This document shows positions 1 through 64,000 of a stretch of 64,000 bases of DNA, in pieces. The position numbers were made by a program, and so were the translations under genes. The DNA is from Candidatus Dojkabacteria bacterium. Lineage in GTDB: Bacteria > Patescibacteriota > Dojkabacteria > JAOAGR01. The stretch lies in assembly GCA_026415655.1 (NCBI GenBank), contig JAOAGR010000004.1:67236-131235 (forward strand), read 5' to 3'. How positions within the stretch are numbered: position 1 is the first letter of the stretch; each line of letters begins with the position of its first letter. A model generated the notes under the pieces. The model did no database searches. It saw only the letters and a list, made by a program, of their open reading frames with translations, and was not told the DNA's origin.

Positions 1-86
1 CTTTTTGATATTTCTTGTGAATCTAACCCACTATTGATGTCTACATCTAATTCTTTTATTACATCTGTTATTTCTTTATGGTGCAT
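1..86 (-). CDS. Partial CDS (N-terminal 28 aa; the rest lies off the left edge). P-type cation-transporting ATPase N-terminal domain: MHHKEITDVIKELDVDINSGLDSQEISK.
   Basis: Manual translation of the minus strand from the ATG at 86-84. The motif resembles the Cation_ATPase_N domain (..EV...L.....GLS..E...R) of P2-type ATPases. Confidence 0.45.
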   Translation of the reverse strand, partial: MHHKEITDVIKELDVDINSGLDSQEISK

Positions 87-296
87 CAATAATATTATTA
101 GATTATTGATGAGAATATACAAATTTATATTTAGAAAAATATAGTTTTCTTATTTAGTTTTATTGTCTAATATGAATAGAAAAAATCTAAATAAATAATA
201 TACAAAAACAATACTTACCTTGCTGAATGTAATTAAATGCAGTCAGAATTAGATGGATATTTATGCGAAATAATAAGCTCTTATAAAATAAATAAT

Positions 297-641
297 TTAA
301 AATATGTCGAAATCAAATATATCATCTAAAAATCCGTCTTTTTTCTTTTGGTGGGGTGGATGATTGTGGGGGTATTGTTGATTGCCTTGATAGTTTTGTC
401 GATAAGATTCATGATCGTCGTCATCGTCATTGTAATAGTGATGGTTTTGAGATGTTGGAGATGAAGAGAATGGTACGTTATTATTCATTCTGATACCATT
501 TATTTCATCTCTGTAAGCTTGTAAAATCTTTTCTATTTCACCCTTATCTAAGACCACAGTCCCACAATTTGGACAATAATCTATTATGATATCGTATTTT
601 TCTACCTGTCTTAGATCACTTCCGCATTTTGGACATTTCAT
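297..641 (-). CDS. Zinc-ribbon protein (zf-TFIIB-like, CPKCG...CPNCG) with an Asp/His/Gln-rich low-complexity C-terminal tail.
   Basis: Two CxxC pairs in the first 30 aa (MKCPKCGSDLRQVEKYDIIIDYCPNCGTVVLDKGEIEKIL). The tail includes DDDDDHESYRQ...HNHPPHQ. Confidence 0.6.
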   Translation of the reverse strand: MKCPKCGSDLRQVEKYDIIIDYCPNCGTVVLDKGEIEKILQAYRDEINGIRMNNNVPFSSSPTSQNHHYYNDDDDDHESYRQNYQGNQQYPHNHPPHQKKKDGFLDDIFDFDIF

Positions 642-676
642 AACTGAATATTTAGTATTATGATGTTACAGTATTC

Positions 677-949
677 CTAACGATAAGTAGCAGAGTTTAT
701 TTTATCTTCTGACATTGCTGGCGGTTTTGGGCCATCAGATTGTTCAAAATCTGAGCTAAATATATGTTTTTTTACATTTGGATCATTTGTATCGGGACCT
801 AATACACCTGTCTCTGTGTATATCATATTGCCGGTTTTATGATCACTGTGAAAAAATAAAAAATATACAACAACTCCAATTATTATAAGAAGTAGCCCAA
901 TAATTATCCCAATTAAATATCTTGGATTTATATTTTGTAAACTTGACAT
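677..949 (-). CDS. Small single-pass membrane protein, hypothetical.
   Basis: 90-aa ORF with a hydrophobic N-terminal segment (LIGIIIGLLLIIIGVVVYFLFF). Directly downstream of the 693-aa gene on the same strand. Confidence 0.45.
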   Translation of the reverse strand: MSSLQNINPRYLIGIIIGLLLIIIGVVVYFLFFHSDHKTGNMIYTETGVLGPDTNDPNVKKHIFSSDFEQSDGPKPPAMSEDKINSATYR

Positions 950-954
950 ATCTT

Positions 955-3036
955 TTAATGATTCAGGTTAAATAATTTATAATACCATTGCACCCAGGAT
1001 GGTCTACCTGGTGGTGTCAGATCATGATTAACTTTTTCACAGAAATCACATGATTCATGATTATATCCAGCAAGACCCAAATTTGGGTTTGTATTTAATG
1101 TAAGATTACTATATTCAATTGGTATACAATCAAGGCTAGCAGTAGTGCAATTTGGATTAATGTCACCAAATCTTGTTATATACCTCTGTCCCAGTGGTAA
1201 GTTTACCCTATTCCCATTGACATATCCATCAACAAAATAACTATTAACAGGCAATATATAAGCGATGCGAATTGTAAATACAGATTGGGTCCAGGGACAA
1301 TTATTTTGTTCTGGTGTGCAATATGCATGCATCCTAAGAACACCACTTCCCGGTGATGTCTCAGTAACATTACCAATAGGATTGTATACCAAAAACTGGT
1401 ATCTGAAATCACTAGCCCCATGTGCCCACCATTCGGATGGCGCTCTATTACCTACTAGAGATGGACCGCGATTTATTTCTGTAGCATTTAATGGTTTGTG
1501 ACATCTAAACTCATCTATCAAGTCGGGATCATAAAATGGATAGTATTGGTTATCTGCATTAAGTCTTATTAATCCGATGTTTTCTTGCCTTGATTCCCAG
1601 CAGTCTGTATTTGATGGAGGAGTTATAAGATTACCATGGTCCAGCCAACCACCAGTACGGATTATTCCACAAGTTTCAGGTCTATTTTTGTCTTGACATA
1701 CTCTAAATTCACCATAACCAGAATGAAATCTTGTTGCAGCACCAAAAGCATGCATCTCTAGGTTGTGTATTTGTACCCTAAAGTCAGTTACACAATATCC
1801 ATTGTTGCATGGTTGATCACGTCTTACTATCCAGACATATCCTTCGTGTTTTATATCATTTTCCATTCTTTTTTCTCTTATGTATTGTTCGTTACTTTCA
1901 GTCATTGTTCTTGCTGGAAATGTTTGCCATGGATGAGATATACCTTGACCGGGTCGACCAAACCATGTACCAGGTTCTCCAAATATATCGTTTACATATG
2001 TTGGATCATCACCATGAAAATGATCATAATGACATTTTGCGATTGGATTTACTAAGCTATGCCATTTTGTAGGATCATGTTCATCTTCTCTACAGGGTCT
2101 ATCATATTCGCCTAGTAGTGCCCTTCGTCTTAGTTCATTTAAAATATCTAATCTGATACCCACTTCAGGATTATTATTTCTACCTGGTCCAAAGCCACCG
2201 CTTGGGGTTAAGTTAATATTTATATTACTTGATGTATCTGTCGGTGTGGGTGTATTAGTATTAGTGCTTGTTGGAGTAAATGTTGGACTGGATGTGGGAG
2301 TATTGGTAAAAGATGGAGATGGGGATCTTGTTGGGTTTGGTGTAGATGTATTTGTTGGTGATAAAGTGGGTGTCGGTGAGGAGACATTTGAATTCGAAAA
2401 AATTTCTATATAAGGTGCATTTTCTAATTTTGTTGCAGGGTATTTTCGAGCGAATGGAGAGTCAGAACTACCTTTAATAATTATACTTAGTTTATTAGTA
2501 CTACCATATTTTGATAGATACTCGCGCACAACATTTGTAATCTCATATTTGTACGTTTTTCTTCTCTCCCATTTTATATCTTCCTCTACGCTAACAAACG
2601 ATGTTGTTAGCTTTCGAGTAGATGGTTTTGTGTTTTGATTATTAATATCGTATTGTGTAAAGTCTCTACTGTCTTCAAGATAAATATCAAATTTTGTATA
2701 AATCCATTCCTCTCTCTCTGCAAAAAATACTAAAAATGCCTTGTTTACATTATTCTGATTGATTAGATTATCAGAATATGTAATTAGTCCGAGATATGAG
2801 TTTTCTAAATTTTGTCCTGTACCAACCCATAATTCCCTATCAAAAATATTAAAATATTCGCCATCTTCATTAGAGATGTCATTATTAGATCTTGGCTTAA
2901 AAGATATGTTTGATGGACCAGTTGCAGTGGATTGAGCTACAGATATAGACATGTTCGGCCGAAACTGCGCAATCGTTATAGCGATTGTCAAAATTGTGAA
3001 TATTTTGAGAAAAGAAATAATATTATTTTTTAACAT
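955..3036 (-). CDS. Secreted or anchored 693-aa protein. It has an N-terminal signal/anchor, an N-terminal domain, a Pro/Thr/Ser-rich linker and a C-terminal roughly 400-aa Cys/His/Trp-rich domain of unknown function.
   Basis: Long ORF in about 25% GC DNA. Linker TPTPTLSPTNTSTPNPTRSPSPSFTNTPTSSPTFTPTSTNTNTPTPTDTSS. About 20 Cys after the linker, plus HYDHFHGDDP. Confidence 0.7.
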   Translation of the reverse strand: MLKNNIISFLKIFTILTIAITIAQFRPNMSISVAQSTATGPSNISFKPRSNNDISNEDGEYFNIFDRELWVGTGQNLENSYLGLITYSDNLINQNNVNKAFLVFFAEREEWIYTKFDIYLEDSRDFTQYDINNQNTKPSTRKLTTSFVSVEEDIKWERRKTYKYEITNVVREYLSKYGSTNKLSIIIKGSSDSPFARKYPATKLENAPYIEIFSNSNVSSPTPTLSPTNTSTPNPTRSPSPSFTNTPTSSPTFTPTSTNTNTPTPTDTSSNININLTPSGGFGPGRNNNPEVGIRLDILNELRRRALLGEYDRPCREDEHDPTKWHSLVNPIAKCHYDHFHGDDPTYVNDIFGEPGTWFGRPGQGISHPWQTFPARTMTESNEQYIREKRMENDIKHEGYVWIVRRDQPCNNGYCVTDFRVQIHNLEMHAFGAATRFHSGYGEFRVCQDKNRPETCGIIRTGGWLDHGNLITPPSNTDCWESRQENIGLIRLNADNQYYPFYDPDLIDEFRCHKPLNATEINRGPSLVGNRAPSEWWAHGASDFRYQFLVYNPIGNVTETSPGSGVLRMHAYCTPEQNNCPWTQSVFTIRIAYILPVNSYFVDGYVNGNRVNLPLGQRYITRFGDINPNCTTASLDCIPIEYSNLTLNTNPNLGLAGYNHESCDFCEKVNHDLTPPGRPSWVQWYYKLFNLNH

Positions 3037-3111
3037 AATTCATTTAACATTATATTTTTCAGATTTAATTTTATTTGTCAATGGTTTATTTTTTCATATA
3101 TACTTAACAAC

Positions 3112-3510
3112 ATGTTTAAATATTTATTTTTACTACTAAATATTATTTGTGTTGCGATATATTCTTATCATTTTTATCAAGTATCTAACTTAGAATTTTT
3201 TGGTTTATTTTCTGCTTTTTGGTATTTGATTATTCTTTGCTTTAATTTGATAGTTTATGTTGCTTTAGCTAATAACAAATTTAATAAGTCAGAATATTTT
3301 CTATATTATTTTATTGTTTTAATTTTTGTACAATTATTATTCTATCGAACAGTTGATATTTTAATATTTTATATGCTCTTGTTTTCTTGTGGATTAGGGG
3401 GTTTAATAACTCTTAGTATTAAAAAAGTAAGGCAAATAAATATTCTACCTTATGGGTTGATAATCATTTTATCTATGAACTATTATTTATTTATCTACTT
3501 AACTTATTAA
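3112..3510 (+). CDS. Hypothetical polytopic membrane protein in the very AT-rich block.
   Basis: 132-aa ORF, I/L/F/Y-rich. A long open frame is unlikely by chance in about 18% GC DNA, where stop codons are frequent. Confidence 0.35.
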   Translation: MFKYLFLLLNIICVAIYSYHFYQVSNLEFFGLFSAFWYLIILCFNLIVYVALANNKFNKSEYFLYYFIVLIFVQLLFYRTVDILIFYMLLFSCGLGGLITLSIKKVRQINILPYGLIIILSMNYYLFIYLTY

Positions 3511-3527
3511 ATTGGTCTAATCCCGAA

Positions 3528-4034
3528 TTGTCTTTTCTAATATATTCATATGATTTTTATATTGCAATATCGGTTATTGTATTAATTATCATAATGTTTT
3601 ACTCAATTATTAATAAGAGGTACTATTTAATTTACAAGCCATTTATTTTGATTATAGTTTTTGTTTTTACGACATATATTATTAATAACGTTGGAACAAG
3701 AACCTATACTTTTATTGATTTGTCACCATTAGTATTTATTTTTCAGTTTTTTGTTACTTTTTTAATTTATCTTATTTCTTTTGTCTATACGGAATTTTGT
3801 ACTAACATGAATGTAGATAGATATTTAGTTAAATTTACTGAGAATTTATTCTTTACTATATATGTATTATTTTCATTTTATTTTGTTAGAGAGGATAATT
3901 TTCTTATTGATTTATTCTATATGCCCATAACGAAAATTGACTCTATTATATTTTATATTGGACTAATAATACTTATTTTGGTTGTTTGTTTTATTGTTGT
4001 AAAGAATTTTTTCAATTTAAAGAATGTTAATTAG
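3528..4034 (+). CDS. Hypothetical polytopic membrane protein in the very AT-rich block.
   Basis: 168-aa ORF with multiple hydrophobic segments. Confidence 0.4.
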   Translation: MSFLIYSYDFYIAISVIVLIIIMFYSIINKRYYLIYKPFILIIVFVFTTYIINNVGTRTYTFIDLSPLVFIFQFFVTFLIYLISFVYTEFCTNMNVDRYLVKFTENLFFTIYVLFSFYFVREDNFLIDLFYMPITKIDSIIFYIGLIILILVVCFIVVKNFFNLKNVN

Positions 4035-4372
4035 AAATTGTTCTAATTTAATTTTTATTTTAAAAGTCTTGTGATACATTATAAAGATTTTATGCTGTTG
4101 TTAAATTAACTCTTTATATATATTTTGTAAAAGAGATAGTTTTTTTATTGATTTACCCTACACTTATATATATGATTGATTCATTCATAGTTTATATGTT
4201 GTTAATATTTTTGTTAGTTTTTTAAATTGTAGTAGAGGATTTTTTTATATATAAATAAAAAAGTATATATATGTACTAAATTTTTTATTGGGCAAATGAG
4301 TAAGTAAAATTTTTTTAAGTTATAATAAATTTCATAATTTGAAATTCATTATAGTATCATATATATTAAAGA

Positions 4373-5128
4373 GTGGGTCTTTTTAAGTTCTTATATTGGT
4401 TATTTTATATATTTCCGATTATTTTAGCTTTTATTTTCACTTGGCCAGTGTCTGATGGACAGTCTATCATTTTTCATTTTTATCCGATGAGCGGTATCAC
4501 AATTCTTCCTTTTTCATCTCTTGTTATTTGGATAAATCTTCTCTTATCTAAGATTCTTTATAATCTTAATGTTGAAAATTATAAAGATTATATAAAATAT
4601 TTTATCTTTTCACCCCTACTCACGAATATTTTTATCATTATTTTTCCTGTTTTGGGATTTGATAACAAAATCTGGTTAACAACGATTCTAATAAATTTAT
4701 TATTGATAGCTATTTTTAGCCTAATTTATATTTTGCTATATCTTCGTGGATTAAAACAATACATCGGCGGTACTTTATTCACAATTTATATTATGTTATT
4801 TGTATTTTTTTTCACATTTATATCTATGGACTACGTCATAGTTATTTTCTTCGAATGGAGTTACTTTATAGTTCTTTTAGTTTTAGTTTTTTATTTAGCC
4901 TATGTTATGGATAATAAGTTGCCTCTAGTGTTATTGATTTTATATATTATATTTTATTTATTATTGATTATAAGTTCGCTTGGTTCAAATTTTGATTATG
5001 AGTTGCTTAATTTTCCACGTAAGATCTTAGTTGGGATTTTGATTATTTTATATATTCAAACTATTCTTTTATGCAATATTAAAAATATGGTTATGATGAT
5101 AATTAATTATATAATTTCAGGTGCATAG
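4373..5128 (+). CDS. Hypothetical polytopic membrane protein, paralog A of the 5620..6546 product.
   Basis: 251 aa. Shares blocks with its neighbour: YKDYIKYFIFSPLLTN / YYDITRFFVFSVLLTN, TTILINLLLIAIFSLIYIL / TMIIINMLLISMFYICYIVL, and EWSYFIVLLVLVFYLA / EWILVITFSALIFFLA. Confidence 0.55.
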   Translation: MGLFKFLYWLFYIFPIILAFIFTWPVSDGQSIIFHFYPMSGITILPFSSLVIWINLLLSKILYNLNVENYKDYIKYFIFSPLLTNIFIIIFPVLGFDNKIWLTTILINLLLIAIFSLIYILLYLRGLKQYIGGTLFTIYIMLFVFFFTFISMDYVIVIFFEWSYFIVLLVLVFYLAYVMDNKLPLVLLILYIIFYLLLIISSLGSNFDYELLNFPRKILVGILIILYIQTILLCNIKNMVMMIINYIISGA

Positions 5129-5619
5129 TATATTATTTCTTTTTTGATTACTTCAATCTTAATTGCGTCAAAACCTGATCCTAATTTTATGATGGCAGTA
5201 GGAATGATGTTGGCACATTTATTTCCAGTACTGGTAATTATTTTTTAATATTTTTAGTGCATTTTAATCTTGTATATTGGTACTCTAAAAAGTAGATAAA
5301 AATAATGATTCAAGTCTATCATATATGATTTTAACTGTTCTGACAAGGAATACATATTTTGTTTAATAAATATTACTTAATAGATAATTTAGCTTTTATT
5401 ATTTAGATACTCTTCTATATTTTAGGATATGTTGCTTAAATTTCTGATCTCAAGTTAATAGTTAAAATATTAAAAAGTTTTTTGTTGTATTAATAATATC
5501 TATTTTGATTATTTGTTTTATTGTTATAAAACATATCTTAACTTTGAAAAATAGTTGATGGTACTAGAAAATGTCTATTAATTTCAAATTTAGATTAGAT
5601 TTGGTAACATAAATATGTT

Positions 5620-6546
5620 ATGAGGTTGTTAAAACTATATTACTTTTTGTTTCTTATATTTGTTTTGTTTTTGGGATTTGTTTCAAGTGATAATTTGGAG
5701 CTAATTCATAAAAATGAATATTTTATCTTTAACTTTCCTACTAATAACGTTTTTGTAACTTTAATTCCCATATTAAAATCTCTATTTGTAGTTAATCTTA
5801 TATCGTCCTTAATACTGTTTAAAAGATCTAAAGAAAAATATTATGATATAACGAGATTTTTTGTTTTTTCTGTATTATTGACTAATCCATTATTTCTGTT
5901 TACAAACCATAAGTATGTGCTGACTATGATAATAATTAATATGCTTTTAATATCCATGTTTTATATTTGTTATATTGTGTTAGATACACTACATATAGAT
6001 TATAAACTGGGTTTAATTATGTTTATCATATTTTTACTGTTACTAGTTTCTTCTTCCATATTGATTTTTATAGATTACAATTTAGTAAATCATTTAGAGT
6101 GGATATTGGTTATTACATTTAGTGCTTTAATTTTCTTTCTTGCGTTATTCACAAAAAATTATATAACTTTGTTATGTTTATCTGTAGGTCTATTGATCAA
6201 GATAATAAGTTATGTATTGTTGAATATTCAGAATTTATCTGTGGATAGGTTTTTTATACAATTTCCTGACTTTTATTTCTATGATATTGTTCTAATTTCA
6301 ATGATTGGTTTCTTTTTTACATTTAACCAATCTCAAGTAAAAGTGTTAAGATCAATTAATGATATTATTGCAGGTTTAGCATATTCTATTGTTGCTGCAG
6401 TAATTTCAGTATATTTTTTAGTCAGTTTAGACAGATCTCATGCGTTTGTTATTTTTATGTTACCAATATTATTTGTATTTGTGACAGTATTTGATTACTT
6501 TTTATTTTTATATTCTAGTGTCTTATATTTATTAGATGATAAATAA
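5620..6546 (+). CDS. Hypothetical polytopic membrane protein, paralog B of the 4373..5128 product.
   Basis: 308 aa. Collinear similarity to ORF 4373..5128 (see that entry). Confidence 0.55.
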   Translation: MRLLKLYYFLFLIFVLFLGFVSSDNLELIHKNEYFIFNFPTNNVFVTLIPILKSLFVVNLISSLILFKRSKEKYYDITRFFVFSVLLTNPLFLFTNHKYVLTMIIINMLLISMFYICYIVLDTLHIDYKLGLIMFIIFLLLLVSSSILIFIDYNLVNHLEWILVITFSALIFFLALFTKNYITLLCLSVGLLIKIISYVLLNIQNLSVDRFFIQFPDFYFYDIVLISMIGFFFTFNQSQVKVLRSINDIIAGLAYSIVAAVISVYFLVSLDRSHAFVIFMLPILFVFVTVFDYFLFLYSSVLYLLDDK

Positions 6547-7066
6547 TCATTATTTTGTTTGGCAATAAAATGATGAATATATTTTCAGACATTAATTGAA
6601 TATGAATATGCGAATATTAATGAATATAAAATCGTATTTGTATAATGATTTAGTTCTATTCTGATATTAGTACACTTTTAAATTATAAAAAAATAAAATT
6701 ACAAGTTTATTGACAATTAATAAAGTAAGAATTTATCATTGAACATTAATTTTTTCATTTTACTTTCGGAGTGGCATTTGGGTAGAATCCTTTATTCTGG
6801 AATGTTGTATACCATATCTTGAAGATTGACATTTATGAGAAGTATTCTCAATTATTTTATATTAGTAATTATTAGGTTAATAATTTTTATTTATACTTTA
6901 ATATTAATGATTCCTTTTATCCTGATAAAAACTTAAAACTAATTATAAAAATAAATTTTTACTCAAATAAGCGTTTTCAAAAGACTGAAAGAATATTATA
7001 AATATTTTATTTTACTTAAAAGAAATAATTATTATTTTTTAATTCTTTGCCGTAAGAGTTTAAAAA

Positions 7067-7110
7067 TGGAGCAGGGAAACCGGAATCGAACTGGTGCTTG
7101 TCCTTCTTAA
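7067..7110 (-). pseudogene. Orphan tRNA 3' half (T-arm plus acceptor 3' strand plus CCA). It has no 5' half, so it is a tRNA remnant or an att-site remnant.
   Basis: Minus-strand reading ...CACCAGTTCGATTCCGGTTTCCCTGCTCCA. Near-identical T-arm to the tRNA-Gly 520 bp away, but a different acceptor stem. No matching 5' acceptor (GCAGGGAA) was found. Confidence 0.4.
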
Positions 7111-7632
7111 CTATTTTTATTTTGATTCAAACTGAATAACTTGAAATCCATGTTTGTCTAATTGTTCTGAAAACCAAAAGTTAAGTCTTTGTTTTTGAGT
7201 ACGTAATTAACAGCAACTTCAATTTTTCTTCCTGTGTATGTTTTTATCGTTATTCCATTCTTCCAAAATCAAGGCGTCAGCATCGTTTATTTCAAAATTA
7301 GCAAGATGCAGTTCAAGTTTTTTATGTCGGACATCATTTTCTCAAAATATCCTGACCATCCTTTTTGAGAACTGACTCCATATTTAGGCTATATTTAGAT
7401 GATTAGATTATTTGTGCTTAATAGTCTATTTATAATTTTTAATTTTCATTATAGTTTGCAGGAAGCTACCTAATTCATCTCGTGAGCAGTATTGATTTGC
7501 ATATAACAAAATGTTACTGCACTGTCATGTTTTTTATTTTTTATCAGAGATAATTGTTTAAATCTTATCGTATTTCTAAGTTAGGATATAGCCATTCCCA
7601 AAATGATCATACAACCTCAAAAACTTTTATTG

Positions 7633-7706
7633 TGGAGCGGGTAACCGGAATCGAACCGGTGACTTATCCTTGGGAAGGACACGTTTTACCCCTAAACTAT
7701 ACCCGC
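7633..7706 (-). tRNA. tRNA-Gly, anticodon CCC, CCA encoded.
   Basis: Manual fold: GCGGGTA-TA-GTTT-AGGGGTA-AAAC-G-TGTCC-TTCCCAA-GGATA-AGTC-ACCGG-TTCGATT-CCGGT-TACCCGC-T-CCA. All stems pair, and the total is 74 nt. Confidence 0.85.
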
Positions 7707-7820
7707 TTATTATCTTAAATTATAACAGATACAAATTACTGTGCATTCCAAATATTGTGAGCTAGACAAATTAGATTACTTAATCATTGTTTATATTTAG
7801 CAGAATAAATACTCCATAAT

Positions 7821-9056
7821 CTATATAAGGGTAAACATACCGTCCTTATAAATTATCCTTTCACTGCCATCTTTGAGTGTCGCTGTTACTGTACGATTTG
7901 ATGTACTAATTATATCTGTATGTATTGCAGATTCATTGAATCCCATGTTATTTATGAGTTCTTCATCACTGAATTTTTCTTGATCTTTTATTGCATCTCT
8001 ATAAGCCTGACCGAGTGCTATATGAGTATTTCCATATTCACCACCGAAATTTTCATCAAATAAAGTATTTGCCATTATTCGATCTATACGGGAGAACCTT
8101 TTGTCTGTTAAGCTGAACTCGCCTACTCGTCTAGCGCCTTCATCTGTATTTAACATTGCTTCTAATGCATGTTTATTTGTTTCAGCATCAAAATCTATGA
8201 CTTTTCCATCCTCAAAAACTAATTTTATACCTTTAATAATAAATCCATCTCTGTAGAGTGGTTGATTAAATCTGATCCAACCATTTGTATATCTAGCATC
8301 AGGTGATGTAAATATTTCAAAACTAGGTAAATTTCGACCACTTCCTCCGACGAATTGTCTGTTTTCACCTAATACTATTTCCAAATCAACATCATCGGCT
8401 TTTATATGTAATTTTTCTATATTAAATGAATTAATAGTACTTGTTATTTGATGAATTTTGCTGAATGTATCTTTATGCTTTGTAATTGGGTCGTCCTCGT
8501 CAAGATAACAGGCTTTTATGACTTGATCCCAATATTCTTCTAGAGTCATACCAGCTGCTTCTGCCATAGCTGGAGTTGGATAATCTGTAAGAACCCATGT
8601 TAGTTTGCCAGCATATTCTTTGGCATTACGCATTTCCATGTATTTTCTCCAGACTTTGGTTCTTTGTGCAAGTTTTTTTGGATCTATGTCGGCATAATAA
8701 TTGTGATCATGGGTAGATAAAAGAAGTACTACATGATCTATAGTATCAATTCTTGCCTGTATATATTTTTCAGGAAAAAAGTTAAGTTGCTCTTCGTTTG
8801 CTAGTTCGTAAAAAAGTGCAGTCTCATCCCTGTCTCTTTGTAATTCTGCTGGTAGATAACACAAAATCATATGCCCCCCAGATCGTAATATTGCTTCTTG
8901 AATGGGTAATAACATAGGTTTAGCATATTCATTCATCATGACGTAAACTACTTCGCCAGGTTTTATTCCTTCGCCAGAATTAAGGCAAAAATTTATTAGG
9001 GTATTTGCGAAATTTTTTAATATTTTTTCACTTGGAGTATATAGATTTGAAAACAT
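7821..9056 (-). CDS. M29-family aminopeptidase (AmpS/PepS/aminopeptidase T-like).
   Basis: Blocks match thermophilic aminopeptidase T: KLTWVLTDYPTPAMAEAAGMTL, MLNTDEGARRVGEFSLTD, and NTLFDENFGGEYGNTHIALG. Confidence 0.85.
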   Translation of the reverse strand: MFSNLYTPSEKILKNFANTLINFCLNSGEGIKPGEVVYVMMNEYAKPMLLPIQEAILRSGGHMILCYLPAELQRDRDETALFYELANEEQLNFFPEKYIQARIDTIDHVVLLLSTHDHNYYADIDPKKLAQRTKVWRKYMEMRNAKEYAGKLTWVLTDYPTPAMAEAAGMTLEEYWDQVIKACYLDEDDPITKHKDTFSKIHQITSTINSFNIEKLHIKADDVDLEIVLGENRQFVGGSGRNLPSFEIFTSPDARYTNGWIRFNQPLYRDGFIIKGIKLVFEDGKVIDFDAETNKHALEAMLNTDEGARRVGEFSLTDKRFSRIDRIMANTLFDENFGGEYGNTHIALGQAYRDAIKDQEKFSDEELINNMGFNESAIHTDIISTSNRTVTATLKDGSERIIYKDGMFTLI

Positions 9057-9100
9057 AATTTAATTATTCTATCAATTTTGTGGGATTAATCAATATAAGA

Positions 9101-9119
9101 ACATACTTGACAAGTATGT
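9101..9119. promoter_or_regulatory. Perfect 9-1-9 palindrome ACATACTTG-A-CAAGTATGT overlapping a TTGACA hexamer. It lies in the divergent intergenic region between the M29 aminopeptidase gene and the COG0523 gene, and is a candidate metalloregulator (Zur/Fur-family) operator.
   Basis: Read directly from the sequence. Its position upstream of a COG0523 zinc-chaperone-type gene fits known Zur regulon architecture. Confidence 0.4.
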
Positions 9120-9149
9120 TATGATGGAAAAAGATAATTTATTGTAGAT

Positions 9150-10277
9150 ATGGATAATCAAAATAAAAGTATTCCAATAATAATACTTACTGGATTCTTA
9201 GGTAGCGGAAAAACCACTCTTCTTAACAAGATCATCGAAAAATACAAGGATGAATACAAAATAGCAGTTGTAATGAATGAGTTTGGAGATGTAGCTATAG
9301 ATTCAGAATTGATTTCTTCATCAGTAGGTGATGAAGAGATTTGGACAGTTGATGGGGGTTGCATCTGTTGTGTTGTTAGAGGGGATTTAATAAAAGGTGT
9401 ACAAAATCTAGTTGAAAAAGCAAATCCTGATATAATATTTATTGAAACATCCGGTCTTGCTGATCCATATCCTGTTGCACAAACATTTTTTGTGGATAAT
9501 CTAAATGGAAGAGTTTATCTGGATAGTATTGTGTGTTTGATAGATGCTAATAATTTTAATGTATATTCAAAAGAATTTGAGATAGCATATAAACAAATAT
9601 ATGTATCTTCTTTTTTGATTATTAACAAAATTAAAAATTTGCCACAAAAAAAATTAGATGAATTGCATGAGATTGTTAAAGAGATAAACAAAGACGCCTA
9701 TATTATTGATGATATTGAAAATATTGATTTAAATATATTTATAGATCAGAGTAATATCTCTTTTGTTGATTTGTTAAAGCAGGAGAAAATACAAAATGAT
9801 ATTAACCTTGATGATAAATTAAATTCTTCTAATGTGAAACAAGAGGAATCTTGTCACGGACATTGTAGCTGTAATTGTGACCATGATTGTGATCATAAAC
9901 ATGAAGAATGTAAGTGTTGCAACTCAAAAGATTCTGATTGTCACCACCATGAGGAGGATGATCATGTACATCCACATACGCATGAGGACGTAGATCAATA
10001 TGTATTTACAACAGAAAAGCTAATAGACATCCAAAAATTTGCTGAATGGATAAAGGAAAGTTTGCCAAGGAATGTCTATAGAGCAAAAGGGTTTCTGTGT
10101 ACAAATGAAAAACCCTACAAGTATTTCTTGCTTCAAGTTGTTGGTGGATCAAAGGATATTTATGCCATCATGCCAAGTCGGGAGAATTTTGATTACAAAA
10201 GAAGTAGATTAGTTTTCATAGGAAAAGATTTAGACAAAGATTATTTGGAAAGAAGCCTGAAACAGGTACTGTTATAA
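9150..10277 (+). CDS. COG0523/CobW-family metal-chaperone GTPase (ZigA/YciC/YeiR-like) with a long Cys/His-rich insertion.
   Basis: P-loop GFLGSGKTTLLN, the CxCC metal motif (GGCICCVV), and switch ETSGLADP. Insertion CHGHCSCNCDHDCDHKHEECKCCNSKDSDCHHHEEDDHVHPHTHE. Confidence 0.8.
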   Translation: MDNQNKSIPIIILTGFLGSGKTTLLNKIIEKYKDEYKIAVVMNEFGDVAIDSELISSSVGDEEIWTVDGGCICCVVRGDLIKGVQNLVEKANPDIIFIETSGLADPYPVAQTFFVDNLNGRVYLDSIVCLIDANNFNVYSKEFEIAYKQIYVSSFLIINKIKNLPQKKLDELHEIVKEINKDAYIIDDIENIDLNIFIDQSNISFVDLLKQEKIQNDINLDDKLNSSNVKQEESCHGHCSCNCDHDCDHKHEECKCCNSKDSDCHHHEEDDHVHPHTHEDVDQYVFTTEKLIDIQKFAEWIKESLPRNVYRAKGFLCTNEKPYKYFLLQVVGGSKDIYAIMPSRENFDYKRSRLVFIGKDLDKDYLERSLKQVLL

Positions 10278-10284
10278 TCAAAAT

Positions 10285-11355
10285 ATGAAAATTGCCGTAG
10301 CCTTGTCAGGAGGAGTGGATAGTGCTGTAACGGCTTATATTTTAAAATCACAAGGACATGATGTTATTGGTATATTCATGAAAAATTGGTCTGATGATTA
10401 TGGACTAAAAGGCGATTGTCCTTGGGAAAAGGATCAAAATGATGCAATGCAAGTTTGTGAATTTTTGCAGATTCCCTTTTATACTTTTAATTTTGAAAGA
10501 GAATATAGAGAAAGAGTTATTAATTATTTTTTTGAAGAATATAAAAATGGGCGTACTCCAAATCCTGATGTGTTCTGTAATTCTGAGATCAAATTTGATT
10601 TATTTCTAAGGAAATCTATTGAAAGGTTCGATGTGGACAAGATTGCTACTGGGCATTATGCCCGTGTTATTGATCAAAAAGAATATTTTGCATTGTTTAG
10701 AGGAGATGATTTATCAAAAGATCAATCTTATTTTTTGTGTAGACTTACACAAAATGAACTTTCAAAATCGATTTTTCCGTTGGGCGAAATGACAAAGAAG
10801 GAAGTACGTAAGATAGCATCAGATATAGGATTACCTGTTGCAACCAAGAAAGATAGTCAAGGAATATGTTTTGTTGGAAAAATAAATGTAAGAGAGTTTT
10901 TACGTAGTGAGCTAGGAATGAAAGATGGTGATATTGTTGATATAGAAACGAATAAGATTCTTGGCCGACATCATGGATTGTGGTTTTATACAATAGGACA
11001 ACGCGAAGGACTTGGGCTTGGAGGAGGACCTTGGTATGTAGTAAAAAAAGATTTGGATTCCAATATTGTTTTTGTTGCTAGAGGAAGAAATAATCCATTT
11101 TTATATAAAGATTTTGTGATTGTAGAGGATCTAATATGGACTTATGAAAAAAATGTAAATAAACTTGATAATTTAGATAACTTGTCTATTACTTTAAGAT
11201 ATCAACAAAGCCCAATACGTTGTATTTCTTATGAATGGAAAGATAAAGATTTAGTTTTGCATCTAGAAAACAAAGCATTTGCTGTTTCACCCGGACAAGT
11301 AGGATGTCTTATGTCTGGTGATGAGGTTATTGGTAGTGGTATTATTAAAGCTTAA
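10285..11355 (+). CDS. mnmA: tRNA 2-thiouridine(34) synthase MnmA.
   Basis: PP-loop N-terminus MKIAVALSGGVDSAV. C-terminal PGQ..V.Y.GDEVIGSGII is typical of MnmA/TrmU. Confidence 0.9.
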   Translation: MKIAVALSGGVDSAVTAYILKSQGHDVIGIFMKNWSDDYGLKGDCPWEKDQNDAMQVCEFLQIPFYTFNFEREYRERVINYFFEEYKNGRTPNPDVFCNSEIKFDLFLRKSIERFDVDKIATGHYARVIDQKEYFALFRGDDLSKDQSYFLCRLTQNELSKSIFPLGEMTKKEVRKIASDIGLPVATKKDSQGICFVGKINVREFLRSELGMKDGDIVDIETNKILGRHHGLWFYTIGQREGLGLGGGPWYVVKKDLDSNIVFVARGRNNPFLYKDFVIVEDLIWTYEKNVNKLDNLDNLSITLRYQQSPIRCISYEWKDKDLVLHLENKAFAVSPGQVGCLMSGDEVIGSGIIKA

Positions 11356-12369
11356 AATATCTTTTTTAAGTTTTCTGATCCAAGTAATTTGCCTCTTCGC
11401 ATATTGATGCTCTTTATACTTTAATTCTTGAAGTAAACTGTCTACAATCTGTTTATTAGTGTTTTCATTTTTTAATACTTTATAAATTTTAAGAAAATAT
11501 TTATATTCGTAGGAAAGTTTTTCTAGCCAATCTTTAGATACATTTGATTTAAGCAAGTATTCTATTTCATAAAATGTCTCATCACAAAATCTTTTATCTA
11601 CTACTTCATCAAGTTTCTGATAATAAATAGTTCTATTTTTTGGCAAGAGTAAAATAACGAAATAGTCATCATTGCCTAAATTTTGTTTTTTATAATATAC
11701 CTCTACAAATTTATCACCATATTTTTTAATCAATTTATAGTATTTAATTAATCTTCGTGGATTTTTTATATTCAAAATGATTTTGTGTTTAGAGATAAAA
11801 CTTTCGACAACTTTCATTGCAATATCTAGCTCAACATCAATCATCTCGGCATTTGAACTGTCTGGTTCGAATTCGGTATTAAACAATAAGTGATATGCGT
11901 AGTAAATAGTGCCACCTACAATTAGGGTATTTGTAAATTTAAATTTATTTTTGATCCTATAAAAATCATCAGTAAATTCTTTTACGGAATAAGTTTCTCC
12001 TGGGTATCTGATATCAAACAGATAATTTTTGATTTGATCTGAAGTTTTTGTTTGGGGGTTAAAATTTTTTATTAAATCAATTAATTGTTCCCAATTGATA
12101 TCAAAATTTGTTTTATTCTTAGTTATTAATTGTATTTCTATATTTTCTAGTGAAAGATTTTGATTTATTGTATTGCTATCGACTATTGATAAAGTTTCTC
12201 CATTTAATACAATTTGAGAATTGAATTGCGGTTTGTTGGTCAGCTTATTAAGATTTTTATAAATTTGTATTGCGTCACAGTTAAATATTGGTAGATCAAA
12301 CTGTCTAGCTATAAAAAAAGCCAAATTTGTTTTTCCTGAAGAAGTTGGGCCAAGTATAAATATATTCAT
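11287..12369 (-). CDS. miaA: tRNA dimethylallyltransferase MiaA-like (360 aa, extended).
   Basis: N-terminus IFILGPTSSGKTNLAFFIARQFDLPIFNCDAIQIYK matches the MiaA P-loop/DS.Q.Y motif. Its 3' end overlaps the mnmA 3' end by 69 nt, convergently. Confidence 0.7.
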   Translation of the reverse strand: MNIFILGPTSSGKTNLAFFIARQFDLPIFNCDAIQIYKNLNKLTNKPQFNSQIVLNGETLSIVDSNTINQNLSLENIEIQLITKNKTNFDINWEQLIDLIKNFNPQTKTSDQIKNYLFDIRYPGETYSVKEFTDDFYRIKNKFKFTNTLIVGGTIYYAYHLLFNTEFEPDSSNAEMIDVELDIAMKVVESFISKHKIILNIKNPRRLIKYYKLIKKYGDKFVEVYYKKQNLGNDDYFVILLLPKNRTIYYQKLDEVVDKRFCDETFYEIEYLLKSNVSKDWLEKLSYEYKYFLKIYKVLKNENTNKQIVDSLLQELKYKEHQYAKRQITWIRKLKKDILSFNNTTTNNLITRHKTSYLSG

Positions 12370-12416
12370 GATGTTTTTATTAGGCTTAACTTATTATATA
12401 CTCATGAATAGTAACT

Positions 12417-13457
12417 ATGAAAGAAGACAAAAATATTCAATCATCACAATCTGGTTCAGCACAGAATAACGCGAAAAAAGCAGCATTACAAGCAGCATTG
12501 AGTCAGATAGAAAAGCAGTTTGGTAAAGGATCCATAATGAAGATGAGTGATAAGAGCACTGAAAATGTCGAAGTAATTTCTACAGGCGCTTTATCACTTG
12601 ATATTGCATTAGGAGTTGGTGGTGTACCCAGAGGTCGTATTATTGAAATTTTCGGTCCAGAGTCATCAGGTAAAACTACTTTAGCTTTGCACATTGCAGC
12701 AGAAACACAAAAAAATGGTGGAGTTGTTGCTTATATAGATGCAGAGCATGCATTAGATCCAAAATATGCTAAATCTATTGGGGTAGATGTTGAAAATATG
12801 CTTATTTCCCAACCTGATTATGGTGAACAAGCGTTAGAAATCGCAGAGACATTGGTGCGTTCGGGTGCTGTGGATTTAATCGTAGTTGATTCTGTAGCAG
12901 CTCTAACGCCGAAATCCGAAATAGAGGGAGAGATGGGAGATGCTCAGATCGGTGTACAGGCAAGACTTATGTCACAGGCACTTAGAAAATTGACAGCTGT
13001 TGCTAATAAGTCTAAGACTACAGTTATTTTTTTAAATCAGATAAGGATGAAGATCGGAGTGATGTTTGGAAATCCTGAAACTACTACTGGTGGAAATGCA
13101 TTAAAATTTTATGCATCTGTACGTATAGAGATCAGAAAAGGAGAAAAAATCACTGACAAAGATGGTAATGTCATAGGTAATACTGTCAAGGTAAAAGTTG
13201 TTAAAAATAAAGTTGCACCACCATTCCGTGAGACAGAGTTTGATATTATTTATCCACAAGGAATTGATAAATATTCATCACTAATTTCAGCTGCTATTGA
13301 TGCTGGTGTGATACAAAAAAATGCAGGATGGTATAAGTATGAGGATAAACAACTTGGTAATGGTAAAGAAGCCGTAAAAGAAACTCTTAAAAATGATGCC
13401 AAACTTGTAAAAGAAATTGTAGAAAAAACAAAGAGTATTTTATTAGCAAATAAATAA
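12417..13457 (+). CDS. recA: Recombinase RecA.
   Basis: [39 protein letters not shown] and the L2 loop region are unmistakably RecA. Confidence 0.95.
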
Positions 13458-13611
13458 CTTTATGTTAGTAGAAAAAATCAAATTGGCTTTTATGAGTGTT
13501 TTGTTTATGTTTTTGATGCTTATTTTAATAGTGGTTTTTCAGTTATTCTTGTAATTAATTGATTTTATTGTTGGTTTCAAAATATTTTTGGGATAATTTA
13601 ATTTTATATAT

Positions 13612-14286
13612 TTATTTTATTGTACTACCTTTCAAATCGCTAATACTGTTTTCTAAAAAAGATTTTAAACTAGTTAGTTTCATCGCTATTTTATGTTTTT
13701 GTGCAAGTTTTGCTGCAAAAGGATCTACTGGATAAGATTTACCCGGTTCGTGTTCTTTAGGATTGCCAATAATATTTAGATATTCTTCCCATGTCAGTTC
13801 TGTTATTATATTCGCATTTGGGTTGGTCTTTGGGTCTGAATCATATACATAATCTACATTTGTAATTCGCAAAACTTCTTTTGAATTAAAATAAATTGCA
13901 TTTTTTATTGTGTCAAAATCAGATGATTTGCCAAGATTCCAAGCTCCCGTAATAAAAAAATCGTACTTTTTTGTTAATTTAATAGCATGCATGAGTTTTC
14001 TTTTATTATCAATAAGTATTGGATAAGTCCTTTTTTGATCATATATGGACTTTACCAATTCTGCTTGTAAAAGTAATGATCTTATACCTATATGATGTTG
14101 ATCTCTTATTGTTGCTCCATGTTCAGCAGCATATTTTTGAAACAGCCTACTTATAAGTCCCCCACCTACTGTGATAACAGCCTTTTCAAATTCATTTTCG
14201 ATTTTTCTAACAAAATTTATTAAAAGTGGATTTATCTGATCTAAAGATTCTTGGATCACTGATCCACCAAGTTTTATGATAGTCAT
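13612..14286 (-). CDS. pyrH: Uridylate (UMP) kinase, archaeal/short type (amino-acid-kinase fold).
   Basis: MTIIKLGGSV, ITVGGGLISR, ITNVDYVYDSDPKTNPNA, and VDPFAAKLA align with short-form UMP kinases. Confidence 0.7.
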   Translation of the reverse strand: MTIIKLGGSVIQESLDQINPLLINFVRKIENEFEKAVITVGGGLISRLFQKYAAEHGATIRDQHHIGIRSLLLQAELVKSIYDQKRTYPILIDNKRKLMHAIKLTKKYDFFITGAWNLGKSSDFDTIKNAIYFNSKEVLRITNVDYVYDSDPKTNPNANIITELTWEEYLNIIGNPKEHEPGKSYPVDPFAAKLAQKHKIAMKLTSLKSFLENSISDLKGSTIK

Positions 14287-14322
14287 ATGGTATTTATTTT
14301 AGATTTATACTAATATTTTAGT

Positions 14323-17300
14323 GTGAGTTCAAGAAGAATAAATCTTTCATATGATGATAAGAAGAAGGTATTTTTACCTTTCTTCGGACTTGTGCTTATA
14401 TTATTGCTTTTTATTACTGCTTTTATAACCTTATTATTCATACAAAACAATAGTCTAAATAACGAATTTGAGGCTGCGGGTAATGTAATTAGGATTGATT
14501 CCTCTCAAAGTTTGCAAAGAGTTATTCAAGATGCAGGGGATTCGGATGCGATTGTATTGAAATCAGGTTCATATTCTATCCCTCAGAACGGTATTTTAAT
14601 TCAGAATAAAAAATTAAGGATAATTGGAAGTGGAGCAGAAAATACTGTGATTACTGCCAATGGTTCAACTAGCGCATTTATTATAAAAAATGCTAATGTT
14701 GAAATTAGCAATCTGAAAATCACAGGTACACAAGGTCCAGCAATCAATATTGATAATACCGTTGATGGAAGTAGAACTTTTGATGATAATCCATTAAAAG
14801 TTCGTATATTAAATACTCATATTACAAATTCACAAGATGTTGCTTTACAGATTTCTGGTATAGTCGAAGTATCGGAATCAAAGATTGATAAGACTAAAGG
14901 AGCTATAAAATTAGTGAGAGGAGCTATTAATTTAAATAACACTGTTATTTATGATTCGGTAGACTATGGAATAGAATTGAATTCCGAAACACAATCAATA
15001 GAATCCACCGTAATTAATGCGATTATTGCCAGATCTGCCAAAGAAGCGATTTTGGTCAAATCAGGTAATGTTCAGATAAAAAATGTAACGATTGTTGACA
15101 ACGGTGATGGAATAGTAGAATCAGGGCAGGTCTCTTCTGTTAATGTTAAAAACACAACTGTACAGGGTAATAAAGGTAAAGGAATCAGTATCAAAAGCCC
15201 AAGATCAACCGTTACATATAGTAATTCTTTTCAAAACAGAACTAACTATGAGCCTCAGACACTAGCAACTGGTTCTGCTAATAATAATCTATCTGTAGAC
15301 TCTGGATTCATTTCATCAAATCAATACCAATTACAAACTAATTCGGCTATTCGTGACAAAGGGGATCCTTCAGAGAAAGACAAGATCGATGGTACTAGGA
15401 TAGATATTGGTGCATTTGGTGGTGATCCCAAGCTTAGATTTGCTAACTCATTTCCTATAGTTAGTTCACCTAGGGAAGTTTTTATCAGGCCGGGCGCGAG
15501 TCTTGATTATACAATAAATGCTACAGATCCTGACGGTGATAAACTAGAGTATCGTATTTTAAATAATAAATATCCTGATTGGATAAAATTAAATGAAAAT
15601 AAGATCTCCGGTACTGCGCCGCGGAATCAAGATATTGTTGGACTTTTGATCTTGGTTACCGACGGTAAAGGTGGAAATATAGTTCATCCACTTACAATCA
15701 ATATCAATAGTGGGTATAATCCACAACCTCAGCCCACTCTTACTTCAACGCCACGTCCTACAACCACAAATGTTCCGACTCAACCTAGTATAACATCGAC
15801 ACCTGTACCTACTGTAACACCGTCACCAAAACCTATACCAGAGATAAGACTTACAGTTACATCACCAAAATCAAATACAAAGTTTGACAAAAAAAACAAT
15901 GAAATCAGATGGGAAATTATTTCTGGCGCAGATGATATCGACAAAATAACTGTTGAATATTCTCAAGATGGCATAAATTATACTCCCATTACTACCCTAC
16001 CAGCTGACGCTAGAAAGTACCAGTGGGATTTCGTAAATGATGAGAAAATTGTAGATGGTAAATATTTCATCAGAGTCACAGCATTTGCTAAGGCTCCTAA
16101 TGCCGATATAAAAGCTAGTGCTGTTTCTGACCAATTTGAACTAACAAAACAGGAAGAGAAAAAACTTAAGATATTACAAGTATCACCAGCTGAGAATAAT
16201 ACTGTAGAAAATAGACGAGAACGTATATTTATAGAGTTTGAGTCTTCATCACAAGTATCCCGTGAAGATAGTTATATCAAGATAAATGATATTGAGTTTA
16301 AATTTACTAACATTACACAAAATAGCGCAGTATTTGATCCTGTTTCTGATTATGCAGGTAATACTGTAAAAGTTGAAGTAAAGCTTATCAATCGTGACGG
16401 AGATATTGCTCAGAGGGTATGGACATTCAATATCAAGGTTACGGCTTCACCTAATCCAACAAATCCTGATGTTATAAGGCAAGCAACTATATTTGGTATA
16501 GATAGGAATATAGCCTTGATTGTATTAGGTTTCATCATAGTTATCATAATGATTGTTGTTGGTTATTATTTTGTGAAGTTTATTAAATCAATTAGGGATC
16601 AAAGGCAAGGTAACCTTGAGAATGAATTTAATGAATATGATGTTCCCGCTGGAGTAACGACACTACAACAGGGTTATAACGTACCAACACAAGAAATGAA
16701 TGCAGCTAGTCAAGCTCTATCTTCTATGATGCCAGATCAGACGTTGTATAATCAGTACACTAATCCCAATCCATATTTACAGCAAGGTTATTCTACTCAA
16801 ATTGATCAAAATCAAATCGGTCAAAATCAAAATTTGCAATCGAATTTTGATGTGACACAAAATGGTCAGCAGAATGAAACACCTCAAACATTCACAAATC
16901 AAAATCTATATGTCACAGCACAAAATGTGCCTAATCAGTTACAAAGTAATGATGGATATACTAACAGTGGGTTGCAAGCATTCAATGTTGATTCTTCAAC
17001 ATTTTCCAACGAAATGAGTTCGGTAAATCAAAACACCGGTCAAACCTATAGTACTGATACTAATACTACTAGTTACGGTTTATTACAACAAAATCAAACT
17101 CAACCTGATAATAATTTGGGCTATACGATAAACAACTATCCAAATCAACAAACAACTGATTCTATGACATTTTCTAATACTAGTACTATACAGGGAAGTT
17201 CATTACAGGATCAATATAATAACACAAATCAGATGCAGAGTGATATGTCTTTAAATAATCAATCTAATCAAACATCGCAACCCGATCAGAATCAACAGAT

Positions 17301-17634
17301 GAGTTATTATCATTCAGATGCGGATTTTGTAGATGAGATGAAACAAAAATATGGTGTTCCTGTAGATACGAGTCAGATTGATAGCTTTGTAAATAATCAA
17401 TCCATAACAAATACAACTGGTGATATACAAAATCAAAACAGTAGTATTCAGTATTCGGATAATCAAACAAATGTTGGATTAACAAATGATGCTAACTTGA
17501 CGCAGACTCAAGCTACGATACAAACTAGTAGTGATGAAGATTATTTGACCCAATTGAAAGCAAAGTATGGAATAACAGATGATGATATACAGAAGTATAA
17601 TGCAAATAAAAATAATCTAACACCACAGAGTTAG
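14323..17634 (+). CDS. Large (1103-aa) surface protein. Domain order: signal/anchor, right-handed parallel beta-helix repeats, dystroglycan-type cadherin-like (He_PIG) domain, PT-rich linker, Ig-like domain, a single TM helix, and a roughly 350-aa Q/N/T/S-rich low-complexity cytoplasmic tail.
   Basis: Beta-helix style repeats (NTHITNSQDVALQISG...). PT linker PQPQPTLTSTPRPTTTNVPTQPSITSTPVPTVTPSPKP. TM segment IALIVLGFIIVIIMIVVGYYF followed by the QNQ-rich tail. Confidence 0.7.
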   Translation: MSSRRINLSYDDKKKVFLPFFGLVLILLLFITAFITLLFIQNNSLNNEFEAAGNVIRIDSSQSLQRVIQDAGDSDAIVLKSGSYSIPQNGILIQNKKLRIIGSGAENTVITANGSTSAFIIKNANVEISNLKITGTQGPAINIDNTVDGSRTFDDNPLKVRILNTHITNSQDVALQISGIVEVSESKIDKTKGAIKLVRGAINLNNTVIYDSVDYGIELNSETQSIESTVINAIIARSAKEAILVKSGNVQIKNVTIVDNGDGIVESGQVSSVNVKNTTVQGNKGKGISIKSPRSTVTYSNSFQNRTNYEPQTLATGSANNNLSVDSGFISSNQYQLQTNSAIRDKGDPSEKDKIDGTRIDIGAFGGDPKLRFANSFPIVSSPREVFIRPGASLDYTINATDPDGDKLEYRILNNKYPDWIKLNENKISGTAPRNQDIVGLLILVTDGKGGNIVHPLTININSGYNPQPQPTLTSTPRPTTTNVPTQPSITSTPVPTVTPSPKPIPEIRLTVTSPKSNTKFDKKNNEIRWEIISGADDIDKITVEYSQDGINYTPITTLPADARKYQWDFVNDEKIVDGKYFIRVTAFAKAPNADIKASAVSDQFELTKQEEKKLKILQVSPAENNTVENRRERIFIEFESSSQVSREDSYIKINDIEFKFTNITQNSAVFDPVSDYAGNTVKVEVKLINRDGDIAQRVWTFNIKVTASPNPTNPDVIRQATIFGIDRNIALIVLGFIIVIIMIVVGYYFVKFIKSIRDQRQGNLENEFNEYDVPAGVTTLQQGYNVPTQEMNAASQALSSMMPDQTLYNQYTNPNPYLQQGYSTQIDQNQIGQNQNLQSNFDVTQNGQQNETPQTFTNQNLYVTAQNVPNQLQSNDGYTNSGLQAFNVDSSTFSNEMSSVNQNTGQTYSTDTNTTSYGLLQQNQTQPDNNLGYTINNYPNQQTTDSMTFSNTSTIQGSSLQDQYNNTNQMQSDMSLNNQSNQTSQPDQNQQMSYYHSDADFVDEMKQKYGVPVDTSQIDSFVNNQSITNTTGDIQNQNSSIQYSDNQTNVGLTNDANLTQTQATIQTSSDEDYLTQLKAKYGITDDDIQKYNANKNNLTPQS

Positions 17635-17638
17635 TCGT

Positions 17639-19015
17639 ATGTCAAAAATCACTGCCCCGCTTTTAAATTTAAAAAAGAAAATTTTTCATATTTTACATAT
17701 TTCTTTTTTTCATAGTGAAAAAAATAATTATCATCCTTATTTTTTAAGACATTTTTCTATATTAATTTTGGCTATTTTTATTCTGTTAATTAATTTTTTC
17801 ATGTTTAATAATGATCGTTCATCGAATTTCTCCTCTGTGGCTTTTGCTGCAAATTATGACTCAGCAGATATTGTTGAATTGACAAACCAAAAACGTAGAG
17901 AGTATGGATTAGACGAATTAAAAACTAATCAAGTATTAAATTTAGTAGCTAGAGCAAAGGCAAACGATCTTTTACAAAGACAATATTGGAGTCACTATGA
18001 TCCTGAGGGTAGGAATATCAGATATTTTCTAGAAGAATTTAATTATACTTTTTCTGTCGCTGGTGAAAATCTTGCTAAAGATTTTTATAGCCATATAGAT
18101 GTAGTGAATGCGTGGATGAACAGTCCATCACATAGACAAAATATATTGGAACCCCGTTATAGAGAGATTGGAGTTGCTGTTGTCGAAGGAAATTTTTTGG
18201 GAAAATATACAAATCTTGTAGTACAGGTGTTTGCATCACCGACATCCGAATCTGATCTGGATTTAAATAATCTTATTAAAATAATCCTTCCACAAGATAA
18301 TCACATACAAAATACACCATTTATTTATGTACAAGGATATGCCGAGAATGCCAAAACAGTTGAGGTTTTTAAAAATAACACTAAACTTGGAGAGTTGCCC
18401 GTAGTTGATAAATATTTTAGTGAGACATTTGATCTTGAGGATGGTATTCATAGGATATTTGCTGCTAAGTCACAAGATTCTGGACAAATATTATCTGAAC
18501 CTAAGCAGGTTATTATTGATACAACACCGCCATTTATACAATCGATTTATATTTATAAATTGGATGATAATCATAATTTATTATTTTTAAATGCGTCTGA
18601 AATGTTAAAAGAACTAGTTTTTGGTTCCTTTACTCCTCAGTATGATGATGTTACACAAAGTTATTATTTTATTCTAAAAGAAGATGGCTTAAAAAATGGT
18701 ATTGATATAAAACTTATTGATATAGCCGGTAATGAATCTAACCAAACTTACCAAAAAGATCAGATAAAAAACGCATCTGTTATACCATCATCTATTTATA
18801 ATAAGATAAAAGAACAAATTAATATTAATCAAAGATTTAATATTTTTTCTAATGAACAAAAACTTAATATGTTTTCTATATTTATCATTGGAAGTGTTAT
18901 GACGTTTGATATTATCTATATCATAAGACGCATGATTGAACGCAAATCCATTAATGAGTACTTTGCTTTAATTTTGGTTATACCATTGGTACTTATAGGG
19001 ATTTTTGTTATCTAA
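17639..19015 (+). CDS. CAP/SCP/PR-1-domain protein with an N-terminal and a C-terminal membrane segment.
   Basis: CAP motifs YWSHYDPEG, GENLAKDF, VNAWMNSPSHRQNIL, and YREIGVAV. Confidence 0.7.
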   Translation: MSKITAPLLNLKKKIFHILHISFFHSEKNNYHPYFLRHFSILILAIFILLINFFMFNNDRSSNFSSVAFAANYDSADIVELTNQKRREYGLDELKTNQVLNLVARAKANDLLQRQYWSHYDPEGRNIRYFLEEFNYTFSVAGENLAKDFYSHIDVVNAWMNSPSHRQNILEPRYREIGVAVVEGNFLGKYTNLVVQVFASPTSESDLDLNNLIKIILPQDNHIQNTPFIYVQGYAENAKTVEVFKNNTKLGELPVVDKYFSETFDLEDGIHRIFAAKSQDSGQILSEPKQVIIDTTPPFIQSIYIYKLDDNHNLLFLNASEMLKELVFGSFTPQYDDVTQSYYFILKEDGLKNGIDIKLIDIAGNESNQTYQKDQIKNASVIPSSIYNKIKEQININQRFNIFSNEQKLNMFSIFIIGSVMTFDIIYIIRRMIERKSINEYFALILVIPLVLIGIFVI

Positions 19016-19046
19016 AAAGTCTTTGTTTTAGCAGTGTTATAATTGA

Positions 19047-20486
19047 TTGATGTTTAGATTTTTTATAATTGCGCTTTGTTTATTTATTTCTTTTTTTGTT
19101 AATTTTAGTACTACATATGCTCATTCAATACCATTTGTAGTACATGAGTTCAGTTTTGATTATCAGGAAAAAAAGCTTTTTATAGATTATAAATTAAGGA
19201 TCGATCCTATTATAGTAGATAAGATATTCGAAAAAATCGATTACAATCGTAATGAATTATTAGATCAAGATGATGCACAATTATTCTTTCGCAATGATTT
19301 TTTGTCAAATATTGAAGGTAGTATGAATGACAAGATTTTTTCTTATGAATTTATAGAATCTTTTGAAGTAAAAAATAAAAAAGATCTTAAGTCATTTGAT
19401 GATTATTGGGGATTTAGAATAGAAGTAAAAGATACGTTTTATCAAAATGAAAACTTGATTAAATTTAAGTCAACATTAAGATTTCTTCCTGAAGATGAAT
19501 ATGGTGATTCTTATTATTATGATGATAATTTGTTTGATAATAAACATTTTTCAGTTGTTGTTCTTCAATCAGATTATGAAAATATCGATGTACTAAGCTA
19601 TAAAGTCCGTTTTGCCAAGAAAGATAGTTCACTGACTCAAAATCAAAATAAAAAAGAAAATACAAATACTCAAAATAGTTTCTCAAACATTAATTTATTA
19701 GATATAAAATCATATGCGGAAAGTATAATAAATTATGTTAGAACCATAGACATCACATCACCTTTTGTATTTTTTACCTTCGCAGGACTTTTGATTTTAG
19801 CAGGAGCTTTGCATTCGCTTACTCCCGGACATGGCAAAACATTGATTTCTACCATTTTTATCTCAAGAAAAAATCGCAATTTTATTGATCTCATAATTCT
19901 TGCCTTGAGCTTAACATTTTCACATACTTTGATCGTATTTATCGTTGGTTTATCTGTCTTTTTATTACAAAAGGTTGAGTATCTAAATATGATAGTTAGA
20001 CAATTTGAAATATTAGGTTATGTTTTGTTTATTTTTGTTGGCTTGTATCTTATTTTTCAAGGTTTACAAAATAGAAAACACTATTTATATCACGCAAAAT
20101 CGTGTTATGCAGAAGATAATCATCATGTTAGGCATCAACGTGATAATCATCACCATCACCACTTCAATCTCTCAAGAAATTTTCGTATTAGAAATAGGCG
20201 AGATATCTTGTGGGCAGGATTTGTTGGTGGTATAACGCCTTGTATCAATGCTACTGTAGTGTTTACGTTTTTTCTAATTCAAGGGGAGACATTTTTGGGG
20301 ATTATTAGTATTCTTCTCTACTCTATCGGTATGGCAACAGGTATAATTCTGATAGGAACAACAGTTTTTTATGGATTTAAAAAGCTCAATCTTGAAAGTA
20401 AACTGGGTGATCGGCTTGAATATATTCTTCCTATTTGGGGAGGATTAATCATTGTTTTGCTTGGCTTATATTATATTTTTACCTGA
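19047..20486 (+). CDS. RcnA/NicO-family nickel/cobalt efflux-type membrane protein with a His-rich loop.
   Basis: GALHSLTPGHGKT (compare RcnA GALHGLEPGHSKT), GGITPC (compare RcnA GGLIPCP), and the loop HHVRHQRDNHHHHHF. Confidence 0.6.
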   Translation: MMFRFFIIALCLFISFFVNFSTTYAHSIPFVVHEFSFDYQEKKLFIDYKLRIDPIIVDKIFEKIDYNRNELLDQDDAQLFFRNDFLSNIEGSMNDKIFSYEFIESFEVKNKKDLKSFDDYWGFRIEVKDTFYQNENLIKFKSTLRFLPEDEYGDSYYYDDNLFDNKHFSVVVLQSDYENIDVLSYKVRFAKKDSSLTQNQNKKENTNTQNSFSNINLLDIKSYAESIINYVRTIDITSPFVFFTFAGLLILAGALHSLTPGHGKTLISTIFISRKNRNFIDLIILALSLTFSHTLIVFIVGLSVFLLQKVEYLNMIVRQFEILGYVLFIFVGLYLIFQGLQNRKHYLYHAKSCYAEDNHHVRHQRDNHHHHHFNLSRNFRIRNRRDILWAGFVGGITPCINATVVFTFFLIQGETFLGIISILLYSIGMATGIILIGTTVFYGFKKLNLESKLGDRLEYILPIWGGLIIVLLGLYYIFT

Positions 20487-20559
20487 TTGATTAATTTTTT
20501 TGTCACACAATTTTGAACTATTATTTTATCTAAAATATTTTTGATAAAATCAGATAATT

Positions 20560-21939
20560 ATGGATATCCAAAGTCTAAAAAATAGAGCTAGAGAATTTTT
20601 ATCAAGAATTAATGAGTTAAATCAGAAATATAATGCTATCTTGTATGTATTAGATGAGGAAGCTATTTTTAAACAAATAGATTCTTTGGATACAAAAAAT
20701 AAAAATAGTCCTATTTTTGGAAAATTTTTTACTGTAAAAGATTCCTTTGTAACAATAGATGCACCAACAACGGCAGGTGACAAATATTTAGAGGGTTTTA
20801 TAAGTCCGTATGATGCAACAGTTGTTCAAAGACTTTTAGATGCAGGCGCAATACTTATCGGAAAAACAAACATGGATTCTTGGGGATTTGGTGGGAGTAC
20901 TGAAAACTCTGCTTATGGCCCTACGCGAAATCCTTTTGATGTAGAAAGAGTCGCAGGTGGTTCATCCGGCGGGTCGGCATGTGCTGTGGCTTTAGATTTC
21001 TGTGATTTTTCTATCGGTGAAGATACAGGTGGGTCGATTCGAAATCCTGCAGCTTACTGTGGTATTTATGGTTATAAACCCACTTATGGGATGATATCGA
21101 GATATGGATGTATTGCTTATGCTTCTTCACTTGATACTGTTGGTGTTTTTTCTAAAGATATAAATCTAATGCGTGATGTCATAGGTGTTATCAGAGGTTC
21201 TGATTCAAAAGATATGACGATAGATGAAACTCTATTTGATATAAAATTTGATGTGAAAAAAACTTTTGCGTATTCTGAAGACTTAATACCTGATGGTACG
21301 AATACAGAGTTGAGAAATGAATATTTAAATTTTATAGAGAAATTAAAAACATTAGGCTATAACGCAATAAACGTAAAATTTGATTTTTTTGATATATCTG
21401 TGCCTGTTTATTATATCACTGCAATGTCAGAAGCCAGTACAAATCTTGCACGCTATCACGGTACTAGATATGGTCGTTATTGGCAATCTCTAGTAGAAAA
21501 ATTAGATAAAAATTCTCATTTATCCTGGGAAGATATATTTTTTGATAGTAGAACCGAGGGGTTTGGTGATGAAGCAAAGAGGAGGATTACACTGGGATCA
21601 TATGTTCTTTCTGAGGGGTATTATGATGCTTATTATAAAAAGGCACAGGAAATACGAAACTATATTCGAAGTACATACGAAAAAATATTTCAAGATGCAG
21701 ATTTTGTTTTATCTCCCGTCACCCCAGGTCCAGCACCTAGGATTGGTGAAAAAGTTACGGATCCGGTAGCAGCATACATGGATGATATATACACTGTGAC
21801 TGTAAATCTAGCAGGTCTTCCAGCTATAGCATTTCCCGTAACAAAATATGAAAATGGTCTTCCTATGGGATTACAACTGATTGGTCCTAAAGGTAGTGAT
21901 TTAGAATTGATTAATATTTTATCTAATTTAAATCTATAA
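20560..21939 (+). CDS. gatA: Amidase-signature enzyme, Glu-tRNA(Gln)/Asp-tRNA(Asn) amidotransferase subunit A.
   Basis: GGSSGGSA amidase signature. Long collinear match to GatA: DATVVQRLLDAGAILIGKTNMD...TGGSIRNPAAYCGIYGYKPTYG. Confidence 0.85.
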   Translation: MDIQSLKNRAREFLSRINELNQKYNAILYVLDEEAIFKQIDSLDTKNKNSPIFGKFFTVKDSFVTIDAPTTAGDKYLEGFISPYDATVVQRLLDAGAILIGKTNMDSWGFGGSTENSAYGPTRNPFDVERVAGGSSGGSACAVALDFCDFSIGEDTGGSIRNPAAYCGIYGYKPTYGMISRYGCIAYASSLDTVGVFSKDINLMRDVIGVIRGSDSKDMTIDETLFDIKFDVKKTFAYSEDLIPDGTNTELRNEYLNFIEKLKTLGYNAINVKFDFFDISVPVYYITAMSEASTNLARYHGTRYGRYWQSLVEKLDKNSHLSWEDIFFDSRTEGFGDEAKRRITLGSYVLSEGYYDAYYKKAQEIRNYIRSTYEKIFQDADFVLSPVTPGPAPRIGEKVTDPVAAYMDDIYTVTVNLAGLPAIAFPVTKYENGLPMGLQLIGPKGSDLELINILSNLNL

Positions 21940-21945
21940 TATCTT

Positions 21946-22353
21946 ATGAACTTGTCCAAATTAAGTCAAATATTTAATTCTATAAAAGATGAATTTACTC
22001 AATTTATATCCAGGGGCAACGTCATAGATTTGGCAGTTGGTATCATAATGGGAGCAGAATTTGGTAAAATAGTATCTTCACTTGTTTCCGATATTATCAT
22101 GCCGCCGATTGGTTTTTTATTACAAGGTATAAATTTTGAAAATCTAAAAATATTTTTAGATACAGAACAGAAGGTTTCAATAAATTATGGGAATTTTGTA
22201 CAAAATCTAGTGAGTTTTTTCGTGATTTCTATTTCAGTATTTTTTATGATTAAATTTGTAAACTATTTAGATAATGCTAAAAAAATAGTTATAAAAGATG
22301 AAGAGTTTAATGAATCTATTAAAGCGAAAAATAAATCTGAGCCAGACAAATAA
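21946..22353 (+). CDS. mscL: Large-conductance mechanosensitive channel MscL.
   Basis: RGNVIDLAVGIIMGAEFGKIVSSLVSDIIMPPIG is the MscL TM1 signature. Confidence 0.9.
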   Translation: MNLSKLSQIFNSIKDEFTQFISRGNVIDLAVGIIMGAEFGKIVSSLVSDIIMPPIGFLLQGINFENLKIFLDTEQKVSINYGNFVQNLVSFFVISISVFFMIKFVNYLDNAKKIVIKDEEFNESIKAKNKSEPDK

Positions 22354-22785
22354 AACTAACTTAAGAATAAAATTATTTTTGTAGGGTACAAATTGTTGCA
22401 TTAATAAATTATATTATTTATTGCGTTTATATATTATATTTTTCAATTGAATATCGGCATAAATGAATATTTCGTGAGATTTTGTAATTTTTGATTTATT
22501 CGATCAAAAACACGTGATAACCACTAACTTGAGTGTATAATAAATTGTGTTATAATACTTAACAGCGACTTAGCTGAGTAATATAAAACATTGAAGGATA
22601 AAAACAATAGAATCTTATGTCTAAATTGATTGAAAAATTAAACGATTTAAGAAATATAAAACAAAATGTTAGTTTATATTTCTGGCTATTTAAAACACTT
22701 TATATCAAGGGACTAGGTATTACAGGATATATATTTATTTTATTACAAATATTTAAGATCTATTTTTAACTTACTACAGGGGATA

Positions 22786-24438
22786 ATGTATGGTTGGTTT
22801 TCAGCTCAGGTCATTGAACTAATACTACACGAACAGGATATTAGTTTTCTTGTATGGCCGCTCATTTATATGGTTGTTTTTTATTTCATTAGACATATGG
22901 TAGAAATATGGTATACGTATATTGTAAAAAAAGTTGATTTTTTGTTAGATGAATATTATCAGCATACATTTAATGAAAGAACAGCAATTACATCTCCCGA
23001 CCAGTATGAGGATTCAAAGTTCATACAGATGCGAGAGAAGTTGTTGTACAACAAAGATCTAGTACTGAGAGCTAATTTTCAATTAGTATATTTTATTGGT
23101 GCTTTATTCGGATTTCTATTTTCATTTAATATATTACTTACTCTTCCATCGTATGTTTATATCTTTATATTTATTTCTGTAGCGGCGAATTTATATTATG
23201 AATATAAATTTGATACTCATATTTGGCAGATTTGGGATGCTGAGGGGGAAGAAAAGGTCAAGTATGACATATATAGAAATAAAATACATGGTGTTAGTGT
23301 AAATACAGCTTTATCTAATCTAGTAAATAAAAAATATAAATTGATAATAGAAAGGACATTTGACTTACTAATTAGTTTTAATAGAAAGATTTTGGCTAAC
23401 GATAAACGGGCATTTAGATGGGGAATTTTGGTGGAGATAATTCAGATTTTTACCTATATTGGTACTGTTCTTGTAGTTTTATCTGAGGCCTTGAGGCGTG
23501 GTAGCACTGAATTTTTCTTAACTATATCACCTGTGGCTACAAACATTGAAGGACAGATATTTAATATGTTTTATTATATTAAAGAAATAGCTGCCAAAAA
23601 GAATATTGTTCAATCCTACTACGACTTTTTAAATAACACAGAGACTATAAAAGATACGGGTATCAATGTTTGGGAAAATAATCCCGAAGATAATGTACTA
23701 ATAGAATTTCAGGATGTTTGGTTTAAATATCCGTCATCTAAAAATTGGGTGATAAAAGGTGTTAGTTTTAAGATACATAAAAAATCACAAGTTGCGATCA
23801 TTGGTAAAAACGGTGCTGGTAAAACAACTATAATAAAATTAATTTTGGGACTTTATAAGCCACAGAAAGGAAAAATTATTATAAATGGCGTTGATATTAC
23901 CTCGAATGATATAAGTCTCGTGGACTATTATACAAAAGTCTCTCTTATGGCACAGGGGGAGGCAGCTTGGAATATACCTTTCATTGAAAATATAACCATT
24001 TCTAACTATGAAAATGTTGATGACAATAGAGTGAAATACGCAATAAAAATGGCTGACCTTGATGAGTTTGTCGATAAAAGACTTAAAGGAGATTTAAGTG
24101 TTTGGTTGGATCCTGGAATCGAGGGTGGTACACAGATATCCGGTGGTGAATCACAAAAGATATCTATAGCTAGTCATTTTTATAAAGATGCAGATTTATA
24201 TATCTTTGATGAGCCCACATCAGCTGTAGATGTAGTGTCTGATAAAAAAATAATGAATAATTTTTGGAATCTGATGGAAGATAAAACTGTAATTATTATT
24301 TCTCATAGAATCAAAAAAATAACTGATGCTGATCAGATAATTGTGGTTTACAAAGGAAAAATAGTTGACATTGGAAAACATGAAGAATTGATAGAAAGAT
24401 CGGATGTTTATAGGGAGTTGTATTTATCTGTGGACTAA
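22786..24438 (+). CDS. ABC exporter, fused transmembrane and ATP-binding domains.
   Basis: Walker A GKNGAGKTT, ABC signature LSGGESQKISIA, and Walker B LYIFDEPTSAVD. The N-terminal half is polytopic. Confidence 0.85.
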   Translation: MYGWFSAQVIELILHEQDISFLVWPLIYMVVFYFIRHMVEIWYTYIVKKVDFLLDEYYQHTFNERTAITSPDQYEDSKFIQMREKLLYNKDLVLRANFQLVYFIGALFGFLFSFNILLTLPSYVYIFIFISVAANLYYEYKFDTHIWQIWDAEGEEKVKYDIYRNKIHGVSVNTALSNLVNKKYKLIIERTFDLLISFNRKILANDKRAFRWGILVEIIQIFTYIGTVLVVLSEALRRGSTEFFLTISPVATNIEGQIFNMFYYIKEIAAKKNIVQSYYDFLNNTETIKDTGINVWENNPEDNVLIEFQDVWFKYPSSKNWVIKGVSFKIHKKSQVAIIGKNGAGKTTIIKLILGLYKPQKGKIIINGVDITSNDISLVDYYTKVSLMAQGEAAWNIPFIENITISNYENVDDNRVKYAIKMADLDEFVDKRLKGDLSVWLDPGIEGGTQISGGESQKISIASHFYKDADLYIFDEPTSAVDVVSDKKIMNNFWNLMEDKTVIIISHRIKKITDADQIIVVYKGKIVDIGKHEELIERSDVYRELYLSVD

Positions 24439-24457
24439 TACTTGTATAGAATAAAAT

Positions 24458-24961
24458 TTGGTTGTATATTTCATTGATATGCAAAACAATTCTAAACTTC
24501 AAAGATCATTAATTCTCATAAAACCAGATGGTGTACAGAGAGGTCTTGTGGGCCAGATAATACATAGATTTGAAAGAAAAGGGTTGAAACTCGTAGGATT
24601 GAAAATGATGAAATTAAATGCTGATGATGTCAGAAAACATTATGGCAAATACTCTGATAAACCTTTTTATAAAACTTTAGAAGAATTCATGACTTCATCA
24701 CCTATTGTAGCAATGGTATGGGAAGGTCTTGAGGCAGTTAAGGCTTGCAGACTAATCGCAGGAGAAAGAAGACATGGATTTGAGTCAGAAGCTGGATCTA
24801 TAAGAGGTGATTTTGCTCTTTCTGGTGCAAATAATGTTGTGCATTCGTCTGATACCCCAGAAAATGCAGAGGCTGAGATAAATGCCTTTTTTGATATAAC
24901 AGAGCTCTTTGACTATAGTAAGACCGATTATATGCATCTTTATAGTCCAGATGATTTTTAA
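24458..24961 (+). CDS. ndk: Nucleoside diphosphate kinase.
   Basis: LILIKPDGVQRGLVGQIIHRFERKGLKLVG. The likely true start is the second Met at 24479. Confidence 0.9.
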   Translation: MVVYFIDMQNNSKLQRSLILIKPDGVQRGLVGQIIHRFERKGLKLVGLKMMKLNADDVRKHYGKYSDKPFYKTLEEFMTSSPIVAMVWEGLEAVKACRLIAGERRHGFESEAGSIRGDFALSGANNVVHSSDTPENAEAEINAFFDITELFDYSKTDYMHLYSPDDF

Positions 24962-25239
24962 GTTTATTAAATAAATACATAAAAGTCCTTTCTCAAGAAT
25001 ATTTTCTATTGTTTTAGAATAAAAATTATTTTGTCTTGTTTATTTCACTTTGAGGTATTATGAATTATCGAACTGTAGTTGCCTTAGAATAATAATAAAT
25101 CAGTCAATCAAATCTAATATCAAATATTTATTAATTGGTATTTTTTACATTATTCTATTGATTATTTTTGATAAATAAAGTAAAAATTATCTTGATTAGA
25201 TAATATGAATCAATAATTAAGTTTATTATTTTCTGATTT

Positions 25240-26334
25240 TTACACCATATCCCCACTCTCATCAATAAATGACTTAGCATTATTGGGAGTAATTACTATT
25301 TTTTTAGCTTTACCTAAGACTATTATTTTTGCTATTTTTCTACAGATAGAATAAAGATTTCTTTTGAGCTGCCTGATACCAGAGTCATAACCCAAAGGGC
25401 GTACTATCGTTATCCAAGCATCATCTGTGATCTCCATCATTTCGTTGGTAAGACCTAATTCTTTCATTATTTGAGGTAGTACATAATATTTTCCTATCAT
25501 TACTTTTTCCTCGTCCGTATAAGAATACAATCTGATTACTTCGAGTCTATCTAATAGTGCTGCGGATATTGTACCCAGATTGTTTGCCGTGCAGATAAAA
25601 AATACCGCTGATAGGTCTACTGGATAGTCTATATAATGATCACGGAAAGCCATATTCTGTTCAGGGTCAAGTATCTCTAGAAGTATCGCCATAAAATCAC
25701 TACGAAGTGATGCATTACCTGAGACTTTGTCTATTTCGTCGAGAATAATCACTGGATTCATCGATCCTGCTTTGATAAGTCCTTTTATTATCTGTCCGGG
25801 TTCGCCATCAGGTGACGTTTTTGGTTTTCCTCTGAGTTCTTGTGTTGTGCCTAGTCCTCCCATAGCTATGCGTATGGTTTTTCTACCAAGTGCCTCTCCT
25901 ATAGCTTTGGCAAAGCTAGTTTTTCCTATTCCCTGAAGACCAACAAAACACATAACGGGACCGCGTACTATGTTTGAATGTTCCATTTCCATCTTGAGCT
26001 TCATTGTTGAGATATATTCGAGTACACGATCTTTCACTCGTTCCATCCCATAATTATGTTTGTCCAGAATTTTTTTTACTTCTACTAGATCTAATCTATC
26101 TTCTGTATATTTTCCCCATGGTATTGATGTGACCCAATCTATATACTTTGTGACACTTTCATATTCTGCAGAAAATCCTCCAAACTGTGCGGTTTTTACC
26201 ATGCGGGCTATGCGACGAAGAATTTCTTCCTTTAAATCATCAGGAGTATTAGAGTTGTGTACTTTGTTTATCAAAAAATTAATATCATCCTGTATTTGAA
26301 AACTAAAGCTATTTTGTACTTGTGTATTATTCAT
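25240..26334 (-). CDS. Stand-alone Lon-type AAA+ ATPase module (364 aa) with no LAN domain and no S16 protease domain.
   Basis: Collinear with the Lon AAA+ region: MCFVGLQGIGKTSFAKAIGEALGRKTIRIAMGG, LDEIDKV, ILLEILDPEQNMAFRDHY, and LLDRLEVIRLYSYTDEEK. Confidence 0.7.
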   Translation of the reverse strand: MNNTQVQNSFSFQIQDDINFLINKVHNSNTPDDLKEEILRRIARMVKTAQFGGFSAEYESVTKYIDWVTSIPWGKYTEDRLDLVEVKKILDKHNYGMERVKDRVLEYISTMKLKMEMEHSNIVRGPVMCFVGLQGIGKTSFAKAIGEALGRKTIRIAMGGLGTTQELRGKPKTSPDGEPGQIIKGLIKAGSMNPVIILDEIDKVSGNASLRSDFMAILLEILDPEQNMAFRDHYIDYPVDLSAVFFICTANNLGTISAALLDRLEVIRLYSYTDEEKVMIGKYYVLPQIMKELGLTNEMMEITDDAWITIVRPLGYDSGIRQLKRNLYSICRKIAKIIVLGKAKKIVITPNNAKSFIDESGDMV

Positions 26335-26398
26335 CTTTACAATATTTTATACTAAAATTGTGCTATAAAATAAAGAATGTATAAATATCTGATGCCTT

Positions 26399-27862
26399 AT
26401 GAATAACAATTTTCAAAATGTACAACCTAATATACCGCAAAATTTTGTCTCTCAACAACCTAAAAATGTAAATTTTCCACAACAATATCCTCAAAATATT
26501 CAAATACATCAAAATGTAAGTCAAAATCCCAATAATGATAGTTTCTTTTCAAAATATAAGGTGCCTATTATCGTCATAAGTGTTGTTTTAATAATTTTAA
26601 TAATTGTCTTATTGATATTGTTTCTAATGCCAAGACAACAGCCAGGTCCGCAAATGGTTACCTTGACTGTTTGGACTAGAAAACTAAATGAAAATAAATT
26701 TAAACAAGTTATAGAAAATTTTGAAAAAGAATATCCTAATATAAAAATAAATCTAGAGATTCAACCAGAAACAGAATACAAACAGCGAATTGTTAATCGG
26801 ATCAATAATCGTGTTACTAATATGGCAAATATCGTGGAGATAGATGAGGATTGGCTTTATGAATTTGATCCGTCAACTTTGACCCCATTATCGGATGAAA
26901 ATATAAATAAGAATGTTTCTTTGGCACTCAGAAAGGCAAATACAGCTTATGGTATTCAATTCGCAGTGCCTTTTAGGTTTGATAGCTTACTTTTGGCTTA
27001 TAATGTAGAGGATTTAAAAGATATAGATTTTGATACAGTAGGAGAATTTAAAGAATTTAACTGGGCAAGACTTTTGCAGATATCACCAGAACTTGTTGAG
27101 ACAAAAACTGAGATAGATCAACGTACTCAAAAAGAGATTAAAAAAGTAACCAAGGGAAGTATTGCTATTGGATCACCTATTTACAATAAACGAAGTATTG
27201 ATATCTTAGAAATGCTTTTTATCCAAAATAATGTACTATTTTATGATGAAATCAAGGATGAGTTTTTGTATTCTGATAAAATGTACGATAGTATAAATTT
27301 TTATTTATCCTTTGTATCTGAAGGGGCTTGGGATGATAGATTAGGAAATTATCATGATGCTTTTGGTGAAGGCAATGTCACATTTATTTTAGTAAATGCT
27401 GAAGATATAAGATATCTTGAGAAAAAATATCCGGATTTAGATTTTAATACTACTCTACCTCCTATTATATCTGATGCTAAAAATATTAGTTTAGGTACAA
27501 GCCTAATTGTGCCAAACTACATGCCAAATACAAATGAATCAAAGCTGTTTTTAGAATATTTATTACGTTATGAATCTCAAAAAACATTACTTGATATTGA
27601 TTCAGATAAGCCGTTTTTACCATCATCTACCCGAGTTCTTGATGAAATAGCAGATAATTCTAGATACAATTCTTTTGCTAGTCTTACCAATATCGTTTAT
27701 GGGCGTAGCTATCCACGTACTGAGATGTTTAGAAATGCCTTTAATGCTTATCTGACAGATATTTATTCAAAATATTATTCAAGTAATCTACAACAAAGTA
27801 TTGATAGATTACATACAGTCCAAGGTGTACAAAGAATAATCAATGATTTAAATACAAAATAA
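26399..27862 (+). CDS. Type-II membrane protein: N/Q-rich cytoplasmic N-terminus, one TM helix, and an extracellular solute-binding-protein family 1-like domain.
   Basis: N-terminal MNNNFQNVQPNIPQNF... TM segment VPIIVISVVLIILIIVLLILFLM. After the TM, VTLTVWTRKLNENKFKQVIENFEKEYPNIKINLEIQP follows the SBP_bac_1 pattern. Confidence 0.5.
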   Translation: MNNNFQNVQPNIPQNFVSQQPKNVNFPQQYPQNIQIHQNVSQNPNNDSFFSKYKVPIIVISVVLIILIIVLLILFLMPRQQPGPQMVTLTVWTRKLNENKFKQVIENFEKEYPNIKINLEIQPETEYKQRIVNRINNRVTNMANIVEIDEDWLYEFDPSTLTPLSDENINKNVSLALRKANTAYGIQFAVPFRFDSLLLAYNVEDLKDIDFDTVGEFKEFNWARLLQISPELVETKTEIDQRTQKEIKKVTKGSIAIGSPIYNKRSIDILEMLFIQNNVLFYDEIKDEFLYSDKMYDSINFYLSFVSEGAWDDRLGNYHDAFGEGNVTFILVNAEDIRYLEKKYPDLDFNTTLPPIISDAKNISLGTSLIVPNYMPNTNESKLFLEYLLRYESQKTLLDIDSDKPFLPSSTRVLDEIADNSRYNSFASLTNIVYGRSYPRTEMFRNAFNAYLTDIYSKYYSSNLQQSIDRLHTVQGVQRIINDLNTK

Positions 27863-28806
27863 TGGCTTATTCATCAGAGGTAAAAAAATTAGCTAAAGAT
27901 GTTGAAGAACTTAGAAAAAGATTAATAGAAAGCAAAGTAACAAATCGTAAAGAGTATGTAGAATCAATAGAAGAACTCAAAAGAAAGGTTGAATTTGAAG
28001 ATCCTAGAGAACGGAATCCTATACTCAAAAAATTGCAAAATCCAGATCTAAGTCTAAAAGAACGTGTGGCTATAAAATTTCCAACTTTATATCCATCTGA
28101 ACCATCAGATATCTATTATCAATGGGTTGCTCCATCAAGACTGCCAAACAAAAAAAGTAAGGAATGGTGGATTGCAATGACGCTTTTTGCACTTATCGTA
28201 ATTTTGGTTGCTATTATTATCAAACAGATTATATTTATAGCAGTACTATTTGCATTTTTGTTTTTTACTTATGCTTCCAGTTATACTCCTATCAGAGACC
28301 AAGTATATAAACTTACGAGACAGGGTATAGAGATCGGTGAAGGACCAGATATAGATATCTATGCATGGGATCAGCTTTTAGATTTTGCCTTCTATTATCG
28401 CAATGAAACAGAGTGTATATATATAGATACTATATTTAGTAGTCCTGGGAAAATAATAATACTTTTTAATCAAGAAGATAGAAAAAATATATATATGATT
28501 TTATCTCAGCATTTGCCATATAAGCCCCCTCCGATTGTAAAAGGTATAAATGGCTTTCTCACTCAACTTTTTGATGGAATATACATATCACTTGAAGATT
28601 TCAAGGAGTTACAAAACAAAATAGATGAATATTATAATAAAAAATACGCTTATATCATTGCAAAATTGCAGAAAGAAGGAAAATTATCATCTGATATTAC
28701 TGTTGAGAAGATTCGCATGGCCGAGGATCTTTCTAGGTTAAAATTGATAGAATCTATACAAAAACAAGAAGAAGAGACATTAAAAAGAGTATTAGGGATA
28801 AAATAA
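27862..28806 (+). CDS. Hypothetical membrane protein (coiled-coil N-terminus, two TM helices).
   Basis: 314-aa ORF. Start overlaps the upstream stop (ATGG). Confidence 0.5.
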   Translation: MAYSSEVKKLAKDVEELRKRLIESKVTNRKEYVESIEELKRKVEFEDPRERNPILKKLQNPDLSLKERVAIKFPTLYPSEPSDIYYQWVAPSRLPNKKSKEWWIAMTLFALIVILVAIIIKQIIFIAVLFAFLFFTYASSYTPIRDQVYKLTRQGIEIGEGPDIDIYAWDQLLDFAFYYRNETECIYIDTIFSSPGKIIILFNQEDRKNIYMILSQHLPYKPPPIVKGINGFLTQLFDGIYISLEDFKELQNKIDEYYNKKYAYIIAKLQKEGKLSSDITVEKIRMAEDLSRLKLIESIQKQEEETLKRVLGIK

Positions 28807-28811
28807 AAAAT

Positions 28812-30275
28812 ATGACAAGAACAATAAAAAAACTAAACTGGTGGATACAAAGTAAGATCAGTTCGCTTCTTTATCCAATAGATGACTCATTGACTTATAT
28901 AGGTGTTACTGGTACAGATGGAAAAACAACTACATGTAATTTTTTATATGAAATAGCCAAAAAACATGGATTTGTAGTTTTGATGATAACTACTGTGGGA
29001 GCTAACTTCTATTTTAATGGTAAAGAAGAAGTTGTAGATTTTAAGTTACATTCAACATCTTATATTTCTTTTGTATTTAAGCATTTTATTAAAAATATAA
29101 AAAATGGAAAATTCATTGAGGCATTAACACCTACTTATAAAAAGTATGATAAATATACTGCAGAATATCACCGCACTACTCCACTGGCTTATGAGATCAG
29201 AAAAATGATAAGAAAATATGTTGACCGCGGCGCAAACATGATTATTTTAGAATCTACATCCCACGCATTGGATCAATATCGTATTGCTGATATTAAATTT
29301 GACGTTGCAGTTTATACAAATATTACACACGAACATCTTGATTATCATGGTACCTATGAGAATTATGTAAAAGCCAAAGCTAGACTAATGACTATGTTAA
29401 AAGATGATGGTTTTGTCATTTTAAATAAATCAGATCAGAGTTTTGATTTTCTCATATCATATGCCAATAAATATAAAATTCGTCATGTAGATTATCAGTT
29501 TGATGAATATCAAGATCTCGATCCAAAAAATTTCTGGATTAATTTTTATGAAAATTATACTGTTATATCAAAGAATAAAGATAAAAAAGCTAAAGATAAT
29601 ATAAATGTTAGTTTAAATATCGAAGGAAAATACAATATTTTCAATGCAGGAGCAGCAGCAACAGCATTTTATTATTATTTCGATAAAAAGCCTGAATATA
29701 TATCAAGTGGACTTTCGCATCTAAAAACAATATCGGGTCGTATGAATATCCTATCGAAGAATCCAGACATAATAGTTGATTTTGCACATACACCAAACGC
29801 CATGAAAGTTATTCTTCAAGAAATAAAACAGAGAACTAAAGGGAAATTGTGGGTAGTGTTTGGATGTGCCGGCCTTAGGGATGTGGAAAAAAGATACTTG
29901 ATGGGTGAGATTGCGGGAAAATATGCTGATTGTATACTGGTTACTGCAGAGGATCCACGTACTGAACGACTAGAAGATATTAATGATCAAATCATTAAAA
30001 ATGGAATATTAAAAAATAAAGATATTAGATACAGGATACTGAGATACAGAGTAAATATGGATCTTTCTACTGATATTGGTGAAAAATTGGTTATTAGATT
30101 CGATAAAGATGATATCTCTTCACGTACCGATGCCATAAAACTTGCTATTACAAAGGCAGAGAAGAATGATACTGTACTTATATTAGGCAAAGGTCATGAA
30201 AAGACGATGTGTTTTGGAGAAAAAGAGATACCTTATAATGATATAGAATTTGTTAGTCAATTAATAAAAAATTAG
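28812..30275 (+). CDS. murE: Mur-ligase-family enzyme, MurE-like.
   Basis: ATP-binding motif GVTGTDGKTTT. DFAHTPNAM resembles the MurE DYAHTPDAL signature. Typical Mur-ligase length. Confidence 0.55.
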   Translation: MTRTIKKLNWWIQSKISSLLYPIDDSLTYIGVTGTDGKTTTCNFLYEIAKKHGFVVLMITTVGANFYFNGKEEVVDFKLHSTSYISFVFKHFIKNIKNGKFIEALTPTYKKYDKYTAEYHRTTPLAYEIRKMIRKYVDRGANMIILESTSHALDQYRIADIKFDVAVYTNITHEHLDYHGTYENYVKAKARLMTMLKDDGFVILNKSDQSFDFLISYANKYKIRHVDYQFDEYQDLDPKNFWINFYENYTVISKNKDKKAKDNINVSLNIEGKYNIFNAGAAATAFYYYFDKKPEYISSGLSHLKTISGRMNILSKNPDIIVDFAHTPNAMKVILQEIKQRTKGKLWVVFGCAGLRDVEKRYLMGEIAGKYADCILVTAEDPRTERLEDINDQIIKNGILKNKDIRYRILRYRVNMDLSTDIGEKLVIRFDKDDISSRTDAIKLAITKAEKNDTVLILGKGHEKTMCFGEKEIPYNDIEFVSQLIKN

Positions 30276-30623
30276 TTTATTGATTAATATTTACATTTCA
30301 ATGTTTTAAATCTATTTTAATTAACTAGAGTTTTACGTAGAATATTAGTTAGATAGTAATTACACATTAGAAAATAAGATTAATCATAGAATTTATATAA
30401 ATAAAGGAGTGATAATTATTCCCTAATTACAGTATTTATTAAAGTTAGGAAAATAGAAAATACATTACAAATTTTAATATATTATTTTTTTTAAATTTAG
30501 AGACATTTCTTACTTTTATAGATTGATTATTTAAAAATAAGAATATAGTTTATTATCTATTTTTAAATTCTGATAAATAATCTAATATTGATTAGGGCAT
30601 TTTCCATAAACAAGGTGTTAATC

Positions 30624-32171
30624 TTATTCATACATCCACTCATATTCATTATTATCATTTTCCACCGGATCTATATAAAATAAATCATCATCTGTTGTAT
30701 TAGTTGTTTGGTTAAATAAGTCTTGAAATTCTGCAATTATCTCCTTAATAATATCAACAATTGATATGGCGTTTGATGGGACTAGTATTTCTTCTTTTTC
30801 TATCTTTATTTCATAATCTAAGGAGATATTAAATGAAAGTTCTTTTACTTCGTTGCCGACTTCAGATAAATCGTTGATATATTTTCTTCCTTCATCATTT
30901 ACATTTACTGTAATATCCATTTTAGTTATCATATTAATCGACGGTAAAACATACATATATACATCAAATTCTATACCTTTTGCTATGTCAGTGATTGTTT
31001 TCCTTATTTCGTCTGCATTTTCTTTTGCATTTTCACGTAGCTGATTTATTGCCTCCTCATTACATAATAAACCTATTTCATTTTCACAATCCTTTTTTGT
31101 CGAATGTAAGCTTCTGGTTTGGATAAGTATTTCCGGTATACTGTTGATGTAATCTGCAATATAATTTGCTAATTTTTGGTTATCAATTTTGAGCCTATAT
31201 TTAAGATTTGATAATCCATTTACATTTTCTCTACCTAGATATTCGATTTGTGCATAGTCTGCAACATTGGATGTTACTTTATTATTAAACTCTCTGAGTA
31301 AGATAGATGCAAATTCACCATACCAATCTTCATTTTCAAAAAGAGGCTGTTCCTGATATTCATCATCCAGCAATGATTTATAGTACTCTTCTATCTCCTT
31401 TGGATCAATTTTTATAAACGTATTTAAATACTTTTCAAACATACCTAAACTCTCTTCAATATCAAAAAATTCTTTTACTTCATCTGGTATATACAATTTA
31501 AAATATGTAGCTGCATTCGTATCTTTGATATTGTATATGTTTGTCAACTTAACAGGATTAGAGTCAAAATCAAGATTAACTGCACCATACGACAGTTTAC
31601 CACCTAGAGCACTTTCACTTTTTGCTAACTGATCTGATAAATTATAAATTACTCTCGTTTTGAAACTGTTACTACCTCTTATTTCTTCAGCTTCATAATT
31701 AATCACATATTTGATACCGAAGTTTGTATTTGCGATCAATGATCCTTCAAATTTTTGTACATTTCTAGCTTTTCTCAAGAGTTCTGAATCCAACTCCTTA
31801 AAAGTTAAGGCATCCCTTACTATTTCTTCATGAGTTTTACCAAGATTATTTATTACAGGAATTTTCTCTGTTTCAATGAACTGATTATAAAAGGCTAATT
31901 CGTTAGCTTTGCCGCGATTTGCGCTGATTATGGCTAGACCGACTATACCTAATATTAACACTATTACAATTATTATCGTTAGTACAACAGATGCTATTAA
32001 AAATATATTTTTATTTTTTTTCACGTTTGTAACTGGTATGTTGTTTTGGGGATTTAGTTGATTGTTTTGTTGAGGTTGATTTGCTTCTGAATTGCTTATT
32101 ATATTTCTATCTGTATTGTCTGATATATTGTTTGAATTGTTTAATGTATTATCCATATCAATATTTACCAA
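30624..32171 (-). CDS. Hypothetical type-II membrane protein (N/Q-rich N-terminus, TM helix, and a roughly 420-aa extracellular domain).
   Basis: 515-aa ORF. N-terminal NNSNNISDNTDRNIISNSEANQPQQNNQLNPQNN, then TM segment IFLIASVVLTIIIVIVLILGIVGLAII. Confidence 0.55.
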   Translation of the reverse strand: MVNIDMDNTLNNSNNISDNTDRNIISNSEANQPQQNNQLNPQNNIPVTNVKKNKNIFLIASVVLTIIIVIVLILGIVGLAIISANRGKANELAFYNQFIETEKIPVINNLGKTHEEIVRDALTFKELDSELLRKARNVQKFEGSLIANTNFGIKYVINYEAEEIRGSNSFKTRVIYNLSDQLAKSESALGGKLSYGAVNLDFDSNPVKLTNIYNIKDTNAATYFKLYIPDEVKEFFDIEESLGMFEKYLNTFIKIDPKEIEEYYKSLLDDEYQEQPLFENEDWYGEFASILLREFNNKVTSNVADYAQIEYLGRENVNGLSNLKYRLKIDNQKLANYIADYINSIPEILIQTRSLHSTKKDCENEIGLLCNEEAINQLRENAKENADEIRKTITDIAKGIEFDVYMYVLPSINMITKMDITVNVNDEGRKYINDLSEVGNEVKELSFNISLDYEIKIEKEEILVPSNAISIVDIIKEIIAEFQDLFNQTTNTTDDDLFYIDPVENDNNEYEWMYE

Positions 32172-32454
32172 ATTTTAACTTTAATATCAAATTTGGTTCT
32201 TTTGTCATAATTTATGAAATAATTTTTTTCTTAATAAGGTTCACGGATAAAATTATTAAAAGTGTATATTGAAAATAACTTTTAGTTACGTTCGAAATAG
32301 AATTATTGACATAAAGCTTGATAAGATTTTTGGAATTTATAATTTAATCTTAATAATTTTTTGTATTGAATATTTCGTTTGATTAATCAAACTAAAGCTA
32401 ATTTTTTTAATATTTGATAAATTATTAAAGCAGACTTATTTGAATTAAATTGTT

Positions 32455-33066
32455 ATGAAAAATCTGATATATATTATTTTGGTAATTTCGGTGCTGATAA
32501 TATCGTTTATTGTTTATGCTTTTATTACTCCTTCCGTTATACAAACAGAAGAAAAGTTCGGTCAGATAAACTTTAAATCACTTTCTGGTGAGTATGATCT
32601 ATATTGGAATAACCAATATATTGGTTCTGTGAATGAAGGAGAAAATAAAACGTTTTTCAAACTAAGAGCTGGGACATTTGCATTAAAAGTAATCAGAAAA
32701 AGTCCGATTAAAGATTTTTTTTATGAATTTAATAAAAATTTAACACTTTTACCAAACAGTGAAATGGTAATGGAATGGGAGGCTGGACCAACTATAGAAT
32801 CCAGTTCTGGGGTATTAAAGTATTTTGTTCAGTCAGCTAAGCCAAATATAATAATTAATACCTATCCTAACGAGGCGTCCGTTTACTTAGATGATCAATT
32901 AGTAGATAAAATATTACCAATTGAGAATATAAAAAAGGAAGCAATATGGTTGAAAGTAAAATACAAAGAGGGAGTTGAGGAAAAAACTGTATTGATAAAT
33001 ACAAAATTTAATGGAAATATAAGTATGATAGTGGAGGTATATTTGTATATACAGCCATTTGTATAA
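32455..33066 (+). CDS. Hypothetical secreted or anchored protein, possibly with a PEGA-like beta domain.
   Basis: 203 aa, N-terminal TM or signal. INTYPNEASVYLDDQLV resembles the PEGA motif. Confidence 0.35.
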   Translation: MKNLIYIILVISVLIISFIVYAFITPSVIQTEEKFGQINFKSLSGEYDLYWNNQYIGSVNEGENKTFFKLRAGTFALKVIRKSPIKDFFYEFNKNLTLLPNSEMVMEWEAGPTIESSSGVLKYFVQSAKPNIIINTYPNEASVYLDDQLVDKILPIENIKKEAIWLKVKYKEGVEEKTVLINTKFNGNISMIVEVYLYIQPFV

Positions 33067-33068
33067 TT

Positions 33069-34841
33069 ATGTTTTTTAAGAAGAAACCGACAATTTTAAT
33101 AATAAATAGTGCTAATTACTTCGGAAGTAGACTTGTTGATGTATGTTTATATAATGGTGCTTATGTTATTTCTGTAGATGATTTCACAGAGGAAAAACTT
33201 CCCTATATACGCCAATTTGCAAAATCCAAGGATTATATTTTTATAGATAAAAATAAGTTCGACAATATCTTTCAAGAATATGAAAGGATAGATCATGTGA
33301 TACACCTATTTCATGATAACAATTCGAGAAACGATGAAATAACATCAAAATATTTTTCCGAGAATACAATATTTTTTGAGCAGGTAATGCAATTGGTTAC
33401 CAAGAAGCAGTCCCGTTATATAATAACTACAAGTCTGCATCTACATAAAGATCTCATAACATATAGATCGCATCTTAATACTGAAGAATCCTATACTCAG
33501 GCAGATTTACAATTTTTTCTGGAAAAATCAGTAAAAGAGTATTACAAAAAATTTAAAATCAAGTCTACAATAATTCGTTTTGGAAATATTATCGGTCTTG
33601 AGATAGATCTAAAAAGCGATGAAATTTTACATTCTCTTGTAAGACAATCTGTAATGAACGAAGAAATCATAATTCATGGCGATGGATTGGAGTTTATGTA
33701 TTATGTTTATATAGATGATGCAATAAGAGGATTGTTAAAAACATTATTTATTAAAGAAACATACGGACGGATATATACTATCACTTATCCTGAAGAGATT
33801 ACTGTTTTGTCAATTGCAAATAAGTTATTAACATTTGATGGAAAAGCTAAAAGATTAAGATTTATACAAGATCAGTATTCTCAAAATCCTCTTTTTGAGC
33901 GGGCATACATACCAGATAAAAATCTTTATGATCTTGGATGGACGCCACTAGTAAGTTTTGATAAAGCCTTGTTTAAGCTTTTTTGCCACTATCGTGATAC
34001 TTTGGTGCGAGAATACGCATTAGAGCTAACAGATATAAGTCGAATTGATTATAATGCTAAATCAGAGAAATCATTTATTTTTGATAAGCATGATGATGAG
34101 GTATTAGATTTATCAAATATTTATTTTTTGACGGAGGAGAAAGATGCTGATGAAATGGTAAAATTAACTGATTTCCAAAAAAAACTTAATAGTATAAATA
34201 GACCCATTTATAATCGGCTATTTTCAGAAAATACTTCACAAATCAGTCATTCGAAGGACAGTATAAAATCTAGAGTCATTCTATCTACTGTGGTTGTTTT
34301 TCTTTTATTAATTGGGTTATTGTCGATATTTGTGTTTTTTCCTTTTTTAATGACATACTATAATTCATCGCGCATCTTTGCAAGCGCGGAGATTATCTCT
34401 TTAAGTTTGCAGACACAAAGATTAGACTCTATAGAGAAAAGTTATTATGCTGAGGATGTAGAAAAATATACGATAATTTATTCGTTGCTTAGAGAAAATA
34501 TAAGATTTTTGCCGGATATCGAATATTTTACAAAGGTAAAACTTTATGGAGATGCGTTGGATAAGCTAACAGTATTTATTATTGATTATAGAGAGAGAAA
34601 TATTGAGGATCTTTTGGCCACGGGACGTATACCAGAAAATAAACTGATTGAAATAAAGGATATATCAGTAAGATTAAAAACATTGATAGTAAATTTTTCT
34701 TCACTGACTCAAGATACAAATATCCCACTAGATGTTCGTGATGATATAAATCGCATCTATCTGTGGTTACAGTCGAAGGATCAAGAAATAGATGCTATAT
34801 TGTCACAGGGTACAGAAAATAATTTCTTAGAGGGGTTTTAA
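33069..34841 (+). CDS. Fusion protein: degenerate NAD-dependent epimerase/dehydratase-like Rossmann domain, a TM helix, and a C-terminal domain of unknown function.
   Basis: N-terminal ILIINSANYFGSRLVDVCLYNGAYVISVDDF in place of a GxGxxG motif. TM segment VILSTVVVFLLLIGLLSIFVFFPFLM near aa 400. Confidence 0.45.
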   Translation: MFFKKKPTILIINSANYFGSRLVDVCLYNGAYVISVDDFTEEKLPYIRQFAKSKDYIFIDKNKFDNIFQEYERIDHVIHLFHDNNSRNDEITSKYFSENTIFFEQVMQLVTKKQSRYIITTSLHLHKDLITYRSHLNTEESYTQADLQFFLEKSVKEYYKKFKIKSTIIRFGNIIGLEIDLKSDEILHSLVRQSVMNEEIIIHGDGLEFMYYVYIDDAIRGLLKTLFIKETYGRIYTITYPEEITVLSIANKLLTFDGKAKRLRFIQDQYSQNPLFERAYIPDKNLYDLGWTPLVSFDKALFKLFCHYRDTLVREYALELTDISRIDYNAKSEKSFIFDKHDDEVLDLSNIYFLTEEKDADEMVKLTDFQKKLNSINRPIYNRLFSENTSQISHSKDSIKSRVILSTVVVFLLLIGLLSIFVFFPFLMTYYNSSRIFASAEIISLSLQTQRLDSIEKSYYAEDVEKYTIIYSLLRENIRFLPDIEYFTKVKLYGDALDKLTVFIIDYRERNIEDLLATGRIPENKLIEIKDISVRLKTLIVNFSSLTQDTNIPLDVRDDINRIYLWLQSKDQEIDAILSQGTENNFLEGF

Positions 34842-34844
34842 ATT

Positions 34845-36545
34845 ATGAAAGCAGACATTTTTTTAGAATTTGCAATTATTTTACTTTTATCAGCATTTTT
34901 GGGTTTTTTATTCGTAAAAAATAAACTTCCAGCACTTTTGGGCTTTATTTTGACCGGGCTCATCATAGGACCATTGACACCCGGTTTTTTAGAACCGAAC
35001 GAAGAAAGTATAGATTTGCTATCCAAAATAGGTGTTGCAATGCTTTTGTTTACTCTAGGTTTAGAGTTAGATCTTGATGAATTAAAAAAACTAGGAAAAG
35101 TTGCTTTTGCTACAGGTATAGGACAGATTGTTTTTACTAGTATTGTTGGGATAATGATATGTCTTGCTATGGGATTTTCTCTAGTTGCATCGCTTTATAT
35201 AGCTATCGGGCTAACTTTTAGTTCTACGATAGTAATTATTAAATTATTGAGTCAGATAAATCAACTTGATAGTTTGTGGGGAAAGATAAGTGTTGGGTTT
35301 TTACTGGTACAGGATTTTGTGGCAATACTGATTTTGATAATAATCTCCACACTTAGTGGGATCTCAAATATTTATGATCCAAATATCATTTTTCCAATTT
35401 TACTTACCTTTGTTAAGGCGCTGATAGTTGGTACTGGTGTATATTTATTTACTAGGTTTGTGATGTTTCCTTTATTAGATTCATTGAGATTTGAAAAAGA
35501 AATTTTATTCATTATTTCCGTTGCATGGGCTATCGGTTTGGCTGCGTTTTTGGGATCTGAATTTATAGGTTTCACAATAGAAGTTGGAGGGCTGATCGCT
35601 GGTATAGCTTTGTCATCACGTTATGAATCATTACAAATAGAAAATTGGATAAAGCCACTAAGAGATCTTTTTCTAGCAATATTTTTTGTGTCATTGGGGA
35701 TGCATATCAAATTTGATTCTATTGTAGATGCAGTATTACCATCAATCATTTTTAGTTTATTTGTACTTATAGGTAACCCTTTGATCGTTATGTTGATTAT
35801 GGGATGGATGGGGTATTCGAAGAAGGTGGGATTTTTGACATCCCTTGCAGTGGCTCAGATATCAGAATTTAGTTTAATCATAACAAATTTTGCCTATACT
35901 AAGCTTGGTATATTGGACAACACTACACTAACAATTATGACATTGACTGGCGCAATAACTATGGTTGTTTCCTCTTATTTGATTTATTACAATCTCAAAA
36001 TCTATGAAAAAATACAAAATTTATTAAGTATTTTTGAATTTAAAAAGAAGAAAGCACAAGAGATAGTTACTGAAAAAGATTCGTATGAAATAATACTTGT
36101 GGGGTGTAAGAGGACTGGTCGAAATATAATATATAAAAATAAAAAAAATGATATCTTGATTATTGATCTTGATATTCATAATGTAAAAAGACTAAAGCGT
36201 GAAGGATACAATGTTTTGTACGGCGATGCAGCTGACAATCTACTTTGGGATTCAATAAATCTAAGAAAGACCAGGTTAGTAATCAGCACAGTACCAGGTT
36301 TGCATGAAAATAAAACTATTATTCGTAATGTAAAGGCCTATGACTCATCAATACTTGTGGTAGTTGTTTCATCAAATGAGCATGACACAAAACGACTTTA
36401 TGATCTGGGAGCTGATTTTGTGGTATTTCCAAATCTTGTGGCGGGGGAGCTTATAAATTCGATCGTAAAGCATAAAGTATTGAAAAAATCACATATTCAG
36501 AGTCGTAGAAAGCATATTGAATATCTAGATAAAATCACCATGTAA
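34845..36545 (+). CDS. CPA2-family monovalent cation:proton antiporter with a C-terminal TrkA-N/RCK domain (Kef-type).
   Basis: Polytopic Na+/H+-exchanger-type N-terminus. Rossmann-like IILVGCKRTGRNI and a TrkA-N-like C-terminal region. Confidence 0.8.
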   Translation: MKADIFLEFAIILLLSAFLGFLFVKNKLPALLGFILTGLIIGPLTPGFLEPNEESIDLLSKIGVAMLLFTLGLELDLDELKKLGKVAFATGIGQIVFTSIVGIMICLAMGFSLVASLYIAIGLTFSSTIVIIKLLSQINQLDSLWGKISVGFLLVQDFVAILILIIISTLSGISNIYDPNIIFPILLTFVKALIVGTGVYLFTRFVMFPLLDSLRFEKEILFIISVAWAIGLAAFLGSEFIGFTIEVGGLIAGIALSSRYESLQIENWIKPLRDLFLAIFFVSLGMHIKFDSIVDAVLPSIIFSLFVLIGNPLIVMLIMGWMGYSKKVGFLTSLAVAQISEFSLIITNFAYTKLGILDNTTLTIMTLTGAITMVVSSYLIYYNLKIYEKIQNLLSIFEFKKKKAQEIVTEKDSYEIILVGCKRTGRNIIYKNKKNDILIIDLDIHNVKRLKREGYNVLYGDAADNLLWDSINLRKTRLVISTVPGLHENKTIIRNVKAYDSSILVVVVSSNEHDTKRLYDLGADFVVFPNLVAGELINSIVKHKVLKKSHIQSRRKHIEYLDKITM

Positions 36546-36583
36546 TTGTCTTAATTTTCATTTACTAATATAATAATAACCAA

Positions 36584-36676
36584 GGAGAGATACCCAAGTG
36601 GCTGAAGGGGCGGGTTTGCTAAACCTGTAGTAGGGGGAAACCCCTAGCGAGGGTTCGAATCCCTCTCTCTCCGCCA
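36584..36676 (+). tRNA. tRNA-Ser, anticodon GCT, long variable arm, CCA encoded.
   Basis: Manual fold: GGAGAGA-TA-CCC-AAGTGGCTGAA-GGG-G-CGGGT-TTGCTAA-ACCTG-[TAGTAGGGGGAAACCCCTAGC]-GAGGG-TTCGAAT-CCCTC-TCTCTCC-G-CCA. Confidence 0.85.
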
Positions 36677-38113
36677 ATCGGAACGGGCTTTGTTTTGAGC
36701 GAGTATGTCAAAGGGTTCGATCCAGTCCCAATGCAGTTTTTTATCCATCAAAACAAAGTTCGAGCCGACAATATTCAAGAGTAACTTCCTATCCATACTA
36801 TCCCCTTCACTGAATGCCCAGAATGCCTGATTAGCGACAATTATCAGTCCTTCAAAATGTTCGACCCATTTGTTTTCGGCTTTTCTACATTCCTCCAGAT
36901 TTTCGACAGCTACTAATTCATCATTTTCAATTTCAATTCTTTTTTCTTCAAAAAGTACATCATCAATTTTCTGATCAGTAAAAAGATCTACAAGTTTACG
37001 TTTTCGTTCTTGGAGTTTTCTACGTTCATTCGTCCAGTATTCCAGAGTATGAGCATGAAGATCATATTCATTTTTATTACTTTCTTTCAAAGTTCTAAGC
37101 ATTAAATCTCTAACTTCATCATCTATGGAAATACTGTCTAGTGTGTCCTGAATTTGTTTCTCCAGATCTTCAGCTCTGATGTATTTTTGCTTACATGTCC
37201 CTTTCTTTTTTGTGCACCGATAATAAGTATGTCCTTTTTGATTCTCTGCAGTAATAGCACAGCCACATTCTCCACAGGTTAAAAGACCAGTGTATGCAAA
37301 ATCTTTTTTCTCTTTTTTGAACTCATCGGGCTTTCCATTGCTTTTGATAACTTTCTGAATTTGTAAAAATGTTCCCATGCTTATCATTCTGTGGTGGTTT
37401 CCTGGATATCTCTTACCGTTATAAACCATAATTCCTGCATAAAAAGGATTTGTAAGTATTCTTTGAACCGAACTTTTTGATAATTGTTTCCCTCGAATTC
37501 CTACTAATCCCCAGCTCTTTGCTAAATCAGATATCTCTTGAAGAGTATATTTCCCTAAAGCATATGTATCAAAAATTCTTTTAACCAGATCAAACTTTTC
37601 CGGATCTGGAAGTATCTTTTTATTTACAACATCGTTTTTGTATCCTAGCAATGCCCAAGTAGGCCATTCACCATTACGGAGTTTTTCTCTAATTCCTCTT
37701 TTAACGTTTTGACTCAGATTATCAACATAATACTTAGATTGGTTAAACGCCATTCCAAGAGTGAATTTTCCTTGAGGAGTATTGTCAGCCCAGTAAGTTG
37801 GAAATTTTAACTCTTTTAAAAGTCCCACGTCCATCAAGTAAATAATTTTACCTCCATCGACAGAATTTCTAGCGAGCCTGTCTGGATGCCATGCAATTAT
37901 TCCATCTGCTTCACCTTTTTCTATCGCCAAAAGCATACTATTAAAAATCTCCCTACCTGGTTCTTTTGCTGTTTTAGACTCATGGAGAATTTTATGGACA
38001 ATCAGCTTATTCGTTTTGGCATATTCAATTAGCTCAGTTTCCTGAGCTTTAATAGACTGGATTTGCCGATTGTCTTCGTCAGTAGATTTTCTGCAATAGA
38101 TAAAGTATTTCAT
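36644..38113 (-). CDS. Large serine recombinase (integrase): resolvase catalytic domain, recombinase domain, zinc ribbon and coiled coil.
   Basis: Catalytic-domain motifs AIYCRKSTDEDNRQ..SIKAQ and DGIIAWHPDRLARN. Zinc ribbon CGECGCAI...YYRCTKKKGTC. The 3' end overlaps tRNA-Ser by 33 nt. Confidence 0.85.
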   Translation of the reverse strand: MKYFIYCRKSTDEDNRQIQSIKAQETELIEYAKTNKLIVHKILHESKTAKEPGREIFNSMLLAIEKGEADGIIAWHPDRLARNSVDGGKIIYLMDVGLLKELKFPTYWADNTPQGKFTLGMAFNQSKYYVDNLSQNVKRGIREKLRNGEWPTWALLGYKNDVVNKKILPDPEKFDLVKRIFDTYALGKYTLQEISDLAKSWGLVGIRGKQLSKSSVQRILTNPFYAGIMVYNGKRYPGNHHRMISMGTFLQIQKVIKSNGKPDEFKKEKKDFAYTGLLTCGECGCAITAENQKGHTYYRCTKKKGTCKQKYIRAEDLEKQIQDTLDSISIDDEVRDLMLRTLKESNKNEYDLHAHTLEYWTNERRKLQERKRKLVDLFTDQKIDDVLFEEKRIEIENDELVAVENLEECRKAENKWVEHFEGLIIVANQAFWAFSEGDSMDRKLLLNIVGSNFVLMDKKLHWDWIEPFDILAQNKARSDWRRERDSNPR

Positions 38114-38115
38114 GT

Positions 38116-38763
38116 TTAGAAATAATCCTGAATAGTAATTTTTTTAATCATCTTCCCTACGACACGGAAATTTGGATCATTCACTTTAATAGGTTTGAAG
38201 TCCTCATTCGCTGGTTCAAGAATTACATAGTCACCTTTGCGAAAAAAGAATTTTAATGTTGCATTGCCGTCAAGCATAGCGACAACAATATCTTTATTAT
38301 TAACAATTGCGTGCGGATCAATCAGAATATAGTCACCGGGAAGTATTCCGGCATCTTTCATTGAAAGCCCGTCTGCCTGTAAGGCAAAGAGGTCTTTTTT
38401 CTTTGCAAGTCTCTCGTCATATGGGAGAGGAATAAACTTTTCGGATTTCTCGATTGCCTCTTTTGGCGTTCCGCACGGAACTTCTCCAAGTAGTGGAATC
38501 CTCATCATATTCATGAAAATATTATGCTCTTGTATCCCCATCTCCATCAGAGCAGCTTTCTGTTTTAGTTTTAAAAGCTCTTCCAGGTCTATTTCAAGAG
38601 CAGGAGCAAGTCTTTCAAGTGTTTCATCTTCAGGAAAAACCTTTCCGCTTTCAATATCAGAAATGTAGCCATTATTTTTCATTCCAAGTCTTCTTGCGAT
38701 TTCGGATTGGGAAAACCCTCTATTCAGACGTATTTCTTTAAATAAATCTCCAAATGTACTCAT
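38116..38763 (-). CDS. LexA/CI-like repressor: XRE-type HTH plus S24 autopeptidase domain.
   Basis: HTH segment FSQSEIARRLGMKNNGYISDIESGK. S24 motifs GLSMKDAGILPGDYILIDP (Ser) and GNATLKFF (Lys). Confidence 0.8.
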   Translation of the reverse strand: MSTFGDLFKEIRLNRGFSQSEIARRLGMKNNGYISDIESGKVFPEDETLERLAPALEIDLEELLKLKQKAALMEMGIQEHNIFMNMMRIPLLGEVPCGTPKEAIEKSEKFIPLPYDERLAKKKDLFALQADGLSMKDAGILPGDYILIDPHAIVNNKDIVVAMLDGNATLKFFFRKGDYVILEPANEDFKPIKVNDPNFRVVGKMIKKITIQDYF

Positions 38764-38785
38764 AATTAATATTCTTTATAGATTT

Positions 38786-38818
38786 TATAGTGTACTCGCT
38801 ATAGTGTCAACGCTATAT
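38786..38818. promoter_or_regulatory. Direct repeats TATAGTGTACTCGC / TATAGTGTCAACGC / TATA in the divergent CI-cro intergenic region. Candidate repressor operators.
   Basis: Read directly: tatagtgtactcgctatagtgtcaacgctatat, between the repressor start (38763) and the cro start (38943). Confidence 0.35.
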
Positions 38819-38942
38819 TTTAAATTTAATAAATTAGACTAAGTTATTGATAATAAAAGATAAATTAAAATCTTTATCCTAATCCTATTTAAAAATTTTT
38901 GCAAACATCTTAGAGAGGATATATATTCTGCACGATACCTAT

Positions 38943-39173
38943 ATGAGAAGTGCTATACCTCTAAAAATTCGCAATAAGCTCAGAGAAATCCGAGTAAAAA
39001 AGAAAATGACTCAGTCACAGGTTGCCTTCAAATGTGGGTTGGCTTTGAGTACTTATCAAAATATTGAAAAAGGCAAGTCTCAGCCCAGCTTGAAAACAGC
39101 CTTGCTGATTGCAAAAGCACTCGATTATCAGGTTGAAAAGCTATTTAGAGTCGAAATTTACCAGCATGACTAA
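38943..39173 (+). CDS. Cro/XRE-like small HTH regulator.
   Basis: KKKMTQSQVAFKCGLALSTYQNIEKGKSQPSLKTALLIAKAL is an HTH_3/XRE fold. Divergent from the S24 repressor. Confidence 0.75.
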   Translation: MRSAIPLKIRNKLREIRVKKKMTQSQVAFKCGLALSTYQNIEKGKSQPSLKTALLIAKALDYQVEKLFRVEIYQHD

Positions 39174-39369
39174 GAAAGAAATTATTCAAAAAGAAAAAGA
39201 ACGGAAAAAGTTTCTGGCTGATGTCAAAAGAGTTTTTGAGAAAAGATACGGTGAACCTTTATCTGATGAAAGAGTCGAAGCAATCGCCAAAAGACTAATG
39301 ATGTTCACTGCACTTTGTCACAATATTTATTCAAAACAGCAGGGAAAGGAACCAATGTACCAGCTATGA
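39166..39369 (+). CDS. Hypothetical small basic protein. The likely real start is the internal ATG forming ATGA-type coupling with cro (ATGACTAA).
   Basis: The track ORF is 39109..39369. Met20 lies at 39166 and overlaps the cro stop. Confidence 0.4.
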   Translation: MTKKEIIQKEKERKKFLADVKRVFEKRYGEPLSDERVEAIAKRLMMFTALCHNIYSKQQGKEPMYQL

Positions 39370-39767
39370 AAGAAATAGATCCAGTGATGGAATCAAAAAT
39401 CTTGAAACTTATCAAAGCAAGAATTGGAAAAAGTAATCCGATTCAAGTGAAAGATATTATGGAATTTGTAGCTCTTCCTGATCGTGAGATCAGACGCATT
39501 GTTCAACATTTAATAAACATCAAAGGTTATGCAATCGGCTCAACAACCAAAGATCCTCACGGTTTTTTCATGATAGTGAGTCTTGATGATTACCTTGAGG
39601 CAATAAAAAACTTGATGGGAAGAAAGGAAAAAATTCATGAAAGAATAGAAGCTTTGAAAAAAGCATGTAGAAAAAATGGTCTTGAAGTACCGGAAGTCAA
39701 AATTCACGAAACACAAGGTCAGACAAATTTTTATATTAAAAATTCAATTGTAATAAACCTCAAATGA
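39366..39767 (+). CDS. Hypothetical ICE protein, possibly a DNA-binding winged helix.
   Basis: The track ORF is 39315..39767. The Met at 39366 overlaps the upstream stop (ATGA). No confident family assignment. Confidence 0.4.
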   Translation: MKEIDPVMESKILKLIKARIGKSNPIQVKDIMEFVALPDREIRRIVQHLINIKGYAIGSTTKDPHGFFMIVSLDDYLEAIKNLMGRKEKIHERIEALKKACRKNGLEVPEVKIHETQGQTNFYIKNSIVINLK

Positions 39768-40132
39768 TAAATATCAATTTTAAAATTAAAGATCCTTCAA
39801 AAGCTATGGTGAACTATATTTTGAACTGCTCATCAAATGCAACCGAGGAAGAGCATAAACTTACTGTTTATATTTTATCTGTTCTTGCATCTCAGGGAAC
39901 AGACTCTTTCCTGATCTATATGAATGAACTTCTTTTTGGATTCGATTTCATAGAAACAGATCGGATAAGCAAACGATTCCTGCCTGTAGGGCTGAACAAG
40001 AAACAAATACTTTCAGCTATTTATCAGATTAATAAACGAGGGATTCTAAGTATCGAATTGCAGGATACAAGCGCTTACGCTTTTTACGTTTATATAAACA
40101 ATAACCAGGAATATGAAGTTGTTCGCAGATAA
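39764..40132 (+). CDS. Hypothetical ICE protein.
   Basis: 122-aa ORF, translationally coupled to its neighbours. Confidence 0.4.
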   Translation: MININFKIKDPSKAMVNYILNCSSNATEEEHKLTVYILSVLASQGTDSFLIYMNELLFGFDFIETDRISKRFLPVGLNKKQILSAIYQINKRGILSIELQDTSAYAFYVYINNNQEYEVVRR

Positions 40133-43100
40133 AATTAAATCAATTTTACTCATTGGAGTTCTTGTGCTGATTCCACTTTTATCAAGTGGAAAAGCAAGGG
40201 CGGATGAATTTTATATAAATGGAGGTCTTGCTGATGATTGCCATGTAGGTTTTACTACCTCAATTTCTTACGGAGCATTACCCGCTCAAAGTACAGGAAG
40301 TGGTGGAATAACTTATGATGCTGCACATATCAGAGGGGCTAGCGGAAATGGATACCCGGAAGCAACAAGATTTGCTCCTGATCTTGGAACTCTACTTTAT
40401 CCAAATGCAAGAAGATATCCAGATATTGCAACAGAAATTGTTGTACCTCCAAACAGCAGAGTGGATATTGGTTTTTATGACCATAACTATTCCGGTCATA
40501 ATACATGGCTTTATGATGCTTATCTTTTTCTTTCCAGAACGGATACAAATGCTGGAGATTTAGGGAGACTTGGTGCTGGTGGAAACTATGGAACTTTAAG
40601 CTGGAGAGAAACATCAGGAACAAAAAATAGAAGCGGAAGGTACGCAACGCTTCCTCTCAATTACAATGCTTTAACTGATTCTAATCCAAATTACAGCAAT
40701 CAAACAGGAAGAACTATTTATTCCTTCACAACAATCCAGCCGATTATTGTTCAAGGAAGAAACGTAACTCCAGAATTTACAGGAGGAGGCAATATGAGAT
40801 TAAGATATGATTTGACCGTCAGAAATCAATCCGCATATAGCCTTCCTAATGTAAGTGTATCGCAAAATCTTCCAAATGGACAAACTTTTTCATCGACATA
40901 TAACTTTGCACCATCAGAAACAAAAGTAATCACATATTTTGCAGACATGGGAACGAGTTATCCAACTCAAATTATTTCTGCCCAGGCAGAAATTTATGAT
41001 CCAAACTTTCATAAAGAAACAGCTTCAGTAAGTGCTAGTGGAGAAAGAGGTATTATTGTCAGAAGAGGCGATGCTGGCGCTCCTGCTAATTGGTCGGCAA
41101 ATCAGCCAGATTATATTGCTTCTGGGGATTATATTTCAGTAACATTAATCCCATATAGAACGTATTCTCAACAAAATACAACAACAGTTCCTCCTCAACT
41201 CTCGGTAATTAAAAGAGTTTCCGACTCTAATGAATCAAATGTTCAAACAAATACTGTAGAGCCAAATGAAGATTTTACTTATACCATAAGTGTTAGCAAT
41301 GCAGGTGGGATTGCAAATAATGTAAGAGTTACTGATGACTATGATCAAAATGACTTAACGATAGTAAGTACTAATCCAGTTGGTGTGGATAATGCAGATA
41401 TTATCACCTGGAACTTAGGAAATATGGTTAATGGGGAGACTAGAACTTTGACTATAAATGCCAGATCAAAGACTGGATTTGCTCATGGCACACATCAAGC
41501 TCCAAACAATGTTAGTGTGATAGCTGATAATCATAATCAGATTCAGGATAATACCCAAACAAATATTGTTGCTCAGGCAAATTTAATTATAGAAAAAACA
41601 GTAAGCGATTCTGATGAATCTAATGTAAAAAACAATAATTTGCAGGGAGACTCAAATGATTCAGCCAGAACTATCTCTTATAACATCAATGTCAGAAATA
41701 TTGGTACAGCAGACGCAACAAATGTTGTTGTTACTGATGATTATCAGGAAAATAGAATGACTATCATTAATGCTGATGGTGGAACATTAAATAATGGAGT
41801 TATTACTTGGAGTATTGGTACTTTAGCAATTGGAGAAAGTAGAACATTCACAGTTACAGCACTTTTAAATCAAGGACTTCCTGATTTAACACAAGTGTTA
41901 AATACAGCAACAGTAGATTCCAATGAAACAAACCCAATTAGTGATACAGCAACAACTCTTATTCATTCTCCTGTTATTCAAGTAGAAAAGAATTCTGATA
42001 AATCAGAATATCTTCCTGGAGAAACAGTTAAGTGGAGTATAACTGTTAGAAATGTTGGTACAGGAAACGCTTACAATGTAAAAGTCATTGATGATCTTCC
42101 AACAAATGGGATTAAAGAGATAAAAAATATTTCTGATGGAGGAATTTTCTCCAGCTCGAATAATCAAATCTACTGGGTAGCATCTACACCACATTTTATT
42201 TTGAATGGCTCTTATCAGCCGGATTCAAGTTCTACTTGGGGAAATGAAAAAACTCTTTCTTATGATACCGAGCTTATACAAGTTTTTGATGAGATTGAAA
42301 TCGATTTACTAAATAAAGTCAGAGTAGAAGACTCTGCAAGAGTTATTGAAGCCGAAAAAACCGTGAGAGTAAATTCTCCAAAATTAGATTTGATAAAAGA
42401 GCAAATCCTTCCGGAGTCTGTCACTCCCGGTCAACTGATCACCTACACTTTGAATTATAAAAACTCAGGATCAGGAGCTTCTATTGATACAAGAATTACC
42501 GACACTCTTCCAATTGAAGTCGATTTTGTAGATTTTTTGGATATAGAAGGAGTTTACAATAAAGATACACATACTATTGTATGGAATTTAGGGGATATTC
42601 AACCTGGAATTGAAGGAAAAGTATCATTCAGGGTAGTTATCAAAATTCCTACTCCAACTAATACTCGGATCAGGAATATTTCTTTAATTGAATCTCCAAT
42701 TACAAAACCTGTTGTTTCAGAGGTTATTACCGTCACAACAAATTCTTGTTGTATGGGAGGCATGGTATGGGACGATAATAATAAGAATGGGATTTTTGAT
42801 GAAGATGAGGATGGAATCCAAAATGCAAGAGTAACTTTAACATGGGATAAAACTGAATTTACTAAAAGTGATTCAGTGGAAATCTTAACTGATGAGACTG
42901 GTCATTATGAATATACTGGCTTGCCTTATTTTATTCCCATTACTGTAGAAATCATAAAACCTGCAGGCTTTGATGAATTAACTACCAAAACTACTTTCAG
43001 GCTTGTTCTTTTACCTCCAAATAAGGATGGAGTTATTGAAGATTATGAAAAAGATGGTATTCGCTATTTAACCGCTTCCGGTTGTATCAAATTCTTAAAT

Positions 43101-43232
43101 GCAGGAGTCTACCGGGATATTGTAATCGCTGATACCGGACATTCTGTATTAACGCCCTTAATTTTCGGACTAGTACTAATTTTAATTGGTGCTTCAGGTC
43201 TGCTGTTTTATTTAACCAGGACAAAAGAATGA
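40113..43232 (+). CDS. Cell-surface adhesin, 1039 aa: signal peptide, multiple DUF11 (conserved repeat) domains, an SdrD-B-like domain, and a C-terminal sortase-type sorting signal (IADTG, hydrophobic helix, RTKE).
   Basis: Four DUF11-like repeats, each ending in the xxxVxVxDDxx motif: ISVSNAGGIANNVRVTDDY, NINVRNIGTADATNVVVTDDY, ITVRNVGTGNAYNVKVIDDLP, and YKNSGSGASIDTRITDTLP. SdrD-B pattern VWDDNNKNGIFDEDEDGIQNARVTL...TDETGHYEYTGLP. C-terminal IADTGHSVLTPLIFGLVLILIGASGLLFYLTRTKE. Confidence 0.75.
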   Translation: MKLFADKIKSILLIGVLVLIPLLSSGKARADEFYINGGLADDCHVGFTTSISYGALPAQSTGSGGITYDAAHIRGASGNGYPEATRFAPDLGTLLYPNARRYPDIATEIVVPPNSRVDIGFYDHNYSGHNTWLYDAYLFLSRTDTNAGDLGRLGAGGNYGTLSWRETSGTKNRSGRYATLPLNYNALTDSNPNYSNQTGRTIYSFTTIQPIIVQGRNVTPEFTGGGNMRLRYDLTVRNQSAYSLPNVSVSQNLPNGQTFSSTYNFAPSETKVITYFADMGTSYPTQIISAQAEIYDPNFHKETASVSASGERGIIVRRGDAGAPANWSANQPDYIASGDYISVTLIPYRTYSQQNTTTVPPQLSVIKRVSDSNESNVQTNTVEPNEDFTYTISVSNAGGIANNVRVTDDYDQNDLTIVSTNPVGVDNADIITWNLGNMVNGETRTLTINARSKTGFAHGTHQAPNNVSVIADNHNQIQDNTQTNIVAQANLIIEKTVSDSDESNVKNNNLQGDSNDSARTISYNINVRNIGTADATNVVVTDDYQENRMTIINADGGTLNNGVITWSIGTLAIGESRTFTVTALLNQGLPDLTQVLNTATVDSNETNPISDTATTLIHSPVIQVEKNSDKSEYLPGETVKWSITVRNVGTGNAYNVKVIDDLPTNGIKEIKNISDGGIFSSSNNQIYWVASTPHFILNGSYQPDSSSTWGNEKTLSYDTELIQVFDEIEIDLLNKVRVEDSARVIEAEKTVRVNSPKLDLIKEQILPESVTPGQLITYTLNYKNSGSGASIDTRITDTLPIEVDFVDFLDIEGVYNKDTHTIVWNLGDIQPGIEGKVSFRVVIKIPTPTNTRIRNISLIESPITKPVVSEVITVTTNSCCMGGMVWDDNNKNGIFDEDEDGIQNARVTLTWDKTEFTKSDSVEILTDETGHYEYTGLPYFIPITVEIIKPAGFDELTTKTTFRLVLLPPNKDGVIEDYEKDGIRYLTASGCIKFLNAGVYRDIVIADTGHSVLTPLIFGLVLILIGASGLLFYLTRTKE

Positions 43233-43366
43233 TTACAGTAAAAGTTTTCATTGCTCTGTGCATTTTATATGTAGTGATCATCTTTCTACGTGGAATGCAC
43301 AGAGAGAGAAGAGCAAGGTCTAAAAGACAGAAAGATGATGAGTGTTAGTTAATAAATAAAAAGATT

Positions 43367-43708
43367 ATGAAAGAAAAAGTTATCAAAACAACAAAAAAAT
43401 TCAGTGCTATTTTCGCAACATTCCTTTTTACAACGCTTCTATTCAGTTCAACTGCTTTCGCAGCCACTGATCCAACATCAGAGATTTCAAATATTATTGA
43501 AAGAATCGTAAAAATTGTTACTCAAGTTGGTTCAGGAATTCTGATACTTTTTATCGTAAAGGATGCGTTTGAAATGCTTCAAAATAAAGATAATCCGGCT
43601 TATAGAAATATTCTTCTAAGGGATATTTTTATGCTTATCATTGCAGCTATCTTCTTATTTAAACCAGATTTTATTTTACAAGCAGTTAAATTTATAGCCA
43701 ATGTTTAA
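43367..43708 (+). CDS. Small pilin-like protein (signal peptide plus two hydrophobic helices), possibly VirB2/TrbC-like.
   Basis: 113 aa. Signal peptide FATFLFTTLLFSSTAFAA. Two hydrophobic stretches, SGILILFIV and FMLIIAAIFLF. Located at the head of the T4SS gene block. Confidence 0.4.
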   Translation: MKEKVIKTTKKFSAIFATFLFTTLLFSSTAFAATDPTSEISNIIERIVKIVTQVGSGILILFIVKDAFEMLQNKDNPAYRNILLRDIFMLIIAAIFLFKPDFILQAVKFIANV

Positions 43709-45425
43709 ACTATTTTCAAAATTGAATCCTGTAGGAGAAAAAGTTAAAACTCTCCTACGAAAATATCGTAGTTCAGATATTGAAGTTAAAAAACAAATTC
43801 GCTGGATTGTTGCTTTGGCATCAATTCTTCTAGCTGTAATTTGTATTGCAATTGGTATTACTAATTCAAATTCGCCTCAAGCAACCAAACAGGAAATACG
43901 AATAGAACAAAGAGAGGATTTGCCAAAAGGCTTGCCGAATCCAATTGATCTGGTGAATCCGTTCAAGAGTTTTCAGGAAGGGATCATTGATGGAGTTTCG
44001 GAAATCATCAAACAAACTGTGGGGCTTTTTGATGACTATGTAGGTTTTACCCCAAATATTGCAAGAAATGATGGCGAAATTAAAGACTCCTCAGGTAAAA
44101 CGATACCAATGGGATTCGATAAATTTTATCGGGTAACAATGAATATTGCATGGGCAATACTGCCATTGGTGATAGTTTTATATGGTGCATTTCTCGCTCT
44201 CGAAGGTGGTTTTAGAGGAGTGCAACTACTTCAACAAATTTCAAAAAAAGTATTACTTTTTGTAATTGCGATGGTCGCTATGAGATTTGTATTTGGATTA
44301 TTTATAGATCTTAATAATGGGATTAACTCGTATGTTCTTCAAAACCTTTTGGGAAGCCCGAAACTTTCTGATGCTATTCTTAACTCTCTTGGTCTTGCAA
44401 TTTCAGACAATAAACTTACATTTTCAATAGCAGGTGTTTTAAATACCTTTGGAGAAATAATCCTTTGGATTGGATTGTTTTTTATGCTTATGACTTTGCT
44501 TTTTCAATTTGTCATAAGATTTTTCCATCTATTGCTTCATGTGTTAATGTTTCCAATTGTACTAATTATCAGTTTGTTACCAGGAGGCGAACAATTCTTT
44601 AAAAATTATGTAGAAGAACTTTTAAGATCGCTTTTCCTTCAGCCAATATTTCTTGTTGGACTTGCAATTGTTATCCAAATTATAAGTAGCGTAAATCAGC
44701 CTGTTCCTAAAGTAATTCTGGGACTTGGTTCACTTGCATTTATGAATCTTATTCCATCAATCGTTAATCGTTTTAGCGGAATCTTGTGGGGACTCGGAGG
44801 TTCAGTTGCTGGTGGATTGCTTGCTACTGCGACTGTCGCTCATGCAGGAAAACTAAAAGATGGTGTCGTCGCAGGTTTGTCAGGAGGGCAGACATCATCA
44901 ATTAGAAATCTTGCAGGCAAAACAATAGGAGAAACAATTATTTCAAGATTCCCTTCCAGACCATCTTTAAGTAATAAAGCTGGTACTGGAACTAATTATC
45001 AAAACTCTAAATTAACATATCAGCCAAGTGAACCTACAAAAGAACTTTATCCAGTCAAAAGCTCTCAAAACGGAATGAGGCAATTTGCAGAAAAACCTTC
45101 AAATCCAAATTCAAAGCCTTATACAGTTCATATGGGAAGAACTTTTGATACAGGAAGTAAGGAACACTGGAATAATCTGACTTCGTGGTATCGATCGCAA
45201 AAAGACTTAATGTCGGGTAAATCAGAAGATCAGATTTCCGATTATCTATCAAATGCTTCAAATAAAAGGGAAATTATTAATGAAGCAAATAATGCAGGTT
45301 TCTTCACCCAAAATGGTATCAGAACAATAAAATTACCATCTGAAGATGCTGGAGAAAATTCTTATTTACAAATACCAAGACCAAAGAAAAAAGATGCAGG
45401 AGATAGTACCACCCAAATTAAATAA
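43701..45425 (+). CDS. Polytopic membrane protein, VirB6/TrbL-like (PrgH/TcpH-type), with a hydrophilic C-terminal extension.
   Basis: 574 aa with five to seven hydrophobic helices followed by a roughly 180-aa polar tail. Lies between the pilin-like gene and the VirB4-like gene. Confidence 0.5.
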   Translation: MFKLFSKLNPVGEKVKTLLRKYRSSDIEVKKQIRWIVALASILLAVICIAIGITNSNSPQATKQEIRIEQREDLPKGLPNPIDLVNPFKSFQEGIIDGVSEIIKQTVGLFDDYVGFTPNIARNDGEIKDSSGKTIPMGFDKFYRVTMNIAWAILPLVIVLYGAFLALEGGFRGVQLLQQISKKVLLFVIAMVAMRFVFGLFIDLNNGINSYVLQNLLGSPKLSDAILNSLGLAISDNKLTFSIAGVLNTFGEIILWIGLFFMLMTLLFQFVIRFFHLLLHVLMFPIVLIISLLPGGEQFFKNYVEELLRSLFLQPIFLVGLAIVIQIISSVNQPVPKVILGLGSLAFMNLIPSIVNRFSGILWGLGGSVAGGLLATATVAHAGKLKDGVVAGLSGGQTSSIRNLAGKTIGETIISRFPSRPSLSNKAGTGTNYQNSKLTYQPSEPTKELYPVKSSQNGMRQFAEKPSNPNSKPYTVHMGRTFDTGSKEHWNNLTSWYRSQKDLMSGKSEDQISDYLSNASNKREIINEANNAGFFTQNGIRTIKLPSEDAGENSYLQIPRPKKKDAGDSTTQIK

Positions 45426-46149
45426 AGATACCGGAATCCTCTCACTGTTTTTAAACAGAAGAAACTTTATTCTAACGATTGGAATTGGAGCTTCGTTTCT
45501 AATCTGGACTTCTTCCAGATTCAGCTCCGATACACAAACTATTCTTGAACTTGCTGTAATTTTTTGTTTAGCACCCTTCCTTTTTGATGTTTATGGAAGA
45601 CCAATGCATATATTTATAAAAGATTTCTTTAGATATATTTTTTCCAGAAAACAGAAAAGTATTACAGAAATTATTGAATATGAAGGTAATTATATAAAAA
45701 CAGGAAATTTATCGTTCGCAAAGGTTTACGGGATAGAGCCTGTAAACCTTTCAATGAGCAGTGAGGAAGAGGTAAATGCCTTTAAAAGATATATTCAACA
45801 GTCTCTATTTGCTTTAACTGAACAGATTCAACTCCTTACAATTCAAAGATATTCAGTTGATGATTCTGGTCTTGATATTGAAGAAAAAAGACTCGGGAAA
45901 TTGAAAGGTATTCTCAAGAAAAGATGCAAAGAATATCTGGAAGAGTATTCACTTTTAAGTCACACGATAGAAAGAAGTTTCTACCTGATTATTTCTGCAA
46001 ATTCCAAAAACGAGGTTGATGCAATTAAAAAAATTGACGATCAGGAAAATTCATTTGGAAGGTTATTAGAACAATCAAAGATTAAGCTAACCCCTCTTGA
46101 GTTCCCAGAAGTTAAAGATGTCTCAAGATTTATTTTACAAAGAAAGTAG
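45346..46149 (+). CDS. T4SS-associated membrane protein, possibly VirB3-like or a VirB4 N-terminal domain analogue, immediately upstream of the VirB4-like ATPase.
   Basis: 267 aa with two N-proximal TM helices. Overlaps the upstream gene by up to 80 nt. Its stop lies 2 nt before the ATPase start. Confidence 0.4.
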   Translation: MLEKILIYKYQDQRKKMQEIVPPKLNKDTGILSLFLNRRNFILTIGIGASFLIWTSSRFSSDTQTILELAVIFCLAPFLFDVYGRPMHIFIKDFFRYIFSRKQKSITEIIEYEGNYIKTGNLSFAKVYGIEPVNLSMSSEEEVNAFKRYIQQSLFALTEQIQLLTIQRYSVDDSGLDIEEKRLGKLKGILKKRCKEYLEEYSLLSHTIERSFYLIISANSKNEVDAIKKIDDQENSFGRLLEQSKIKLTPLEFPEVKDVSRFILQRK

Positions 46150-46151
46150 CC

Positions 46152-47984
46152 ATGAAATTCATTAAATATTTTAAAACTCAAACAAAGTTTGCAGTAAAAG
46201 ATTTAAACTCTAGGATTGAGAAAGTTGCAATCTCTGCTTCAACTCCTAAAAGATCAAGAGATCCTGTTAAACCACCTTCAAATTTAAGTCCTGCTTACGA
46301 ATTATCAGATAAAGGGAAATTTCTAAAAACAGAGAATTTATTCCAGGAATCATTTGTAGTTTCTGAGTTCCCACAAATCATTTATCCCAATTGGCTTTAT
46401 GACTTAATGAATTATTCTGAACCTCTTGTAATTTCCCAGTTTATTAAACCAATCGACTCAGGGAAAGCATTAACGGGACTTCGCAATCGTATTACAAATC
46501 TTTCTGCACAATATTACGACAGACAGGAAAAAGGGAAGCTACACACAACAGATCTTGAACAGGCGATAAGAGATGCCAGAACTATTGAAGATTCAATAGT
46601 TAGAGGAGTAGAAAAACTTTATTCCATGGGAATGTATGTCAATTTGGCAAGTGAGGACAAAACCGAACTTGATAAAAGTTCAAAAGTTTTAAAAGATTTT
46701 GCTTATGCAAAACAGCTAAAAGTTCACTCTCTTGCTTATAAACAAAAAGAAGCACTTGAAACATTTTTACCAAAAAATATAAATTACATAAATGAAGAAT
46801 TTTTCCTCACAAGTCAAAATGTTTCCTCATCTCTTCCCTTCACATCTGCTACTTTAAATGATCCAGAAGGAATTTTTTATGGAATAACAGTTGGAGGATC
46901 AAAGGTAAGATTTGATAGATTTTCCAAATCCTCAAAAAACTTCAATGGAATAATTTTTGCTACTAGTGGTGCTGGAAAAAGTTTTGCTGCAAAGCTTGAG
47001 GCATATAGAAGTTTGTTCCGTGGAATAAAAGTTTTTGTAATCGATCCGGAAGGTGAATTTAGAGCTTTAAGTGATGCTGTTGGCGGTACTGTTATTGATA
47101 TAAATCCAGAAAGTAAGATTAAAGTTAATCCACTTCAATTTTTCTCTACCGGGAACGATTCCAAAGAGATTATGAGAACTCACCTTGGAGTTGTGAAAGG
47201 CTTACTCAAGATATGGCTTTCTGATGATTCTTATAATCGTGGGCTTGTAAGTAAATGTGTTAATCAAGCTTATCAAAATGCTGGAATTATTCTGGAAGAT
47301 CCTTATACATACAGTAATCAGCCACCAACAATCACTGATCTTATAAATGTATTTGAGAAAAACGGTGATGAAGGTAAAGTTATTGCAACAGAACTATTGG
47401 AATACTCCAAAAAAGGTGAGCTTGGTGATCTTTACGATAACCCAACAAGTTCGGAGGTCGATTTTAATGCACCTATAACGGTTTTTAATATTCAAAAAGT
47501 TCCAGATCAGGAAAAGCAGGCAGCTATCTTTTATCTTTCGAATTTTATCTGGCAAAAAGTACTTGCCGATAGAGAAAAAAAGATCTTGATTATTGACGAA
47601 GCACATCTTCTTTTAAAAGAGGAGTCATCGGCAAATTTTATAGAAAATTTGGTAAGGAGAGGAAGAAAGTATAATTTAGGAGTCATTTGTATTTCTCAGG
47701 ATGTAGATGATTTTTTAAACAGCCCTCAGGGAAGCGTTATAGCAAAAAATGCTGATACCGCATTAATTTTATCTCAGAAAAAACAATCAATACCTCATCT
47801 TGTTAAGACATTTGATCTCTCAAATGCTGAACAGGATTACATTACGAGACTTTCAAAAGGTCAGGCTCTTTTTGTAAAGGGAAATATTCATTCACATTTA
47901 TATATTTTTCCTACACCCCATGAAAAAATCCTGTTTTCTTCAAATGCGGTAGATCTAGCGAGAAAGGAGAAACAAAATGCCTGA
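46152..47984 (+). CDS. VirB4/TrbE-family conjugation ATPase (PrgJ/TcpF-like).
   Basis: Walker A GIIFATSGAGKSFAA. Walker B KKILIIDEAHLLL. ISQDVDDF at the C-terminus. Fits VirB4 C-terminal ATPase architecture. Confidence 0.75.
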   Translation: MKFIKYFKTQTKFAVKDLNSRIEKVAISASTPKRSRDPVKPPSNLSPAYELSDKGKFLKTENLFQESFVVSEFPQIIYPNWLYDLMNYSEPLVISQFIKPIDSGKALTGLRNRITNLSAQYYDRQEKGKLHTTDLEQAIRDARTIEDSIVRGVEKLYSMGMYVNLASEDKTELDKSSKVLKDFAYAKQLKVHSLAYKQKEALETFLPKNINYINEEFFLTSQNVSSSLPFTSATLNDPEGIFYGITVGGSKVRFDRFSKSSKNFNGIIFATSGAGKSFAAKLEAYRSLFRGIKVFVIDPEGEFRALSDAVGGTVIDINPESKIKVNPLQFFSTGNDSKEIMRTHLGVVKGLLKIWLSDDSYNRGLVSKCVNQAYQNAGIILEDPYTYSNQPPTITDLINVFEKNGDEGKVIATELLEYSKKGELGDLYDNPTSSEVDFNAPITVFNIQKVPDQEKQAAIFYLSNFIWQKVLADREKKILIIDEAHLLLKEESSANFIENLVRRGRKYNLGVICISQDVDDFLNSPQGSVIAKNADTALILSQKKQSIPHLVKTFDLSNAEQDYITRLSKGQALFVKGNIHSHLYIFPTPHEKILFSSNAVDLARKEKQNA

Positions 47985-48645
47985 GGAAATAAAACCGAAT
48001 TTAATAGCAGGGTACTTCTTTCTATTTTTAATAATTACTTTTGTCTTTGGAGCTGGATTCCTGATTGAAAGTTATTTTAACGGGAATCTAAATAAATTTT
48101 TTCCAAAAGTAGAAGATCAAATTATTACTCAAAAGATAGAAGGAGAAGTCCAATTTCCTGTTAGTCCAACTGAGATTATTACTGTTACTCCGAGCCCGGA
48201 AGTAACTTCACTACCAACTCTATCAGCTCCCTCTTCTACTCCAATTCCTACAGCAACAGCTCAACCAACATCTGTCCCCACAACGAAGCCCCCTGTTGTC
48301 ATTACTACAACCAAACCTTTACCTACGGAAACTTCAAAGCCTCTTTCTTCTCTTAAATTGAGTTGTTCTATTACAAATACACAGCCAAAAGCAGGTCAAA
48401 ATGTCTCTGTAAATTGTTTTGCAAAAGATCAATCTGGAAATCCAGTTAATAACGTAATTTTGAAGCTTTCTATTGTATGGCAATCTGGCTCGCAAGTATT
48501 AAATATGCCTTCGAGCAATAGTTCTGGCACTTCACAAATTACAATTGTTGTTCCTGAAGGAAATAAGGGCATTGTAACGGCAAACATAACAGCAGAAAAA
48601 GACGGGCTTAAGGTAAATACGAATTTTACTTTAAATATTCAATAA
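47977..48645 (+). CDS. Membrane-anchored protein with a PT-rich linker and a C-terminal Ig-like beta domain. It sits where the VirB8/TcpC-like component is expected.
   Basis: N-terminal TM segment YFFLFLIITFVFGAGFLI. Linker TVTPSPEVTSLPTLSAPSSTPIPTATAQPTSVPTTKPPVVITTTKP. Confidence 0.45.
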   Translation: MPEEIKPNLIAGYFFLFLIITFVFGAGFLIESYFNGNLNKFFPKVEDQIITQKIEGEVQFPVSPTEIITVTPSPEVTSLPTLSAPSSTPIPTATAQPTSVPTTKPPVVITTTKPLPTETSKPLSSLKLSCSITNTQPKAGQNVSVNCFAKDQSGNPVNNVILKLSIVWQSGSQVLNMPSSNSSGTSQITIVVPEGNKGIVTANITAEKDGLKVNTNFTLNIQ

Positions 48646-48650
48646 ATCTT

Positions 48651-49718
48651 ATGGAAGAAAACCAATTATTAAATAAATCAAAAAACCTTGCTTCCAAAGC
48701 TGATGGACTGGCTGGAGATGCTCTTGCTATGGCTTCAAACAAAGTCGCCCCTGTTGCAGGTCCAATTCTGGTTCAACTTCTGTGGAAAAATAAAATAACA
48801 ATTACCTTGGTTATATTATCAATGATACTTTTAATGTGTTTTAGCTTTGAAAGCTTATCACTTCAAGCACTGGCAGGATCAAGAGGTCTGATAGAGCAAA
48901 TTTCTGCGACTCATAAAGAGTGTATTCAGAAAGCTAAAGAAAAACATAATATTGAGTTTGAGCTTTTAGCGTCATATGGGAAAGTAATTTCTGATTTTGA
49001 CGAAAAATATATAGGGACTGGCAAAGGGTTCTTGGAAATAACGGATGCTGATTGGGAAAAGTCATCAACTGATGGTGATGAGGACGGGGAAATTGAGGCA
49101 ACAAGTATCTGCGATAATTATTTTACTCTTGCAAATATTCTGTCTCAAATCCAAGGTGACAGTGAGAAAAAAATAGATGCTTATCCATACCAGAAAAAAG
49201 CGGAAGTTAAGGAATGGTACTTGATATACAAAGGCTTGATAATGATACCTTATGGAAATCCTGTTGGATTAATAAGGTCAGATCTTGTAACCGTTTCTTC
49301 GGGCTATAACGTAGTAAGAATTATTAATGGAAAAGAGAATGTTCATAGAGGTATTGATCTTGTTCCATCCGGAAAGTGGTATGAAGAAAATCCGGGGAAA
49401 ACCTCAAAAGATTCGATAGTAAATTCAATTATTTCGGGAGATCTTTCAAATACAGTTGATGACGCTGGTGCTTTATGTTCTACAGTTACAAATGAACTTT
49501 TTAAAGTTATTAACTGTCATTGTGATTCATTTATTGCTACTGATGGAGCAAAGGTTGTTTATGGATCTCCACTTTGTTTTATGGGAACAACTGGAAACTC
49601 CACAGGCGTGCATGTTCATGTTGAGATCTCTCAAAAGGACGAGAATGGCAAATGGCAGAGGATTGATCCAACTCCTCTTGTATTTCCAGTAAATAATTAT
49701 GCAGGACAAAACCAATGA
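48651..49718 (+). CDS. M23/LytM-family peptidoglycan endopeptidase with an N-terminal membrane anchor. Probably the T4SS cell-wall hydrolase (VirB1-equivalent, PrgK/TcpG-like).
   Basis: M23 motifs HRGIDL and GNSTGVHVHVEI. Confidence 0.75.
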   Translation: MEENQLLNKSKNLASKADGLAGDALAMASNKVAPVAGPILVQLLWKNKITITLVILSMILLMCFSFESLSLQALAGSRGLIEQISATHKECIQKAKEKHNIEFELLASYGKVISDFDEKYIGTGKGFLEITDADWEKSSTDGDEDGEIEATSICDNYFTLANILSQIQGDSEKKIDAYPYQKKAEVKEWYLIYKGLIMIPYGNPVGLIRSDLVTVSSGYNVVRIINGKENVHRGIDLVPSGKWYEENPGKTSKDSIVNSIISGDLSNTVDDAGALCSTVTNELFKVINCHCDSFIATDGAKVVYGSPLCFMGTTGNSTGVHVHVEISQKDENGKWQRIDPTPLVFPVNNYAGQNQ

Positions 49719-50490
49719 AAAAATTAAAATTCTGGATAAGTCTTTGCAACAGGGCTTTTCACAGATTCCAAGACCGGTACTTAAAGCCAAAGGACTTTCC
49801 AGAAATGCAAAATGTCTTTATGGGCTTTTGCTTGATTATGCCTGGCAAAGCGGAAGTTGCTTTCCTGGACAAAAAAGATTGGCAGAAGATCTGGATGTAT
49901 CAGAGCGAAGTATTCAGAGAGATCTTGAAGAACTTCGGGACTTTGGGCTTATCAAGTGGATTAGACGTGGTTATCAAATGACAAATGAATATCAGATTTT
50001 ATCTTTGGATTTTTTACTTCAATCAGATATGTCAAAAACGTCAGATCAAGAGGTGACAGATCTGGCTTCTCAAGAGATGACAGATACGTCGCACAAAGAA
50101 TATAACGTTGAAAATACCCAGAATAAAAATACTCAGTCGTCAACGTTGGAAACGAAAACGAATAATTTAAATCTTTTTGACAAGGAAGCAGTTGAACTTG
50201 CAACAGAATTAAACGATCTCAAAAGCATTCGGTTTTATCAGAAAATAATTAATCAAAGAAATAAAGGGGAAATCGCAATTGAAGATTTTAATACCGCTCT
50301 TGAAGATACACGAAGAGTTAAAAGATGTGATGAAGTCGATGGTACAAACTTTTTAAAAAATCCTGCTGGTTGGTTTGTTTCTGTTTTACAGAAACTCACC
50401 AGACGAAGACAGGACAAACTCCGGCAGGAAGAAGTTAAAACCAAGATGGATGAATTGAAAAATAAGTTTTTAGGAAAAGCAAAACTATGA
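49699..50490 (+). CDS. HTH_36-type winged-helix protein, replication-initiator/DnaD-like, of mobile elements.
   Basis: FSQIPRPVLKAKGLSRNAKCLYGLLLDYAWQSGSCFPGQKRLAEDLDVSERSIQRDLEELRDFGLIKW. Confidence 0.5.
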   Translation: MQDKTNEKIKILDKSLQQGFSQIPRPVLKAKGLSRNAKCLYGLLLDYAWQSGSCFPGQKRLAEDLDVSERSIQRDLEELRDFGLIKWIRRGYQMTNEYQILSLDFLLQSDMSKTSDQEVTDLASQEMTDTSHKEYNVENTQNKNTQSSTLETKTNNLNLFDKEAVELATELNDLKSIRFYQKIINQRNKGEIAIEDFNTALEDTRRVKRCDEVDGTNFLKNPAGWFVSVLQKLTRRRQDKLRQEEVKTKMDELKNKFLGKAKL

Positions 50491-53075
50491 GTCAGGAGTT
50501 AATAGAAAATTTAATAAAGTTTGCATTCATTTCTTTGAGCATAAGTTTAATTTTTACACTAAACTATTTTCGCAAATTATATTTTGCAAAAGTCAGAGCA
50601 AAAAAAGAAAAAGGATTTCTGATACAGATTATTCCACCCAAATACCAACTGGAAGATGCGGATCAAAGAGGAGTGCGTTTTGCTCTACAACGATTTATCG
50701 ATAATTTAACAGCAAGCGTAAAAGATTCCCGAATCTCTTTAGAAATTTTTGCTGATAATTCGGAGATTAACTTTCTGGTATGGACACCTAGTAAAAAGAT
50801 CGCTGAACTGGTTAAGCTTAATTTATACAGTACTTACAATGACCGAATAAAAATTAAGGACGTAGAAACTGATCCAATCAATTCTTTTTCCGTTGATTCT
50901 GTTGTGAACGAATATAAAACCTCCAAGCATGATATTTACATGCTTATGGATCTTAAAGACTTTGAATCTGTAGATCCAGTCCAAGATATTTTGGGAGCAA
51001 TGAGGGGACTTCAAAATGACGATAAGCTTTTATTCCAAATTACAATTAAGCCATCAAAACTTGACGTAATTGCATTACAAAAAGCAAAAGAGAATTTCCG
51101 ACTCCGTAGATCAGAAATAACCTGGCTGGAATTATTCCTGCAAAAAATCAGTTCGTATTTGATTTATTTTGTGCCACTTTTACCAATTTTTATTATAAAA
51201 ATATTTGGTGGAATTCTAGCTTTTTTTAAAGGAGGAAATATAAACCAAGATCCAATCTTTTTGCTTCCTGATAGTGATCCAAGGAAAGTACTTGTTGAGA
51301 AAGAAGAGTTAAGTAACTTTAACAGCCGAATATCAGAAAAATATAAAACTTCATTTTCTACGAATATTAGAGTTATTGCTGAGGGTGAAAGAAAGGACAT
51401 TTTGCTTGATGGATTTGAGCAAGCTCTCGAATCCATGAAATCAGAAACTCAAAACAGACTTATCCGTAAACATAAAAGCAATTCCTTTGATTTGCGAACC
51501 CGGCTTGTTTATCCAGAAGATTCCCTTTTCCCTTTTTACAAAGAACTTTGCACTTCTCAAAATACACTTTACTCAAGGGAAATTTCTATGATCTACCATG
51601 TGCCTTTTAAGATTGATGATCCGGTGATAACAAGCTTTGCCTCTCCTGACCTGCCAGCAAAAAAACTTTTTAAAGATAAAGTTAATATTTCTGATCTTTA
51701 TATTGGAATTAACAAATCCAGAAATATTGAATCAAATGTTTTTTTAAGTGAAGAGAATCGTAAAAGACATATTGTAATAAACGGTCAAACCGGAACAGGA
51801 AAATCCACCATTATGAAAAACTTTGTTTTGCAGGATATTGATGAAAACTTGATTGGACAAAATAAGCGAGGTTTAATGCTGATGGACCCGCATGAAGATT
51901 TCTTTATTGATATTTTAGAAAGACTGCCAGAAACGGAAATGAATTTAGAAAAGTTTATTGCCTGGGATACAACAAGCGAGGAATATTATTTTGGATTTAA
52001 TCCACTTTATGCAGTAGGGCTTACAGAACGGGAAATTGACTTAATTGTTGACTCGAATTTTAAACTGATAGAAAAAGTAATCCGCAGGATTAATCCAGAA
52101 TCAGGAATGGGTATGACCGGAAAGCCAATGCTGATAAATGCCATGAAAACCCTTATGGTTTTTCAAAATGAATGGCTGGAGAAAGTTGGAAATACAGATG
52201 CAAACGTAGAAATTATCAAGAAACATGCACCAACACTTCTTGATGTACGTAGTTTATTTATCAGTGACGAAGAATGCTCGACAATTCTATCTTTTATTCC
52301 ACTGGAAAAATATGAAGGACTCAGGACTTTCTGGGAAGATATTCTGCCCAATTACAAAGAATCACAAAATTGGTCAGAAATCAGACAAGGTTTTGATAAC
52401 AAAATTTCTCAAATTCTTACTGGTATTTTGTTTTTCACATTTGCTCAAAGTCAAAGCTCGATAGAAATATCAGAAATTATTCGGGAGTCAAAAATACTGC
52501 TTGTAAATTTGTCATCTAAAAATATTGGTGAAGAAGGTATGGGACTTCTTGGATCACTTCTTATGTCAAAGGTCTGGTTTGAGGCAAAAAAGATAGAAAA
52601 AAGTAAACGTAATCCATTTGTTGTTTATGCTGATGAATTTCAGAATTTTGCTAACAGTGATTTTGCCAGTGCATTATCTGAAGCAAGAAAATTTAAACTT
52701 GAACTTATACTTGCTCATCAATTCTTTCAGCAACTTCCCGAAGAAGTCTTTCACGCAGTTATGGGTAATGTAAAAACAAAAATTTATTACAGATGTGGAC
52801 TTGAGGATAGCGAAATGATTGCAAAAGAATTGCAGGGAAGACTTCTTCAAAATGAAGTCATGGAGATTCCGGAATTTCATGCAAATATTAAAGTCGGTGA
52901 GGATGTGTTTTCTGTCTATGTCCCTGTGGAAAGGAAACCAACAAAGAGTGAAATTGCAGTCCAAAAAATAGTCGAAGATTCGTATAAAAAATATGGGCGA
53001 ACAAGGCTTTCTGTAGAACAAAATATCATCAATAGAAGGAACTGGTTCAGGGACGGATGTGAGCCATACGGGTAA
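50487..53075 (+). CDS. Type IV coupling protein (VirD4/TraG/TcpA-like ATPase) with an N-terminal membrane region.
   Basis: N-terminal TM helices. Walker A INGQTGTGKSTIMKN. Walker B FVVYADEFQNFAN. 862 aa. Confidence 0.7.
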   Translation: MSQELIENLIKFAFISLSISLIFTLNYFRKLYFAKVRAKKEKGFLIQIIPPKYQLEDADQRGVRFALQRFIDNLTASVKDSRISLEIFADNSEINFLVWTPSKKIAELVKLNLYSTYNDRIKIKDVETDPINSFSVDSVVNEYKTSKHDIYMLMDLKDFESVDPVQDILGAMRGLQNDDKLLFQITIKPSKLDVIALQKAKENFRLRRSEITWLELFLQKISSYLIYFVPLLPIFIIKIFGGILAFFKGGNINQDPIFLLPDSDPRKVLVEKEELSNFNSRISEKYKTSFSTNIRVIAEGERKDILLDGFEQALESMKSETQNRLIRKHKSNSFDLRTRLVYPEDSLFPFYKELCTSQNTLYSREISMIYHVPFKIDDPVITSFASPDLPAKKLFKDKVNISDLYIGINKSRNIESNVFLSEENRKRHIVINGQTGTGKSTIMKNFVLQDIDENLIGQNKRGLMLMDPHEDFFIDILERLPETEMNLEKFIAWDTTSEEYYFGFNPLYAVGLTEREIDLIVDSNFKLIEKVIRRINPESGMGMTGKPMLINAMKTLMVFQNEWLEKVGNTDANVEIIKKHAPTLLDVRSLFISDEECSTILSFIPLEKYEGLRTFWEDILPNYKESQNWSEIRQGFDNKISQILTGILFFTFAQSQSSIEISEIIRESKILLVNLSSKNIGEEGMGLLGSLLMSKVWFEAKKIEKSKRNPFVVYADEFQNFANSDFASALSEARKFKLELILAHQFFQQLPEEVFHAVMGNVKTKIYYRCGLEDSEMIAKELQGRLLQNEVMEIPEFHANIKVGEDVFSVYVPVERKPTKSEIAVQKIVEDSYKKYGRTRLSVEQNIINRRNWFRDGCEPYG

Positions 53076-53113
53076 TTATTGTACTAGAACAGTTATCCAG
53101 TAAATAGCTCTTA

Positions 53114-53289
53114 AAAAACTTAACCTCTTATCTTATTTTTCTCATCCCCTTGCGATCCCTGCTCTCGTCATTTTGTGAGTGGGTGGACTTTCACGAAAGC
53201 CCACCCACTCACTTCCTCGACCATGGATTTGATGTGTATATTTAACACATACAAACGGGGGATGAGATATGGGGGGAGGTTAAGTTTTT
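53114..53289. repeat. Nested inverted repeats in the T4CP/Replic_Relax intergenic region, an oriT candidate. Outer pair AAAAACTTAACCTC / GAGGTTAAGTTTTT. Middle pair TCTCATCCCC / GGGGATGAGA. Core 38-nt GC-rich hairpin GTGAGTGGGTGG-A-CTTTC-AC-GAAAG-C-CCACCCACTCAC at 53175..53212.
   Basis: Read directly. The core hairpin is not followed by a T-tract, so it is not a canonical terminator. GC-rich in an AT-rich context. Confidence 0.5.
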
Positions 53290-53307
53290 AGGGTAATTAA
53301 TATAAAT

Positions 53308-54192
53308 ATGAAAAAAATAAGATTAAATAAAAATCAGATAGAGGTATTAAAAATTATTCAGAGTTTTAGGTATATTCCAATGAAGGTATTGATGAAGATT
53401 GTATTTGAGAGGGAAGTTTATGGGCATTTATCGGGACTGAGTAGAGGACTTCATAGATTGGAATATTCTGGATTAATAAAAAGTTTTTTATACGGTAATA
53501 ATTGGAAAGTAGTTTTTATCACGAAAAAAGGAGCAGAAAGCTTAGCTCTGGAATCAGGAATTCCAATTAAAGATATTTCCATTCCAAATCTAAGCCACAA
53601 AGTAGGTTTTGCCACTCTTGAGCATACAGTAAAAATAGCCAACCTTTATCTCGAACTCGCAATGGAAATACCCGCATTTCCAGATTTCTCACTAATAGAA
53701 TGGCTAGGAGATCAACAGGTATTTTTGCAGTACAAATTCCGTTCAGTAAGAAATGGAAAAACAATAAAAAGAAATCTGGCACCGGATTCTTTTTTCCTGC
53801 TTCAAAAGGATGGAGTCAATAAACCTTACTTTCTTGAATACGATACCGGTACTATGGACAGGGAACAGCTTGTACAAAAATTCCTGCGGTACTTTGAATA
53901 CTTTGTTTACGGGGAGTGGAGAGAAAAGTTCGGGACTTTTCCTTCAATTCTTTTCTTGACGGAAAGAAAAGAACAATCAATGCAAAAGTATTTGCAGGAG
54001 CCGGAAATTCCTTTGGAAAAAGCTCTTGCTCTAAGATCCAAATTTTCTGACTCCTCAAATATTGTCTGGAAGGCAATAGGCATGTCAGAAAATATTAAAA
54101 GCATAAATTCCAAAGAAATTTATGACTTTTTAAAAACTCAAATTATTTTTAATTATACAAATCAATCATGGACAAAAGAATTATTAAAATAA
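53308..54192 (+). CDS. Replic_Relax (replication-relaxation) family-like protein with an N-terminal winged helix. Candidate ICE relaxase or mobilisation protein.
   Basis: LNKNQIEVLKIIQSFRYIPMKVLMKIVFEREVYGHLSGLSRGLHRLEYSGLIKSF. Size and N-terminal wHTH are consistent with PF13814. Assignment from memory only. Confidence 0.45.
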   Translation: MKKIRLNKNQIEVLKIIQSFRYIPMKVLMKIVFEREVYGHLSGLSRGLHRLEYSGLIKSFLYGNNWKVVFITKKGAESLALESGIPIKDISIPNLSHKVGFATLEHTVKIANLYLELAMEIPAFPDFSLIEWLGDQQVFLQYKFRSVRNGKTIKRNLAPDSFFLLQKDGVNKPYFLEYDTGTMDREQLVQKFLRYFEYFVYGEWREKFGTFPSILFLTERKEQSMQKYLQEPEIPLEKALALRSKFSDSSNIVWKAIGMSENIKSINSKEIYDFLKTQIIFNYTNQSWTKELLK

Positions 54193-54743
54193 TATTTGCT
54201 CTGATCTCATGTATCTTTATCGTGATTGGAGTTTATTTAGCTTACAACGTTTTTTACCCTGAGATTTATTATCAGAAAAACCTTAAAAACAACATTACAC
54301 CTCCCCCCATTACAGAAAGCGAATCACCAAGCTCAGTATCTACCCCAGCCCTGGATCAGGAAAATATTCCTGATCGATTGATAATTCCCAAAATAGGTGT
54401 GGATATGGAGTTAGGAACTGATCCAAAGACATTAGATAAAGCAGGGTGGGTGCAAAACCTCTATCCTGATAATTCTGTAATGGTTATTGCAGCCCACAGG
54501 TTCGGCTGGATAGGCATGCCTAATGACCGGAAAGTAACTCATACTCTTTATAATATTAATAAGCTGGTAATTGGGGATGAGGTGATTATCCAATGGAATG
54601 GAGAGAGGAAGATTTATAAGATTAAAGATATAACTGAGGCTACAAATAACCCTTCTATAAAAGACGGTGAGGTTTTGATTTATACTTGTAAGTCTTTAGA
54701 TTCGGAATTAAGAATCTTTTTAAATTTAGAATATGTATTATAA
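54168..54743 (+). CDS. Sortase (N-terminal TM anchor; catalytic His, Cys and Arg region).
   Basis: LIIPKIGVD, VIAAHR (His), and LIYTCKS (TLxTC-type Cys). 191 aa. Confidence 0.7.
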   Translation: MDKRIIKIIFALISCIFIVIGVYLAYNVFYPEIYYQKNLKNNITPPPITESESPSSVSTPALDQENIPDRLIIPKIGVDMELGTDPKTLDKAGWVQNLYPDNSVMVIAAHRFGWIGMPNDRKVTHTLYNINKLVIGDEVIIQWNGERKIYKIKDITEATNNPSIKDGEVLIYTCKSLDSELRIFLNLEYVL

Positions 54744-54901
54744 GTTGAAATATTCATGCTCCATTTTCCTTTAAGGTCAATGCAGAAAAGTGCATTATAA
54801 TCTGTTATTCTGGAGTATTTTTTGCTGAAATAGATTATACAAAATGAATCTAAAGAGACAGCTGTGTTATATAAATGTACAATAAATAGAGGTATAACCA
54901 G

Positions 54902-57070
54902 ATGCAACGAGAACAGTCAAATCATGCAAATCATCACGGGGTTATGCATGAAGAAAATAAAAGTGATAGTCACAGTAATCATGGACATCAAAACCACGCT
55001 ATGAAGTCTATTGAAGACATGTCATTGCTGGAAAAAGTAAAGATGAGTATGAGCATGACCATGGGGATGGATCATACAGGGCTTGCAGGCAGAGAGATGG
55101 CAAGACTTATGGAACTTGATATTAGAAATAAATTTTTCTTTTCACTCATATTCACAGTTCCGATATTCTTATACACCATGGGCGAGATGATTTTCGGGAT
55201 TATGATGCCTGAATTCATGCCAAAATCATGGCTTTTATTTTTACTAACTACTCCAGTATTTTTTTATGGTGGGTGGTTGTTTTTATACTCAGCTTTTCAT
55301 TCATTGAGATCACGAAAGCTTGATATGTCTGTACTTATTGCCGTTGGTATTGTTGCTGCATATGTATTTAGCGTAGTTTTGACTTTTATCGGTTCGGAAG
55401 AAACATATTATGAAGCAGCTGCAATGCTAATTACATTTGTACTTTTTGGGCATTGGATGGAGATGAAATCAAGACGCGGTACTACTGATGCGTTGCAGGC
55501 TTTATTCGCTTTAGTTCCAGATCAAGCCAGAATTGATCGAGATGGAAAAGAAACTATCGTTGCAACCGATGAGGTAAAGTTAAATGACATCATAATTTTA
55601 AAACCTGGTGATAAAGTCCCTGTTGATGGAGTCGTGACTGAAGGTGAGACATCTATTGATGAATCTCTAATCACTGGCGAATCAATCCCTGTAACAAAAA
55701 AAGTGGAAGACCGAGTAGTGGCAGGATCAATCAATCAGACCGGTTCAATTAGATTTAAAGCAACTCAAGTCGGTCAAGATACTGTTTTAGCAAATATTGT
55801 TAAGTTGGTTGAAACCGCACAGAATTCAAAAGCACCGGGTCAAAGAATTGCGGATAAATTTGCTGGTTATCTAGTAGTGTTAGCAGTAGGCAGCGGATTA
55901 CTAACATTTGCTGTTTGGTACTTTCTCGCAGGTGAGCCAGTTCTTTTTGCACTGACATTTGCCATATCAGCAGTAGTTATCGCTTGCCCTGACGCTCTCG
56001 GTCTTGCAACTCCAACAGCGGTTGCTGTAGGTACAGGGATTGGTGCTAAACATAATATTTTAATTAAGGATGCACCTACTTTAGAACAGGTTTCTAAAAT
56101 TAAGGCAGTTGTTTTAGATAAAACTGGAACATTGACAGAAGGAAAGCCTAAAGTTGTGAGGGTTCAAACAGTTGAAGGCTTTTCTGACGCTGAAGCTATA
56201 AGAATTACGGCAATCGCAGAGCAAGGTTCTTCACATCCATTGAGCAAATCAGTACTAGATTATGCTGATGCAAATAATATTGCAATTAATTCTAAAGCCC
56301 AAAACTTTAAGAATTTGGCGGGTTTAGGTATTGAAGCACAAGTTGACGGTAAGAACATACTCGTTGGTACTAAAAAATTGATGAAGCAAAGAGATATTAA
56401 TATTGATGCTTTGGATTCGGTTATAAAAGATGCACTAGCTGGAGGAGAAACTATTATGATTCTCGCAATAGATAATAGTGTTAAAGCAGTAATTGGAGCG
56501 GCAGATCCAATCAAAGAGACCGCAAAAACTGCTATTTCAAGGCTCAATTCTATCGGAATCGAAACAATTATGATAACAGGAGACAATGAACGTACTGCTG
56601 AGATTGTATCGAAGAATTTAGGTATAAGTCGTTATTTCGCTGAAGTTATGCCGGAAGACAAAGCAGTATTTGTTAAGAAGCTTCAGGATGAAGGTAAGTT
56701 TGTTGCAATGGTTGGTGATGGAGTGAATGATGCTCCTGCTCTTGCTCAGGCAAATATTGGAATTGCAATTGGTGCAGGTACAGATGTGGCTGTAGAAACC
56801 GCGAAAGTCGTACTTATGAAGTCAGATCCAGAGGATATCTCAAGAGCAATTATACTTAGCAAAGCAACTGTACGTAAAATGAAGCAGAATCTTTTTTGGG
56901 CCTCCATTTATAACATTCTTGCAATCCCAATTGCAGCAGGTGCTTTATATCCTAGTTTTGGTATATCACTAAGACCTGAAGTTTCTGCATTACTGATGAG
57001 TGTATCATCAATAATTGTTGCACTAAATGCTGTTTCTTTAAGATTTGTATCTGCAAAGTTAAAGTCATAA
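54902..57070 (+). CDS. P1B-type heavy-metal-translocating ATPase with a His/Met-rich N-terminus and a non-canonical CPD transmembrane motif.
   Basis: TGES, DKTGTLT, and GDGVNDAPAL motifs. IACPDALGLATP in place of CPC. N-terminal HANHHGVMHEE..HSNHGHQNH..MSMSMTMGMDH. Confidence 0.85.
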   Translation: MQREQSNHANHHGVMHEENKSDSHSNHGHQNHAMKSIEDMSLLEKVKMSMSMTMGMDHTGLAGREMARLMELDIRNKFFFSLIFTVPIFLYTMGEMIFGIMMPEFMPKSWLLFLLTTPVFFYGGWLFLYSAFHSLRSRKLDMSVLIAVGIVAAYVFSVVLTFIGSEETYYEAAAMLITFVLFGHWMEMKSRRGTTDALQALFALVPDQARIDRDGKETIVATDEVKLNDIIILKPGDKVPVDGVVTEGETSIDESLITGESIPVTKKVEDRVVAGSINQTGSIRFKATQVGQDTVLANIVKLVETAQNSKAPGQRIADKFAGYLVVLAVGSGLLTFAVWYFLAGEPVLFALTFAISAVVIACPDALGLATPTAVAVGTGIGAKHNILIKDAPTLEQVSKIKAVVLDKTGTLTEGKPKVVRVQTVEGFSDAEAIRITAIAEQGSSHPLSKSVLDYADANNIAINSKAQNFKNLAGLGIEAQVDGKNILVGTKKLMKQRDINIDALDSVIKDALAGGETIMILAIDNSVKAVIGAADPIKETAKTAISRLNSIGIETIMITGDNERTAEIVSKNLGISRYFAEVMPEDKAVFVKKLQDEGKFVAMVGDGVNDAPALAQANIGIAIGAGTDVAVETAKVVLMKSDPEDISRAIILSKATVRKMKQNLFWASIYNILAIPIAAGALYPSFGISLRPEVSALLMSVSSIIVALNAVSLRFVSAKLKS

Positions 57071-57121
57071 AATTAGAAGAGGGATGATATGTCCTTTTAC
57101 TATATTAATAACAACATTAAT

Positions 57122-57165
57122 TTGATTTGTAGTAGTTTCGTGATATAATTGTATAACGTGTACGT
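57122..57165 (+). promoter_or_regulatory. Promoter TTGATT-16-TGaTATAAT followed by the operator-like near-palindrome TAACGTGTACGT (ACGTGTACGT) upstream of the cupredoxin-like gene.
   Basis: -35 at 57122-57127, extended -10 at 57141-57149, and motif at 57154-57165. The same 12-mer in the opposite orientation occurs upstream of copZ at 58013-58024. Confidence 0.4.
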
Positions 57166-57188
57166 CCCATATAGGTATTTAAATTATA

Positions 57189-57668
57189 ATGTCTAAAAAA
57201 AATAAAAAAAAAAGTATTAGTGAGCAGATAGAATCCTCTGCAAACTTAAGATCTGATGATTCTGGAGCCGCAAAAATATTTTTTATTGTATGTGCTGTGT
57301 TATTAGTTGTTTTAATTGGTGGAATGTTTGTATTTATGGGAGGCGGAAGTAGTGATGATGGTTCAGTACAAGGTACTCAGACAGCTTCAGTAGATGAAAG
57401 TGGTAAACAGGTAATTAATATAACTGCAAAAGGTGGATACAAGCCAGGTGTTGTAACTGCTAAAGCAGGACAACCGTCACTTTTAAAAATCAAAACAAAT
57501 AATTCTTTTGACTGTTCAAGAGCATTTATGATTCCTGACCTCAAAATTAGCAGAAATTTACCCCCAACCGGCGAAACTGTAATTGAAATACCTGCTCAAG
57601 AAGCAGGAAAAGAACTAGAAGGCACATGTAGTATGGGAATGTATTCGTTTAAAATGAAATTCGTTTAA
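57189..57668 (+). CDS. Membrane-anchored cupredoxin-like/Met-rich putative copper-binding protein.
   Basis: TM anchor, then GGYKPGVVTAKAGQPSLLKIKTNN...C...GTCSMGMY. Located in a cop context. Confidence 0.45.
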   Translation: MSKKNKKKSISEQIESSANLRSDDSGAAKIFFIVCAVLLVVLIGGMFVFMGGGSSDDGSVQGTQTASVDESGKQVINITAKGGYKPGVVTAKAGQPSLLKIKTNNSFDCSRAFMIPDLKISRNLPPTGETVIEIPAQEAGKELEGTCSMGMYSFKMKFV

Positions 57669-57673
57669 TATTA

Positions 57674-57946
57674 ATGATGAAACACAAAGAATCCAGTCAA
57701 AAAGAAAAATCAATCCTTGCATCTAAAAAAGCTGCAGGTACAGTAAAGAAAATTATAGAAATGCTTGAAGAAGATCGGTATTGCATTGATATTATTCAAC
57801 AGATTGATGGAGCCATCGGGCTCTTAAAAAGTGCAAGAAATCAAATCCTAGATGATCATTTTGATCATTGTTTGCTTGAAAAAATTCAAGAAGATAAGGA
57901 AAAAACTTTGGATGAACTAAAAAAGGTTTATAGAATAAGTAACTAA
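57674..57946 (+). CDS. csoR: CsoR/RcnR/FrmR-family metal-sensing transcriptional repressor (Cu-type C-H-C ligands).
   Basis: EDRYCIDIIQQIDGAIGLLKSARNQILDDHFDHCL. The conserved Cys, His and Cys align with CsoR. Confidence 0.8.
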   Translation: MMKHKESSQKEKSILASKKAAGTVKKIIEMLEEDRYCIDIIQQIDGAIGLLKSARNQILDDHFDHCLLEKIQEDKEKTLDELKKVYRISN

Positions 57947-57957
57947 TGTGAATTGTT

Positions 57958-57990
57958 AAGTCAACGAAATTAAGGCGTTGACTTTTTTTA
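57958..57990 (+). terminator. Rho-independent terminator after csoR: a 9-bp perfect stem AAGTCAACG / CGTTGACTT, a 9-nt loop, and a T7 tract.
   Basis: Read directly: aagtcaacgaaattaaggcgttgacttttttt. Confidence 0.7.
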
Positions 57991-58024
57991 GATATGTTAT
58001 AACATATACCCCACGTACACGTTA
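57978..58024 (+). promoter_or_regulatory. TTGACT -35 hexamer (inside the terminator's descending stem) and the operator-like motif ACGTACACGTTA upstream of copZ.
   Basis: TTGACT at 57978-57983. The 12-mer at 58013-58024 is identical to the reverse complement of 57154-57165. Confidence 0.35.
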
Positions 58025-58036
58025 GATCAAAAACAT

Positions 58037-58264
58037 ATGAATAATTACAAAATACAAATCAAAGGAATGCATTGCAACGGATGCAAAAATTTAATTCAAA
58101 TGTCGCTGGAGGATGAGAGTCTGCAGAATGTTTCTGTAAATCCAGAGACAGGATATGCGAACTTTAATACCGATTTATCAGAGGAAGATACCGCAAAAGT
58201 ATTAGAAAAGGTATTTGCAGAACTTTCTGACTATTCTTATTCAAATTTAGAAAAGGTGGATTAA
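58037..58264 (+). CDS. copZ: HMA-domain copper chaperone CopZ-like.
   Basis: The GMHCNGC (MxCxxC) motif in a 75-aa protein. Confidence 0.8.
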   Translation: MNNYKIQIKGMHCNGCKNLIQMSLEDESLQNVSVNPETGYANFNTDLSEEDTAKVLEKVFAELSDYSYSNLEKVD

Positions 58265-58271
58265 AACAAAT

Positions 58272-59330
58272 ATGTCAAAATTATTAACAATATCAATTGC
58301 CACTGTCACTTTTATAACAGGTGTCGGACTTGGCTATATAATTACCCCTCAGTATGCAATGTCTAATACAGAGAGTGCTGCTATGGTAGGAGACTTTGGA
58401 AAGGCAGATAAATATGTCGACCAAAGGTTTATCAATGCAATGATAAAACACCACTTAGGATCGATTGACATGGCTAAACAAGCTCAAACAAACTCTAGCA
58501 GAGATGAAATTAAGTCCATGGCTAATGACATCATTACTGTTCAACAAAAAGAAGTAGATCAGTTATATCAATGGAAAAAGGATTGGTATAACGATACTTC
58601 AAAAGTTAAACAAGGCGAAAAAGTAAACTTAGGGTCTGCTGGCGATAAATTTGATCTTAGATTTATTAATGCAATGATTGCACACCACTCTGATGCAGTG
58701 ATGATGGCTCAGGATATCCAAAAGAAATCAACTAGAGATGAGGTTCTCCAGCTTGCTGACGAAATCATTACAGCTAAGTCAGGTGAAATAAAAGCAATGG
58801 AGGACTGGAGATGGGCTTGGTATAACATTTCAACAACCACTTCAATGAATGATGGTAGCGGAATGTTAGGAACTGCTGATGAAAGATTTGATCTAAGATA
58901 CATTAACGAAATGATTTCTCATCATCAAGGTGCAATAGCACTAGCAAGACAGGTAGAAAAAACCTCACATCGGAAAGAAATTCGGGATCTCGCAACTATG
59001 ATTATAAAAGAAGAACCTAAGTCTATTGAGGAGTTATATGCATGGAAGAAGGCTTGGTATAACGATACAACAAAGGTTGCAGAACCAAAGGTGGCAAACT
59101 TAGGATCGTATGATGAAAAACTTGATTTAAGATTCCTGAACGCACTAATTGCTCATCATGATGCAGGAATTATGATGACAAAAGAAGCTAGACTAAAAAG
59201 TGCTAGAAATGAAGTTTTAAATAATGCGGATAGCACAGAAATGTTCTTTGTGACAACAAAGAAAACTTTTGAACAGTGGCGATCAGAATGGTACTTAACA
59301 CCAACATCTACACCTGCACAGCAGATGTAA
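58272..59330 (+). CDS. Secreted DUF305-family protein with four DUF305 repeats (tandem duplication). Associated with copper resistance.
   Basis: Four repeats of D.RF(I/L)N.MI.HH..A..MA: DQRFINAMIKHH, DLRFINAMIAHH, DLRYINEMISHH, and DLRFLNALIAHH. Has a signal peptide. Confidence 0.75.
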   Translation: MSKLLTISIATVTFITGVGLGYIITPQYAMSNTESAAMVGDFGKADKYVDQRFINAMIKHHLGSIDMAKQAQTNSSRDEIKSMANDIITVQQKEVDQLYQWKKDWYNDTSKVKQGEKVNLGSAGDKFDLRFINAMIAHHSDAVMMAQDIQKKSTRDEVLQLADEIITAKSGEIKAMEDWRWAWYNISTTTSMNDGSGMLGTADERFDLRYINEMISHHQGAIALARQVEKTSHRKEIRDLATMIIKEEPKSIEELYAWKKAWYNDTTKVAEPKVANLGSYDEKLDLRFLNALIAHHDAGIMMTKEARLKSARNEVLNNADSTEMFFVTTKKTFEQWRSEWYLTPTSTPAQQM

Positions 59331-59354
59331 TTTTAATTCTAAGCATATAAACAC

Positions 59355-61700
59355 ATGGAAAACATAACAATACCAGTAAAAGGAATGCATTGCGCGAGCT
59401 GTGCTACAACAATAAAAAAAGTTTTAGAGAAAGTTGGAGGTGTAGGTAAGTGTGATGTGAACATCGCGACAGAAAAAGCAAATATAGAATATGATAGAAA
59501 TCAAGTAAGTTTAGAAACATTATCTAATAAACTGACACCTTTTGGTTATTCACTTGCTATCCCTGCCTCCTCAACGCCTGCACTAAGCACAAAAGCAGTA
59601 GAAAGCCATCAAATGGCTGATGGAACTTTAATGACTGCCAATGAGCATGCTGAGCACTTAGGAACAAATCAAAGCAAAGAGGAAAAACTTGCTGAACTTC
59701 AAGAGCAGAAAGAAAAAGTTGATTTTGTAATGCCGATAACGGTATTTACATTTGTAACAATGATGTGGGAAATTCTTGCGAAAACATTTGATTGGTTTCC
59801 TAGATATTTCATTCCAATGGAGTTAAATAATATTATTGTATTTGCTCTAGCATCAATAGTCATGTTTTGGATCGGTAAGCCGTTTATAGACGGTGTAGGA
59901 AGATTCATAAAGCATCGGATTGCAAATATGGATACATTGATAGGTATAGGAACTTTAACAGCGTACTTCTACAGTTCTGTTGTCGTTCTAATGCCGCAAG
60001 TTAAAGCGTTTATGGGGCTTCCTGAAACTACTTACTTTGATGTAACAATCGTAGTAATAGGATTTATTATTTTAGGAAAGTACCTAGAAGCGAGGTCAAA
60101 GTTAAGAACAGGAGAAGCAATTGAGAAGTTGGTGAACTTGCAGGCAAAAACAGCACTTGTTGAAAGGGATGGAAAAGAAATAGAAGTGCCTATAGATCAA
60201 GTTGTTCTTGGAGACTTGATTATTGTTAAGCCTGGCACGAAAATTCCTGTAGATGCAGAAATAGTTGAAGGAAAGTCGTCTATTGATGAGTCAATGGTTA
60301 CTGGAGAACCTATTCCAGTTGATAAACAAAGCGGTGACTCTGTAATTGGAGGTACAATCAATAAACAAGGTGTATTAAAGATTAAGGCAATAAAAGTTGG
60401 CTCTGAAACACTTCTTGCTCACATTATTAAAATGGTAGAGAACGCTCAAGGATCGAAAGCACCAATCCAGAGACTTGCTGATTCAATTTCAGGGGTATTT
60501 GTTCCAATTGTTCTGGTAATTGCAATATTAACACTGATTTTATGGATTGTATTAGGTCCGCAATTTCTAGGATTAGAACTATCTGAAGCGATTTCTCTTG
60601 GACTATTATGTTTTGTCGGAATACTTGTTATTGCATGTCCTTGTGCACTTGGTCTTGCAACGCCTACAGCAATAATTGTTGGAGTCGGTAAAGGTGCTTC
60701 AAATGGAATTTTGATTAAAAATGCAGAAAGCCTTGAAAAACTACATAAAGTAAAAGTTGTTGTAGTGGATAAAACAGGAACAATTACAAAGGGGCAGCCT
60801 GAAGTTACTGATGTTATCTCAACAACTCACTTAACTGAAGAAAAAGTATTGTCTTTAGTCGGTTCACTGGAAAAAAACTCCGAACACCCACTGGCTATAG
60901 CTATCATGGATAAGGTTAAGGCTTCAGGAGTTGAACTTTCATCTGTTGATGATTTTGAAATTATCGAAGGAAAAGGTTTGAAAGGAAGCATTCACGGAGA
61001 AGAGATATATGCTGGAAACTTGAAACTACTTGCGGATCTGAATCTTCCTTTTGATCGATCAAGAATTGATACATTAGCAAGTCAAGGAAAAACACCCGTT
61101 GTTCTTACAACAAGAAGTGAAGTGCTCGCGATTATTGCAATTGCGGATACTATAAAACCAGAAGCAATCGAATCAGTAAAAGCACTTCATAAGCTAGGAG
61201 TAAAAGTAGCCATGCTTACAGGTGATAATAAAAATACAGCTCGATATATTGCAGATCAGGTCGGAATTGATGAGGTTTTTGCAGAAGTCTTACCTTCTGA
61301 AAAGGCTGATAAGGTTATTGAATTACAGAAAAAAGGTCTGGTTGTTGCTATGGCTGGCGACGGTGTAAACGATGCTCCCGCTCTTGCTCAGGCAGATGTA
61401 GGCGTAGCAATGGGAACAGGTACGGATGTAGCAATTGAATCAGCAGATATCACTCTTCTTCATGGAGACATATCAAAATTAGCAAAAGCAATAAAGCTTT
61501 CTAAAAAAACAATGCGAACTATTAAGCAGAATTTGTTCTGGGCATTTATTTACAATGTAGTAGGCATTCCACTTGCTGCAGGTATATTCTACCCATTCTT
61601 TGGACTGCTGCTAAACCCAATATTTGCAGGGCTTGCAATGGCATTCTCTTCAGTATCGGTTGTCACAAACTCACTTAGATTAAAAACTGCCAAAATATGA
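59355..61700 (+). CDS. copA: Copper-exporting P1B-1 ATPase CopA with an N-terminal HMA domain.
   Basis: GMHCASC, TGEP, IACPCALGLATP, DKTGTIT, and GDGVNDAPALA. Confidence 0.9.
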   Translation: MENITIPVKGMHCASCATTIKKVLEKVGGVGKCDVNIATEKANIEYDRNQVSLETLSNKLTPFGYSLAIPASSTPALSTKAVESHQMADGTLMTANEHAEHLGTNQSKEEKLAELQEQKEKVDFVMPITVFTFVTMMWEILAKTFDWFPRYFIPMELNNIIVFALASIVMFWIGKPFIDGVGRFIKHRIANMDTLIGIGTLTAYFYSSVVVLMPQVKAFMGLPETTYFDVTIVVIGFIILGKYLEARSKLRTGEAIEKLVNLQAKTALVERDGKEIEVPIDQVVLGDLIIVKPGTKIPVDAEIVEGKSSIDESMVTGEPIPVDKQSGDSVIGGTINKQGVLKIKAIKVGSETLLAHIIKMVENAQGSKAPIQRLADSISGVFVPIVLVIAILTLILWIVLGPQFLGLELSEAISLGLLCFVGILVIACPCALGLATPTAIIVGVGKGASNGILIKNAESLEKLHKVKVVVVDKTGTITKGQPEVTDVISTTHLTEEKVLSLVGSLEKNSEHPLAIAIMDKVKASGVELSSVDDFEIIEGKGLKGSIHGEEIYAGNLKLLADLNLPFDRSRIDTLASQGKTPVVLTTRSEVLAIIAIADTIKPEAIESVKALHKLGVKVAMLTGDNKNTARYIADQVGIDEVFAEVLPSEKADKVIELQKKGLVVAMAGDGVNDAPALAQADVGVAMGTGTDVAIESADITLLHGDISKLAKAIKLSKKTMRTIKQNLFWAFIYNVVGIPLAAGIFYPFFGLLLNPIFAGLAMAFSSVSVVTNSLRLKTAKI

Positions 61701-62323
61701 AAAAAGTTATTATACCAATATTATTAGTTACAGCTGGAGTACTTTTAAGTCTTGTTGCAACTACAACATTACGTTTTGTTACTTTGAAGGAGGAAGAAAA
61801 TACTCATTATCACGCCGATTTTATGATCCACATTAATGGAGAGATGATGATGTTGGATGACCCAGAGTATTATAAAGAAGAAGTCCCAGCTCCATGTTCG
61901 ACTGGCGAACATACTTCTGATCCTCTAGAGAGAGCACATTTGCATGATAGAGTCCCTTCTGTTGTTCATGTAGAGGATGAGGCAGTCACATGGGGACACT
62001 TCTTTCAAAACCTTGGTTATACTGTATCAAAAGATATTTTGATTACTCCGGAAGGAGATATTTATAAACTCGAAGGAGAAAAGAGGCTTCGATTTATATT
62101 AAATGGAAAAGAGGAAAGCATTATTTCTGGAAGGGTGATTCAAAACAAAGATCGCTTACTAGTAAGTTATGGTGAAGAAACAGGTCAAGAACTAATTGAT
62201 GGTAAATACAATGAGGTTACTGAGAGAGCAGAAGAGTATAACAATACTCCTGATCCAGAAGGTTGCTCTGGATCAAAAGTAGAATCATTTACAGATAAGT
62301 TGAAGAGGGCATTTATAAATTAA
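61697..62323 (+). CDS. His-rich secreted or anchored protein, a putative metal-binding accessory protein. Translationally coupled to copA (ATGA overlap).
   Basis: N-terminal TM segment. HYHADFMIHINGEMMMLDD...HTSDPLERAHLHDRVPSVVHVEDE...WGHFF. Confidence 0.45.
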   Translation: MKKVIIPILLVTAGVLLSLVATTTLRFVTLKEEENTHYHADFMIHINGEMMMLDDPEYYKEEVPAPCSTGEHTSDPLERAHLHDRVPSVVHVEDEAVTWGHFFQNLGYTVSKDILITPEGDIYKLEGEKRLRFILNGKEESIISGRVIQNKDRLLVSYGEETGQELIDGKYNEVTERAEEYNNTPDPEGCSGSKVESFTDKLKRAFIN

Positions 62324-62324
62324 T

Positions 62325-62570
62325 ATGGAAGCACAAATTAAAAAATCAAACTCTTGCATCTTGCATGTAAATGGAATGCACTGTGCAGCATGTGAGCTTG
62401 TTATAGAAAAGAAGTTGAAGAGAGTGAAAGGCGTGACTTTTGTAGACGCTAAACTTACTTCTCAAACTGTTGAAGTAAAAGGAGAGCTAGAAGGCTCTCC
62501 TGAAGAATTAGCCGAGGAGTTCACAAAGCTTGTTGAAACAGATGGATATACAATTACTGTTGAAAAGTAA
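62325..62570 (+). CDS. copZ: Second HMA-domain metallochaperone.
   Basis: The NGMHCAACELV (MxCxxC) motif in an 81-aa protein. Confidence 0.8.
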   Translation: MEAQIKKSNSCILHVNGMHCAACELVIEKKLKRVKGVTFVDAKLTSQTVEVKGELEGSPEELAEEFTKLVETDGYTITVEK

Positions 62571-62573
62571 AAT

Positions 62574-63422
62574 GTGAAGAAAAAAATAAATTGGTCAGAG
62601 TTTATTTATGCTGGACCGATTGCACTAATCATTATCATCTTATTTGTACTATTACAAAAAACAGGTGTTGTAGATTTTGTAAATGTAGATTCAGTTAATC
62701 TTCCTGCTGTCTTCTTAATTGGCTTGGTAGCGTCAATATCGTCATGCGCTGCTGTTGTAGGAGGACTTGCATTATCAATTTCGTCCTCTTTTTCAATGGC
62801 AGGTAAAAAAGTGGGTACTGTATCTAGTATTTCGTTCCATTTAGGGAGACTTCTCGGTTTTTTTGTTTTGGGTGGGATTATTGGATGGCTTGGATCACTT
62901 TTCACTTTAGAGGGTGATTCCAGTAGATATTGGAGTATTGGTACCAGTTTATTTACAGGGGTTATTTTACTTACTCTAGCATTAGGGCTTATATTTTCTT
63001 CTGACTTCTTTAAGAAGTTTACTCCAAAGTTACCAAAAAGCGTCTCAAATAAACTATTAAAAGTACAGGATGTTAATGTCGATTCTTCAAGTGCAAAAAC
63101 TCCAATTCTTGCAATGATAATCCCGGCACTTGCAGGAGTAATTACTTTCTTCCTTCCATGTGGATTTACTCAAAGCATGCAAATGTTCTCACTTGGTACA
63201 GGTAGCTTTATCAATGGTGCCTTAACTATGTTTGTATTCTCTTTAGGAACATTGCCAGTGTTAGCAATGCTTAGTTTTGCCTCTATCAAACTATCAGAAG
63301 AATCTAAGTATTCTGGAATATTCTTCAAAACAGCAGGTTTGCTAGTTTTGTTCTTTGCTATTCTTAATTTAAGCGGAGCTTTAACAGTGATGGGAATTAT
63401 AGATCCACTATTTACTTTTTAA
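62574..63422 (+). CDS. Polytopic membrane protein with two conserved membrane Cys, DsbD_2/UreH/CcdA-like. This type often follows HMA chaperone genes.
   Basis: SSCAAVVGG and FFLPCGFTQSMQMFSLGTG in separate TM helices. Six to seven hydrophobic segments. Confidence 0.45.
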   Translation: MKKKINWSEFIYAGPIALIIIILFVLLQKTGVVDFVNVDSVNLPAVFLIGLVASISSCAAVVGGLALSISSSFSMAGKKVGTVSSISFHLGRLLGFFVLGGIIGWLGSLFTLEGDSSRYWSIGTSLFTGVILLTLALGLIFSSDFFKKFTPKLPKSVSNKLLKVQDVNVDSSSAKTPILAMIIPALAGVITFFLPCGFTQSMQMFSLGTGSFINGALTMFVFSLGTLPVLAMLSFASIKLSEESKYSGIFFKTAGLLVLFFAILNLSGALTVMGIIDPLFTF

Positions 63423-63423
63423 A

Positions 63424-64000
63424 ATGAATACATGGTTTGAGAAAAAATTATTATTAATCGTTGGTGCAGGGTTGACTGTCTTTACAGTACTCCCTGCACT
63501 TGCTCCTTTATTTGCCTATTTAGGATGGAATTTTCTTGCTGATCCTATTTACTGGGTTTACCAGTGGTTCTGTCACCAAAGACCTTGGAGATCTTACCAT
63601 TTGTTTGATTACCAATATGCAATGGATGCAAGAATGATGCTTATGTTTGGAAGTATGGCTGTTTCTGCATTTGTTATTCACTACTTTAAAGTGAAACCAT
63701 TGAATAAATGGCAATCATTTATTTTAGCAATTCTTTTGATTGCTCCTTTAGGCATAGATGGAACAATCCAAGCAATTGCGGAAGTATTGAATAGCTCGAA
63801 TTCTATACCTTTTTATGAAAGCACTAACCTAACAAGAAGTGTTGTGGGAGCAATATTTGGAGTGGGAATTGCCTTTGCCTTATTCCCATCCTTAAGGGAG
63901 CAAAATGAGATTGGCAAACCAGACAGTAACTTCCTAAGCAAACTAGTCGTATCTTTTCTAATAAGCATACTGTTTATTCCAGTAATTGTATTTTTTTGGG
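63424..64000 (+). CDS. DUF2085-like membrane protein. Partial: no stop codon before the window end.
   Basis: Manual translation: MNTWFEKKLLLIVGAGL...WFCHQRPWRSYHLF... The CHQRP.RS motif is typical of DUF2085. Not in the ORF track because it runs off the window. Confidence 0.5.
   Translation, partial: MNTWFEKKLLLIVGAGLTVFTVLPALAPLFAYLGWNFLADPIYWVYQWFCHQRPWRSYHLFDYQYAMDARMMLMFGSMAVSAFVIHYFKVKPLNKWQSFILAILLIAPLGIDGTIQAIAEVLNSSNSIPFYESTNLTRSVVGAIFGVGIAFALFPSLREQNEIGKPDSNFLSKLVVSFLISILFIPVIVFFW

Follow-up and report, generated by a model that had tools for sequence, protein, structure and literature searches.

The integrative conjugative element (ICE) in a 64,000-nucleotide stretch of Candidatus Dojkabacteria bacterium DNA (contig JAOAGR010000004.1, positions 67,236 to 131,235; referred to as the window) carries genes for both a fibrillar adhesin and a minimal sortase. 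We propose, with a probability of roughly 0.65, that the two products form a dedicated and self-contained surface-display pair, by which the adhesin would be anchored to the cell wall and would aid contact for T4SS transfer. Such a module could show how the poorly known ultra-small CPR bacteria may grip partner cells in DNA transfer.

The conjugative element and related loci

At the left side of the element, the 3' end of a tRNA-Ser(GCU) gene (36584..36676, + strand), the presumed integration site, lies under the ORF of a large serine recombinase with Resolvase, Recombinase and Zn-ribbon domains (36644..38113, - strand), the presumed ICE integrase, next to which is the gene of a LexA/CI-like repressor (38116..38763, - strand) bearing HTH and peptidase S24 domains. 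The 3' end of the recombinase gene overlaps the tRNA gene in all five visible cases (the window and loci L012-L015), and a recombinase abutting a tRNA gene is what one expects of an integrative conjugative element. The GC content also goes up at 36 kb of the window. The T4SS block on the + strand begins with the adhesin gene, its first large gene, which shares 20 nt with the upstream orf122, and continues with a VirB2/TrbC-type pilin (43367..43708), a VirB6/TrbL-like channel protein with a weak Pfam match (43701..45425), a clearly matched VirB4 ATPase (46152..47984), an M23 peptidase-like protein as putative T4SS wall hydrolase (48651..49718), a putative coupling ATPase with weak TrwB and DUF87 matches (50487..53075), a Replic_Relax family protein (53308..54192; 56.9 bits) as candidate relaxase, and the sortase, whose gene overlaps the Replic_Relax gene by 25 nt. 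The ICE status given in the first-pass annotation is supported by the serine recombinase at a tRNA gene, the LexA-like repressor, VirB2, VirB6 and VirB4, the putative coupling protein and the Replic_Relax protein. No repeat of the tRNA end (att) was found within 36.4-64 kb, and the window revealed no right end of the element; serine recombinases need a short core only, and this end may be beyond the window.

Related loci were gathered from Patescibacteria genomes with VirB4 as the anchor, and one and the same gene order was recovered throughout, namely serine recombinase, LexA-like repressor, adhesin, VirB2, VirB6, VirB4, M23 peptidase, coupling protein, Replic_Relax protein and sortase. The adhesin was present in all 18 loci extending to its position and the sortase in all 14 extending to its own (12 distinct elements and the window), and the overlap of the sortase gene with the Replic_Relax gene recurred in every locus. 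No second sortase was detected in the window or in any related locus, and a distant variant (L027, with the motif VAKTG) had no sortase within 10 kb downstream. The chromosomal-type CPR T4SS examined, with a VirB4 about 33% identical, was without adhesin, sortase, coupling protein and relaxase-like gene. The compared loci support the view that the adhesin and the sortase are a pair specific to a mobile T4SS family, and that the element belongs to an ICE family circulating among Patescibacteria (CPR).

Domain architecture of the adhesin

The adhesin gene (N3A71_01960; 40113..43232, + strand) proved to be a real ORF, as had been claimed, with an ATG start and a product of 1039 aa which is, by its domain profiles, a DUF11/CLIPPER fibrillar stalk adhesin. 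All the parts previously assigned to it, a signal peptide, at least four DUF11 repeats and an SdrD-B domain, were recovered. The signal peptide (aa 1-30; 40113..40202, + strand) has the signal-peptide-like sequence MKLFADKIKSILLIGVLVLIPLLSSGKARA, followed by DEF after a cleavage site predicted behind ARA, and the resulting mature N-terminus, D-x-F-Y, is conserved in the family alignment with D31, F33 and Y34 invariant. Next comes an orphan N-terminal "tip" domain (about aa 31-200; 40203..40712, + strand) with motifs including VPPN and GD..RLGAGG, which had no match in Pfam or PDB and whose identity of about 30% ranks it with the least conserved portions of the protein.

Behind a degenerate DUF11-like unit (about aa 229-264), the stalk consists of four DUF11/CLIPPER Ig-like repeats recognized by Pfam and by alignment (about aa 360-880; 41191..42752, + strand), DUF11 being matched in four stretches at E = 1.3e-42 (145.1 bits against a cut-off of 24.6), TIGR01451 at 95.8 bits, and DUF7927 in Pfam as well. 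A conserved Lys, Asp and Asn come back in each repeat (K367/D408/N465, K495/D542/N597, K626/D660/N734 and K762/D797/N855), and in the sequence alignment their spacing is that expected for an intramolecular Lys-Asn isopeptide with a catalytic Asp. The SdrD-B-like domain and its continuation extend to aa 1004 (42753..43124, + strand); SdrD_B (PF17210) was matched at residues 881-954 (41.4 bits, cut-off 29.7), and the region matched the solved S. aureus SdrD at E = 1.8e-5, with the calcium-loop motif WxDxNKNGIxDxDExGI aligned between the two. The segment after the SdrD_B match up to aa 1004 (...YLTASGC.NFLNAG.YRD..) is strongly conserved among the adhesins. No spacer separates this last folded domain from the sorting motif; the missing wall-spanning spacer is atypical for wall-anchored proteins.

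The length of the homologues ranges from 1039 to 1384 aa with a varying stalk, and in the long ones 304 aa are inserted after aa 752. Together with a distal portion of about 200 residues that is among the least conserved, as would be expected of a receptor-binding tip that is under pressure to diversify, this variability is compatible with a host-attachment factor, that is, an adhesin which would mainly bind the host of an epibiotic CPR cell while the ICE spreads the trait and conjugation proceeds via the VirB2 pilus. Cultivated Patescibacteria are obligate epibionts, with surface machines that they need to grow on the host (PMC12857230, PMC11623550), and a pilin for contact is already in the element. 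Against this reading, the adhesin keeps its leading place in the T4SS block of every element while the cargo differs, translation of the sortase is coupled to that of the relaxase-like gene, and the adhesin is missing from the chromosomal CPR T4SS examined. We regard host attachment as the main role as unlikely, though not far-fetched.

The C-terminal sorting signal

The C-terminus of the adhesin comprises, in order, the pentapeptide IADTG (I1005 to G1009; 43125..43139, + strand), the 25-aa hydrophobic helix HSVLTPLIFGLVLILIGASGLLFYL (aa 1010-1034) and the charged tail TRTKE (aa 1035-1039; helix and tail at 43140..43229, + strand), directly before the stop codon. The tripartite signal described from the first reading, IADTG followed by a helix of about 20 aa and RTKE, was confirmed, with the helix measured at 25 aa and the tail as TRTKE. 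The arrangement [ILF]A[QDE]TG, hydrophobic stretch and K/R tail, in which the first element is the family consensus of the pentapeptide, was found in 22/22 full-length homologues (32-61% identity), and the pentapeptide likewise in every copy from the related loci; A1006, T1008 and G1009 are invariant columns of the alignment while the sequence of the helix drifts. The invariant Ala occupies P3, where signals of the LPXTG type have Pro. The adhesin is also the sole real ORF with a sorting signal in the window, and exactly one signal-bearing ORF, again the adhesin, occurs per related locus. Because it is kept in all 22 homologues with A, T and G invariant, and no other such ORF exists in the window, the signal is more than a chance resemblance.

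A conserved pentapeptide throughout the homologues bears on the question, raised at the outset, of whether the helix could be a plain membrane anchor. In that case xAxTG would be part of a folded domain and the sortase would serve proteins encoded elsewhere, for which it could be argued that no linker parts the motif from the conserved structured segment before it and that TIGR01167 (LPXTG anchor) found no match in the adhesin at E <= 0.01. Against it, the invariant A-x-T-G is followed by a canonical helix and basic tail in all homologues, VAKTG persists in the homologue P0036 although its upstream segment is unrelated, adhesin and sortase occur together in 14/14 loci, and no other candidate substrates lie within 10 kb. 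An unprocessed adhesin is accordingly considered extremely unlikely. The claim that the adhesin would be served by the sortase of the same element agrees with the gene content of the loci, in which co-occurrence is complete and the candidate substrate is single.

Identification and classification of the sortase

The sortase gene (N3A71_02010; 54168..54743, + strand) encodes 191 aa, in which a TM helix at the N-terminus is followed by a linker rich in Pro and Ser and then by the catalytic barrel of about 122 aa. The catalytic residues are His110 (54495-54497), Cys174 (54687-54689) and Arg182 (54711-54713), all read from the + strand and invariant in the alignment of the element sortase family, in line with the His, Cys and Arg hallmarks attributed to this ORF before; across 103 wider relatives, His110 and Cys174 (in LIYTC) are likewise invariant and Arg182 is kept in at least 90%. 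The single sequence reached 25.2 bits with Pfam Sortase (PF04203), slightly below the cut-off of 26.6, so that the identity of the protein rests on the family profile and the predicted fold: the family profile matched solved sortases at E = 1.9e-5, the AF2 model (pLDDT 91) has an 8-stranded barrel corresponding to the sortase fold, and close homologues have a precomputed PF04203 match. By profile and modelled fold, the product is a member of the sortase superfamily (peptidase C60).

None of the NCBIfam models for sortase classes A-F and GN was reached, with nothing at E <= 0.001, and the sole class models to appear were those for class C (NF033745, 18.6 bits against a cut-off of 160), class E (NF033747, 17.9 bits against 160) and SrtD (NF058671, 17.9 bits against 140). 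The best match of the family-only profile was a class A enzyme, and among the solved sortases listed class E gave the weakest sequence match (E about 0.9 with the family profile). Class E enzymes are marked by a Tyr in the beta3/beta4 loop which reads Ala at P3 and by an insertion of about 21 aa between beta6 and beta7 (PMC5148588). A tyrosine, Y99, is present in the beta3/beta4 loop (98-104) of the window sortase and its closest homologues only; in 13/13 partner sortases of the related loci this position is taken by L, S, V, F or N, yet these enzymes are paired with xAxTG substrates. The modelled beta6/beta7 loop (residues 159-168) has 10 aa and is without the class E insertion. Class E membership was rejected on these grounds, that is, the score of 17.9 bits against 160 and the lack of a family-wide Tyr and of the loop insertion. 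Since the Tyr is not shared across the family and the insertion is missing, the likeness to class E seen in Ala at P3 is confined to the motif, and of the earlier "class E-like" proposal the LAxTG-like motif stands while the assignment of the enzyme does not. Judged from the class models and the predicted structure, the element sortase belongs to no class A-F; as it lies outside the classes of known specificity, its preference is read solely from the neighbouring adhesin.

A class C lid (DP[FWY]) was not found, the region before strand 1 being a variable Pro/Ser linker of low pLDDT. Class C was rejected on the lack of a lid, of a YPK pilin motif and of an E-box, with one signal-bearing ORF per locus, and the enzyme is thus not a pilus-type sortase with other substrates, an outcome that had been named as adverse to the pairing. 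The same features weigh on a related possibility, namely that the sortase would join the adhesin to another protein (a polymer, the VirB2 pilus or a surface part of the T4SS) instead of, or in addition to, peptidoglycan. The location of virB2 directly downstream of the adhesin gene, and the unusual conservation of the segment preceding the motif, which suggests extended recognition, could be cited in its favour, but the lidless enzyme with a mere variable linker before strand 1, the adhesin devoid of pilin motif and E-box, the single signal-bearing ORF and the class A enzyme as best profile match make such an assembly role very improbable.

Proposed mode of display

For the preferred reading, a pair serving wall anchoring and mating contact, the following course is envisaged. 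Sec would take the adhesin across the membrane, with removal of the signal peptide after ARA, and the C-terminal helix and basic tail would keep it in the membrane. The membrane-anchored sortase would then use His110, Cys174 and Arg182 to cut IADTG between Thr1008 and Gly1009, and the thioacyl intermediate would be resolved by an amine of a peptidoglycan precursor, probably meso-diaminopimelate, leaving the adhesin covalently on the wall. In the chromosomal flank, murE scored 337.7 bits, over the cut-off, with DAP-type models outscoring the Lys-type model, and its presence indicates that peptidoglycan is present. A rigid stalk of four DUF11/CLIPPER repeats and SdrD-B, probably stabilized by isopeptides and calcium, would display the fast-evolving tip to another cell; DUF11/CLIPPER domains form isopeptide-stabilized stalks in fibrillar adhesins (bioRxiv 10.1101/2025.04.25.650565). 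Binding by the tip could stabilize contact for DNA transfer by the T4SS with its VirB2 pilin, VirB6, VirB4 and coupling protein. The cleavage site, the peptidoglycan acceptor and the role of the adhesin in mating-pair formation are what we infer from these parts and from other systems, such as the Gram-positive conjugation systems in which mating pairs are formed with LPxTG adhesins (PMC12857230). A VirB2 pilin, which provides cell contact in other systems, is present in the element too, and a role of the adhesin in mating is therefore not required by logic. Carrying its own sortase, the module would be independent of the sortase of the recipient genome.

A bolder extension, which we consider doubtful, is that the pair is a portable partner-specificity cassette of ultra-small epibionts, and that a minimal unclassified sortase lineage with Ala at P3 evolved independently of the actinobacterial class E. 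A tip-variable adhesin would then have moved between CPR lineages with its own anchoring enzyme, by virtue of which the cassette would work in any recipient, and the sticking partners of that recipient, whether hosts or mating partners, could change. In a stronger version, the sortase would link the adhesin to a VirB2-type pilus or T4SS surface structure and not to peptidoglycan, which would make a hybrid of a Gram-negative-type pilus and Gram-positive-type sortase chemistry.

Comparison with known systems

The resemblance to PrgB noted in the first-pass annotation holds as a functional analogy and fails as homology, the polymer-adhesin domain being missing and the body being a DUF11/CLIPPER stalk. 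PrgB, the aggregation substance of pCF10, with its kindred LPxTG mating adhesins from Gram-positive conjugative elements, and the adhesin are alike in being element-encoded, with a signal peptide and a tripartite sorting signal, and in their presumed task of keeping donor and recipient in contact (PMC12857230). In Pfam, the adhesin is without the GbpC-type polymer-adhesin domain and has instead a DUF11/CLIPPER and SdrD-B stalk with an orphan tip. PrgB depends on the housekeeping sortase of the host and an LPxTG signal, whereas the adhesin is paired with the element's own sortase and has Ala at P3; unlike the PrgB system, the T4SS of the element has a VirB2 pilin as well.

Like the element sortase, the enzyme SrtD, encoded in the tcp locus of C. 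perfringens pCW3, is tied to a conjugative element, and that region of the plasmid also has an adhesin gene, cnaC. According to a passage in PMC8225981, which cites Revitt-Mills 2021, SrtD is required for efficient pCW3 transfer in C. perfringens. SrtD is a class D enzyme of a Firmicute acting on LPxTG-type signals, whereas the CPR enzyme of about 190 aa is unclassed and has an [IL]AxTG partner. The LAxTG substrates of class E sortases (SrtE1 and SrtE2 of Streptomyces) are comparable to the [ILF]A[QDE]TG of the element's sole neighbouring candidate substrate, but the element sortase occurs outside Actinobacteria.

In Patescibacteria, the chromosomal T4SS (Quinonero-Coronel 2025; Wang 2023) and that of the element are both of the monoderm type, with VirB4 and VirB2-like pilins, although the element VirB4 is no more than about 33% identical to the chromosomal type; the published survey of Patescibacteria T4SS recorded no PrgB-like adhesins and rare relaxases, and left sortases unmentioned (PMC12102498). 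A stalk adhesin of the B. subtilis plasmid pLS20, TIE(pLS20), is needed for conjugation to be efficient in liquid (PMC8092201); it differs from the element adhesin in being sortase-independent, in lacking a sorting signal and in having a thioester tip on a CnaB stalk. The layout of the element adhesin is the standard one of fibrillar adhesins, as in DUF11/CLIPPER adhesins and S. aureus SdrD (bioRxiv 10.1101/2025.04.25.650565), from which it is set apart by its unmatched tip, the absence of a spacer before the motif and its location in a T4SS operon of a CPR mobile element.

Domain architecture of the adhesin

The open reading frame at 40113..43232 (+) proved genuine, with a product of 1039 aa, and exact database matches were found for the adhesin (N3A71_01960) and for the sortase (N3A71_02010) on a 203-kb contig of a Candidatus Dojkabacteria MAG. 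The adhesin starts with a typical signal peptide, the last residues of which are ARA. Pfam searches detected DUF11 in four stretches (E = 1.3e-42), the DUF11-related models DUF7507, DUF7619 and DUF7927, and SdrD_B at residues 881-954 (41.4 bits, cut-off 29.7), while the sole NCBIfam match was TIGR01451, a DUF11-type repeat. The SdrD-B region was similar to the solved S. aureus SdrD (E = 1.8e-5), the alignment spanning the WxDxNKNGIxDxDExGI calcium loop. A PrgB-type domain was sought with Pfam and was absent. DUF11, now named CLIPPER, has been shown to form stalks of fibrillar adhesins that are stabilised by isopeptide bonds (bioRxiv 10.1101/2025.04.25.650565); Lys, Asp and Asn recur at matching spacing in all four repeats, a pattern consistent with such bonds.

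In the homologue alignment, the first ~200 residues were among the least conserved parts (about 30% identity) and the 50 residues preceding the sorting motif were the best conserved stretch (64%), with no spacer between the last conserved segment and the motif. Except for a weak DUF11-like stretch, the N-terminal tip had no relative in Pfam or the PDB. A description of this tip as hypervariable was toned down, the N-terminal domain being alignable in all homologues and the length variation lying in a 304-aa stalk insertion. Only four cysteines are present, namely Cys43 (40239-40241), Cys879 and Cys880 (42747-42752) and Cys991 (43083-43085); three are invariant across the homologues and one nearly so, and the CC pair opens the SdrD-B domain. 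Disulfides are possible. A DsbA gene adjoins the chromosomal-type T4SS of Patescibacteria (CPR) in the comparison locus L022.

The sorting signal

The adhesin terminates in ...YRDIV-IADTG-HSVLTPLIFGLVLILIGASGLLFYL-TRTKE. A search of 5.8 billion protein clusters yielded 22 full-length homologues (32-61% identity), all of which end in [ILF]A[QDE]TG, then a hydrophobic segment and lastly a K/R tail. A1006, T1008 and G1009 are invariant in the alignment and the sequence of the helix drifts. Since the pentapeptide is conserved in the homologues, the C-terminus is very unlikely to be a plain TM anchor, and the sorting signal proposed in the first-pass annotation is borne out. VAKTG, helix and basic tail are still kept in P0036, a distant homologue in which the preceding segment is unrelated. 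Apart from the adhesin gene, no real ORF of the 64-kb window has such a signal, and the same applies in each related locus.

A chromosomal DUF11 protein of Dojkabacteria (P0038, 628 aa; locus L026, 10001-11887) has LARTG, a hydrophobic stretch and RR, with a longer tail, and neither a sortase nor a T4SS was found near its gene in L026. This LARTG is a hint of possibly wider use of Ala at P3 in the lineage.

Identification and classification of the sortase

The sortase, of 191 aa, is the product of the ORF at 54168..54743 (+), which shares 25 nt with the gene upstream of it. As a single sequence it scored 25.2 bits against Pfam Sortase, just below the cut-off of 26.6. His110, Cys174 (LIYTC) and Arg182 are invariant within the family; among 103 wider relatives, His110 and Cys174 are invariant and Arg182 is at least 90% conserved. 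In an AlphaFold model based on the 103 sequences (pLDDT 91, pTM 0.82), a TM helix at the N-terminus is joined by a flexible linker to an eight-stranded barrel; this model superseded a first one from 9 sequences, which was discarded (pLDDT 51.8).

Class assignment was attempted at several levels. The NCBIfam models for classes C, D and E gave about 18 bits each against cut-offs of 140-160, and single-sequence phmmer against the PDB gave no usable class (E = 0.72). With a family-only profile, a class A enzyme ranked best (E = 1.9e-5), followed by C and D, and class E was weakest (E about 0.9); a wider profile favoured class C (1.1e-24), with SrtE1 at 4.9e-11. The class E-like specificity suggested in the first-pass annotation therefore holds for the motif, with its Ala at P3, but not for the enzyme, to judge from the bit scores and profile rank and from the class E hallmarks, a beta3/beta4 tyrosine and a beta6/beta7 insertion of about 21 aa (PMC5148588): the tyrosine is confined to the closest subgroup, and the predicted beta6/beta7 loop has 10 aa. 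A pilus-type class C reading, to which the wider profile points, is opposed by the lack of the class C lid in both alignment and predicted structure, and no pilin motif or E-box was found in the adhesin substrate. A profile search exhaustive over 1.84 billion representatives returned only 12 clusters at E <= 1e-30, separated by a gap from other, longer sortases, which follow at about 1e-21; by its sequence, therefore, the sortase is assigned to a small, distinct, minimal lineage fitting no known class. The nearest non-element sortases, in the second tier (loci L024 and L025), are chromosomal and have no signal-bearing ORF within 10 kb.

Distribution and gene order of the elements

In CPR assemblies, the VirB4 of the element (46152..47984) is matched by more than 80 relatives sharing about 70% identity, beyond which identity falls to about 34%. 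A VirB4-anchored scan yielded 17 loci from genomes and 4 from metagenomes. Gene order was identical in all: serine recombinase, LexA-like repressor, small HTH and unknown genes, adhesin, VirB2, VirB6, orf267, VirB4, Ig-domain membrane protein, M23 peptidase, HTH protein, putative coupling ATPase, Replic_Relax protein and sortase. The adhesin was present in 18/18 loci reaching its position and the sortase in 14/14 (12 distinct elements plus the window, three loci being copies of one element); the metagenome scan contributed one further sortase-reaching locus only, and the four genome loci without a sortase stop short of its position. No second sortase was found in the window or any related locus. 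A chromosomal-type CPR T4SS, with a VirB4 33% identical to that of the element, has no adhesin, sortase, coupling protein or relaxase-like gene.

The layout recurs in a more distant module, L027 (10001-24092), comprising HTH genes, a DUF11 adhesin, TrbC, TrbL, a 783-aa VirB4, M23 and SSB; its adhesin (1363 aa) ends in VAKTG, helix and basic tail, and no sortase lies in the readable 10 kb downstream. Near-identical copies of the element VirB4 (L002, JAHKLX010000081.1; proteins P0069 and P0122) appear under Micrarchaeota (archaeon) and Delongbacteria labels, which are probably binning errors, cross-lineage transfer being possible.

Proposed role of the adhesin and sortase

Much of bacterial diversity belongs to Patescibacteria, which live attached to other cells and on which hardly any experiments have been done. 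All functional statements made here on the two proteins are inferred from comparative genomics, sequence and predicted structure. The adhesin would be exported via Sec and retained by its C-terminal helix; the membrane-anchored sortase would then cleave Thr1008|Gly1009 and pass it to a peptidoglycan amine. MurE is encoded in the chromosome flank above the NCBIfam cut-off, DAP-type models outscoring the Lys-type model, so that a wall and a plausible acceptor exist. Adhesins act in cell contact in Gram-positive conjugation systems (PMC12857230), and C. perfringens SrtD is described as needed in pCW3 transfer (PMC8225981). By analogy with both, the adhesin most likely stabilises cell contact for the T4SS of the element; attachment of the CPR cell to its host bacterium is the main rival, the two roles between which the first-pass annotation had left the choice.

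The principle of element-encoded, sortase-anchored adhesins is already known. New are the CPR setting of adhesin and sortase on a T4SS element, the dedicated sortase outside all known classes, Ala at P3 in a sorting signal outside Actinobacteria and without class E determinants, and the adhesin alongside a VirB2-type pilin in a monoderm-type T4SS. The adhesin is a candidate cell-contact molecule for CPR. The compact sortase lineage (catalytic core of about 120 aa), with its [IL]AxTG signal and without class E determinants, bears on how sortases read P3 and may be of use in protein ligation.

Integration, transfer genes and probable cargo

GC content is 0.27-0.33 before about 36 kb and 0.33-0.38 after it. 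At this point the 3' end of a tRNA-Ser (36584-36676) is overlapped by a large serine recombinase ORF (36644-38113). Such an overlap of about 30-40 nt by the recombinase 3' end was present in 5/5 visible cases: tRNA-Ser in the window, tRNA-Glu in three and tRNA-His in one (tRNAs at L012 268-342, L013 544-615, L014 386-460 and L015 425-499). The recombinases are of different subtypes (24-30% versus about 70% identity), and these accompany different tRNAs. No direct repeat of the tRNA end was detected in 36.4-64 kb; the right end was not found within the window and may lie beyond it. Scans for promoters and terminators scored fewer hits in the real than in shuffled sequence and were uninformative on operon structure. 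Since the element encodes a LexA/CI-type repressor with a peptidase S24 domain (38116-38763, -) and the chromosome RecA (12417-13457, +), SOS-type induction is plausible.

A VirB2/TrbC-type pilin (43367-43708) directly follows the adhesin gene in this monoderm-type T4SS, a combination regarded as unusual outside Patescibacteria (PMC12857230). After virB4, all elements keep a 222-aa protein (47977-48645) that begins with a TM helix, continues with a long linker rich in Pro, Thr and Ser and ends in an Ig-like domain (weak matches to Big_1 and MG2); this protein may be a wall-spanning T4SS component. A Replic_Relax (PF13814) protein (53308-54192) occupies the relaxase position in each element. 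A published survey of Patescibacteria T4SSs, based on MOBscan classes, reported no PrgB-like adhesins and very few relaxases, did not mention a sortase, judged the systems mostly not conjugative and asked whether very different relaxases exist (PMC12102498); the Replic_Relax protein is a candidate for such a divergent relaxase. With a tRNA-targeting recombinase, repressor, putative coupling protein and Replic_Relax protein, the locus looks like a member of a distinct, widespread element family that is apparently fully conjugative. The element might serve, once adapted, as a natural vehicle for CPR genetics.

Large, probably secreted proteins are encoded in the chromosomal part at 14323-19015: one of 1103 aa with a beta-helix and one of 458 aa with a CAP domain, the latter with a hydrophobic C-terminal end and no sorting motif. 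Downstream of the sortase, 54902-63422 contains several unknown membrane proteins and copper-resistance genes, encoding two P1B ATPases of the CopA type (a CopZ-like metal-binding domain forms the N-terminus of the second) and a CopM-like metallochaperone, which look like probable cargo of the element.

Follow-up and report, generated by a model that had tools for sequence, protein, structure and literature searches.

Replic_Relax (PF13814) is the Pfam face of the MOBC class of relaxases, which is known from TraX of pAD1 and MobC of CloDF13 and has a restriction-endonuclease-like fold; to our knowledge, a covalent DNA intermediate has never been seen with these enzymes. The binding site of TraX is formed by tandem direct repeats in oriT2 of pAD1, and as far as we know this array is a feature of pAD1 by which the MOBC class as a whole is not defined. 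The TraX residues mutated by Francia in a 2013 PNAS study were reportedly E28, D152, E170, E172, K176, R180, Y181 and Y203. The MOBT/Rep_trans route is the one represented by Tn916 and ICEBs1. TraX has a DEE metal motif and an essential Y181 (PMC6736028), the CONJscan profile Rel_PF13814 stands for MobC (PMC5357655, Table 1), and in streptococcal IMEs of class 8 (Coluzzi et al. [quoted passage not shown]

In a recent survey, MOBC is the most frequent relaxase class in Patescibacteria (58/109, with 39 adjoining a t4cp gene), and most T4SS clusters of the phylum have no relaxase, are proposed to be co-opted and are thought to be non-conjugative (Quinonero-Coronel et al. 2025, PMC12102498). A Saccharibacterium cannot do without its T4SS (PMC12857230). 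The locus compared here with these systems lies in a window of 64,000 nt, i.e., the whole stretch of DNA that was analysed. We consider it likely that positions 49699..54192 are the Dtr module of an ICE in the chromosome of a Candidatus Dojkabacteria (Patescibacteria) MAG, with the MOBC-class Replic_Relax protein as its relaxase. The features are as follows.

36584..36676, + strand: tRNA-Ser(gct), found with ARAGORN
36644..38113, - strand: large serine recombinase at the left end of the element (Resolvase, Recombinase and Zn_ribbon_recom domains)
43367..49718, + strand: mating-pore genes (Pfam, NCBIfam, synteny)
49699..50490, + strand: HTH_36 winged-helix protein, 263 aa (Pfam PF13730, family alignment, AF2 model)
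50487..53075, + strand: VirD4-like type IV coupling protein (T4CP), 862 aa (profile matches, NCBI name, synteny)
53114..53289, no strand: oriT-like nested inverted repeat (IR), 176 bp (repeat search, DNA folding, consensus structure)
53173..53226, no strand: conserved putative oriT core, 54 nt (identity across 12 loci)
53308..54192, + strand: predicted MOBC-class (Replic_Relax) relaxase, 294 aa (Pfam PF13814)
54168..54743, + strand: sortase-like protein (Pfam Sortase E=1.5e-5, below the cut-off; weak matches to NCBIfam sortase classes)

The Replic_Relax protein and its relation to TraX

A sequence-only reading of this DNA had named the HTH_36 protein (49699..50490) and the Replic_Relax protein (53308..54192) as the candidates for DNA processing. 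Both open reading frames are real at exactly these coordinates, both have the corresponding Pfam matches, and both hold as candidates for this role. The same reading proposed a non-canonical relaxase, of which the non-HUH enzyme stands, while the statement that there is no canonical MOB relaxase does not, as PF13814 is a recognised MOBC profile in CONJscan.

Judged by its sequence, the Replic_Relax protein is a relaxase of the known non-HUH MOBC class. It matches PF13814 with 56.9 bits (cut-off 25.3; E=3.8e-15) over model positions 2-190 of 191, and the PHROG annotation that it matches is 'replication initiation by nicking'. An N-terminal MarR-like winged helix (aa ~8-83) precedes the predicted PD-(D/E)XK-like catalytic domain (aa ~100-220), whose invariants are H106, D135, Y142, P159-D160, E177, D179, K191 and Y195; in a family alignment of 31 sequences with identity down to 38%, D160, E177, D179, K191 and Y195 are unchanged throughout and the residue before the invariant Y195, R194, is mostly R. 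The AF2 model is confident and consists of a MarR-like wHTH and an alpha/beta core. The suggested comparison of predicted structures led from the HTH_36 model to RepA_N and DnaD-N folds, and from the Replic_Relax model essentially only to its wHTH domain. Because the matches to nuclease folds (FokI, PfoI and Cap4) were weak and of low probability, the PD-(D/E)XK fold is assigned tentatively, from motif, topology and literature. Searched with the family profile, the PDB sequences yielded only a MarR protein (E=0.7), and tblastn of the protein against 72,556 PLSDB plasmids gave zero matches.

For comparison with the class prototype, TraX of pAD1, we used its orthologue on the pAD1-like plasmid pTEF1, whose relaxase type in MOB-suite is MOBC; the mob-region annotation and ORFs of CloDF13 (NC_002119) are fragmented and contain no usable MobC. 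The TraX-type gene of pTEF1 is annotated as a replication-relaxation family protein, scores 28.5 bits with PF13814, and its product has all of the residues listed above for pAD1 TraX, as seen in the sequence and in the family alignment. Like TraX and MobC, the Dojkabacteria protein matches Pfam Replic_Relax and has an N-terminal MarR-like winged helix. Its similarity to TraX is seen by profiles only, the pairwise BLASTP match being insignificant (E=0.05), whereas hhalign of the Patescibacteria family against the TraX family gave Prob 83% and E=8.6e-6 over 142 columns, with D160 paired with D152. The hhalign match ends before the E-x-D/E strand, and the equivalences of E177, D179 and Y195 were therefore drawn by eye. 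The acidic triad D160/E177/D179 resembles D152/E170/E172 of TraX with near-equal spacing (17 residues here and 18 in TraX); after it, as in TraX, come a basic residue and then an R-Y pair in which Y195 would correspond to Y181 and R194 to R180 by eye. The two proteins differ in the third acidic residue, which is D179 here and E in TraX, and, again by eye, K176 and Y203 of TraX have no identical counterparts (D184 and F216).

The putative oriT and the surrounding element

The two candidate proteins flank, as the sequence-only reading had described, a coupling protein and an oriT-like structure, which are the 862-aa VirD4-like ATPase and a nested IR in the 232-nt gap (53076..53307) between the T4CP and relaxase genes. 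The profile matches of the ATPase are weak (TrwB_AAD_bind/DUF87 in Pfam, TraD/CD1115-family models), its NCBI name is 'type IV secretory system conjugative DNA transfer family protein', and its orthologues, 60-63% identical, hold the same position in 12 loci. The IR has outer arms at 53114-53127/53276-53289, middle arms at 53140-53149/53258-53267 and an inner hairpin at 53175-53212, and folding it as single-stranded DNA gave z = -7.9 and -8.8 vs shuffles. The core 53173..53226 comprises the hairpin GTGAGTGGGTGG...CCCACCCACTCAC and the 3' flank TTCCTCGACCATGG; across 12 loci in which the flanking proteins share about 50-63% identity, the mean pairwise identity is 0.88 in the core vs 0.49-0.56 in its flanks. 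The consensus structure from 13 loci has 30 pairs, 12 of them with compensatory changes, and the outer stems covary. We propose the core as the predicted recognition and nick region.

An Rfam search with the hairpin returned chance-level miRNA-type matches only and no family. An intrinsic terminator is not a tenable reading of the hairpin, as there is no T-run after it on one strand or the other.

The arrangement matches that of pAD1-type plasmids, where the order is also T4CP, large nested IR (142 bp in pTEF1 and 176 bp in the Dojkabacteria element) and relaxase, with the relaxase gene directly downstream of the T4CP gene, and where the relaxase is likewise associated with a monoderm MPF_FATA-type T4SS. 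Unlike in pAD1/pTEF1, there are no short tandem direct repeats beside the IR: pTEF1 has 12-nt-spaced repeats there (19658..19735), while neither the window nor the 12 related loci showed repeat arrays or iterons when the surroundings of the oriT were searched for them. A pheromone plasmid of Firmicutes is also a different vehicle from an element integrated in a Patescibacteria chromosome by way of a serine recombinase and a tRNA-Ser, and pTEF1 is without the HTH_36 protein that precedes the T4CP here. Streptococcal IMEs of class 8 have the trio of VirD4-type coupling protein, Rel_PF13814/MobC relaxase and serine integrase in common with this element, but they are small, mobilizable and without a T4SS of their own, whereas the Dojkabacteria element has a full mating-pore set. 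This set consists of a VirB2-like pilin, a VirB6-like protein, a 267-aa membrane protein, a VirB4 ATPase (46152..47984; E about 1e-85 with the NCBIfam families Mbov_0397 and CD1110), an Ig-like protein and an M23 peptidase. The element shares its phylum, its MPF_FATA-related VirB4 clade and its VirB2-like pilins with the clusters surveyed in PMC12102498, which gives counts only and, in the text searched, leaves oriT, an HTH_36 partner, the sortase and an integration module undescribed.

The integrase, VirB4, T4CP and relaxase-class genes all lie in one block with a plausible left junction at the tRNA-Ser, which is the probable integration site. The last 11 codons of the serine recombinase gene are antisense to the 3' end of this tRNA gene, and GC content rises from about 0.27-0.32 on its left to 0.33-0.39 from the tRNA to the window end. 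Further ICE hallmarks are a LexA/Cro-like switch and variable cargo, i.e., copper resistance in the Dojkabacteria element and in the related locus L019 and BREX in L001. No attR or direct repeat of the tRNA end was found in the window, and the right end of the element lies beyond it. All 12/12 loci whose flanks are long enough, each from a Patescibacteria MAG, have the synteny VirB6...VirB4-M23-HTH_36-T4CP-gap-Replic_Relax-sortase, and the sortase-like gene, which overlaps the 3' end of the relaxase gene, is always the next gene.

The cluster could instead be a lineage-typical, non-conjugative Patescibacteria T4SS serving epibiotic life, with the Replic_Relax and HTH_36 proteins as relics or regulators. 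The co-option proposed for the mostly relaxase-less clusters (PMC12102498) and the essential T4SS of the Saccharibacterium would agree with this. Here, however, a T4CP and a relaxase-class gene enclose a strongly conserved, structured cis element, and the location beside a serine recombinase at a tRNA, the GC shift and the swappable cargo are traits of mobile elements. Near-identical modules were seen again on the 18 contigs examined, which stem from several sequencing runs; this is also typical of a mobile element, and we regard a non-conjugative cluster as quite improbable.

The HTH_36 protein and the search for other relaxases

The stop codon of the HTH_36 gene overlaps the T4CP start (ATGA), i.e., the two genes are translationally coupled. 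The protein matches PF13730 (47.8 bits, E=1.2e-12, aa 32-85) and has an N-domain (aa ~25-100) of initiator/DnaD-N-like character, which a disordered linker (110-155) joins to a conserved helical C-domain (160-262). The best Foldseek matches were the RepA_N structures 4pql, 4pt7, 4pta and 5kbj (E 2e-3 to 2e-2, prob 1.0), followed by DnaD-N 2v79, a likeness at the fold level only. In PHROG, the family 'replication initiation protein' was matched at 1.1e-16 and 'DnaD-like helicase loader' at 6.7e-16. Within the family, DnaD_N was matched by 13/36 members and Phage_rep_O by 8/36, and some homologues have RepA_N or DnaA_N matches; the protein itself gave no match at E<=0.01 with the RepA_N and DnaD_N profiles. 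In locus L021, an SSB gene sits between the HTH_36 and T4CP genes.

The N-terminal winged-helix fold is thus shared with RepA_N initiators of staphylococcal and enterococcal plasmids and with DnaD/phage O-type organisers, which differ in that the C-domain of the HTH_36 protein matches nothing, that no iterons were found and that its gene is embedded in a conjugation operon and coupled to the T4CP. From these likenesses it could be argued that the HTH_36 protein starts DNA processing as a Rep-type initiator acting on an origin within the element, comparable to the MOBT/Rep_trans route, and that Replic_Relax is a regulator only. The RepA_N or DnaA_N matches among homologues and a distant homologue that adjoins ParAB (L022), a plasmid-Rep-like placement, point in this direction, and a role of Replic_Relax as a possible transcriptional regulator was suggested by Steczkiewicz 2012. 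Nevertheless, neither the family alignment nor the AF2 model of the HTH_36 protein has an HUH, Rep_trans or other nuclease domain or an invariant Tyr/His cluster, RepA_N/DnaD-type proteins bind, melt or load and nicking is not their activity, and there are no iterons near the gene. The invariant metal-binding acidic triad of Replic_Relax would also be unneeded in a pure regulator. We find this explanation quite improbable, and the earlier suggestion of a Rep-like initiator as the relaxase is not supported.

Judging from its model, the HTH_36 protein is without a catalytic domain and is not a nickase or nuclease. The most likely role that we infer for it is to bind oriT as an accessory factor and/or to load the helicase or primosome of the host. 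More tentatively, and with some doubt on our part, it might be an obligatory, previously undescribed MOBC partner in Patescibacteria ICEs that binds oriT, recruits the helicase or primosome and links the relaxosome with the T4CP.

The absence of an HUH-type relaxase from the window, as claimed in the sequence-only reading, was borne out. Pfam found no Relaxase, MobA_MobL, TrwC, Mob_Pre, Rep_trans (PF02486) or TraI_2 in any scanned ORF of the window, the scanned ORFs covering 95.5% of 36644..63422 with the largest unscanned gaps of 250 and 232 nt, and a crude six-frame HUH-motif regex turned up nothing beyond the His-rich N-terminus of an ATPase and a fragment of 27 codons. An HUH or Rep_trans relaxase beyond base 64000, with Replic_Relax replicating the excised form, would suit the attR missing from the window, the raised GC running to its end, and the Replic_Relax name and PHROG annotation, which permit a replication role, but it is highly improbable, as the related loci with Pfam calls showed no further relaxase family in 10 kb downstream and the T4CP-oriT-relaxase adjacency copies the pAD1 arrangement, where TraX is the relaxase.

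Proposed mechanism and its meaning

The domain content, family membership, conserved residues, gene order and cis-element conservation are directly supported. The relaxase falls in the known MOBC class and is combined with a T4CP and a conserved oriT; therefore, the element would be a new example of a known design. We infer the nicking of oriT by the Replic_Relax protein, the position of the nick and the strand that would be transferred. The N-terminal winged helix of the relaxase could recognise oriT in the gap just upstream, and its restriction-endonuclease-like domain (D160/E177/D179, with K191 and R194-Y195 on the next helix) could nick one strand in or beside the conserved core. The VirD4-like T4CP would then pass the nicked DNA to the MPF_FATA-like T4SS encoded at 43367..49718. 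The HTH_36 protein, made together with the T4CP, might contribute helicase or primosome loading, a function that the small MOBC relaxase lacks.

The view that the element is exotic or has no relaxase is thereby corrected, as the predicted nickase is from a recognised class. The locus gives the full layout of a conjugation module from an uncultivated, ultra-small bacterium, comprising relaxase, coupling protein, accessory protein and a delimited oriT candidate. There are few genetic tools for Patescibacteria, and it is a matter of debate whether the T4SSs so widespread among them move DNA at all. With a defined pair of oriT and relaxase, DNA transfer by a Patescibacteria T4SS can be put to a direct test. 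The action of non-HUH relaxases could also be studied in this second, very divergent MOBC system. If the HTH_36 protein is indeed an obligatory partner, this would partly answer how MOBC relaxases deliver DNA to the T4SS, and together with the 54-nt oriT core it would make a mobilisation cassette, minimal and portable, for Candidate Phyla Radiation bacteria.

The predicted relaxase

The element is not relaxase-less: its predicted relaxase is the Replic_Relax protein, of the MOBC class, encoded near the right end of a compact co-directional gene block that spans about 38.9 kb to 54.7 kb in the ORF list. Gene content was assigned by Pfam and NCBIfam searches of the ORFs, and these searches bear out the sequence-only reading in placing an HTH_36 protein and a Replic_Relax protein on either side of the T4CP gene.

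Features of the element (window positions; strand where assigned)
36644..38113, −, large serine recombinase (Pfam, NCBIfam)
38116..38763, −, LexA/S24-type repressor (LexA-like HTH and Peptidase_S24)
38943..39173, +, Cro-like HTH protein, opposed to the LexA/S24-type repressor and adjoining the recombinase
40113..43232, DUF11/SdrD-type surface protein, 1039 aa
After the surface protein, VirB2/T4SS_pilin-like protein, then VirB6/TrbL-like protein
267-aa protein with a faint TcpE match
46152..47984, VirB4 ATPase; top NCBIfam matches are the Mbov_0397 (Mycoplasma ICE) and CD1110 (Clostridioides) families, E about 1e-85
Between the VirB4 and HTH_36 genes, Ig-like protein, then M23 peptidase
49699..50490, +, HTH_36 protein, 263 aa (Pfam E=1.2e-12)
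50487..53075, VirD4-like ATPase (T4CP), 862 aa
232-nt gap between the T4CP and Replic_Relax genes
53308..54192, +, Replic_Relax protein, 294 aa (Pfam 56.9 bits, E=3.8e-15, entire model covered)
54168..54743, sortase-like protein
54902..63422, copper-resistance genes

The earlier statement that no canonical MOB relaxase is present stands for HUH enzymes in the window, with the element's right part lying beyond it. None of the ORFs scanned with Pfam across the window matched Relaxase, MobA_MobL, TrwC, Mob_Pre, Rep_trans or TraI_2; these ORFs account for 95.5% of 36644..63422, the largest stretches outside them being 250 and 232 nt. A crude six-frame HUH-motif regex matched nothing beyond a His-rich P-type ATPase N-terminus and a fragment of 27 codons. 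In related loci with precomputed Pfam calls, no further relaxase family occurs within 8-10 kb. The statement does not extend to relaxases at large, since the Replic_Relax protein belongs to MOBC, a known non-HUH class.

The family PF13814 was placed in the PD-(D/E)XK nuclease superfamily (Steczkiewicz et al. 2012, PMC3424549), and Rel_PF13814, the MobC superfamily of CONJscan, accompanies VirD4-type coupling proteins and serine integrases (Coluzzi et al. 2017, PMC5357655). The 2025 T4SS nomenclature review (PMC12857230) counts pAD1 TraX and CloDF13 MobC among the MOBC proteins, which it calls 'restriction endonucleases'; according to it, TraX carries a winged helix at its N-terminus and binds to five direct repeats lying 70-120 bp from nic, with no covalent intermediate detected. 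TraX has also been described as having a 'DEE' metal motif, with Y181 essential (PMC6736028). The pAD1-like plasmid pTEF1, whose relaxases are typed MOBC by MOB-suite, encodes a 'replication-relaxation family protein' directly downstream of the T4CP that scores 28.5 bits against PF13814. The residues reportedly named for TraX by Francia 2013 (E28, D152, E170, E172, K176, R180, Y181 and Y203) are all eight present in the pTEF1 protein and invariant in an alignment of 35 TraX-family sequences.

In the window's own Replic_Relax family (31 sequences, the most distant 38% identical) the invariant residues are H106, D135, Y142, P159-D160, E177, D179, G181, M183-D184, K191, Y195 and E197. Pairwise BLASTP of the window protein against TraX was not significant (E=0.05); profile-profile comparison of the Patescibacteria and TraX families gave Prob 83% and E=8.6e-6 over 142 columns; this alignment pairs the winged helices and the LEH/L-HH helix and sets D160 against D152. 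By eye, the counterpart of E177-x-D179 is E170-x-E172 (17 versus 18 residues past the PD aspartate), and that of R194-Y195 is R180-Y181. The confident AF2 model (pLDDT 92) runs from a winged helix (aa 8-83) through a helix (101-123), five strands and a helix (185-201) to a strand (213-218), with D160 opening one hairpin strand and E177/D179 closing the next; in this predicted structure the order of elements is that expected of a PD-(D/E)XK core. The PHROG family 'replication initiation by nicking' also matched (E=1.1e-15).

The probable integrative element and its relatives

The leftmost 36 kb of the window is ordinary chromosome (RecA, MnmA, MiaA, NDK, a GatA-like amidase and a Mur ligase). 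By exact protein match, RecA, VirB4 and the T4CP are encoded together on a single 202,918-bp contig of a Candidatus Dojkabacteria MAG. GC is about 0.27-0.32 left of tRNA-Ser(gct) (36584..36676) and 0.33-0.39 from there to the window end. The serine recombinase gene ends within this tRNA, its final 11 codons lying antisense to the tRNA 3' end, and this overlap suggests that the element inserted into tRNA-Ser(gct) and restored its 3' end. Tyrosine integrases commonly integrate in this way; serine recombinases seldom do. No attR repeat matching the tRNA end was found within the window, and our reading is of an integrative conjugative element with its left end at tRNA-Ser and its right end past base 64000. 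The pair of LexA/S24-type repressor and Cro-like protein resembles the SOS or self-cleavage switches that control SXT- and ICEBs1-type elements.

Several further observations were made. The cargo at 54902..63422 comprises two P-type ATPases, a cupredoxin, a CsoR-like repressor, HMA proteins, DUF305 and DsbD_2 (copper/heavy metal). The surface protein C-terminus (43140..43232) ends ...VIADTGHSVLTPLIFGLVLILIGASGLLFYLTRTKE, a tail that resembles a cell-wall sorting signal in its hydrophobic stretch and basic end, with a motif other than LPXTG; the element's sortase-like protein may anchor this protein as a mating adhesin. The N-terminal ~400 residues of the T4CP (50487..51700) match no family and are conserved in all related loci; in length they far exceed the two-helix membrane anchor that VirD4 proteins usually have. 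The chromosomal stretch 3000..7000, adjoining tRNA-Gly (7633..7706), is very AT-rich (GC about 0.21) and has ORFs without Pfam match at 3528..4034, 4373..5128 and 5620..6546. Two metagenome contigs with identical RecA (L023 and L024; Logan SRR27730017 and SRR27730018; 42.6 and 44.0 kb) would, by coordinate arithmetic, stop at about the tRNA-Ser/element junction, a position compatible with assembly having broken off at an element that is polymorphic or repeated.

All named homologues of the HTH_36 and Replic_Relax proteins come from Patescibacteria. The order VirB6, 267-aa protein, VirB4, Ig-like, M23, HTH_36, T4CP, gap, Replic_Relax, sortase is conserved in the related loci L001, L006-L010, L012-L015, L017 and L018, and again in L019/L020, in MAGs labelled Nomurabacteria, Dojkabacteria and Saccharibacteria, complete genomes among them. 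The sortase-like gene always comes next after the relaxase gene. Cargo varies, with BREX in L001 and copper resistance in the window and in L019, whose copper set is similar and differently ordered. One homologue, 87% identical to the window's Replic_Relax protein and fused to a DUF4143 segment (L002, 10001..11050), stands alone, its neighbours being housekeeping-type genes and neither a T4SS nor a T4CP lying close by, and may be a remnant or domesticated copy.

The T4SSs of Patescibacteria are MPF_FATA-related, and few relaxases are found (109, in 103 genomes), MOBC being the commonest class (58); 39 relaxase genes lie near t4cp and 15 near virB4 (Quinonero-Coronel et al. 2025, PMC12102498). 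The window element belongs to the relaxase-bearing minority.

The HTH_36 protein

The suggestion that a Rep-type initiator might act as the relaxase was not upheld: the HTH_36 protein is ruled out in this role because it has no nuclease or HUH-type domain. Its AF2 model has a winged helix (aa 25-100), disorder (110-155) and a helical C-domain (160-262), and its best matches in the PDB, by the N-domain only, were staphylococcal-plasmid RepA_N initiators (4pql, 4pt7, 4pta, 5kbj) and DnaD-N. Across the 36-sequence family alignment, a strongly conserved N-domain (LLLDYAWQ.G.CFPGQ) and a conserved C-domain (FD.EA...A.ELND, DG..FLKNPAGWF) flank a variable, low-complexity linker; the C-domain had no match. 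In PHROG, the protein matches families annotated 'replication initiation protein' and 'DnaD-like helicase loader' at about 1e-16, and DnaD_N and Phage_rep_O profiles match 13/36 and 8/36 family members.

The HTH_36 stop overlaps the T4CP start, and the gene occupies the identical slot in 12/12 related loci. Elsewhere, one variant of the module has gained an SSB gene between these two genes (L021, 8890..9564), a distant 425-aa homologue adjoins a ParB/ParA pair, like a plasmid Rep/partition module (L022, 8001..9278), and another homologue, P0090, is fused to a DnaA_N domain. We infer a putative oriT-binding accessory and/or helicase-primosome loader.

The candidate oriT and the likeness to pAD1-type plasmids

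The gap contains a 176-bp nested inverted repeat (outer arms pair 14/14, middle arms 10/10) around an inner 18-nt hairpin at 53175..53212, and each strand folds far better than its shuffled versions (z=-7.9 and -8.8). When the equivalent gaps of 12 related loci were aligned, a 54-nt core (53173..53226; the inner hairpin plus TTCCTCGACCATGG) showed a mean pairwise identity of 0.88 versus 0.49-0.56 in the flanks, the neighbouring proteins being only about 50-63% identical. Twelve of the 30 pairs in the consensus structure show compensatory changes; these fall in the outer stems, among other places, and at one inner-stem position. The gap is a conserved cis element holding a sharply conserved oriT candidate. 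No Rfam family fits it, and a terminator is ruled out because no T-run stands behind the hairpin. In the related locus L010 (9749..10003) all genes are kept and a 56-nt deletion removed the conserved core (hairpin and 3' flank); this may be a transfer-dead copy.

The module is laid out as in pAD1-type plasmids: pTEF1 likewise has a nested inverted repeat (142 bp) between its T4CP and TraX genes. However, pTEF1 carries 12-nt-spaced direct repeats, whereas no pAD1-type array occurs in the window gap or the related loci. MOBC is an already known class; the novelty is limited to a divergent lineage of it in ICEs of Patescibacteria, an oriT candidate lacking such direct repeats, and a constant initiator-like HTH_36 partner. 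This partner may be a required DNA-processing protein that helps explain how MOBC relaxases hand DNA over to the T4SS.

Follow-up and report, generated by a model that had tools for sequence, protein, structure and literature searches.

Between the gene of a coupling-protein-like (T4CP-like) ATPase and that of a candidate relaxase, the stretch of DNA studied here (64,000 nucleotides, referred to below as the window) carries a GC-rich hairpin enclosed in nested inverted repeats. What is the role of such an element? The initial annotation proposed that it is an origin of transfer (oriT). The comparative evidence presented below supports this interpretation, and we consider it probable that the element is the oriT of an integrative conjugative element (ICE) from Patescibacteria (CPR), processed by the adjacent relaxase of the MOBC (Replic_Relax) family.

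The host element and the genes flanking the hairpin

The host of the conjugative element is an ultra-small bacterium of the CPR/Patescibacteria. In the window, the ICE extends from about 36.6 kb onward. It encodes a large serine recombinase, a LexA-like repressor, a DUF11 surface protein, VirB6-like, TcpE-like and VirB4 proteins, an M23 peptidase, an HTH_36 protein and an 862-aa T4CP-like ATPase. In addition to the structured element, it also contains genes for a Replic_Relax protein, a sortase and copper-resistance cargo. The combination of the recombinase, the LexA-like repressor, the VirB6-like, TcpE-like and VirB4 proteins, the M23 peptidase and the sortase is a gene set typical of monoderm ICEs. 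The cargo region (54902-61700) is one of metal resistance. It codes for two P-type ATPases, of which the second belongs to the copper-exporting type, as well as for a cupredoxin-like protein, a CopM-like metallochaperone and a metal-sensing repressor of the CsoR type.

At its 3′ end, the recombinase gene (36644-38113, minus strand) overlaps a convergent tRNA-Ser gene (36584-36676). We observed the same layout in a small element devoid of a relaxase gene (L044, 6110-7691), where the 3′ end of the recombinase gene overlaps a tRNA-Glu gene. These overlaps suggest that CPR elements integrate into tRNA genes by means of serine recombinases. The HTH_36 winged-helix protein is encoded on the plus strand at 49699-50490 (PF13730, E 1.2e-12) and its gene is syntenic in loci L060-L066. 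It is possibly a relaxosome accessory or replication protein.

Upstream of the structured element lies the gene of the 862-aa ATPase (50487-53075, plus strand). The initial annotation named this gene T4CP and the downstream one Replic_Relax. The latter assignment holds, with a profile match above the cut-off. The former depends on TrwB/TraD/VirD4-like matches that are weak, all below cut-offs and located mainly around the P-loop. Homologues of about 860-870 aa are syntenic in every ICE-type locus that reaches that far, and the protein may represent a divergent lineage of coupling proteins.

The relaxase candidate (294 aa; 53308-54192, plus strand) matches PF13814 with an E-value of 3.8e-15 and a score of 56.9 bits against a curated cut-off of 25.3, over profile positions 2-190 of 191. 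The Replic_Relax profile represents the relaxase family MOBC (PMC5357655). MOBC relaxases are PD-(D/E)XK-type enzymes with TraX of pAD1 as their prototype (PMC5714925, PMC8152469, PMC12857230), and an N-terminal winged helix was reported for TraX (PMC12857230). The structural model of the window relaxase likewise has an N-terminal winged helix, which is MarR-like. A Foldseek search against the PDB did not recover the PD-(D/E)XK fold for its C-terminal domain. Residues D160, E177, D179 and K191 do not vary among 32 homologues of the relaxase. R194 and Y195 stay outside the invariant list: most homologues have R at position 194, and Y195 varies very little. The resulting D..ExD..K..RY motif aligns with the D..ExE..K..RY region of the relaxase of plasmid pAM373, with D160, E177 and K191 matched. 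Francia et al. (2013) are said to have identified D, ExE, K and RY as the catalytic residues of TraX. Overall similarity between the window and pAM373 relaxases is marginal (BLASTP E 0.03; hhalign probability 6%).

Nearly all homologues of the Replic_Relax protein stem from Patescibacteria (CPR) assemblies labelled Dojkabacteria, Saccharibacteria or Nomurabacteria; one is labelled Delongbacteria. A plasmid collection yielded no match for the element, for the 4.2-kb T4CP-relaxase stretch (as DNA) or for the relaxase protein, which we attribute to the distance of this lineage from sequenced plasmids.

Architecture of the structured element

The whole structured element, a candidate oriT, spans 53114-53289 on the plus strand and is built of two nested stems, P0 and P1, around two hairpins, P2 and P3. 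Three nested inverted-repeat pairs of 14, 10 and 12 bp had been described in the initial annotation, and all of them are indeed present and perfectly complementary. The outer stem P0 joins the 14-nt 5′ arm AAAAACTTAACCTC (53114-53127) with the 100% complementary 3′ arm GAGGTTAAGTTTTT (53276-53289), which ends 18 nt ahead of the relaxase start codon. The sequence of P0 is retained in the closest relative (L001), and other loci have an outer AT-rich stem of a different sequence. The closing stem P1 consists of the 10-nt 5′ arm TCTCATCCCC (53140-53149) and the 3′ arm GGGGATGAGA (53258-53267), again 100% complementary and additionally marked by covariation (see below). From P1, a 5′ junction strand (53150-53174, plus strand) leads to P2. 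Most ICE-type copies have a (G/C)TCTCGG motif here, of which the CTCTCG of the window is a variant; the strand is less conserved than the 3′ tail.

The core hairpin P2 (53175-53212) has a perfect 12-bp stem, GTGAGTGGGTGG/CCACCCACTCAC (53175-53186/53201-53212), topped by an apical mini-stem, and is a candidate recognition hairpin. The 12-mer GTGAGTGGGTGG occurs only once in the window. For the apex, the initial annotation gave a mini-hairpin CTTTC/GAAAG. The two arms are present as it described, but they are separated by merely 2 nt, so the realistic form is a stem of 4 bp (CTTT/AAAG) with a CACG tetraloop. Directly 3′ of P2 lies a 9-nt tail, TTCCTCGAC (53213-53221, plus strand), which is unpaired in the four-way junction. 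This single-stranded 9-mer, T(C/T)CCTCGAC in all but one of the related sequences, answers to the nick-site-like motif that was sought 3′ of the hairpin, and we infer that it is a candidate nic region. Inside the repeats there is one more hairpin, overlooked in the initial annotation. This is P3 (53228-53255, plus strand), which has 10 bp with one bulge and a 7-nt loop, contains ATGTGT/ACACAT and carries a TGTGTAT motif.

How unusual is this structure? Folded as DNA, positions 53100-53305 reach -41.7 kcal/mol compared with -17.0 +/- 3.0 for dinucleotide shuffles (z -8.1, 0/200), and folding as RNA gives a z of -9.3. Among 1596 sliding 200-nt windows covering the 64 kb, the element ranks first in free energy as well as in the GC-corrected residual. 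The structure is well beyond chance, and the same scan revealed no comparably structured non-coding region elsewhere in the 64 kb. The second most stable 200-nt region (53900-54140, DNA fold z -5.1) is formed by a run of local hairpins within the relaxase gene, in its 3′ third. The corresponding stretch of L001, L004, L008 and L060 is likewise unusually structured; that of L003, L011, L062, L064 and L066 is not.

P2 is followed by TTCCTCGACC, neither strand shows a T-tract and a scan for terminator-like sites gave 0, in agreement with the earlier remark that the hairpin is not a standard terminator. No promoter-like sites were found on either strand of 53114-53289, nor was any tandem or direct-repeat array found within 52900-53500. 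None of the Rfam 15 families matched at its gathering score, the best being microRNA models with 16-23 bits against the 76-95 required. The loop motif CS-6 of single-strand origins (sso) is TAGCGT; on reading the sequence of 53100-53300, TAGCG is absent. The element sits in a co-directional operon with its flanking genes and for this reason is probably also transcribed. In such a transcript, an alternative pairing is possible, as the 16 nt at 53130-53145 are 94% complementary to the relaxase start-codon region (ATGAAAAAAATAAGAT, 53308-53323). By eye, this pairing is not preserved in the closest relative, L001.

Conservation, covariation and copies without a relaxase gene

For comparison, we gathered 14 genome loci via the relaxase and 6 more via exact-protein look-ups of distant homologues, together with 44 metagenome loci retrieved with a DNA pattern for the hairpin. 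About 20 of the latter 44 were discarded, as they turned out to be unrelated GC-rich hairpins in high-GC contigs or long termite-gut palindromes. The high-GC loci (including L017, L019, L026, L036, L038, L048 and L050) carry GTGAGTGGGTGG...CCACCCACTCAC hairpins beside similar coding sequence; they are false positives of the pattern scan and constitute a family of their own. The contigs L018, L020, L052 and L055 from termite guts (GC 0.37-0.40) contain near-perfect palindromes, each about 150 nt long with a GTGACTGGGTGG hairpin at its centre, and are likewise unrelated.

The structure first noticed in a single locus proved to be conserved. In 20 of the 21 distinct loci that hold both genes, the element occupies the same gap between T4CP and relaxase, at relaxase identities down to 43%. 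The only exception is L006, in which a 54-nt deletion between two GAT triplets removes exactly the core hairpin and the tail (about 5834-5935). The other helices and both flanking genes of this locus are intact. The deletion could be a result of slippage across the palindrome, a sign of a decaying element or an assembly artefact.

When the copies were folded separately, one common plan emerged, with a closing stem P1 (often extended by an outer stem), P2, P3 and usually a small P4. What is conserved is a DNA element about 150-180 nt long with the ability to fold into a four-helix junction; in the window, its closing stem is doubled (P0 and P1). The sequences of the closing stem are wholly different between lineages. 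Arms taken from the same locus pair at -15.0 kcal/mol, compared with -8.8 kcal/mol for arms mixed between loci. In most loci, what remains after replacement of the core hairpin still folds more stably than shuffles do.

In a plain MAFFT alignment that included all copies, the outer stems came out misaligned, and RNAalifold then recovered the core hairpin alone. Instead, we used a MAFFT alignment of 10 copies that was annotated by hand and not fitted to any model. Here, 93.2% of cells are paired and 13 pairs changed on both sides, values reached by 0/500 shuffles, whereas slid controls give 26-44% of paired cells. The covariance model derived from this alignment (R1) finds exactly one full-length copy on the plus strand of each related locus searched, apart from L061, which is matched in part (model positions 36-129). 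In the window it matches 53135-53280 on the plus strand with 43.4 bits (E 2e-8). A larger alignment of 26 sequences was fitted to the covariance model, which favours pairing; it has 92.4% of cells paired and compensatory changes in 28 of 42 pairs, again with 0/500 shuffles reaching these values and with slid controls at 32-45%. The compensatory changes include all 14 pairs of P1 and 5 of the 7 pairs of P3.

P2 behaves differently in its different parts. No related locus departs from TGGGTGG/CCACCCA in its upper half. Below this, the stem covaries (GTGAT/ATCAC, GTGAG/CTCAC, GAGAA/TTCTC) and so does the tip, where CC/GG is replaced by TT/AA and others. The tail T(C/T)CCTCGAC was found in 25 of the 26 aligned sequences, L028 having TCCCTAGAC in its place. 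In most related loci, the stem or loop of P3 contains a GTGT-type motif, mostly TGTGTAT or TGTGTGT; L060 lacks it. A fixed hairpin top and tail, set in a scaffold that is conserved for its pairing alone, would fit recognition by a protein or a nick site.

The full element is not restricted to ICEs. We also observed it in 13 metagenome loci (L015, L022, L024, L025, L028, L031, L034, L041, L044-L047 and L049) and in one contig of a viral collection (L067). In the 13 metagenome loci, no T4CP, relaxase or T4SS genes were found within the available DNA stretches of 1-14 kb. Eight of them carry a large serine recombinase and eight have a Phage_rep_O-like winged-helix protein encoded downstream. Among the cargo of these small elements are restriction-modification genes; L044 also carries a reverse transcriptase. 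The relaxase-less copies are oriented variously relative to their neighbour genes, and some lie between convergent genes. One of them (L046) comes from the same activated-sludge assembly as an ICE-type copy (L053). This suggests small integrative elements that are mobilised in trans through a shared oriT, although with stretches of 1-14 kb a more distant relaxase gene is conceivable.

Function of the element and comparison with known origins

Several lines of evidence converge on the oriT reading. The element is placed directly between the genes for a T4CP-like protein and a protein of PF13814, the MOBC relaxase family, within a gene set of the monoderm ICE type. Plasmid pAM373, our positive control, has a T4CP, a nested inverted repeat and a MOBC relaxase in this order. 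The element keeps the same gap in 20 of 21 ICE-type loci, its base pairing is under selection as judged by compensatory changes, and an invariant hairpin top and tail are combined with outer stems conserved in pairing alone. Strand-symmetric folding points in the same direction, as do the relaxase-less copies and their co-occurrence with an ICE-type copy in one assembly.

Based on these features, transfer might proceed as follows. The relaxase, with its winged helix and a presumed PD-(D/E)XK-type nuclease domain, would recognise the invariant hairpin, probably when it is extruded from supercoiled DNA or exposed in a displaced single strand. It would then nick the plus strand in or near the invariant tail. 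In line with reports on MOBC relaxases, no covalent intermediate would be expected. The strand would be passed to the type IV secretion system by the T4CP-like ATPase, whose gene lies just upstream. Being located 5′ of the putative nick, the hairpin would be the last part to enter the recipient and could mark termination. Integrated elements that carry the same element and lack a relaxase would be mobilised in trans by such ICEs.

Some observations count against an oriT. A direct-repeat array of the TraX type is absent, the relaxases of the window and pAM373 are only marginally similar, the covariance model has no match in pAM373 and the structure search did not recover the PD-(D/E)XK fold. 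The element is probably transcribed and its wobble pairs lean mildly towards the plus strand. A gene for another winged-helix protein always lies near the relaxase-less copies, so the binding partner may be a different one. Finally, several hairpins within about 200 nt next to a relaxase gene are also compatible with a single-strand origin (PMC4595007).

The last point leads to a reading in which the element is an sso or another priming or loading site for complementary-strand synthesis in the recipient, alone or combined with an oriT. Its size, its several stem-loops, its place beside the relaxase gene and outer stems in which structure outweighs sequence are all reminiscent of ICEBs1 sso1 (PMC4595007), and the covariation of four helices as well as the mild lean of the wobble pairs to the plus strand would agree with such a role. 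We nevertheless find it unlikely, above all as the sole function, since the most conserved part is an invariant stem with a tail and not the loops, the folding energy shows no preference for a strand and the stems contain no promoter-like hexamers. Furthermore, the ICE would need another oriT, and the window holds no other non-coding region of comparable structure; relaxase-less elements, in turn, would gain nothing from an sso without an oriT. An Frpo-like single-stranded-DNA promoter was ruled out, as no -35/-10 hexamers occur within the stem (53114-53289, both strands). Strong covariation would also be expected of an RNA motif, and a cis-regulatory leader of the relaxase mRNA or an independent small RNA of mobile elements would account for the co-directional flanking genes, the 18-nt distance to the relaxase start codon, the possible pairing of 53130-53145 with the start-codon region 53308-53323 and the excess of G-T over A-C among wobble cells (34 vs 15, counted in the model-fitted alignment). 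Yet both strands fold about equally well, the minus strand being as good or better, which fits DNA-level palindromy better than an RNA gene, even though comparing the folding energies of the strands does not by itself tell RNA and DNA apart. An invariant 12-bp stem and 9-nt tail at relaxase identities down to 43% would be unusual for RNA stems, and there is neither an Rfam match nor a terminator. The start-codon pairing is lost, by eye, in the closest relative, and the relaxase-less copies have no downstream relaxase gene, occur in varied gene orientations and sometimes lie between convergent genes. A structured RNA is therefore quite unlikely in our opinion.

Both classes of elements encode a winged-helix protein within 0.3-3.5 kb of the structure (HTH_36 in ICEs, Phage_rep_O-like in small elements), and the 12-bp palindrome is a plausible site for a dimer. 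The structure might thus be an operator, a replication origin or a partition-like site bound by such a protein. This is very improbable, as the two proteins are barely related (hhalign probability 13%), their genes are ordered differently relative to the element in the two classes, and compensatory changes at the hairpin tip and in three other helices speak for intrastrand pairing and not just for a duplex palindrome. Least credible of all is a hairpin acting as terminator or insulator between the two genes, or a miniature transposable insertion bounded by terminal inverted repeats, in spite of the GC-rich hairpin in an AT-rich genome and the perfect 14-bp terminal repeats. An intrinsic terminator was ruled out by the lack of a following T-tract on either strand and of any terminator-like site. 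A miniature inverted-repeat transposable element was ruled out as well: there is one copy per window and per locus, the position is syntenic across distant relatives, and the outer arms remain complementary with sequences that change from lineage to lineage, in direct contrast to ends bound by a transposase.

If the element is indeed an oriT, it would matter for several reasons. Patescibacteria make up a large share of bacterial diversity, and their widespread T4SS are currently thought to be mostly non-conjugative (PMC12102498). A conserved, precisely bounded cis element with a covariance model could serve as a marker of conjugative and mobilisable elements in CPR genomes. MOBC relaxases, which are poorly understood and have a restriction-enzyme-like fold and no covalent intermediate, could be tested on it as a defined DNA substrate, and it may help to develop genetic tools for organisms whose manipulation is very difficult. 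A bolder proposal, which we put forward tentatively and would sooner doubt than believe, is that the shared oriT family links self-transmissible ICEs with relaxase-less elements, so that some CPR T4SS are real conjugation machines serving a helper-hitcher network. According to the same proposal, the MOBC nuclease recognises an extruded four-way junction, with its invariant hairpin and single-stranded tail, instead of a direct-repeat array, and resembles a structure-specific PD-(D/E)XK resolvase more than a classical relaxase.

How does the element compare with known systems? In a survey of Patescibacteria, MOBC was the commonest relaxase class (58 of 109) and relaxase genes were often located near t4cp (PMC12102498), which is also the arrangement of the MOBC-type gene in the window. 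The survey, devoted to the T4SS of this phylum, does not mention oriT and concludes that most of these systems are non-conjugative (PMC12102498). The window element would then be a candidate cis site for the minority that are conjugative. The relaxase-less copies can be set beside the 'hitchers', a general concept of relaxase-less mobilisable elements that carry an oriT alone (PMC11389934). Like them, our copies are small, integrated and share the cis element of a conjugative element.

ICEBs1 sso1 is about 200 bp long, has three stem-loops next to nicK and depends on structure more than on sequence (PMC4595007). With this origin, and with ssoT-type origins of rolling-circle plasmids, the window element shares the nature of a non-coding stretch of about 200 nt that forms multiple stem-loops beside a relaxase gene, in sso1 likewise that of an ICE. 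Unlike sso1, which is located downstream of the relaxase gene and is strictly orientation-specific, it lies upstream of the gene, contains an invariant hairpin with a tail and shows no strand preference in folding.

The closest counterparts are oriT2 of pAD1 and the oriT of pAM373, two pheromone plasmids of Enterococcus faecalis with the relaxases TraX and Orf8. Both oriTs are cited as having inverted repeats (PMC5587640). In pAM373, we observed a T4CP gene, 5.5 copies of a 12-nt direct repeat, a nested inverted repeat of about 146 nt with an apical mini-hairpin (z -14) and a Replic_Relax gene. This order in a characterised MOBC plasmid agrees with the earlier remark that the position of the window element is classical for an oriT. 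What the two kinds of elements have in common is a non-coding gap between the coupling-protein and Replic_Relax/MOBC genes, a large nested inverted repeat (about 146-176 nt) whose apex forms a G-rich mini-hairpin, and a relaxase with an N-terminal winged helix. In pAD1, TraX binds to the direct-repeat array; its site consists of five direct repeats at a distance of 70-120 bp from the nick, and no covalent intermediate is formed (PMC12857230). The 12-nt repeats next to the inverted repeat of pAM373 have no equivalent around the window element, where the same tool found none within 52900-53500. Moreover, pAM373 folds as one long hairpin and the window element as a four-helix junction, their sequences and models are not detectably similar and their relaxases are marginally alike. 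No transfer origin has been described for Patescibacteria (PMC12102498). Judging from sequence comparison, we think it likely that the present element is a MOBC-type oriT from this phylum with a variant layout, in which a four-helix junction occurs without direct repeats. The pAD1 and pAM373 origins belong to plasmids, whereas this one is part of an integrated element with a host among the Patescibacteria.

Follow-up and report, generated by a model that had tools for sequence, protein, structure and literature searches.

Two copies of a 12-mer at copper-module promoters of a Dojkabacteria genome are probably the shared arm of two 25-bp CsoR operators

The 12-mer ACGTACACGTTA is present twice in the stretch of 64,000 nucleotides of Dojkabacteria DNA that was analysed here (the window), at 58013-58024 on the plus strand and, as the exact reverse complement, at 57154-57165 on the minus strand. 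Each copy probably marks the same variant arm in one of two 25-bp operators, S1 and S2, of the repressor CsoR. The sequence-only reading had proposed the 12-mer itself as a candidate CsoR operator. CsoR operator DNA is very probably present at both promoters, but the 12-mer represents only one arm and one base of the adjacent spacer. Since the 12-mer would thus be a part of CsoR operators, we regard the system as a copper-resistance switch of the ordinary kind, whose DNA site has changed in this lineage. Beyond this change it is a conventional CsoR-controlled copper-efflux module, and the regulation departs little from what is known.

The predicted functions of the module genes (cupredoxin, CsoR-type repressor of family PF02583, HMA-type CopZ, DUF305 protein, and P1B ATPase) were upheld by domain matches. 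The first P1B ATPase of the module (54902-57070) is without an HMA domain. Promoter P1 (57122-57149, plus strand), a consensus prediction, consists of TTGATT, a 16-nt spacer, and the extended -10 element TG-n-TATAAT, and it was found where it had been described, just upstream of the first 12-mer copy with a gap of 4 nt. The first gene of the P1 operon encodes a cupredoxin-like membrane-anchored protein (57189-57668, plus strand; PF13473, E=1e-11), and the next is csoR (57674-57946, plus strand; 90 aa). Downstream of csoR lies an intrinsic terminator (57958-57990, plus strand) with a 9-bp stem (57958-57966 and 57976-57984) and a subsequent T-run, which has a folding energy of -10.1 kcal/mol (z = -2.96) and is predicted to separate the cupredoxin-csoR transcript from the copZ transcript. 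Its 3' half provides the -35 element of promoter P2 (57978-58005, plus strand), which is likewise a consensus prediction and comprises TTGACT, a 16-nt spacer, and TAACAT. A terminator of the same design (-11.5 kcal/mol) is present in the related locus L165. The P2 operon (58037-63422, plus strand) encodes the CopZ-like HMA protein (copZ, 58037-58264), a triple-DUF305 protein (58272-59330), the P1B ATPase CopA (59355-61700), an uncharacterised protein of 208 aa (61697-62323), a further protein of the HMA type (62325-62570), and a membrane protein of the DsbD_2 type (62574-63422). The genes of this operon overlap or are separated by tiny gaps. Conjugation genes adjoin the copper module, which suggests a mobile, recently rearranged context.

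The CsoR of the window matches the family PF02583 (Trns_repr_metal) with E=5.9e-18 and 65.5 bits (cut-off 22.8), and the closest sequences with solved structures are the CsoRs of Geobacillus (4M1P), Streptomyces (4ADZ), and Mycobacterium tuberculosis (2HH7). The x-Cys-His-Cys ligand set of CsoR is represented by Cys36, His61, and Cys65 in M. tuberculosis. In the window protein C37, H62, and C66 align with YCIDI and H-x3-C of the Geobacillus and Streptomyces CsoRs, and together with Y36 and E81 they are invariant among 13 relatives. Cys37, His62, and Cys66 are proposed to be the Cu(I) ligands, and judged by these residues the ligand set is of the Cu(I) type and not of the RcnR or CstR pattern. 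The neighbourhood is that of a copper regulator: csoR adjoins copZ/copA-type efflux genes, and the same synteny is found in five related loci (L162, L163, L165, L169, and L171). Besides the window's own protein, a search for CsoR homologues yielded one relative, which is 51% identical (P0002, locus L001), and scans of species-representative genomes and metagenomes yielded relatives with identities of 31-52%. CsoR relatives much above about 50% identity were found neither in the homologue search nor in the species-representative genomes or the metagenomes.

The occurrence of the 12-mer and its exact inverse at two copper-module promoters was confirmed. When up to one mismatch was allowed, the whole 64-kb window contained two matches (0.07 expected), and these are the two copies at the cupredoxin-csoR and the copZ-DUF305-copA-...-DsbD promoters. 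The looser pattern ACGT-NN-ACGT was found at the same two places only. The G+C content of the window is 32%, and exact inverted 12-mers are common in it, with 77 pairs of at least 12 nt within 1.5 kb. Random or shuffled segments of the sizes of these two intergenic regions shared a 12-mer in about 0.5% of the trials, and a repeat finder extended the pair to 23 nt with 78% complementarity; only one inverted repeat of the window is longer. The bare observation of the 12-mer is thus of moderate statistical weight. An avoidance or enrichment of ACGT or GTAC as restriction sites was rejected, because both tetramers have observed/expected ratios of about 1. The proposed internal symmetry of the core ACGT-AC-ACGT did not hold: its reverse complement is ACGT-GT-ACGT, hence the core is no true palindrome, and the dyad lies beside the 12-mer. 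Weak similarity between the two sites runs past the operators into the flanks (T-run, AGAyAT, TTATAA).

Comparison with related loci points to a larger site. Relatives of CopA with identities of 62-73% are encoded on contigs with the same module, i.e., cupredoxin, csoR, copZ, DUF305, copA, and HMA/DsbD genes. The five syntenic modules named above were compared, while L164 and L166-L168, with DNA covered that does not include csoR, were uninformative. The gene order of the P2 operon is repeated in L162, L163, L165, and L169, and a cupredoxin gene precedes csoR also in L163 and L165. The CsoRs of the syntenic modules are 47-51% identical to the window CsoR and form one subgroup with it, characterised by the shared motif QQ[IV]D..IGLLKS..H.DHC and by the lack of a 4-residue insertion. 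Their operators precede csoR or lie between this gene and copZ, the same promoter positions as in the window, and read ATACCTATACC-ATA-GGTATAGGTAT in L165, TAACCTATACC-TAT-GGTATAGGTTT in L171 (from another Dojkabacteria MAG), TAACCTATACC-AGA-GGTTGGGGTAT in L163, CAACCTATACC-ATG-GGTGGAGGTTG in L162, and TAACC-N9-GGTTA in L169. These operators result in the subgroup consensus TAACCTATACC-NNN-GGTATAGGTTA. In the clade layout TAACC-T-ATACC-NNN-GGTAT-A-GGTTA a 3-bp spacer is flanked on either side by a pair of half-sites 6 bp apart, which gives four half-sites in all. The closest low-G+C CPR-like contigs carry the 25-bp palindrome ATACC-T-ATACC-NNN-GGTAT-A-GGTAT just upstream of csoR, and distant CsoR relatives in alphaproteobacteria and actinobacteria have the classic ATACCCC-N-GGGGTAT just upstream of the gene. 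The promoter layout of L171 (TTGACT-17-TAACCT) is like that of P2: the outer half-site TAACCT doubles as the -10 element, and the -10 hexamer of P2 is the outer half-site of S2.

None of the 171 related loci contains the exact 12-mer, and in these loci (about 1.05 Mb) no ACGT-NN-ACGT was found at a promoter. The 161 loci of the CsoR search contain 12 matches to this pattern, all of them apparently coding as judged from the sequence context and not from gene calls. The suggestion that the 12-mer might be conserved upstream of csoR/copA orthologues thus failed, as it is missing upstream of csoR, copZ, and copA in every related locus examined, but the 25-bp operator is conserved in related loci when it is compared in the same way.

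When S1 and S2 are placed in the 25-bp frame, the 12-mer resolves into one spacer base and the right arm. S2 (58000-58024) is TAACATATACC-CCA-CGTACACGTTA, reads TAACaTATACC-cca-cGTAcAcGTTA, and overlaps the -10 element of P2 and the expected +1, and its 12-mer copy is composed of the last spacer base and the variant arm CGTACACGTTA (58014-58024). S1 (57154-57178) is TAACGTGTACG-TCC-CATATAGGTAT, with the reverse complement ATACCTATAtg-gga-cGTAcAcGTTA. It starts 4 nt past the -10 element of P1 and spans the expected +1, and its 12-mer copy is composed of the variant arm (57154-57164) and the first spacer base. The opposite arms are near-canonical. That of S1 (57168-57178; the minus strand reads ATACCTATATG) agrees with ATACCTATACC at 9/11 positions, and that of S2, TAACATATACC, reaches 10/11; for each position and strand, P is 3.6e-4 and 4.7e-5, respectively. 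The S1 arm may coincide in part with a weak Shine-Dalgarno sequence (AGGT). In both sites the near-canonical arm sits beside the 12-mer at the identical 3-bp spacing. It had been stated that the motif differs from the TACCC..GGGTA boxes of other bacteria. This is correct insofar as the site deviates from the classic boxes, but a TACC(CC) half-site directly adjoins the 12-mer at both sites.

The register of the operators was first recognised by eye and tested afterwards, and the subgroup consensus used for scoring was taken from L171, L163, and L162, without the window. S2 agrees with this consensus at 18/22 positions, more than any other 25-mer of the window, and one of 200 shuffles reached 18. 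S1 agrees at 15/22 positions, a value shared by five positions in the window, or at 17/22 when W is allowed at the ends (three positions), so that it ranks 2-5 among about 64,000 positions. With a broader consensus of the ATACC type, S1 shared the top score among about 64,000 positions, and S2 was tied third. In a MAFFT alignment S1, S2, and the operators of four relatives align without gaps, the columns AC.TATA......GT....GT are invariant, and the -35 motifs TTGAC of S2, L171, and L165 fall into the same columns. The layout of the two sites, their positions relative to the predicted promoters, and their homology to the operators of the relatives were thus observed directly. As a palindrome S2 is better preserved (8/11 pairs) than S1, which is a poor one (6/11).

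A strict position weight matrix built from 27-31 boxes of relatives gave a different result, with scores of about -5 to +10 for S1 and S2 versus 24-42 for the training sites. S1 and S2 were each at or below the maximum of the shuffles, and all three copper-module promoter sites ranked between 4th and 21st in the window. The low scores arise because half-sites that are invariantly ACC in the relatives read ACG in the window arm. Taken by itself, the strict matrix would have led to a rejection of the operator model, but the numbers of matches to the consensus, the test of single arms, and the MAFFT alignment indicate that the operators are diverged, not absent. The third of the promoter sites, ATAAATGTACA-ATA-AATAGAGGTAT at 54871-54895, might with low confidence be a further, weak CsoR box. 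Its sequence overlaps both the -10-like hexamer TACAAT and GAGGT, the ribosome-binding site of the first P1B ATPase. It agrees with the ATACC type of the consensus at 15/22 positions, a tie for the best score in the window, and with the TAACC type at 11/22, and it ranks 10-21 with the matrix.

Half-sites were tabulated by anchoring on the four AC/GT dinucleotides alone and leaving the next base free; a count of hybrid ACC/ACG patterns over all loci had been uninformative due to the GC-rich background and was replaced by this tabulation. In 30 operators of relatives, 120/120 half-sites are ACC. The shared arm of the window contains TAACG and GTACG, and thus ACG in both tandem half-sites and at both promoters. 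The half-sites of S2 are AACa, TACC, TACg, and AACg, those of S1 are TACC, TATg, TACg, and AACg, and only one of four in each operator is a fully canonical (T/A)ACC. The arm, cGTAcAcGTTA, has CG where all relatives have GG, and with the exchange of ACC for ACG the anchors GTA and GTT are kept and the G-tract is lost. Given the 120/120 conservation, CsoR need not bind the ACG arm. It is conceivable, albeit doubtful, that the CsoR of this Dojkabacteria lineage has a shifted or relaxed specificity at this clade-invariant position and that the operators are deliberately hybrid, with one ancestral and one new arm.

Among the closest known operators are those of type 2, which have been described for Streptomyces lividans, Bacillus subtilis, Staphylococcus aureus, and Listeria (ATATACCCCTNAGGGGTATAT; PMC3902906). 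In the classic form TAC and GTA are inverted trinucleotides 9 bp apart (TAC-X9-GTA, the "GTA dyad") that flank two short G/C tracts. For the Streptomyces CsoR it has been reported that the TAC/GTA trinucleotides are essential anchors, that the G/C tracts differ between species and act via DNA shape, that a half-site does not bind, that two tetramers occupy one operator, and that Cu(I) abolishes DNA binding (Tan et al., 2014; PMC3902906). The window sites resemble type 2 operators in their AT-rich ends, the TAC/GTA anchors, and a C-tract beside TAC (TACCCC in S2), as well as in the overlap with the predicted csoR and copZ-copA promoters and the Cys-His-Cys CsoR encoded alongside. They differ in that they are 25 bp long with four half-sites, that the TAC-to-GTA spacings are X5, X11, and X17 instead of X9, and that only one side has a G/C tract; the whole arm CGTACACGTTA is without a G-tract. 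The similarity to the 25-bp box of CPR/Chloroflexi-like genomes (e.g., L165, L171, L163, L101, L091) comprises length, register, spacer, the outer TAAC/GTTA, the gene neighbourhood, and the promoter placement including the -10 element formed by an outer half-site. However, all half-sites of that box are ACC, whereas each window site has a single canonical one, and the ACG-ACG arm occurs in no relative. The RcnR of Escherichia coli belongs to the same protein superfamily and, as summarised in PMC3902906 from Iwig and Chivers (2009), also has several closely spaced sites at TAC-like inverted repeats, namely tandem type 1 sites TACT-G6-N-AGTA. According to that summary it differs by a single long G-tract per site and 1:1 binding, and its sensor site is of the Ni/Co type (His-Cys-His-His), in contrast to the Cys-His-Cys of the window CsoR. 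In the literature examined, no study of CsoR operators in Patescibacteria was found, and a 2024 review of metallostasis and a paper on metagenomic CsoR regulons contain no operator detail beyond that of Tan et al.

Several other explanations of the two 12-mers were weighed against the operator model, which gains support from the membership of the window CsoR in the same subgroup as the owners of the 25-bp boxes, while the small number of sites (just two) and the lack of a close CsoR relative were counted against it. The 12-mer with its core could be a complete, non-canonical CsoR operator to which the flanking TACC/GGTAT sequences are irrelevant. It is the only stretch with 12/12 identity between the promoters and sits at or near +1 of both, and the remainder of the 25-bp sites differs between S1 and S2. 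Nevertheless, this explanation is improbable: no CsoR site is nearly as short as 12 bp, a duplex with one half-site is not bound whereas two tetramers cover about two helical turns (Tan et al., PMC3902906), and the core lacks true dyad symmetry. In addition, near-canonical arms at the same distance from both copies are very unlikely to arise by chance, relatives have a canonical arm exactly at the place of the 12-mer, and the 12-mer itself is found at no related promoter. A little less improbable, but still unlikely, is a purely historical origin of the identity of the arms by gene conversion, by inverted duplication of one arm, or in decaying sites, so that the ACG arm would add little and CsoR would hold mainly the canonical arm or regulate weakly. 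The universal ACC of the relatives, which would make the ACG arm a poor site, the similarity in the flanks, and the context suggested by the conjugation genes would fit such a history. However, the exact operator register and the promoter position have been kept in both copies, both tandem half-sites show the same change from ACC to ACG, and the GTA anchor is retained. Moreover, the identity ends at the arm boundary, and it would be expected to extend further after a simple, recent duplication of the entire operator.

It is highly improbable that the inverted 12-mers serve to invert the cupredoxin-csoR segment by recombination or that they mediate RNA pairing between the two 5' leaders, even though they are exact inverted repeats bounding a segment of 847 bp and the leader RNAs would be complementary over 12 nt. 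No recombinase was found among 20 neighbouring proteins that were scanned, and inverted pairs of this length are abundant in the window. With respect to an RNA element, neither a match to an Rfam family nor a structured leader was found (z = +1.9 and +0.8), and a terminator lies between the two transcripts. Under the operator model, the inverted orientation needs no additional assumption. The "cop box" of CopY (TACAnnTGTA) and sites of the MerR and ArsR types were rejected by eye, because their sequences do not fit and the module contains no such regulator.

Under the operator model, apo-CsoR would bind across the -10/+1 regions of P1 and P2, probably with two tetramers per operator, and would block access of RNA polymerase. 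Binding of Cu(I) at Cys37/His62/Cys66 would release the repressor and thereby derepress the cupredoxin-csoR operon, including csoR itself by autoregulation, and the efflux/chaperone operon from copZ to DsbD_2. For the binding, the stoichiometry, and the copper response, we infer these steps from established CsoR biochemistry.

The analysis also exemplifies that a motif common to two promoters can be a mere part of the real site. If the operators are indeed hybrid, a repressor-operator pair could have been caught midway in co-evolution, or else the affinity may be tuned such that the loading of the two tetramers is asymmetric and each operon responds at a copper level of its own. No CsoR-DNA co-structure was found among the PDB sequence matches or in the literature examined, and natural variants are therefore useful probes of which bases are read directly and which via DNA shape. 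The comparison has revealed a 25-bp CsoR box with four half-sites across many CPR/Chloroflexi-like genomes, of which the window represents a natural variant at an otherwise invariant position. The window sites offer a first, concrete model of how an operator may govern copper regulation in a CPR bacterium; hardly any transcription factor sites have been characterised in this group.

The 25-bp CsoR box ATACC-T-ATACC-NNN-GGTAT-A-GGTAT was found at about 30 CPR/Chloroflexi-like csoR loci, e.g., at 1138-1162 of L001, at 4806-4830 of L165, which is a syntenic copper module, and at 1484-1508 of L171, the syntenic module of another Dojkabacteria MAG. Further related loci that carry the box are L084, L089-L091, L098, L101-L106, L112, and L121. 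The trinucleotide ACC is present in 120 of 120 half-sites at these approximately 30 loci. Read from its sequence, the box amounts to a pair of interdigitated TACC-N9-GGTA units that are offset by 6 bp. This offset would place the two units on roughly opposite faces of the DNA, an arrangement that would fit the known stoichiometry of two tetramers. No description of such an interdigitated csoR box was found in the literature searched.

A weak 25-bp box-like sequence, ATAAATGTACA-ATA-AATAGAGGTAT, is also located upstream of the first P1B ATPase gene of the copper module (window 54871-54895), where it overlaps the ribosome-binding site of this gene. It is the joint best match in the window to the ATACC-type consensus, and a poor match to the TAACC-type consensus. 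The hairpin that terminates the gene preceding the copZ operon carries, in its 3' stem, the TTGACT -35 box from which the copZ promoter is built (window 57958-57990). The same design is used in L165 (4766-4797).

The encoded proteins have features of their own. The first P1B ATPase (window 54902-57070) has a His/Met-rich N-terminus and is devoid of an HMA domain, and its transmembrane metal motif is CPD (..VVIACPDALGLATP..), in contrast to the usual CPC, which is also present in the CopA of the window, or CPH. The DUF305 protein of the module (window 58272-59330) has a length of 352 aa and contains three DUF305 repeats, as does the protein encoded at 446-1504 of the related locus L164, while single-domain versions of 184-200 aa are encoded in the syntenic modules L162, L163, L165, and L169.

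Immediately 5' of the copper module lies a conjugation/type IV secretion cluster (window 40113-54743), which encodes a T4SS pilin, a VirB6/TrbL-like protein, a TraG/VirB4-like ATPase, a coupling-protein-like NTPase, an HTH_36 protein, and a Replic_Relax protein. The copper genes may be the cargo of a conjugative element in this Dojkabacteria genome. A sortase and a DUF11 surface protein of 1039 aa are additionally encoded in this region. The Replic_Relax gene is preceded, at a distance of about 100 bp, by a near-perfect palindrome (window 53175-53212; 18-nt arms, 94% complementary, 2-nt centre), a candidate terminator or origin-of-transfer-like hairpin. In the whole window GGCC is strongly under-represented (16 observed versus 43.7 expected under a second-order model), which may reflect restriction-site avoidance, and the remaining 4-bp palindromes are close to their expected counts.

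Not all related copper modules carry csoR. The syntenic cop modules L166-L168 (1-677) lack csoR in the DNA covered and have a Peptidase_M56 (BlaR-like) gene upstream instead, while in L165 a Penicillinase_R/M56 pair (2837-4202) is present alongside csoR. These arrangements suggest that regulators of the CopY/BlaI type and CsoR have been swapped or layered in the copper modules of related CPR bacteria.
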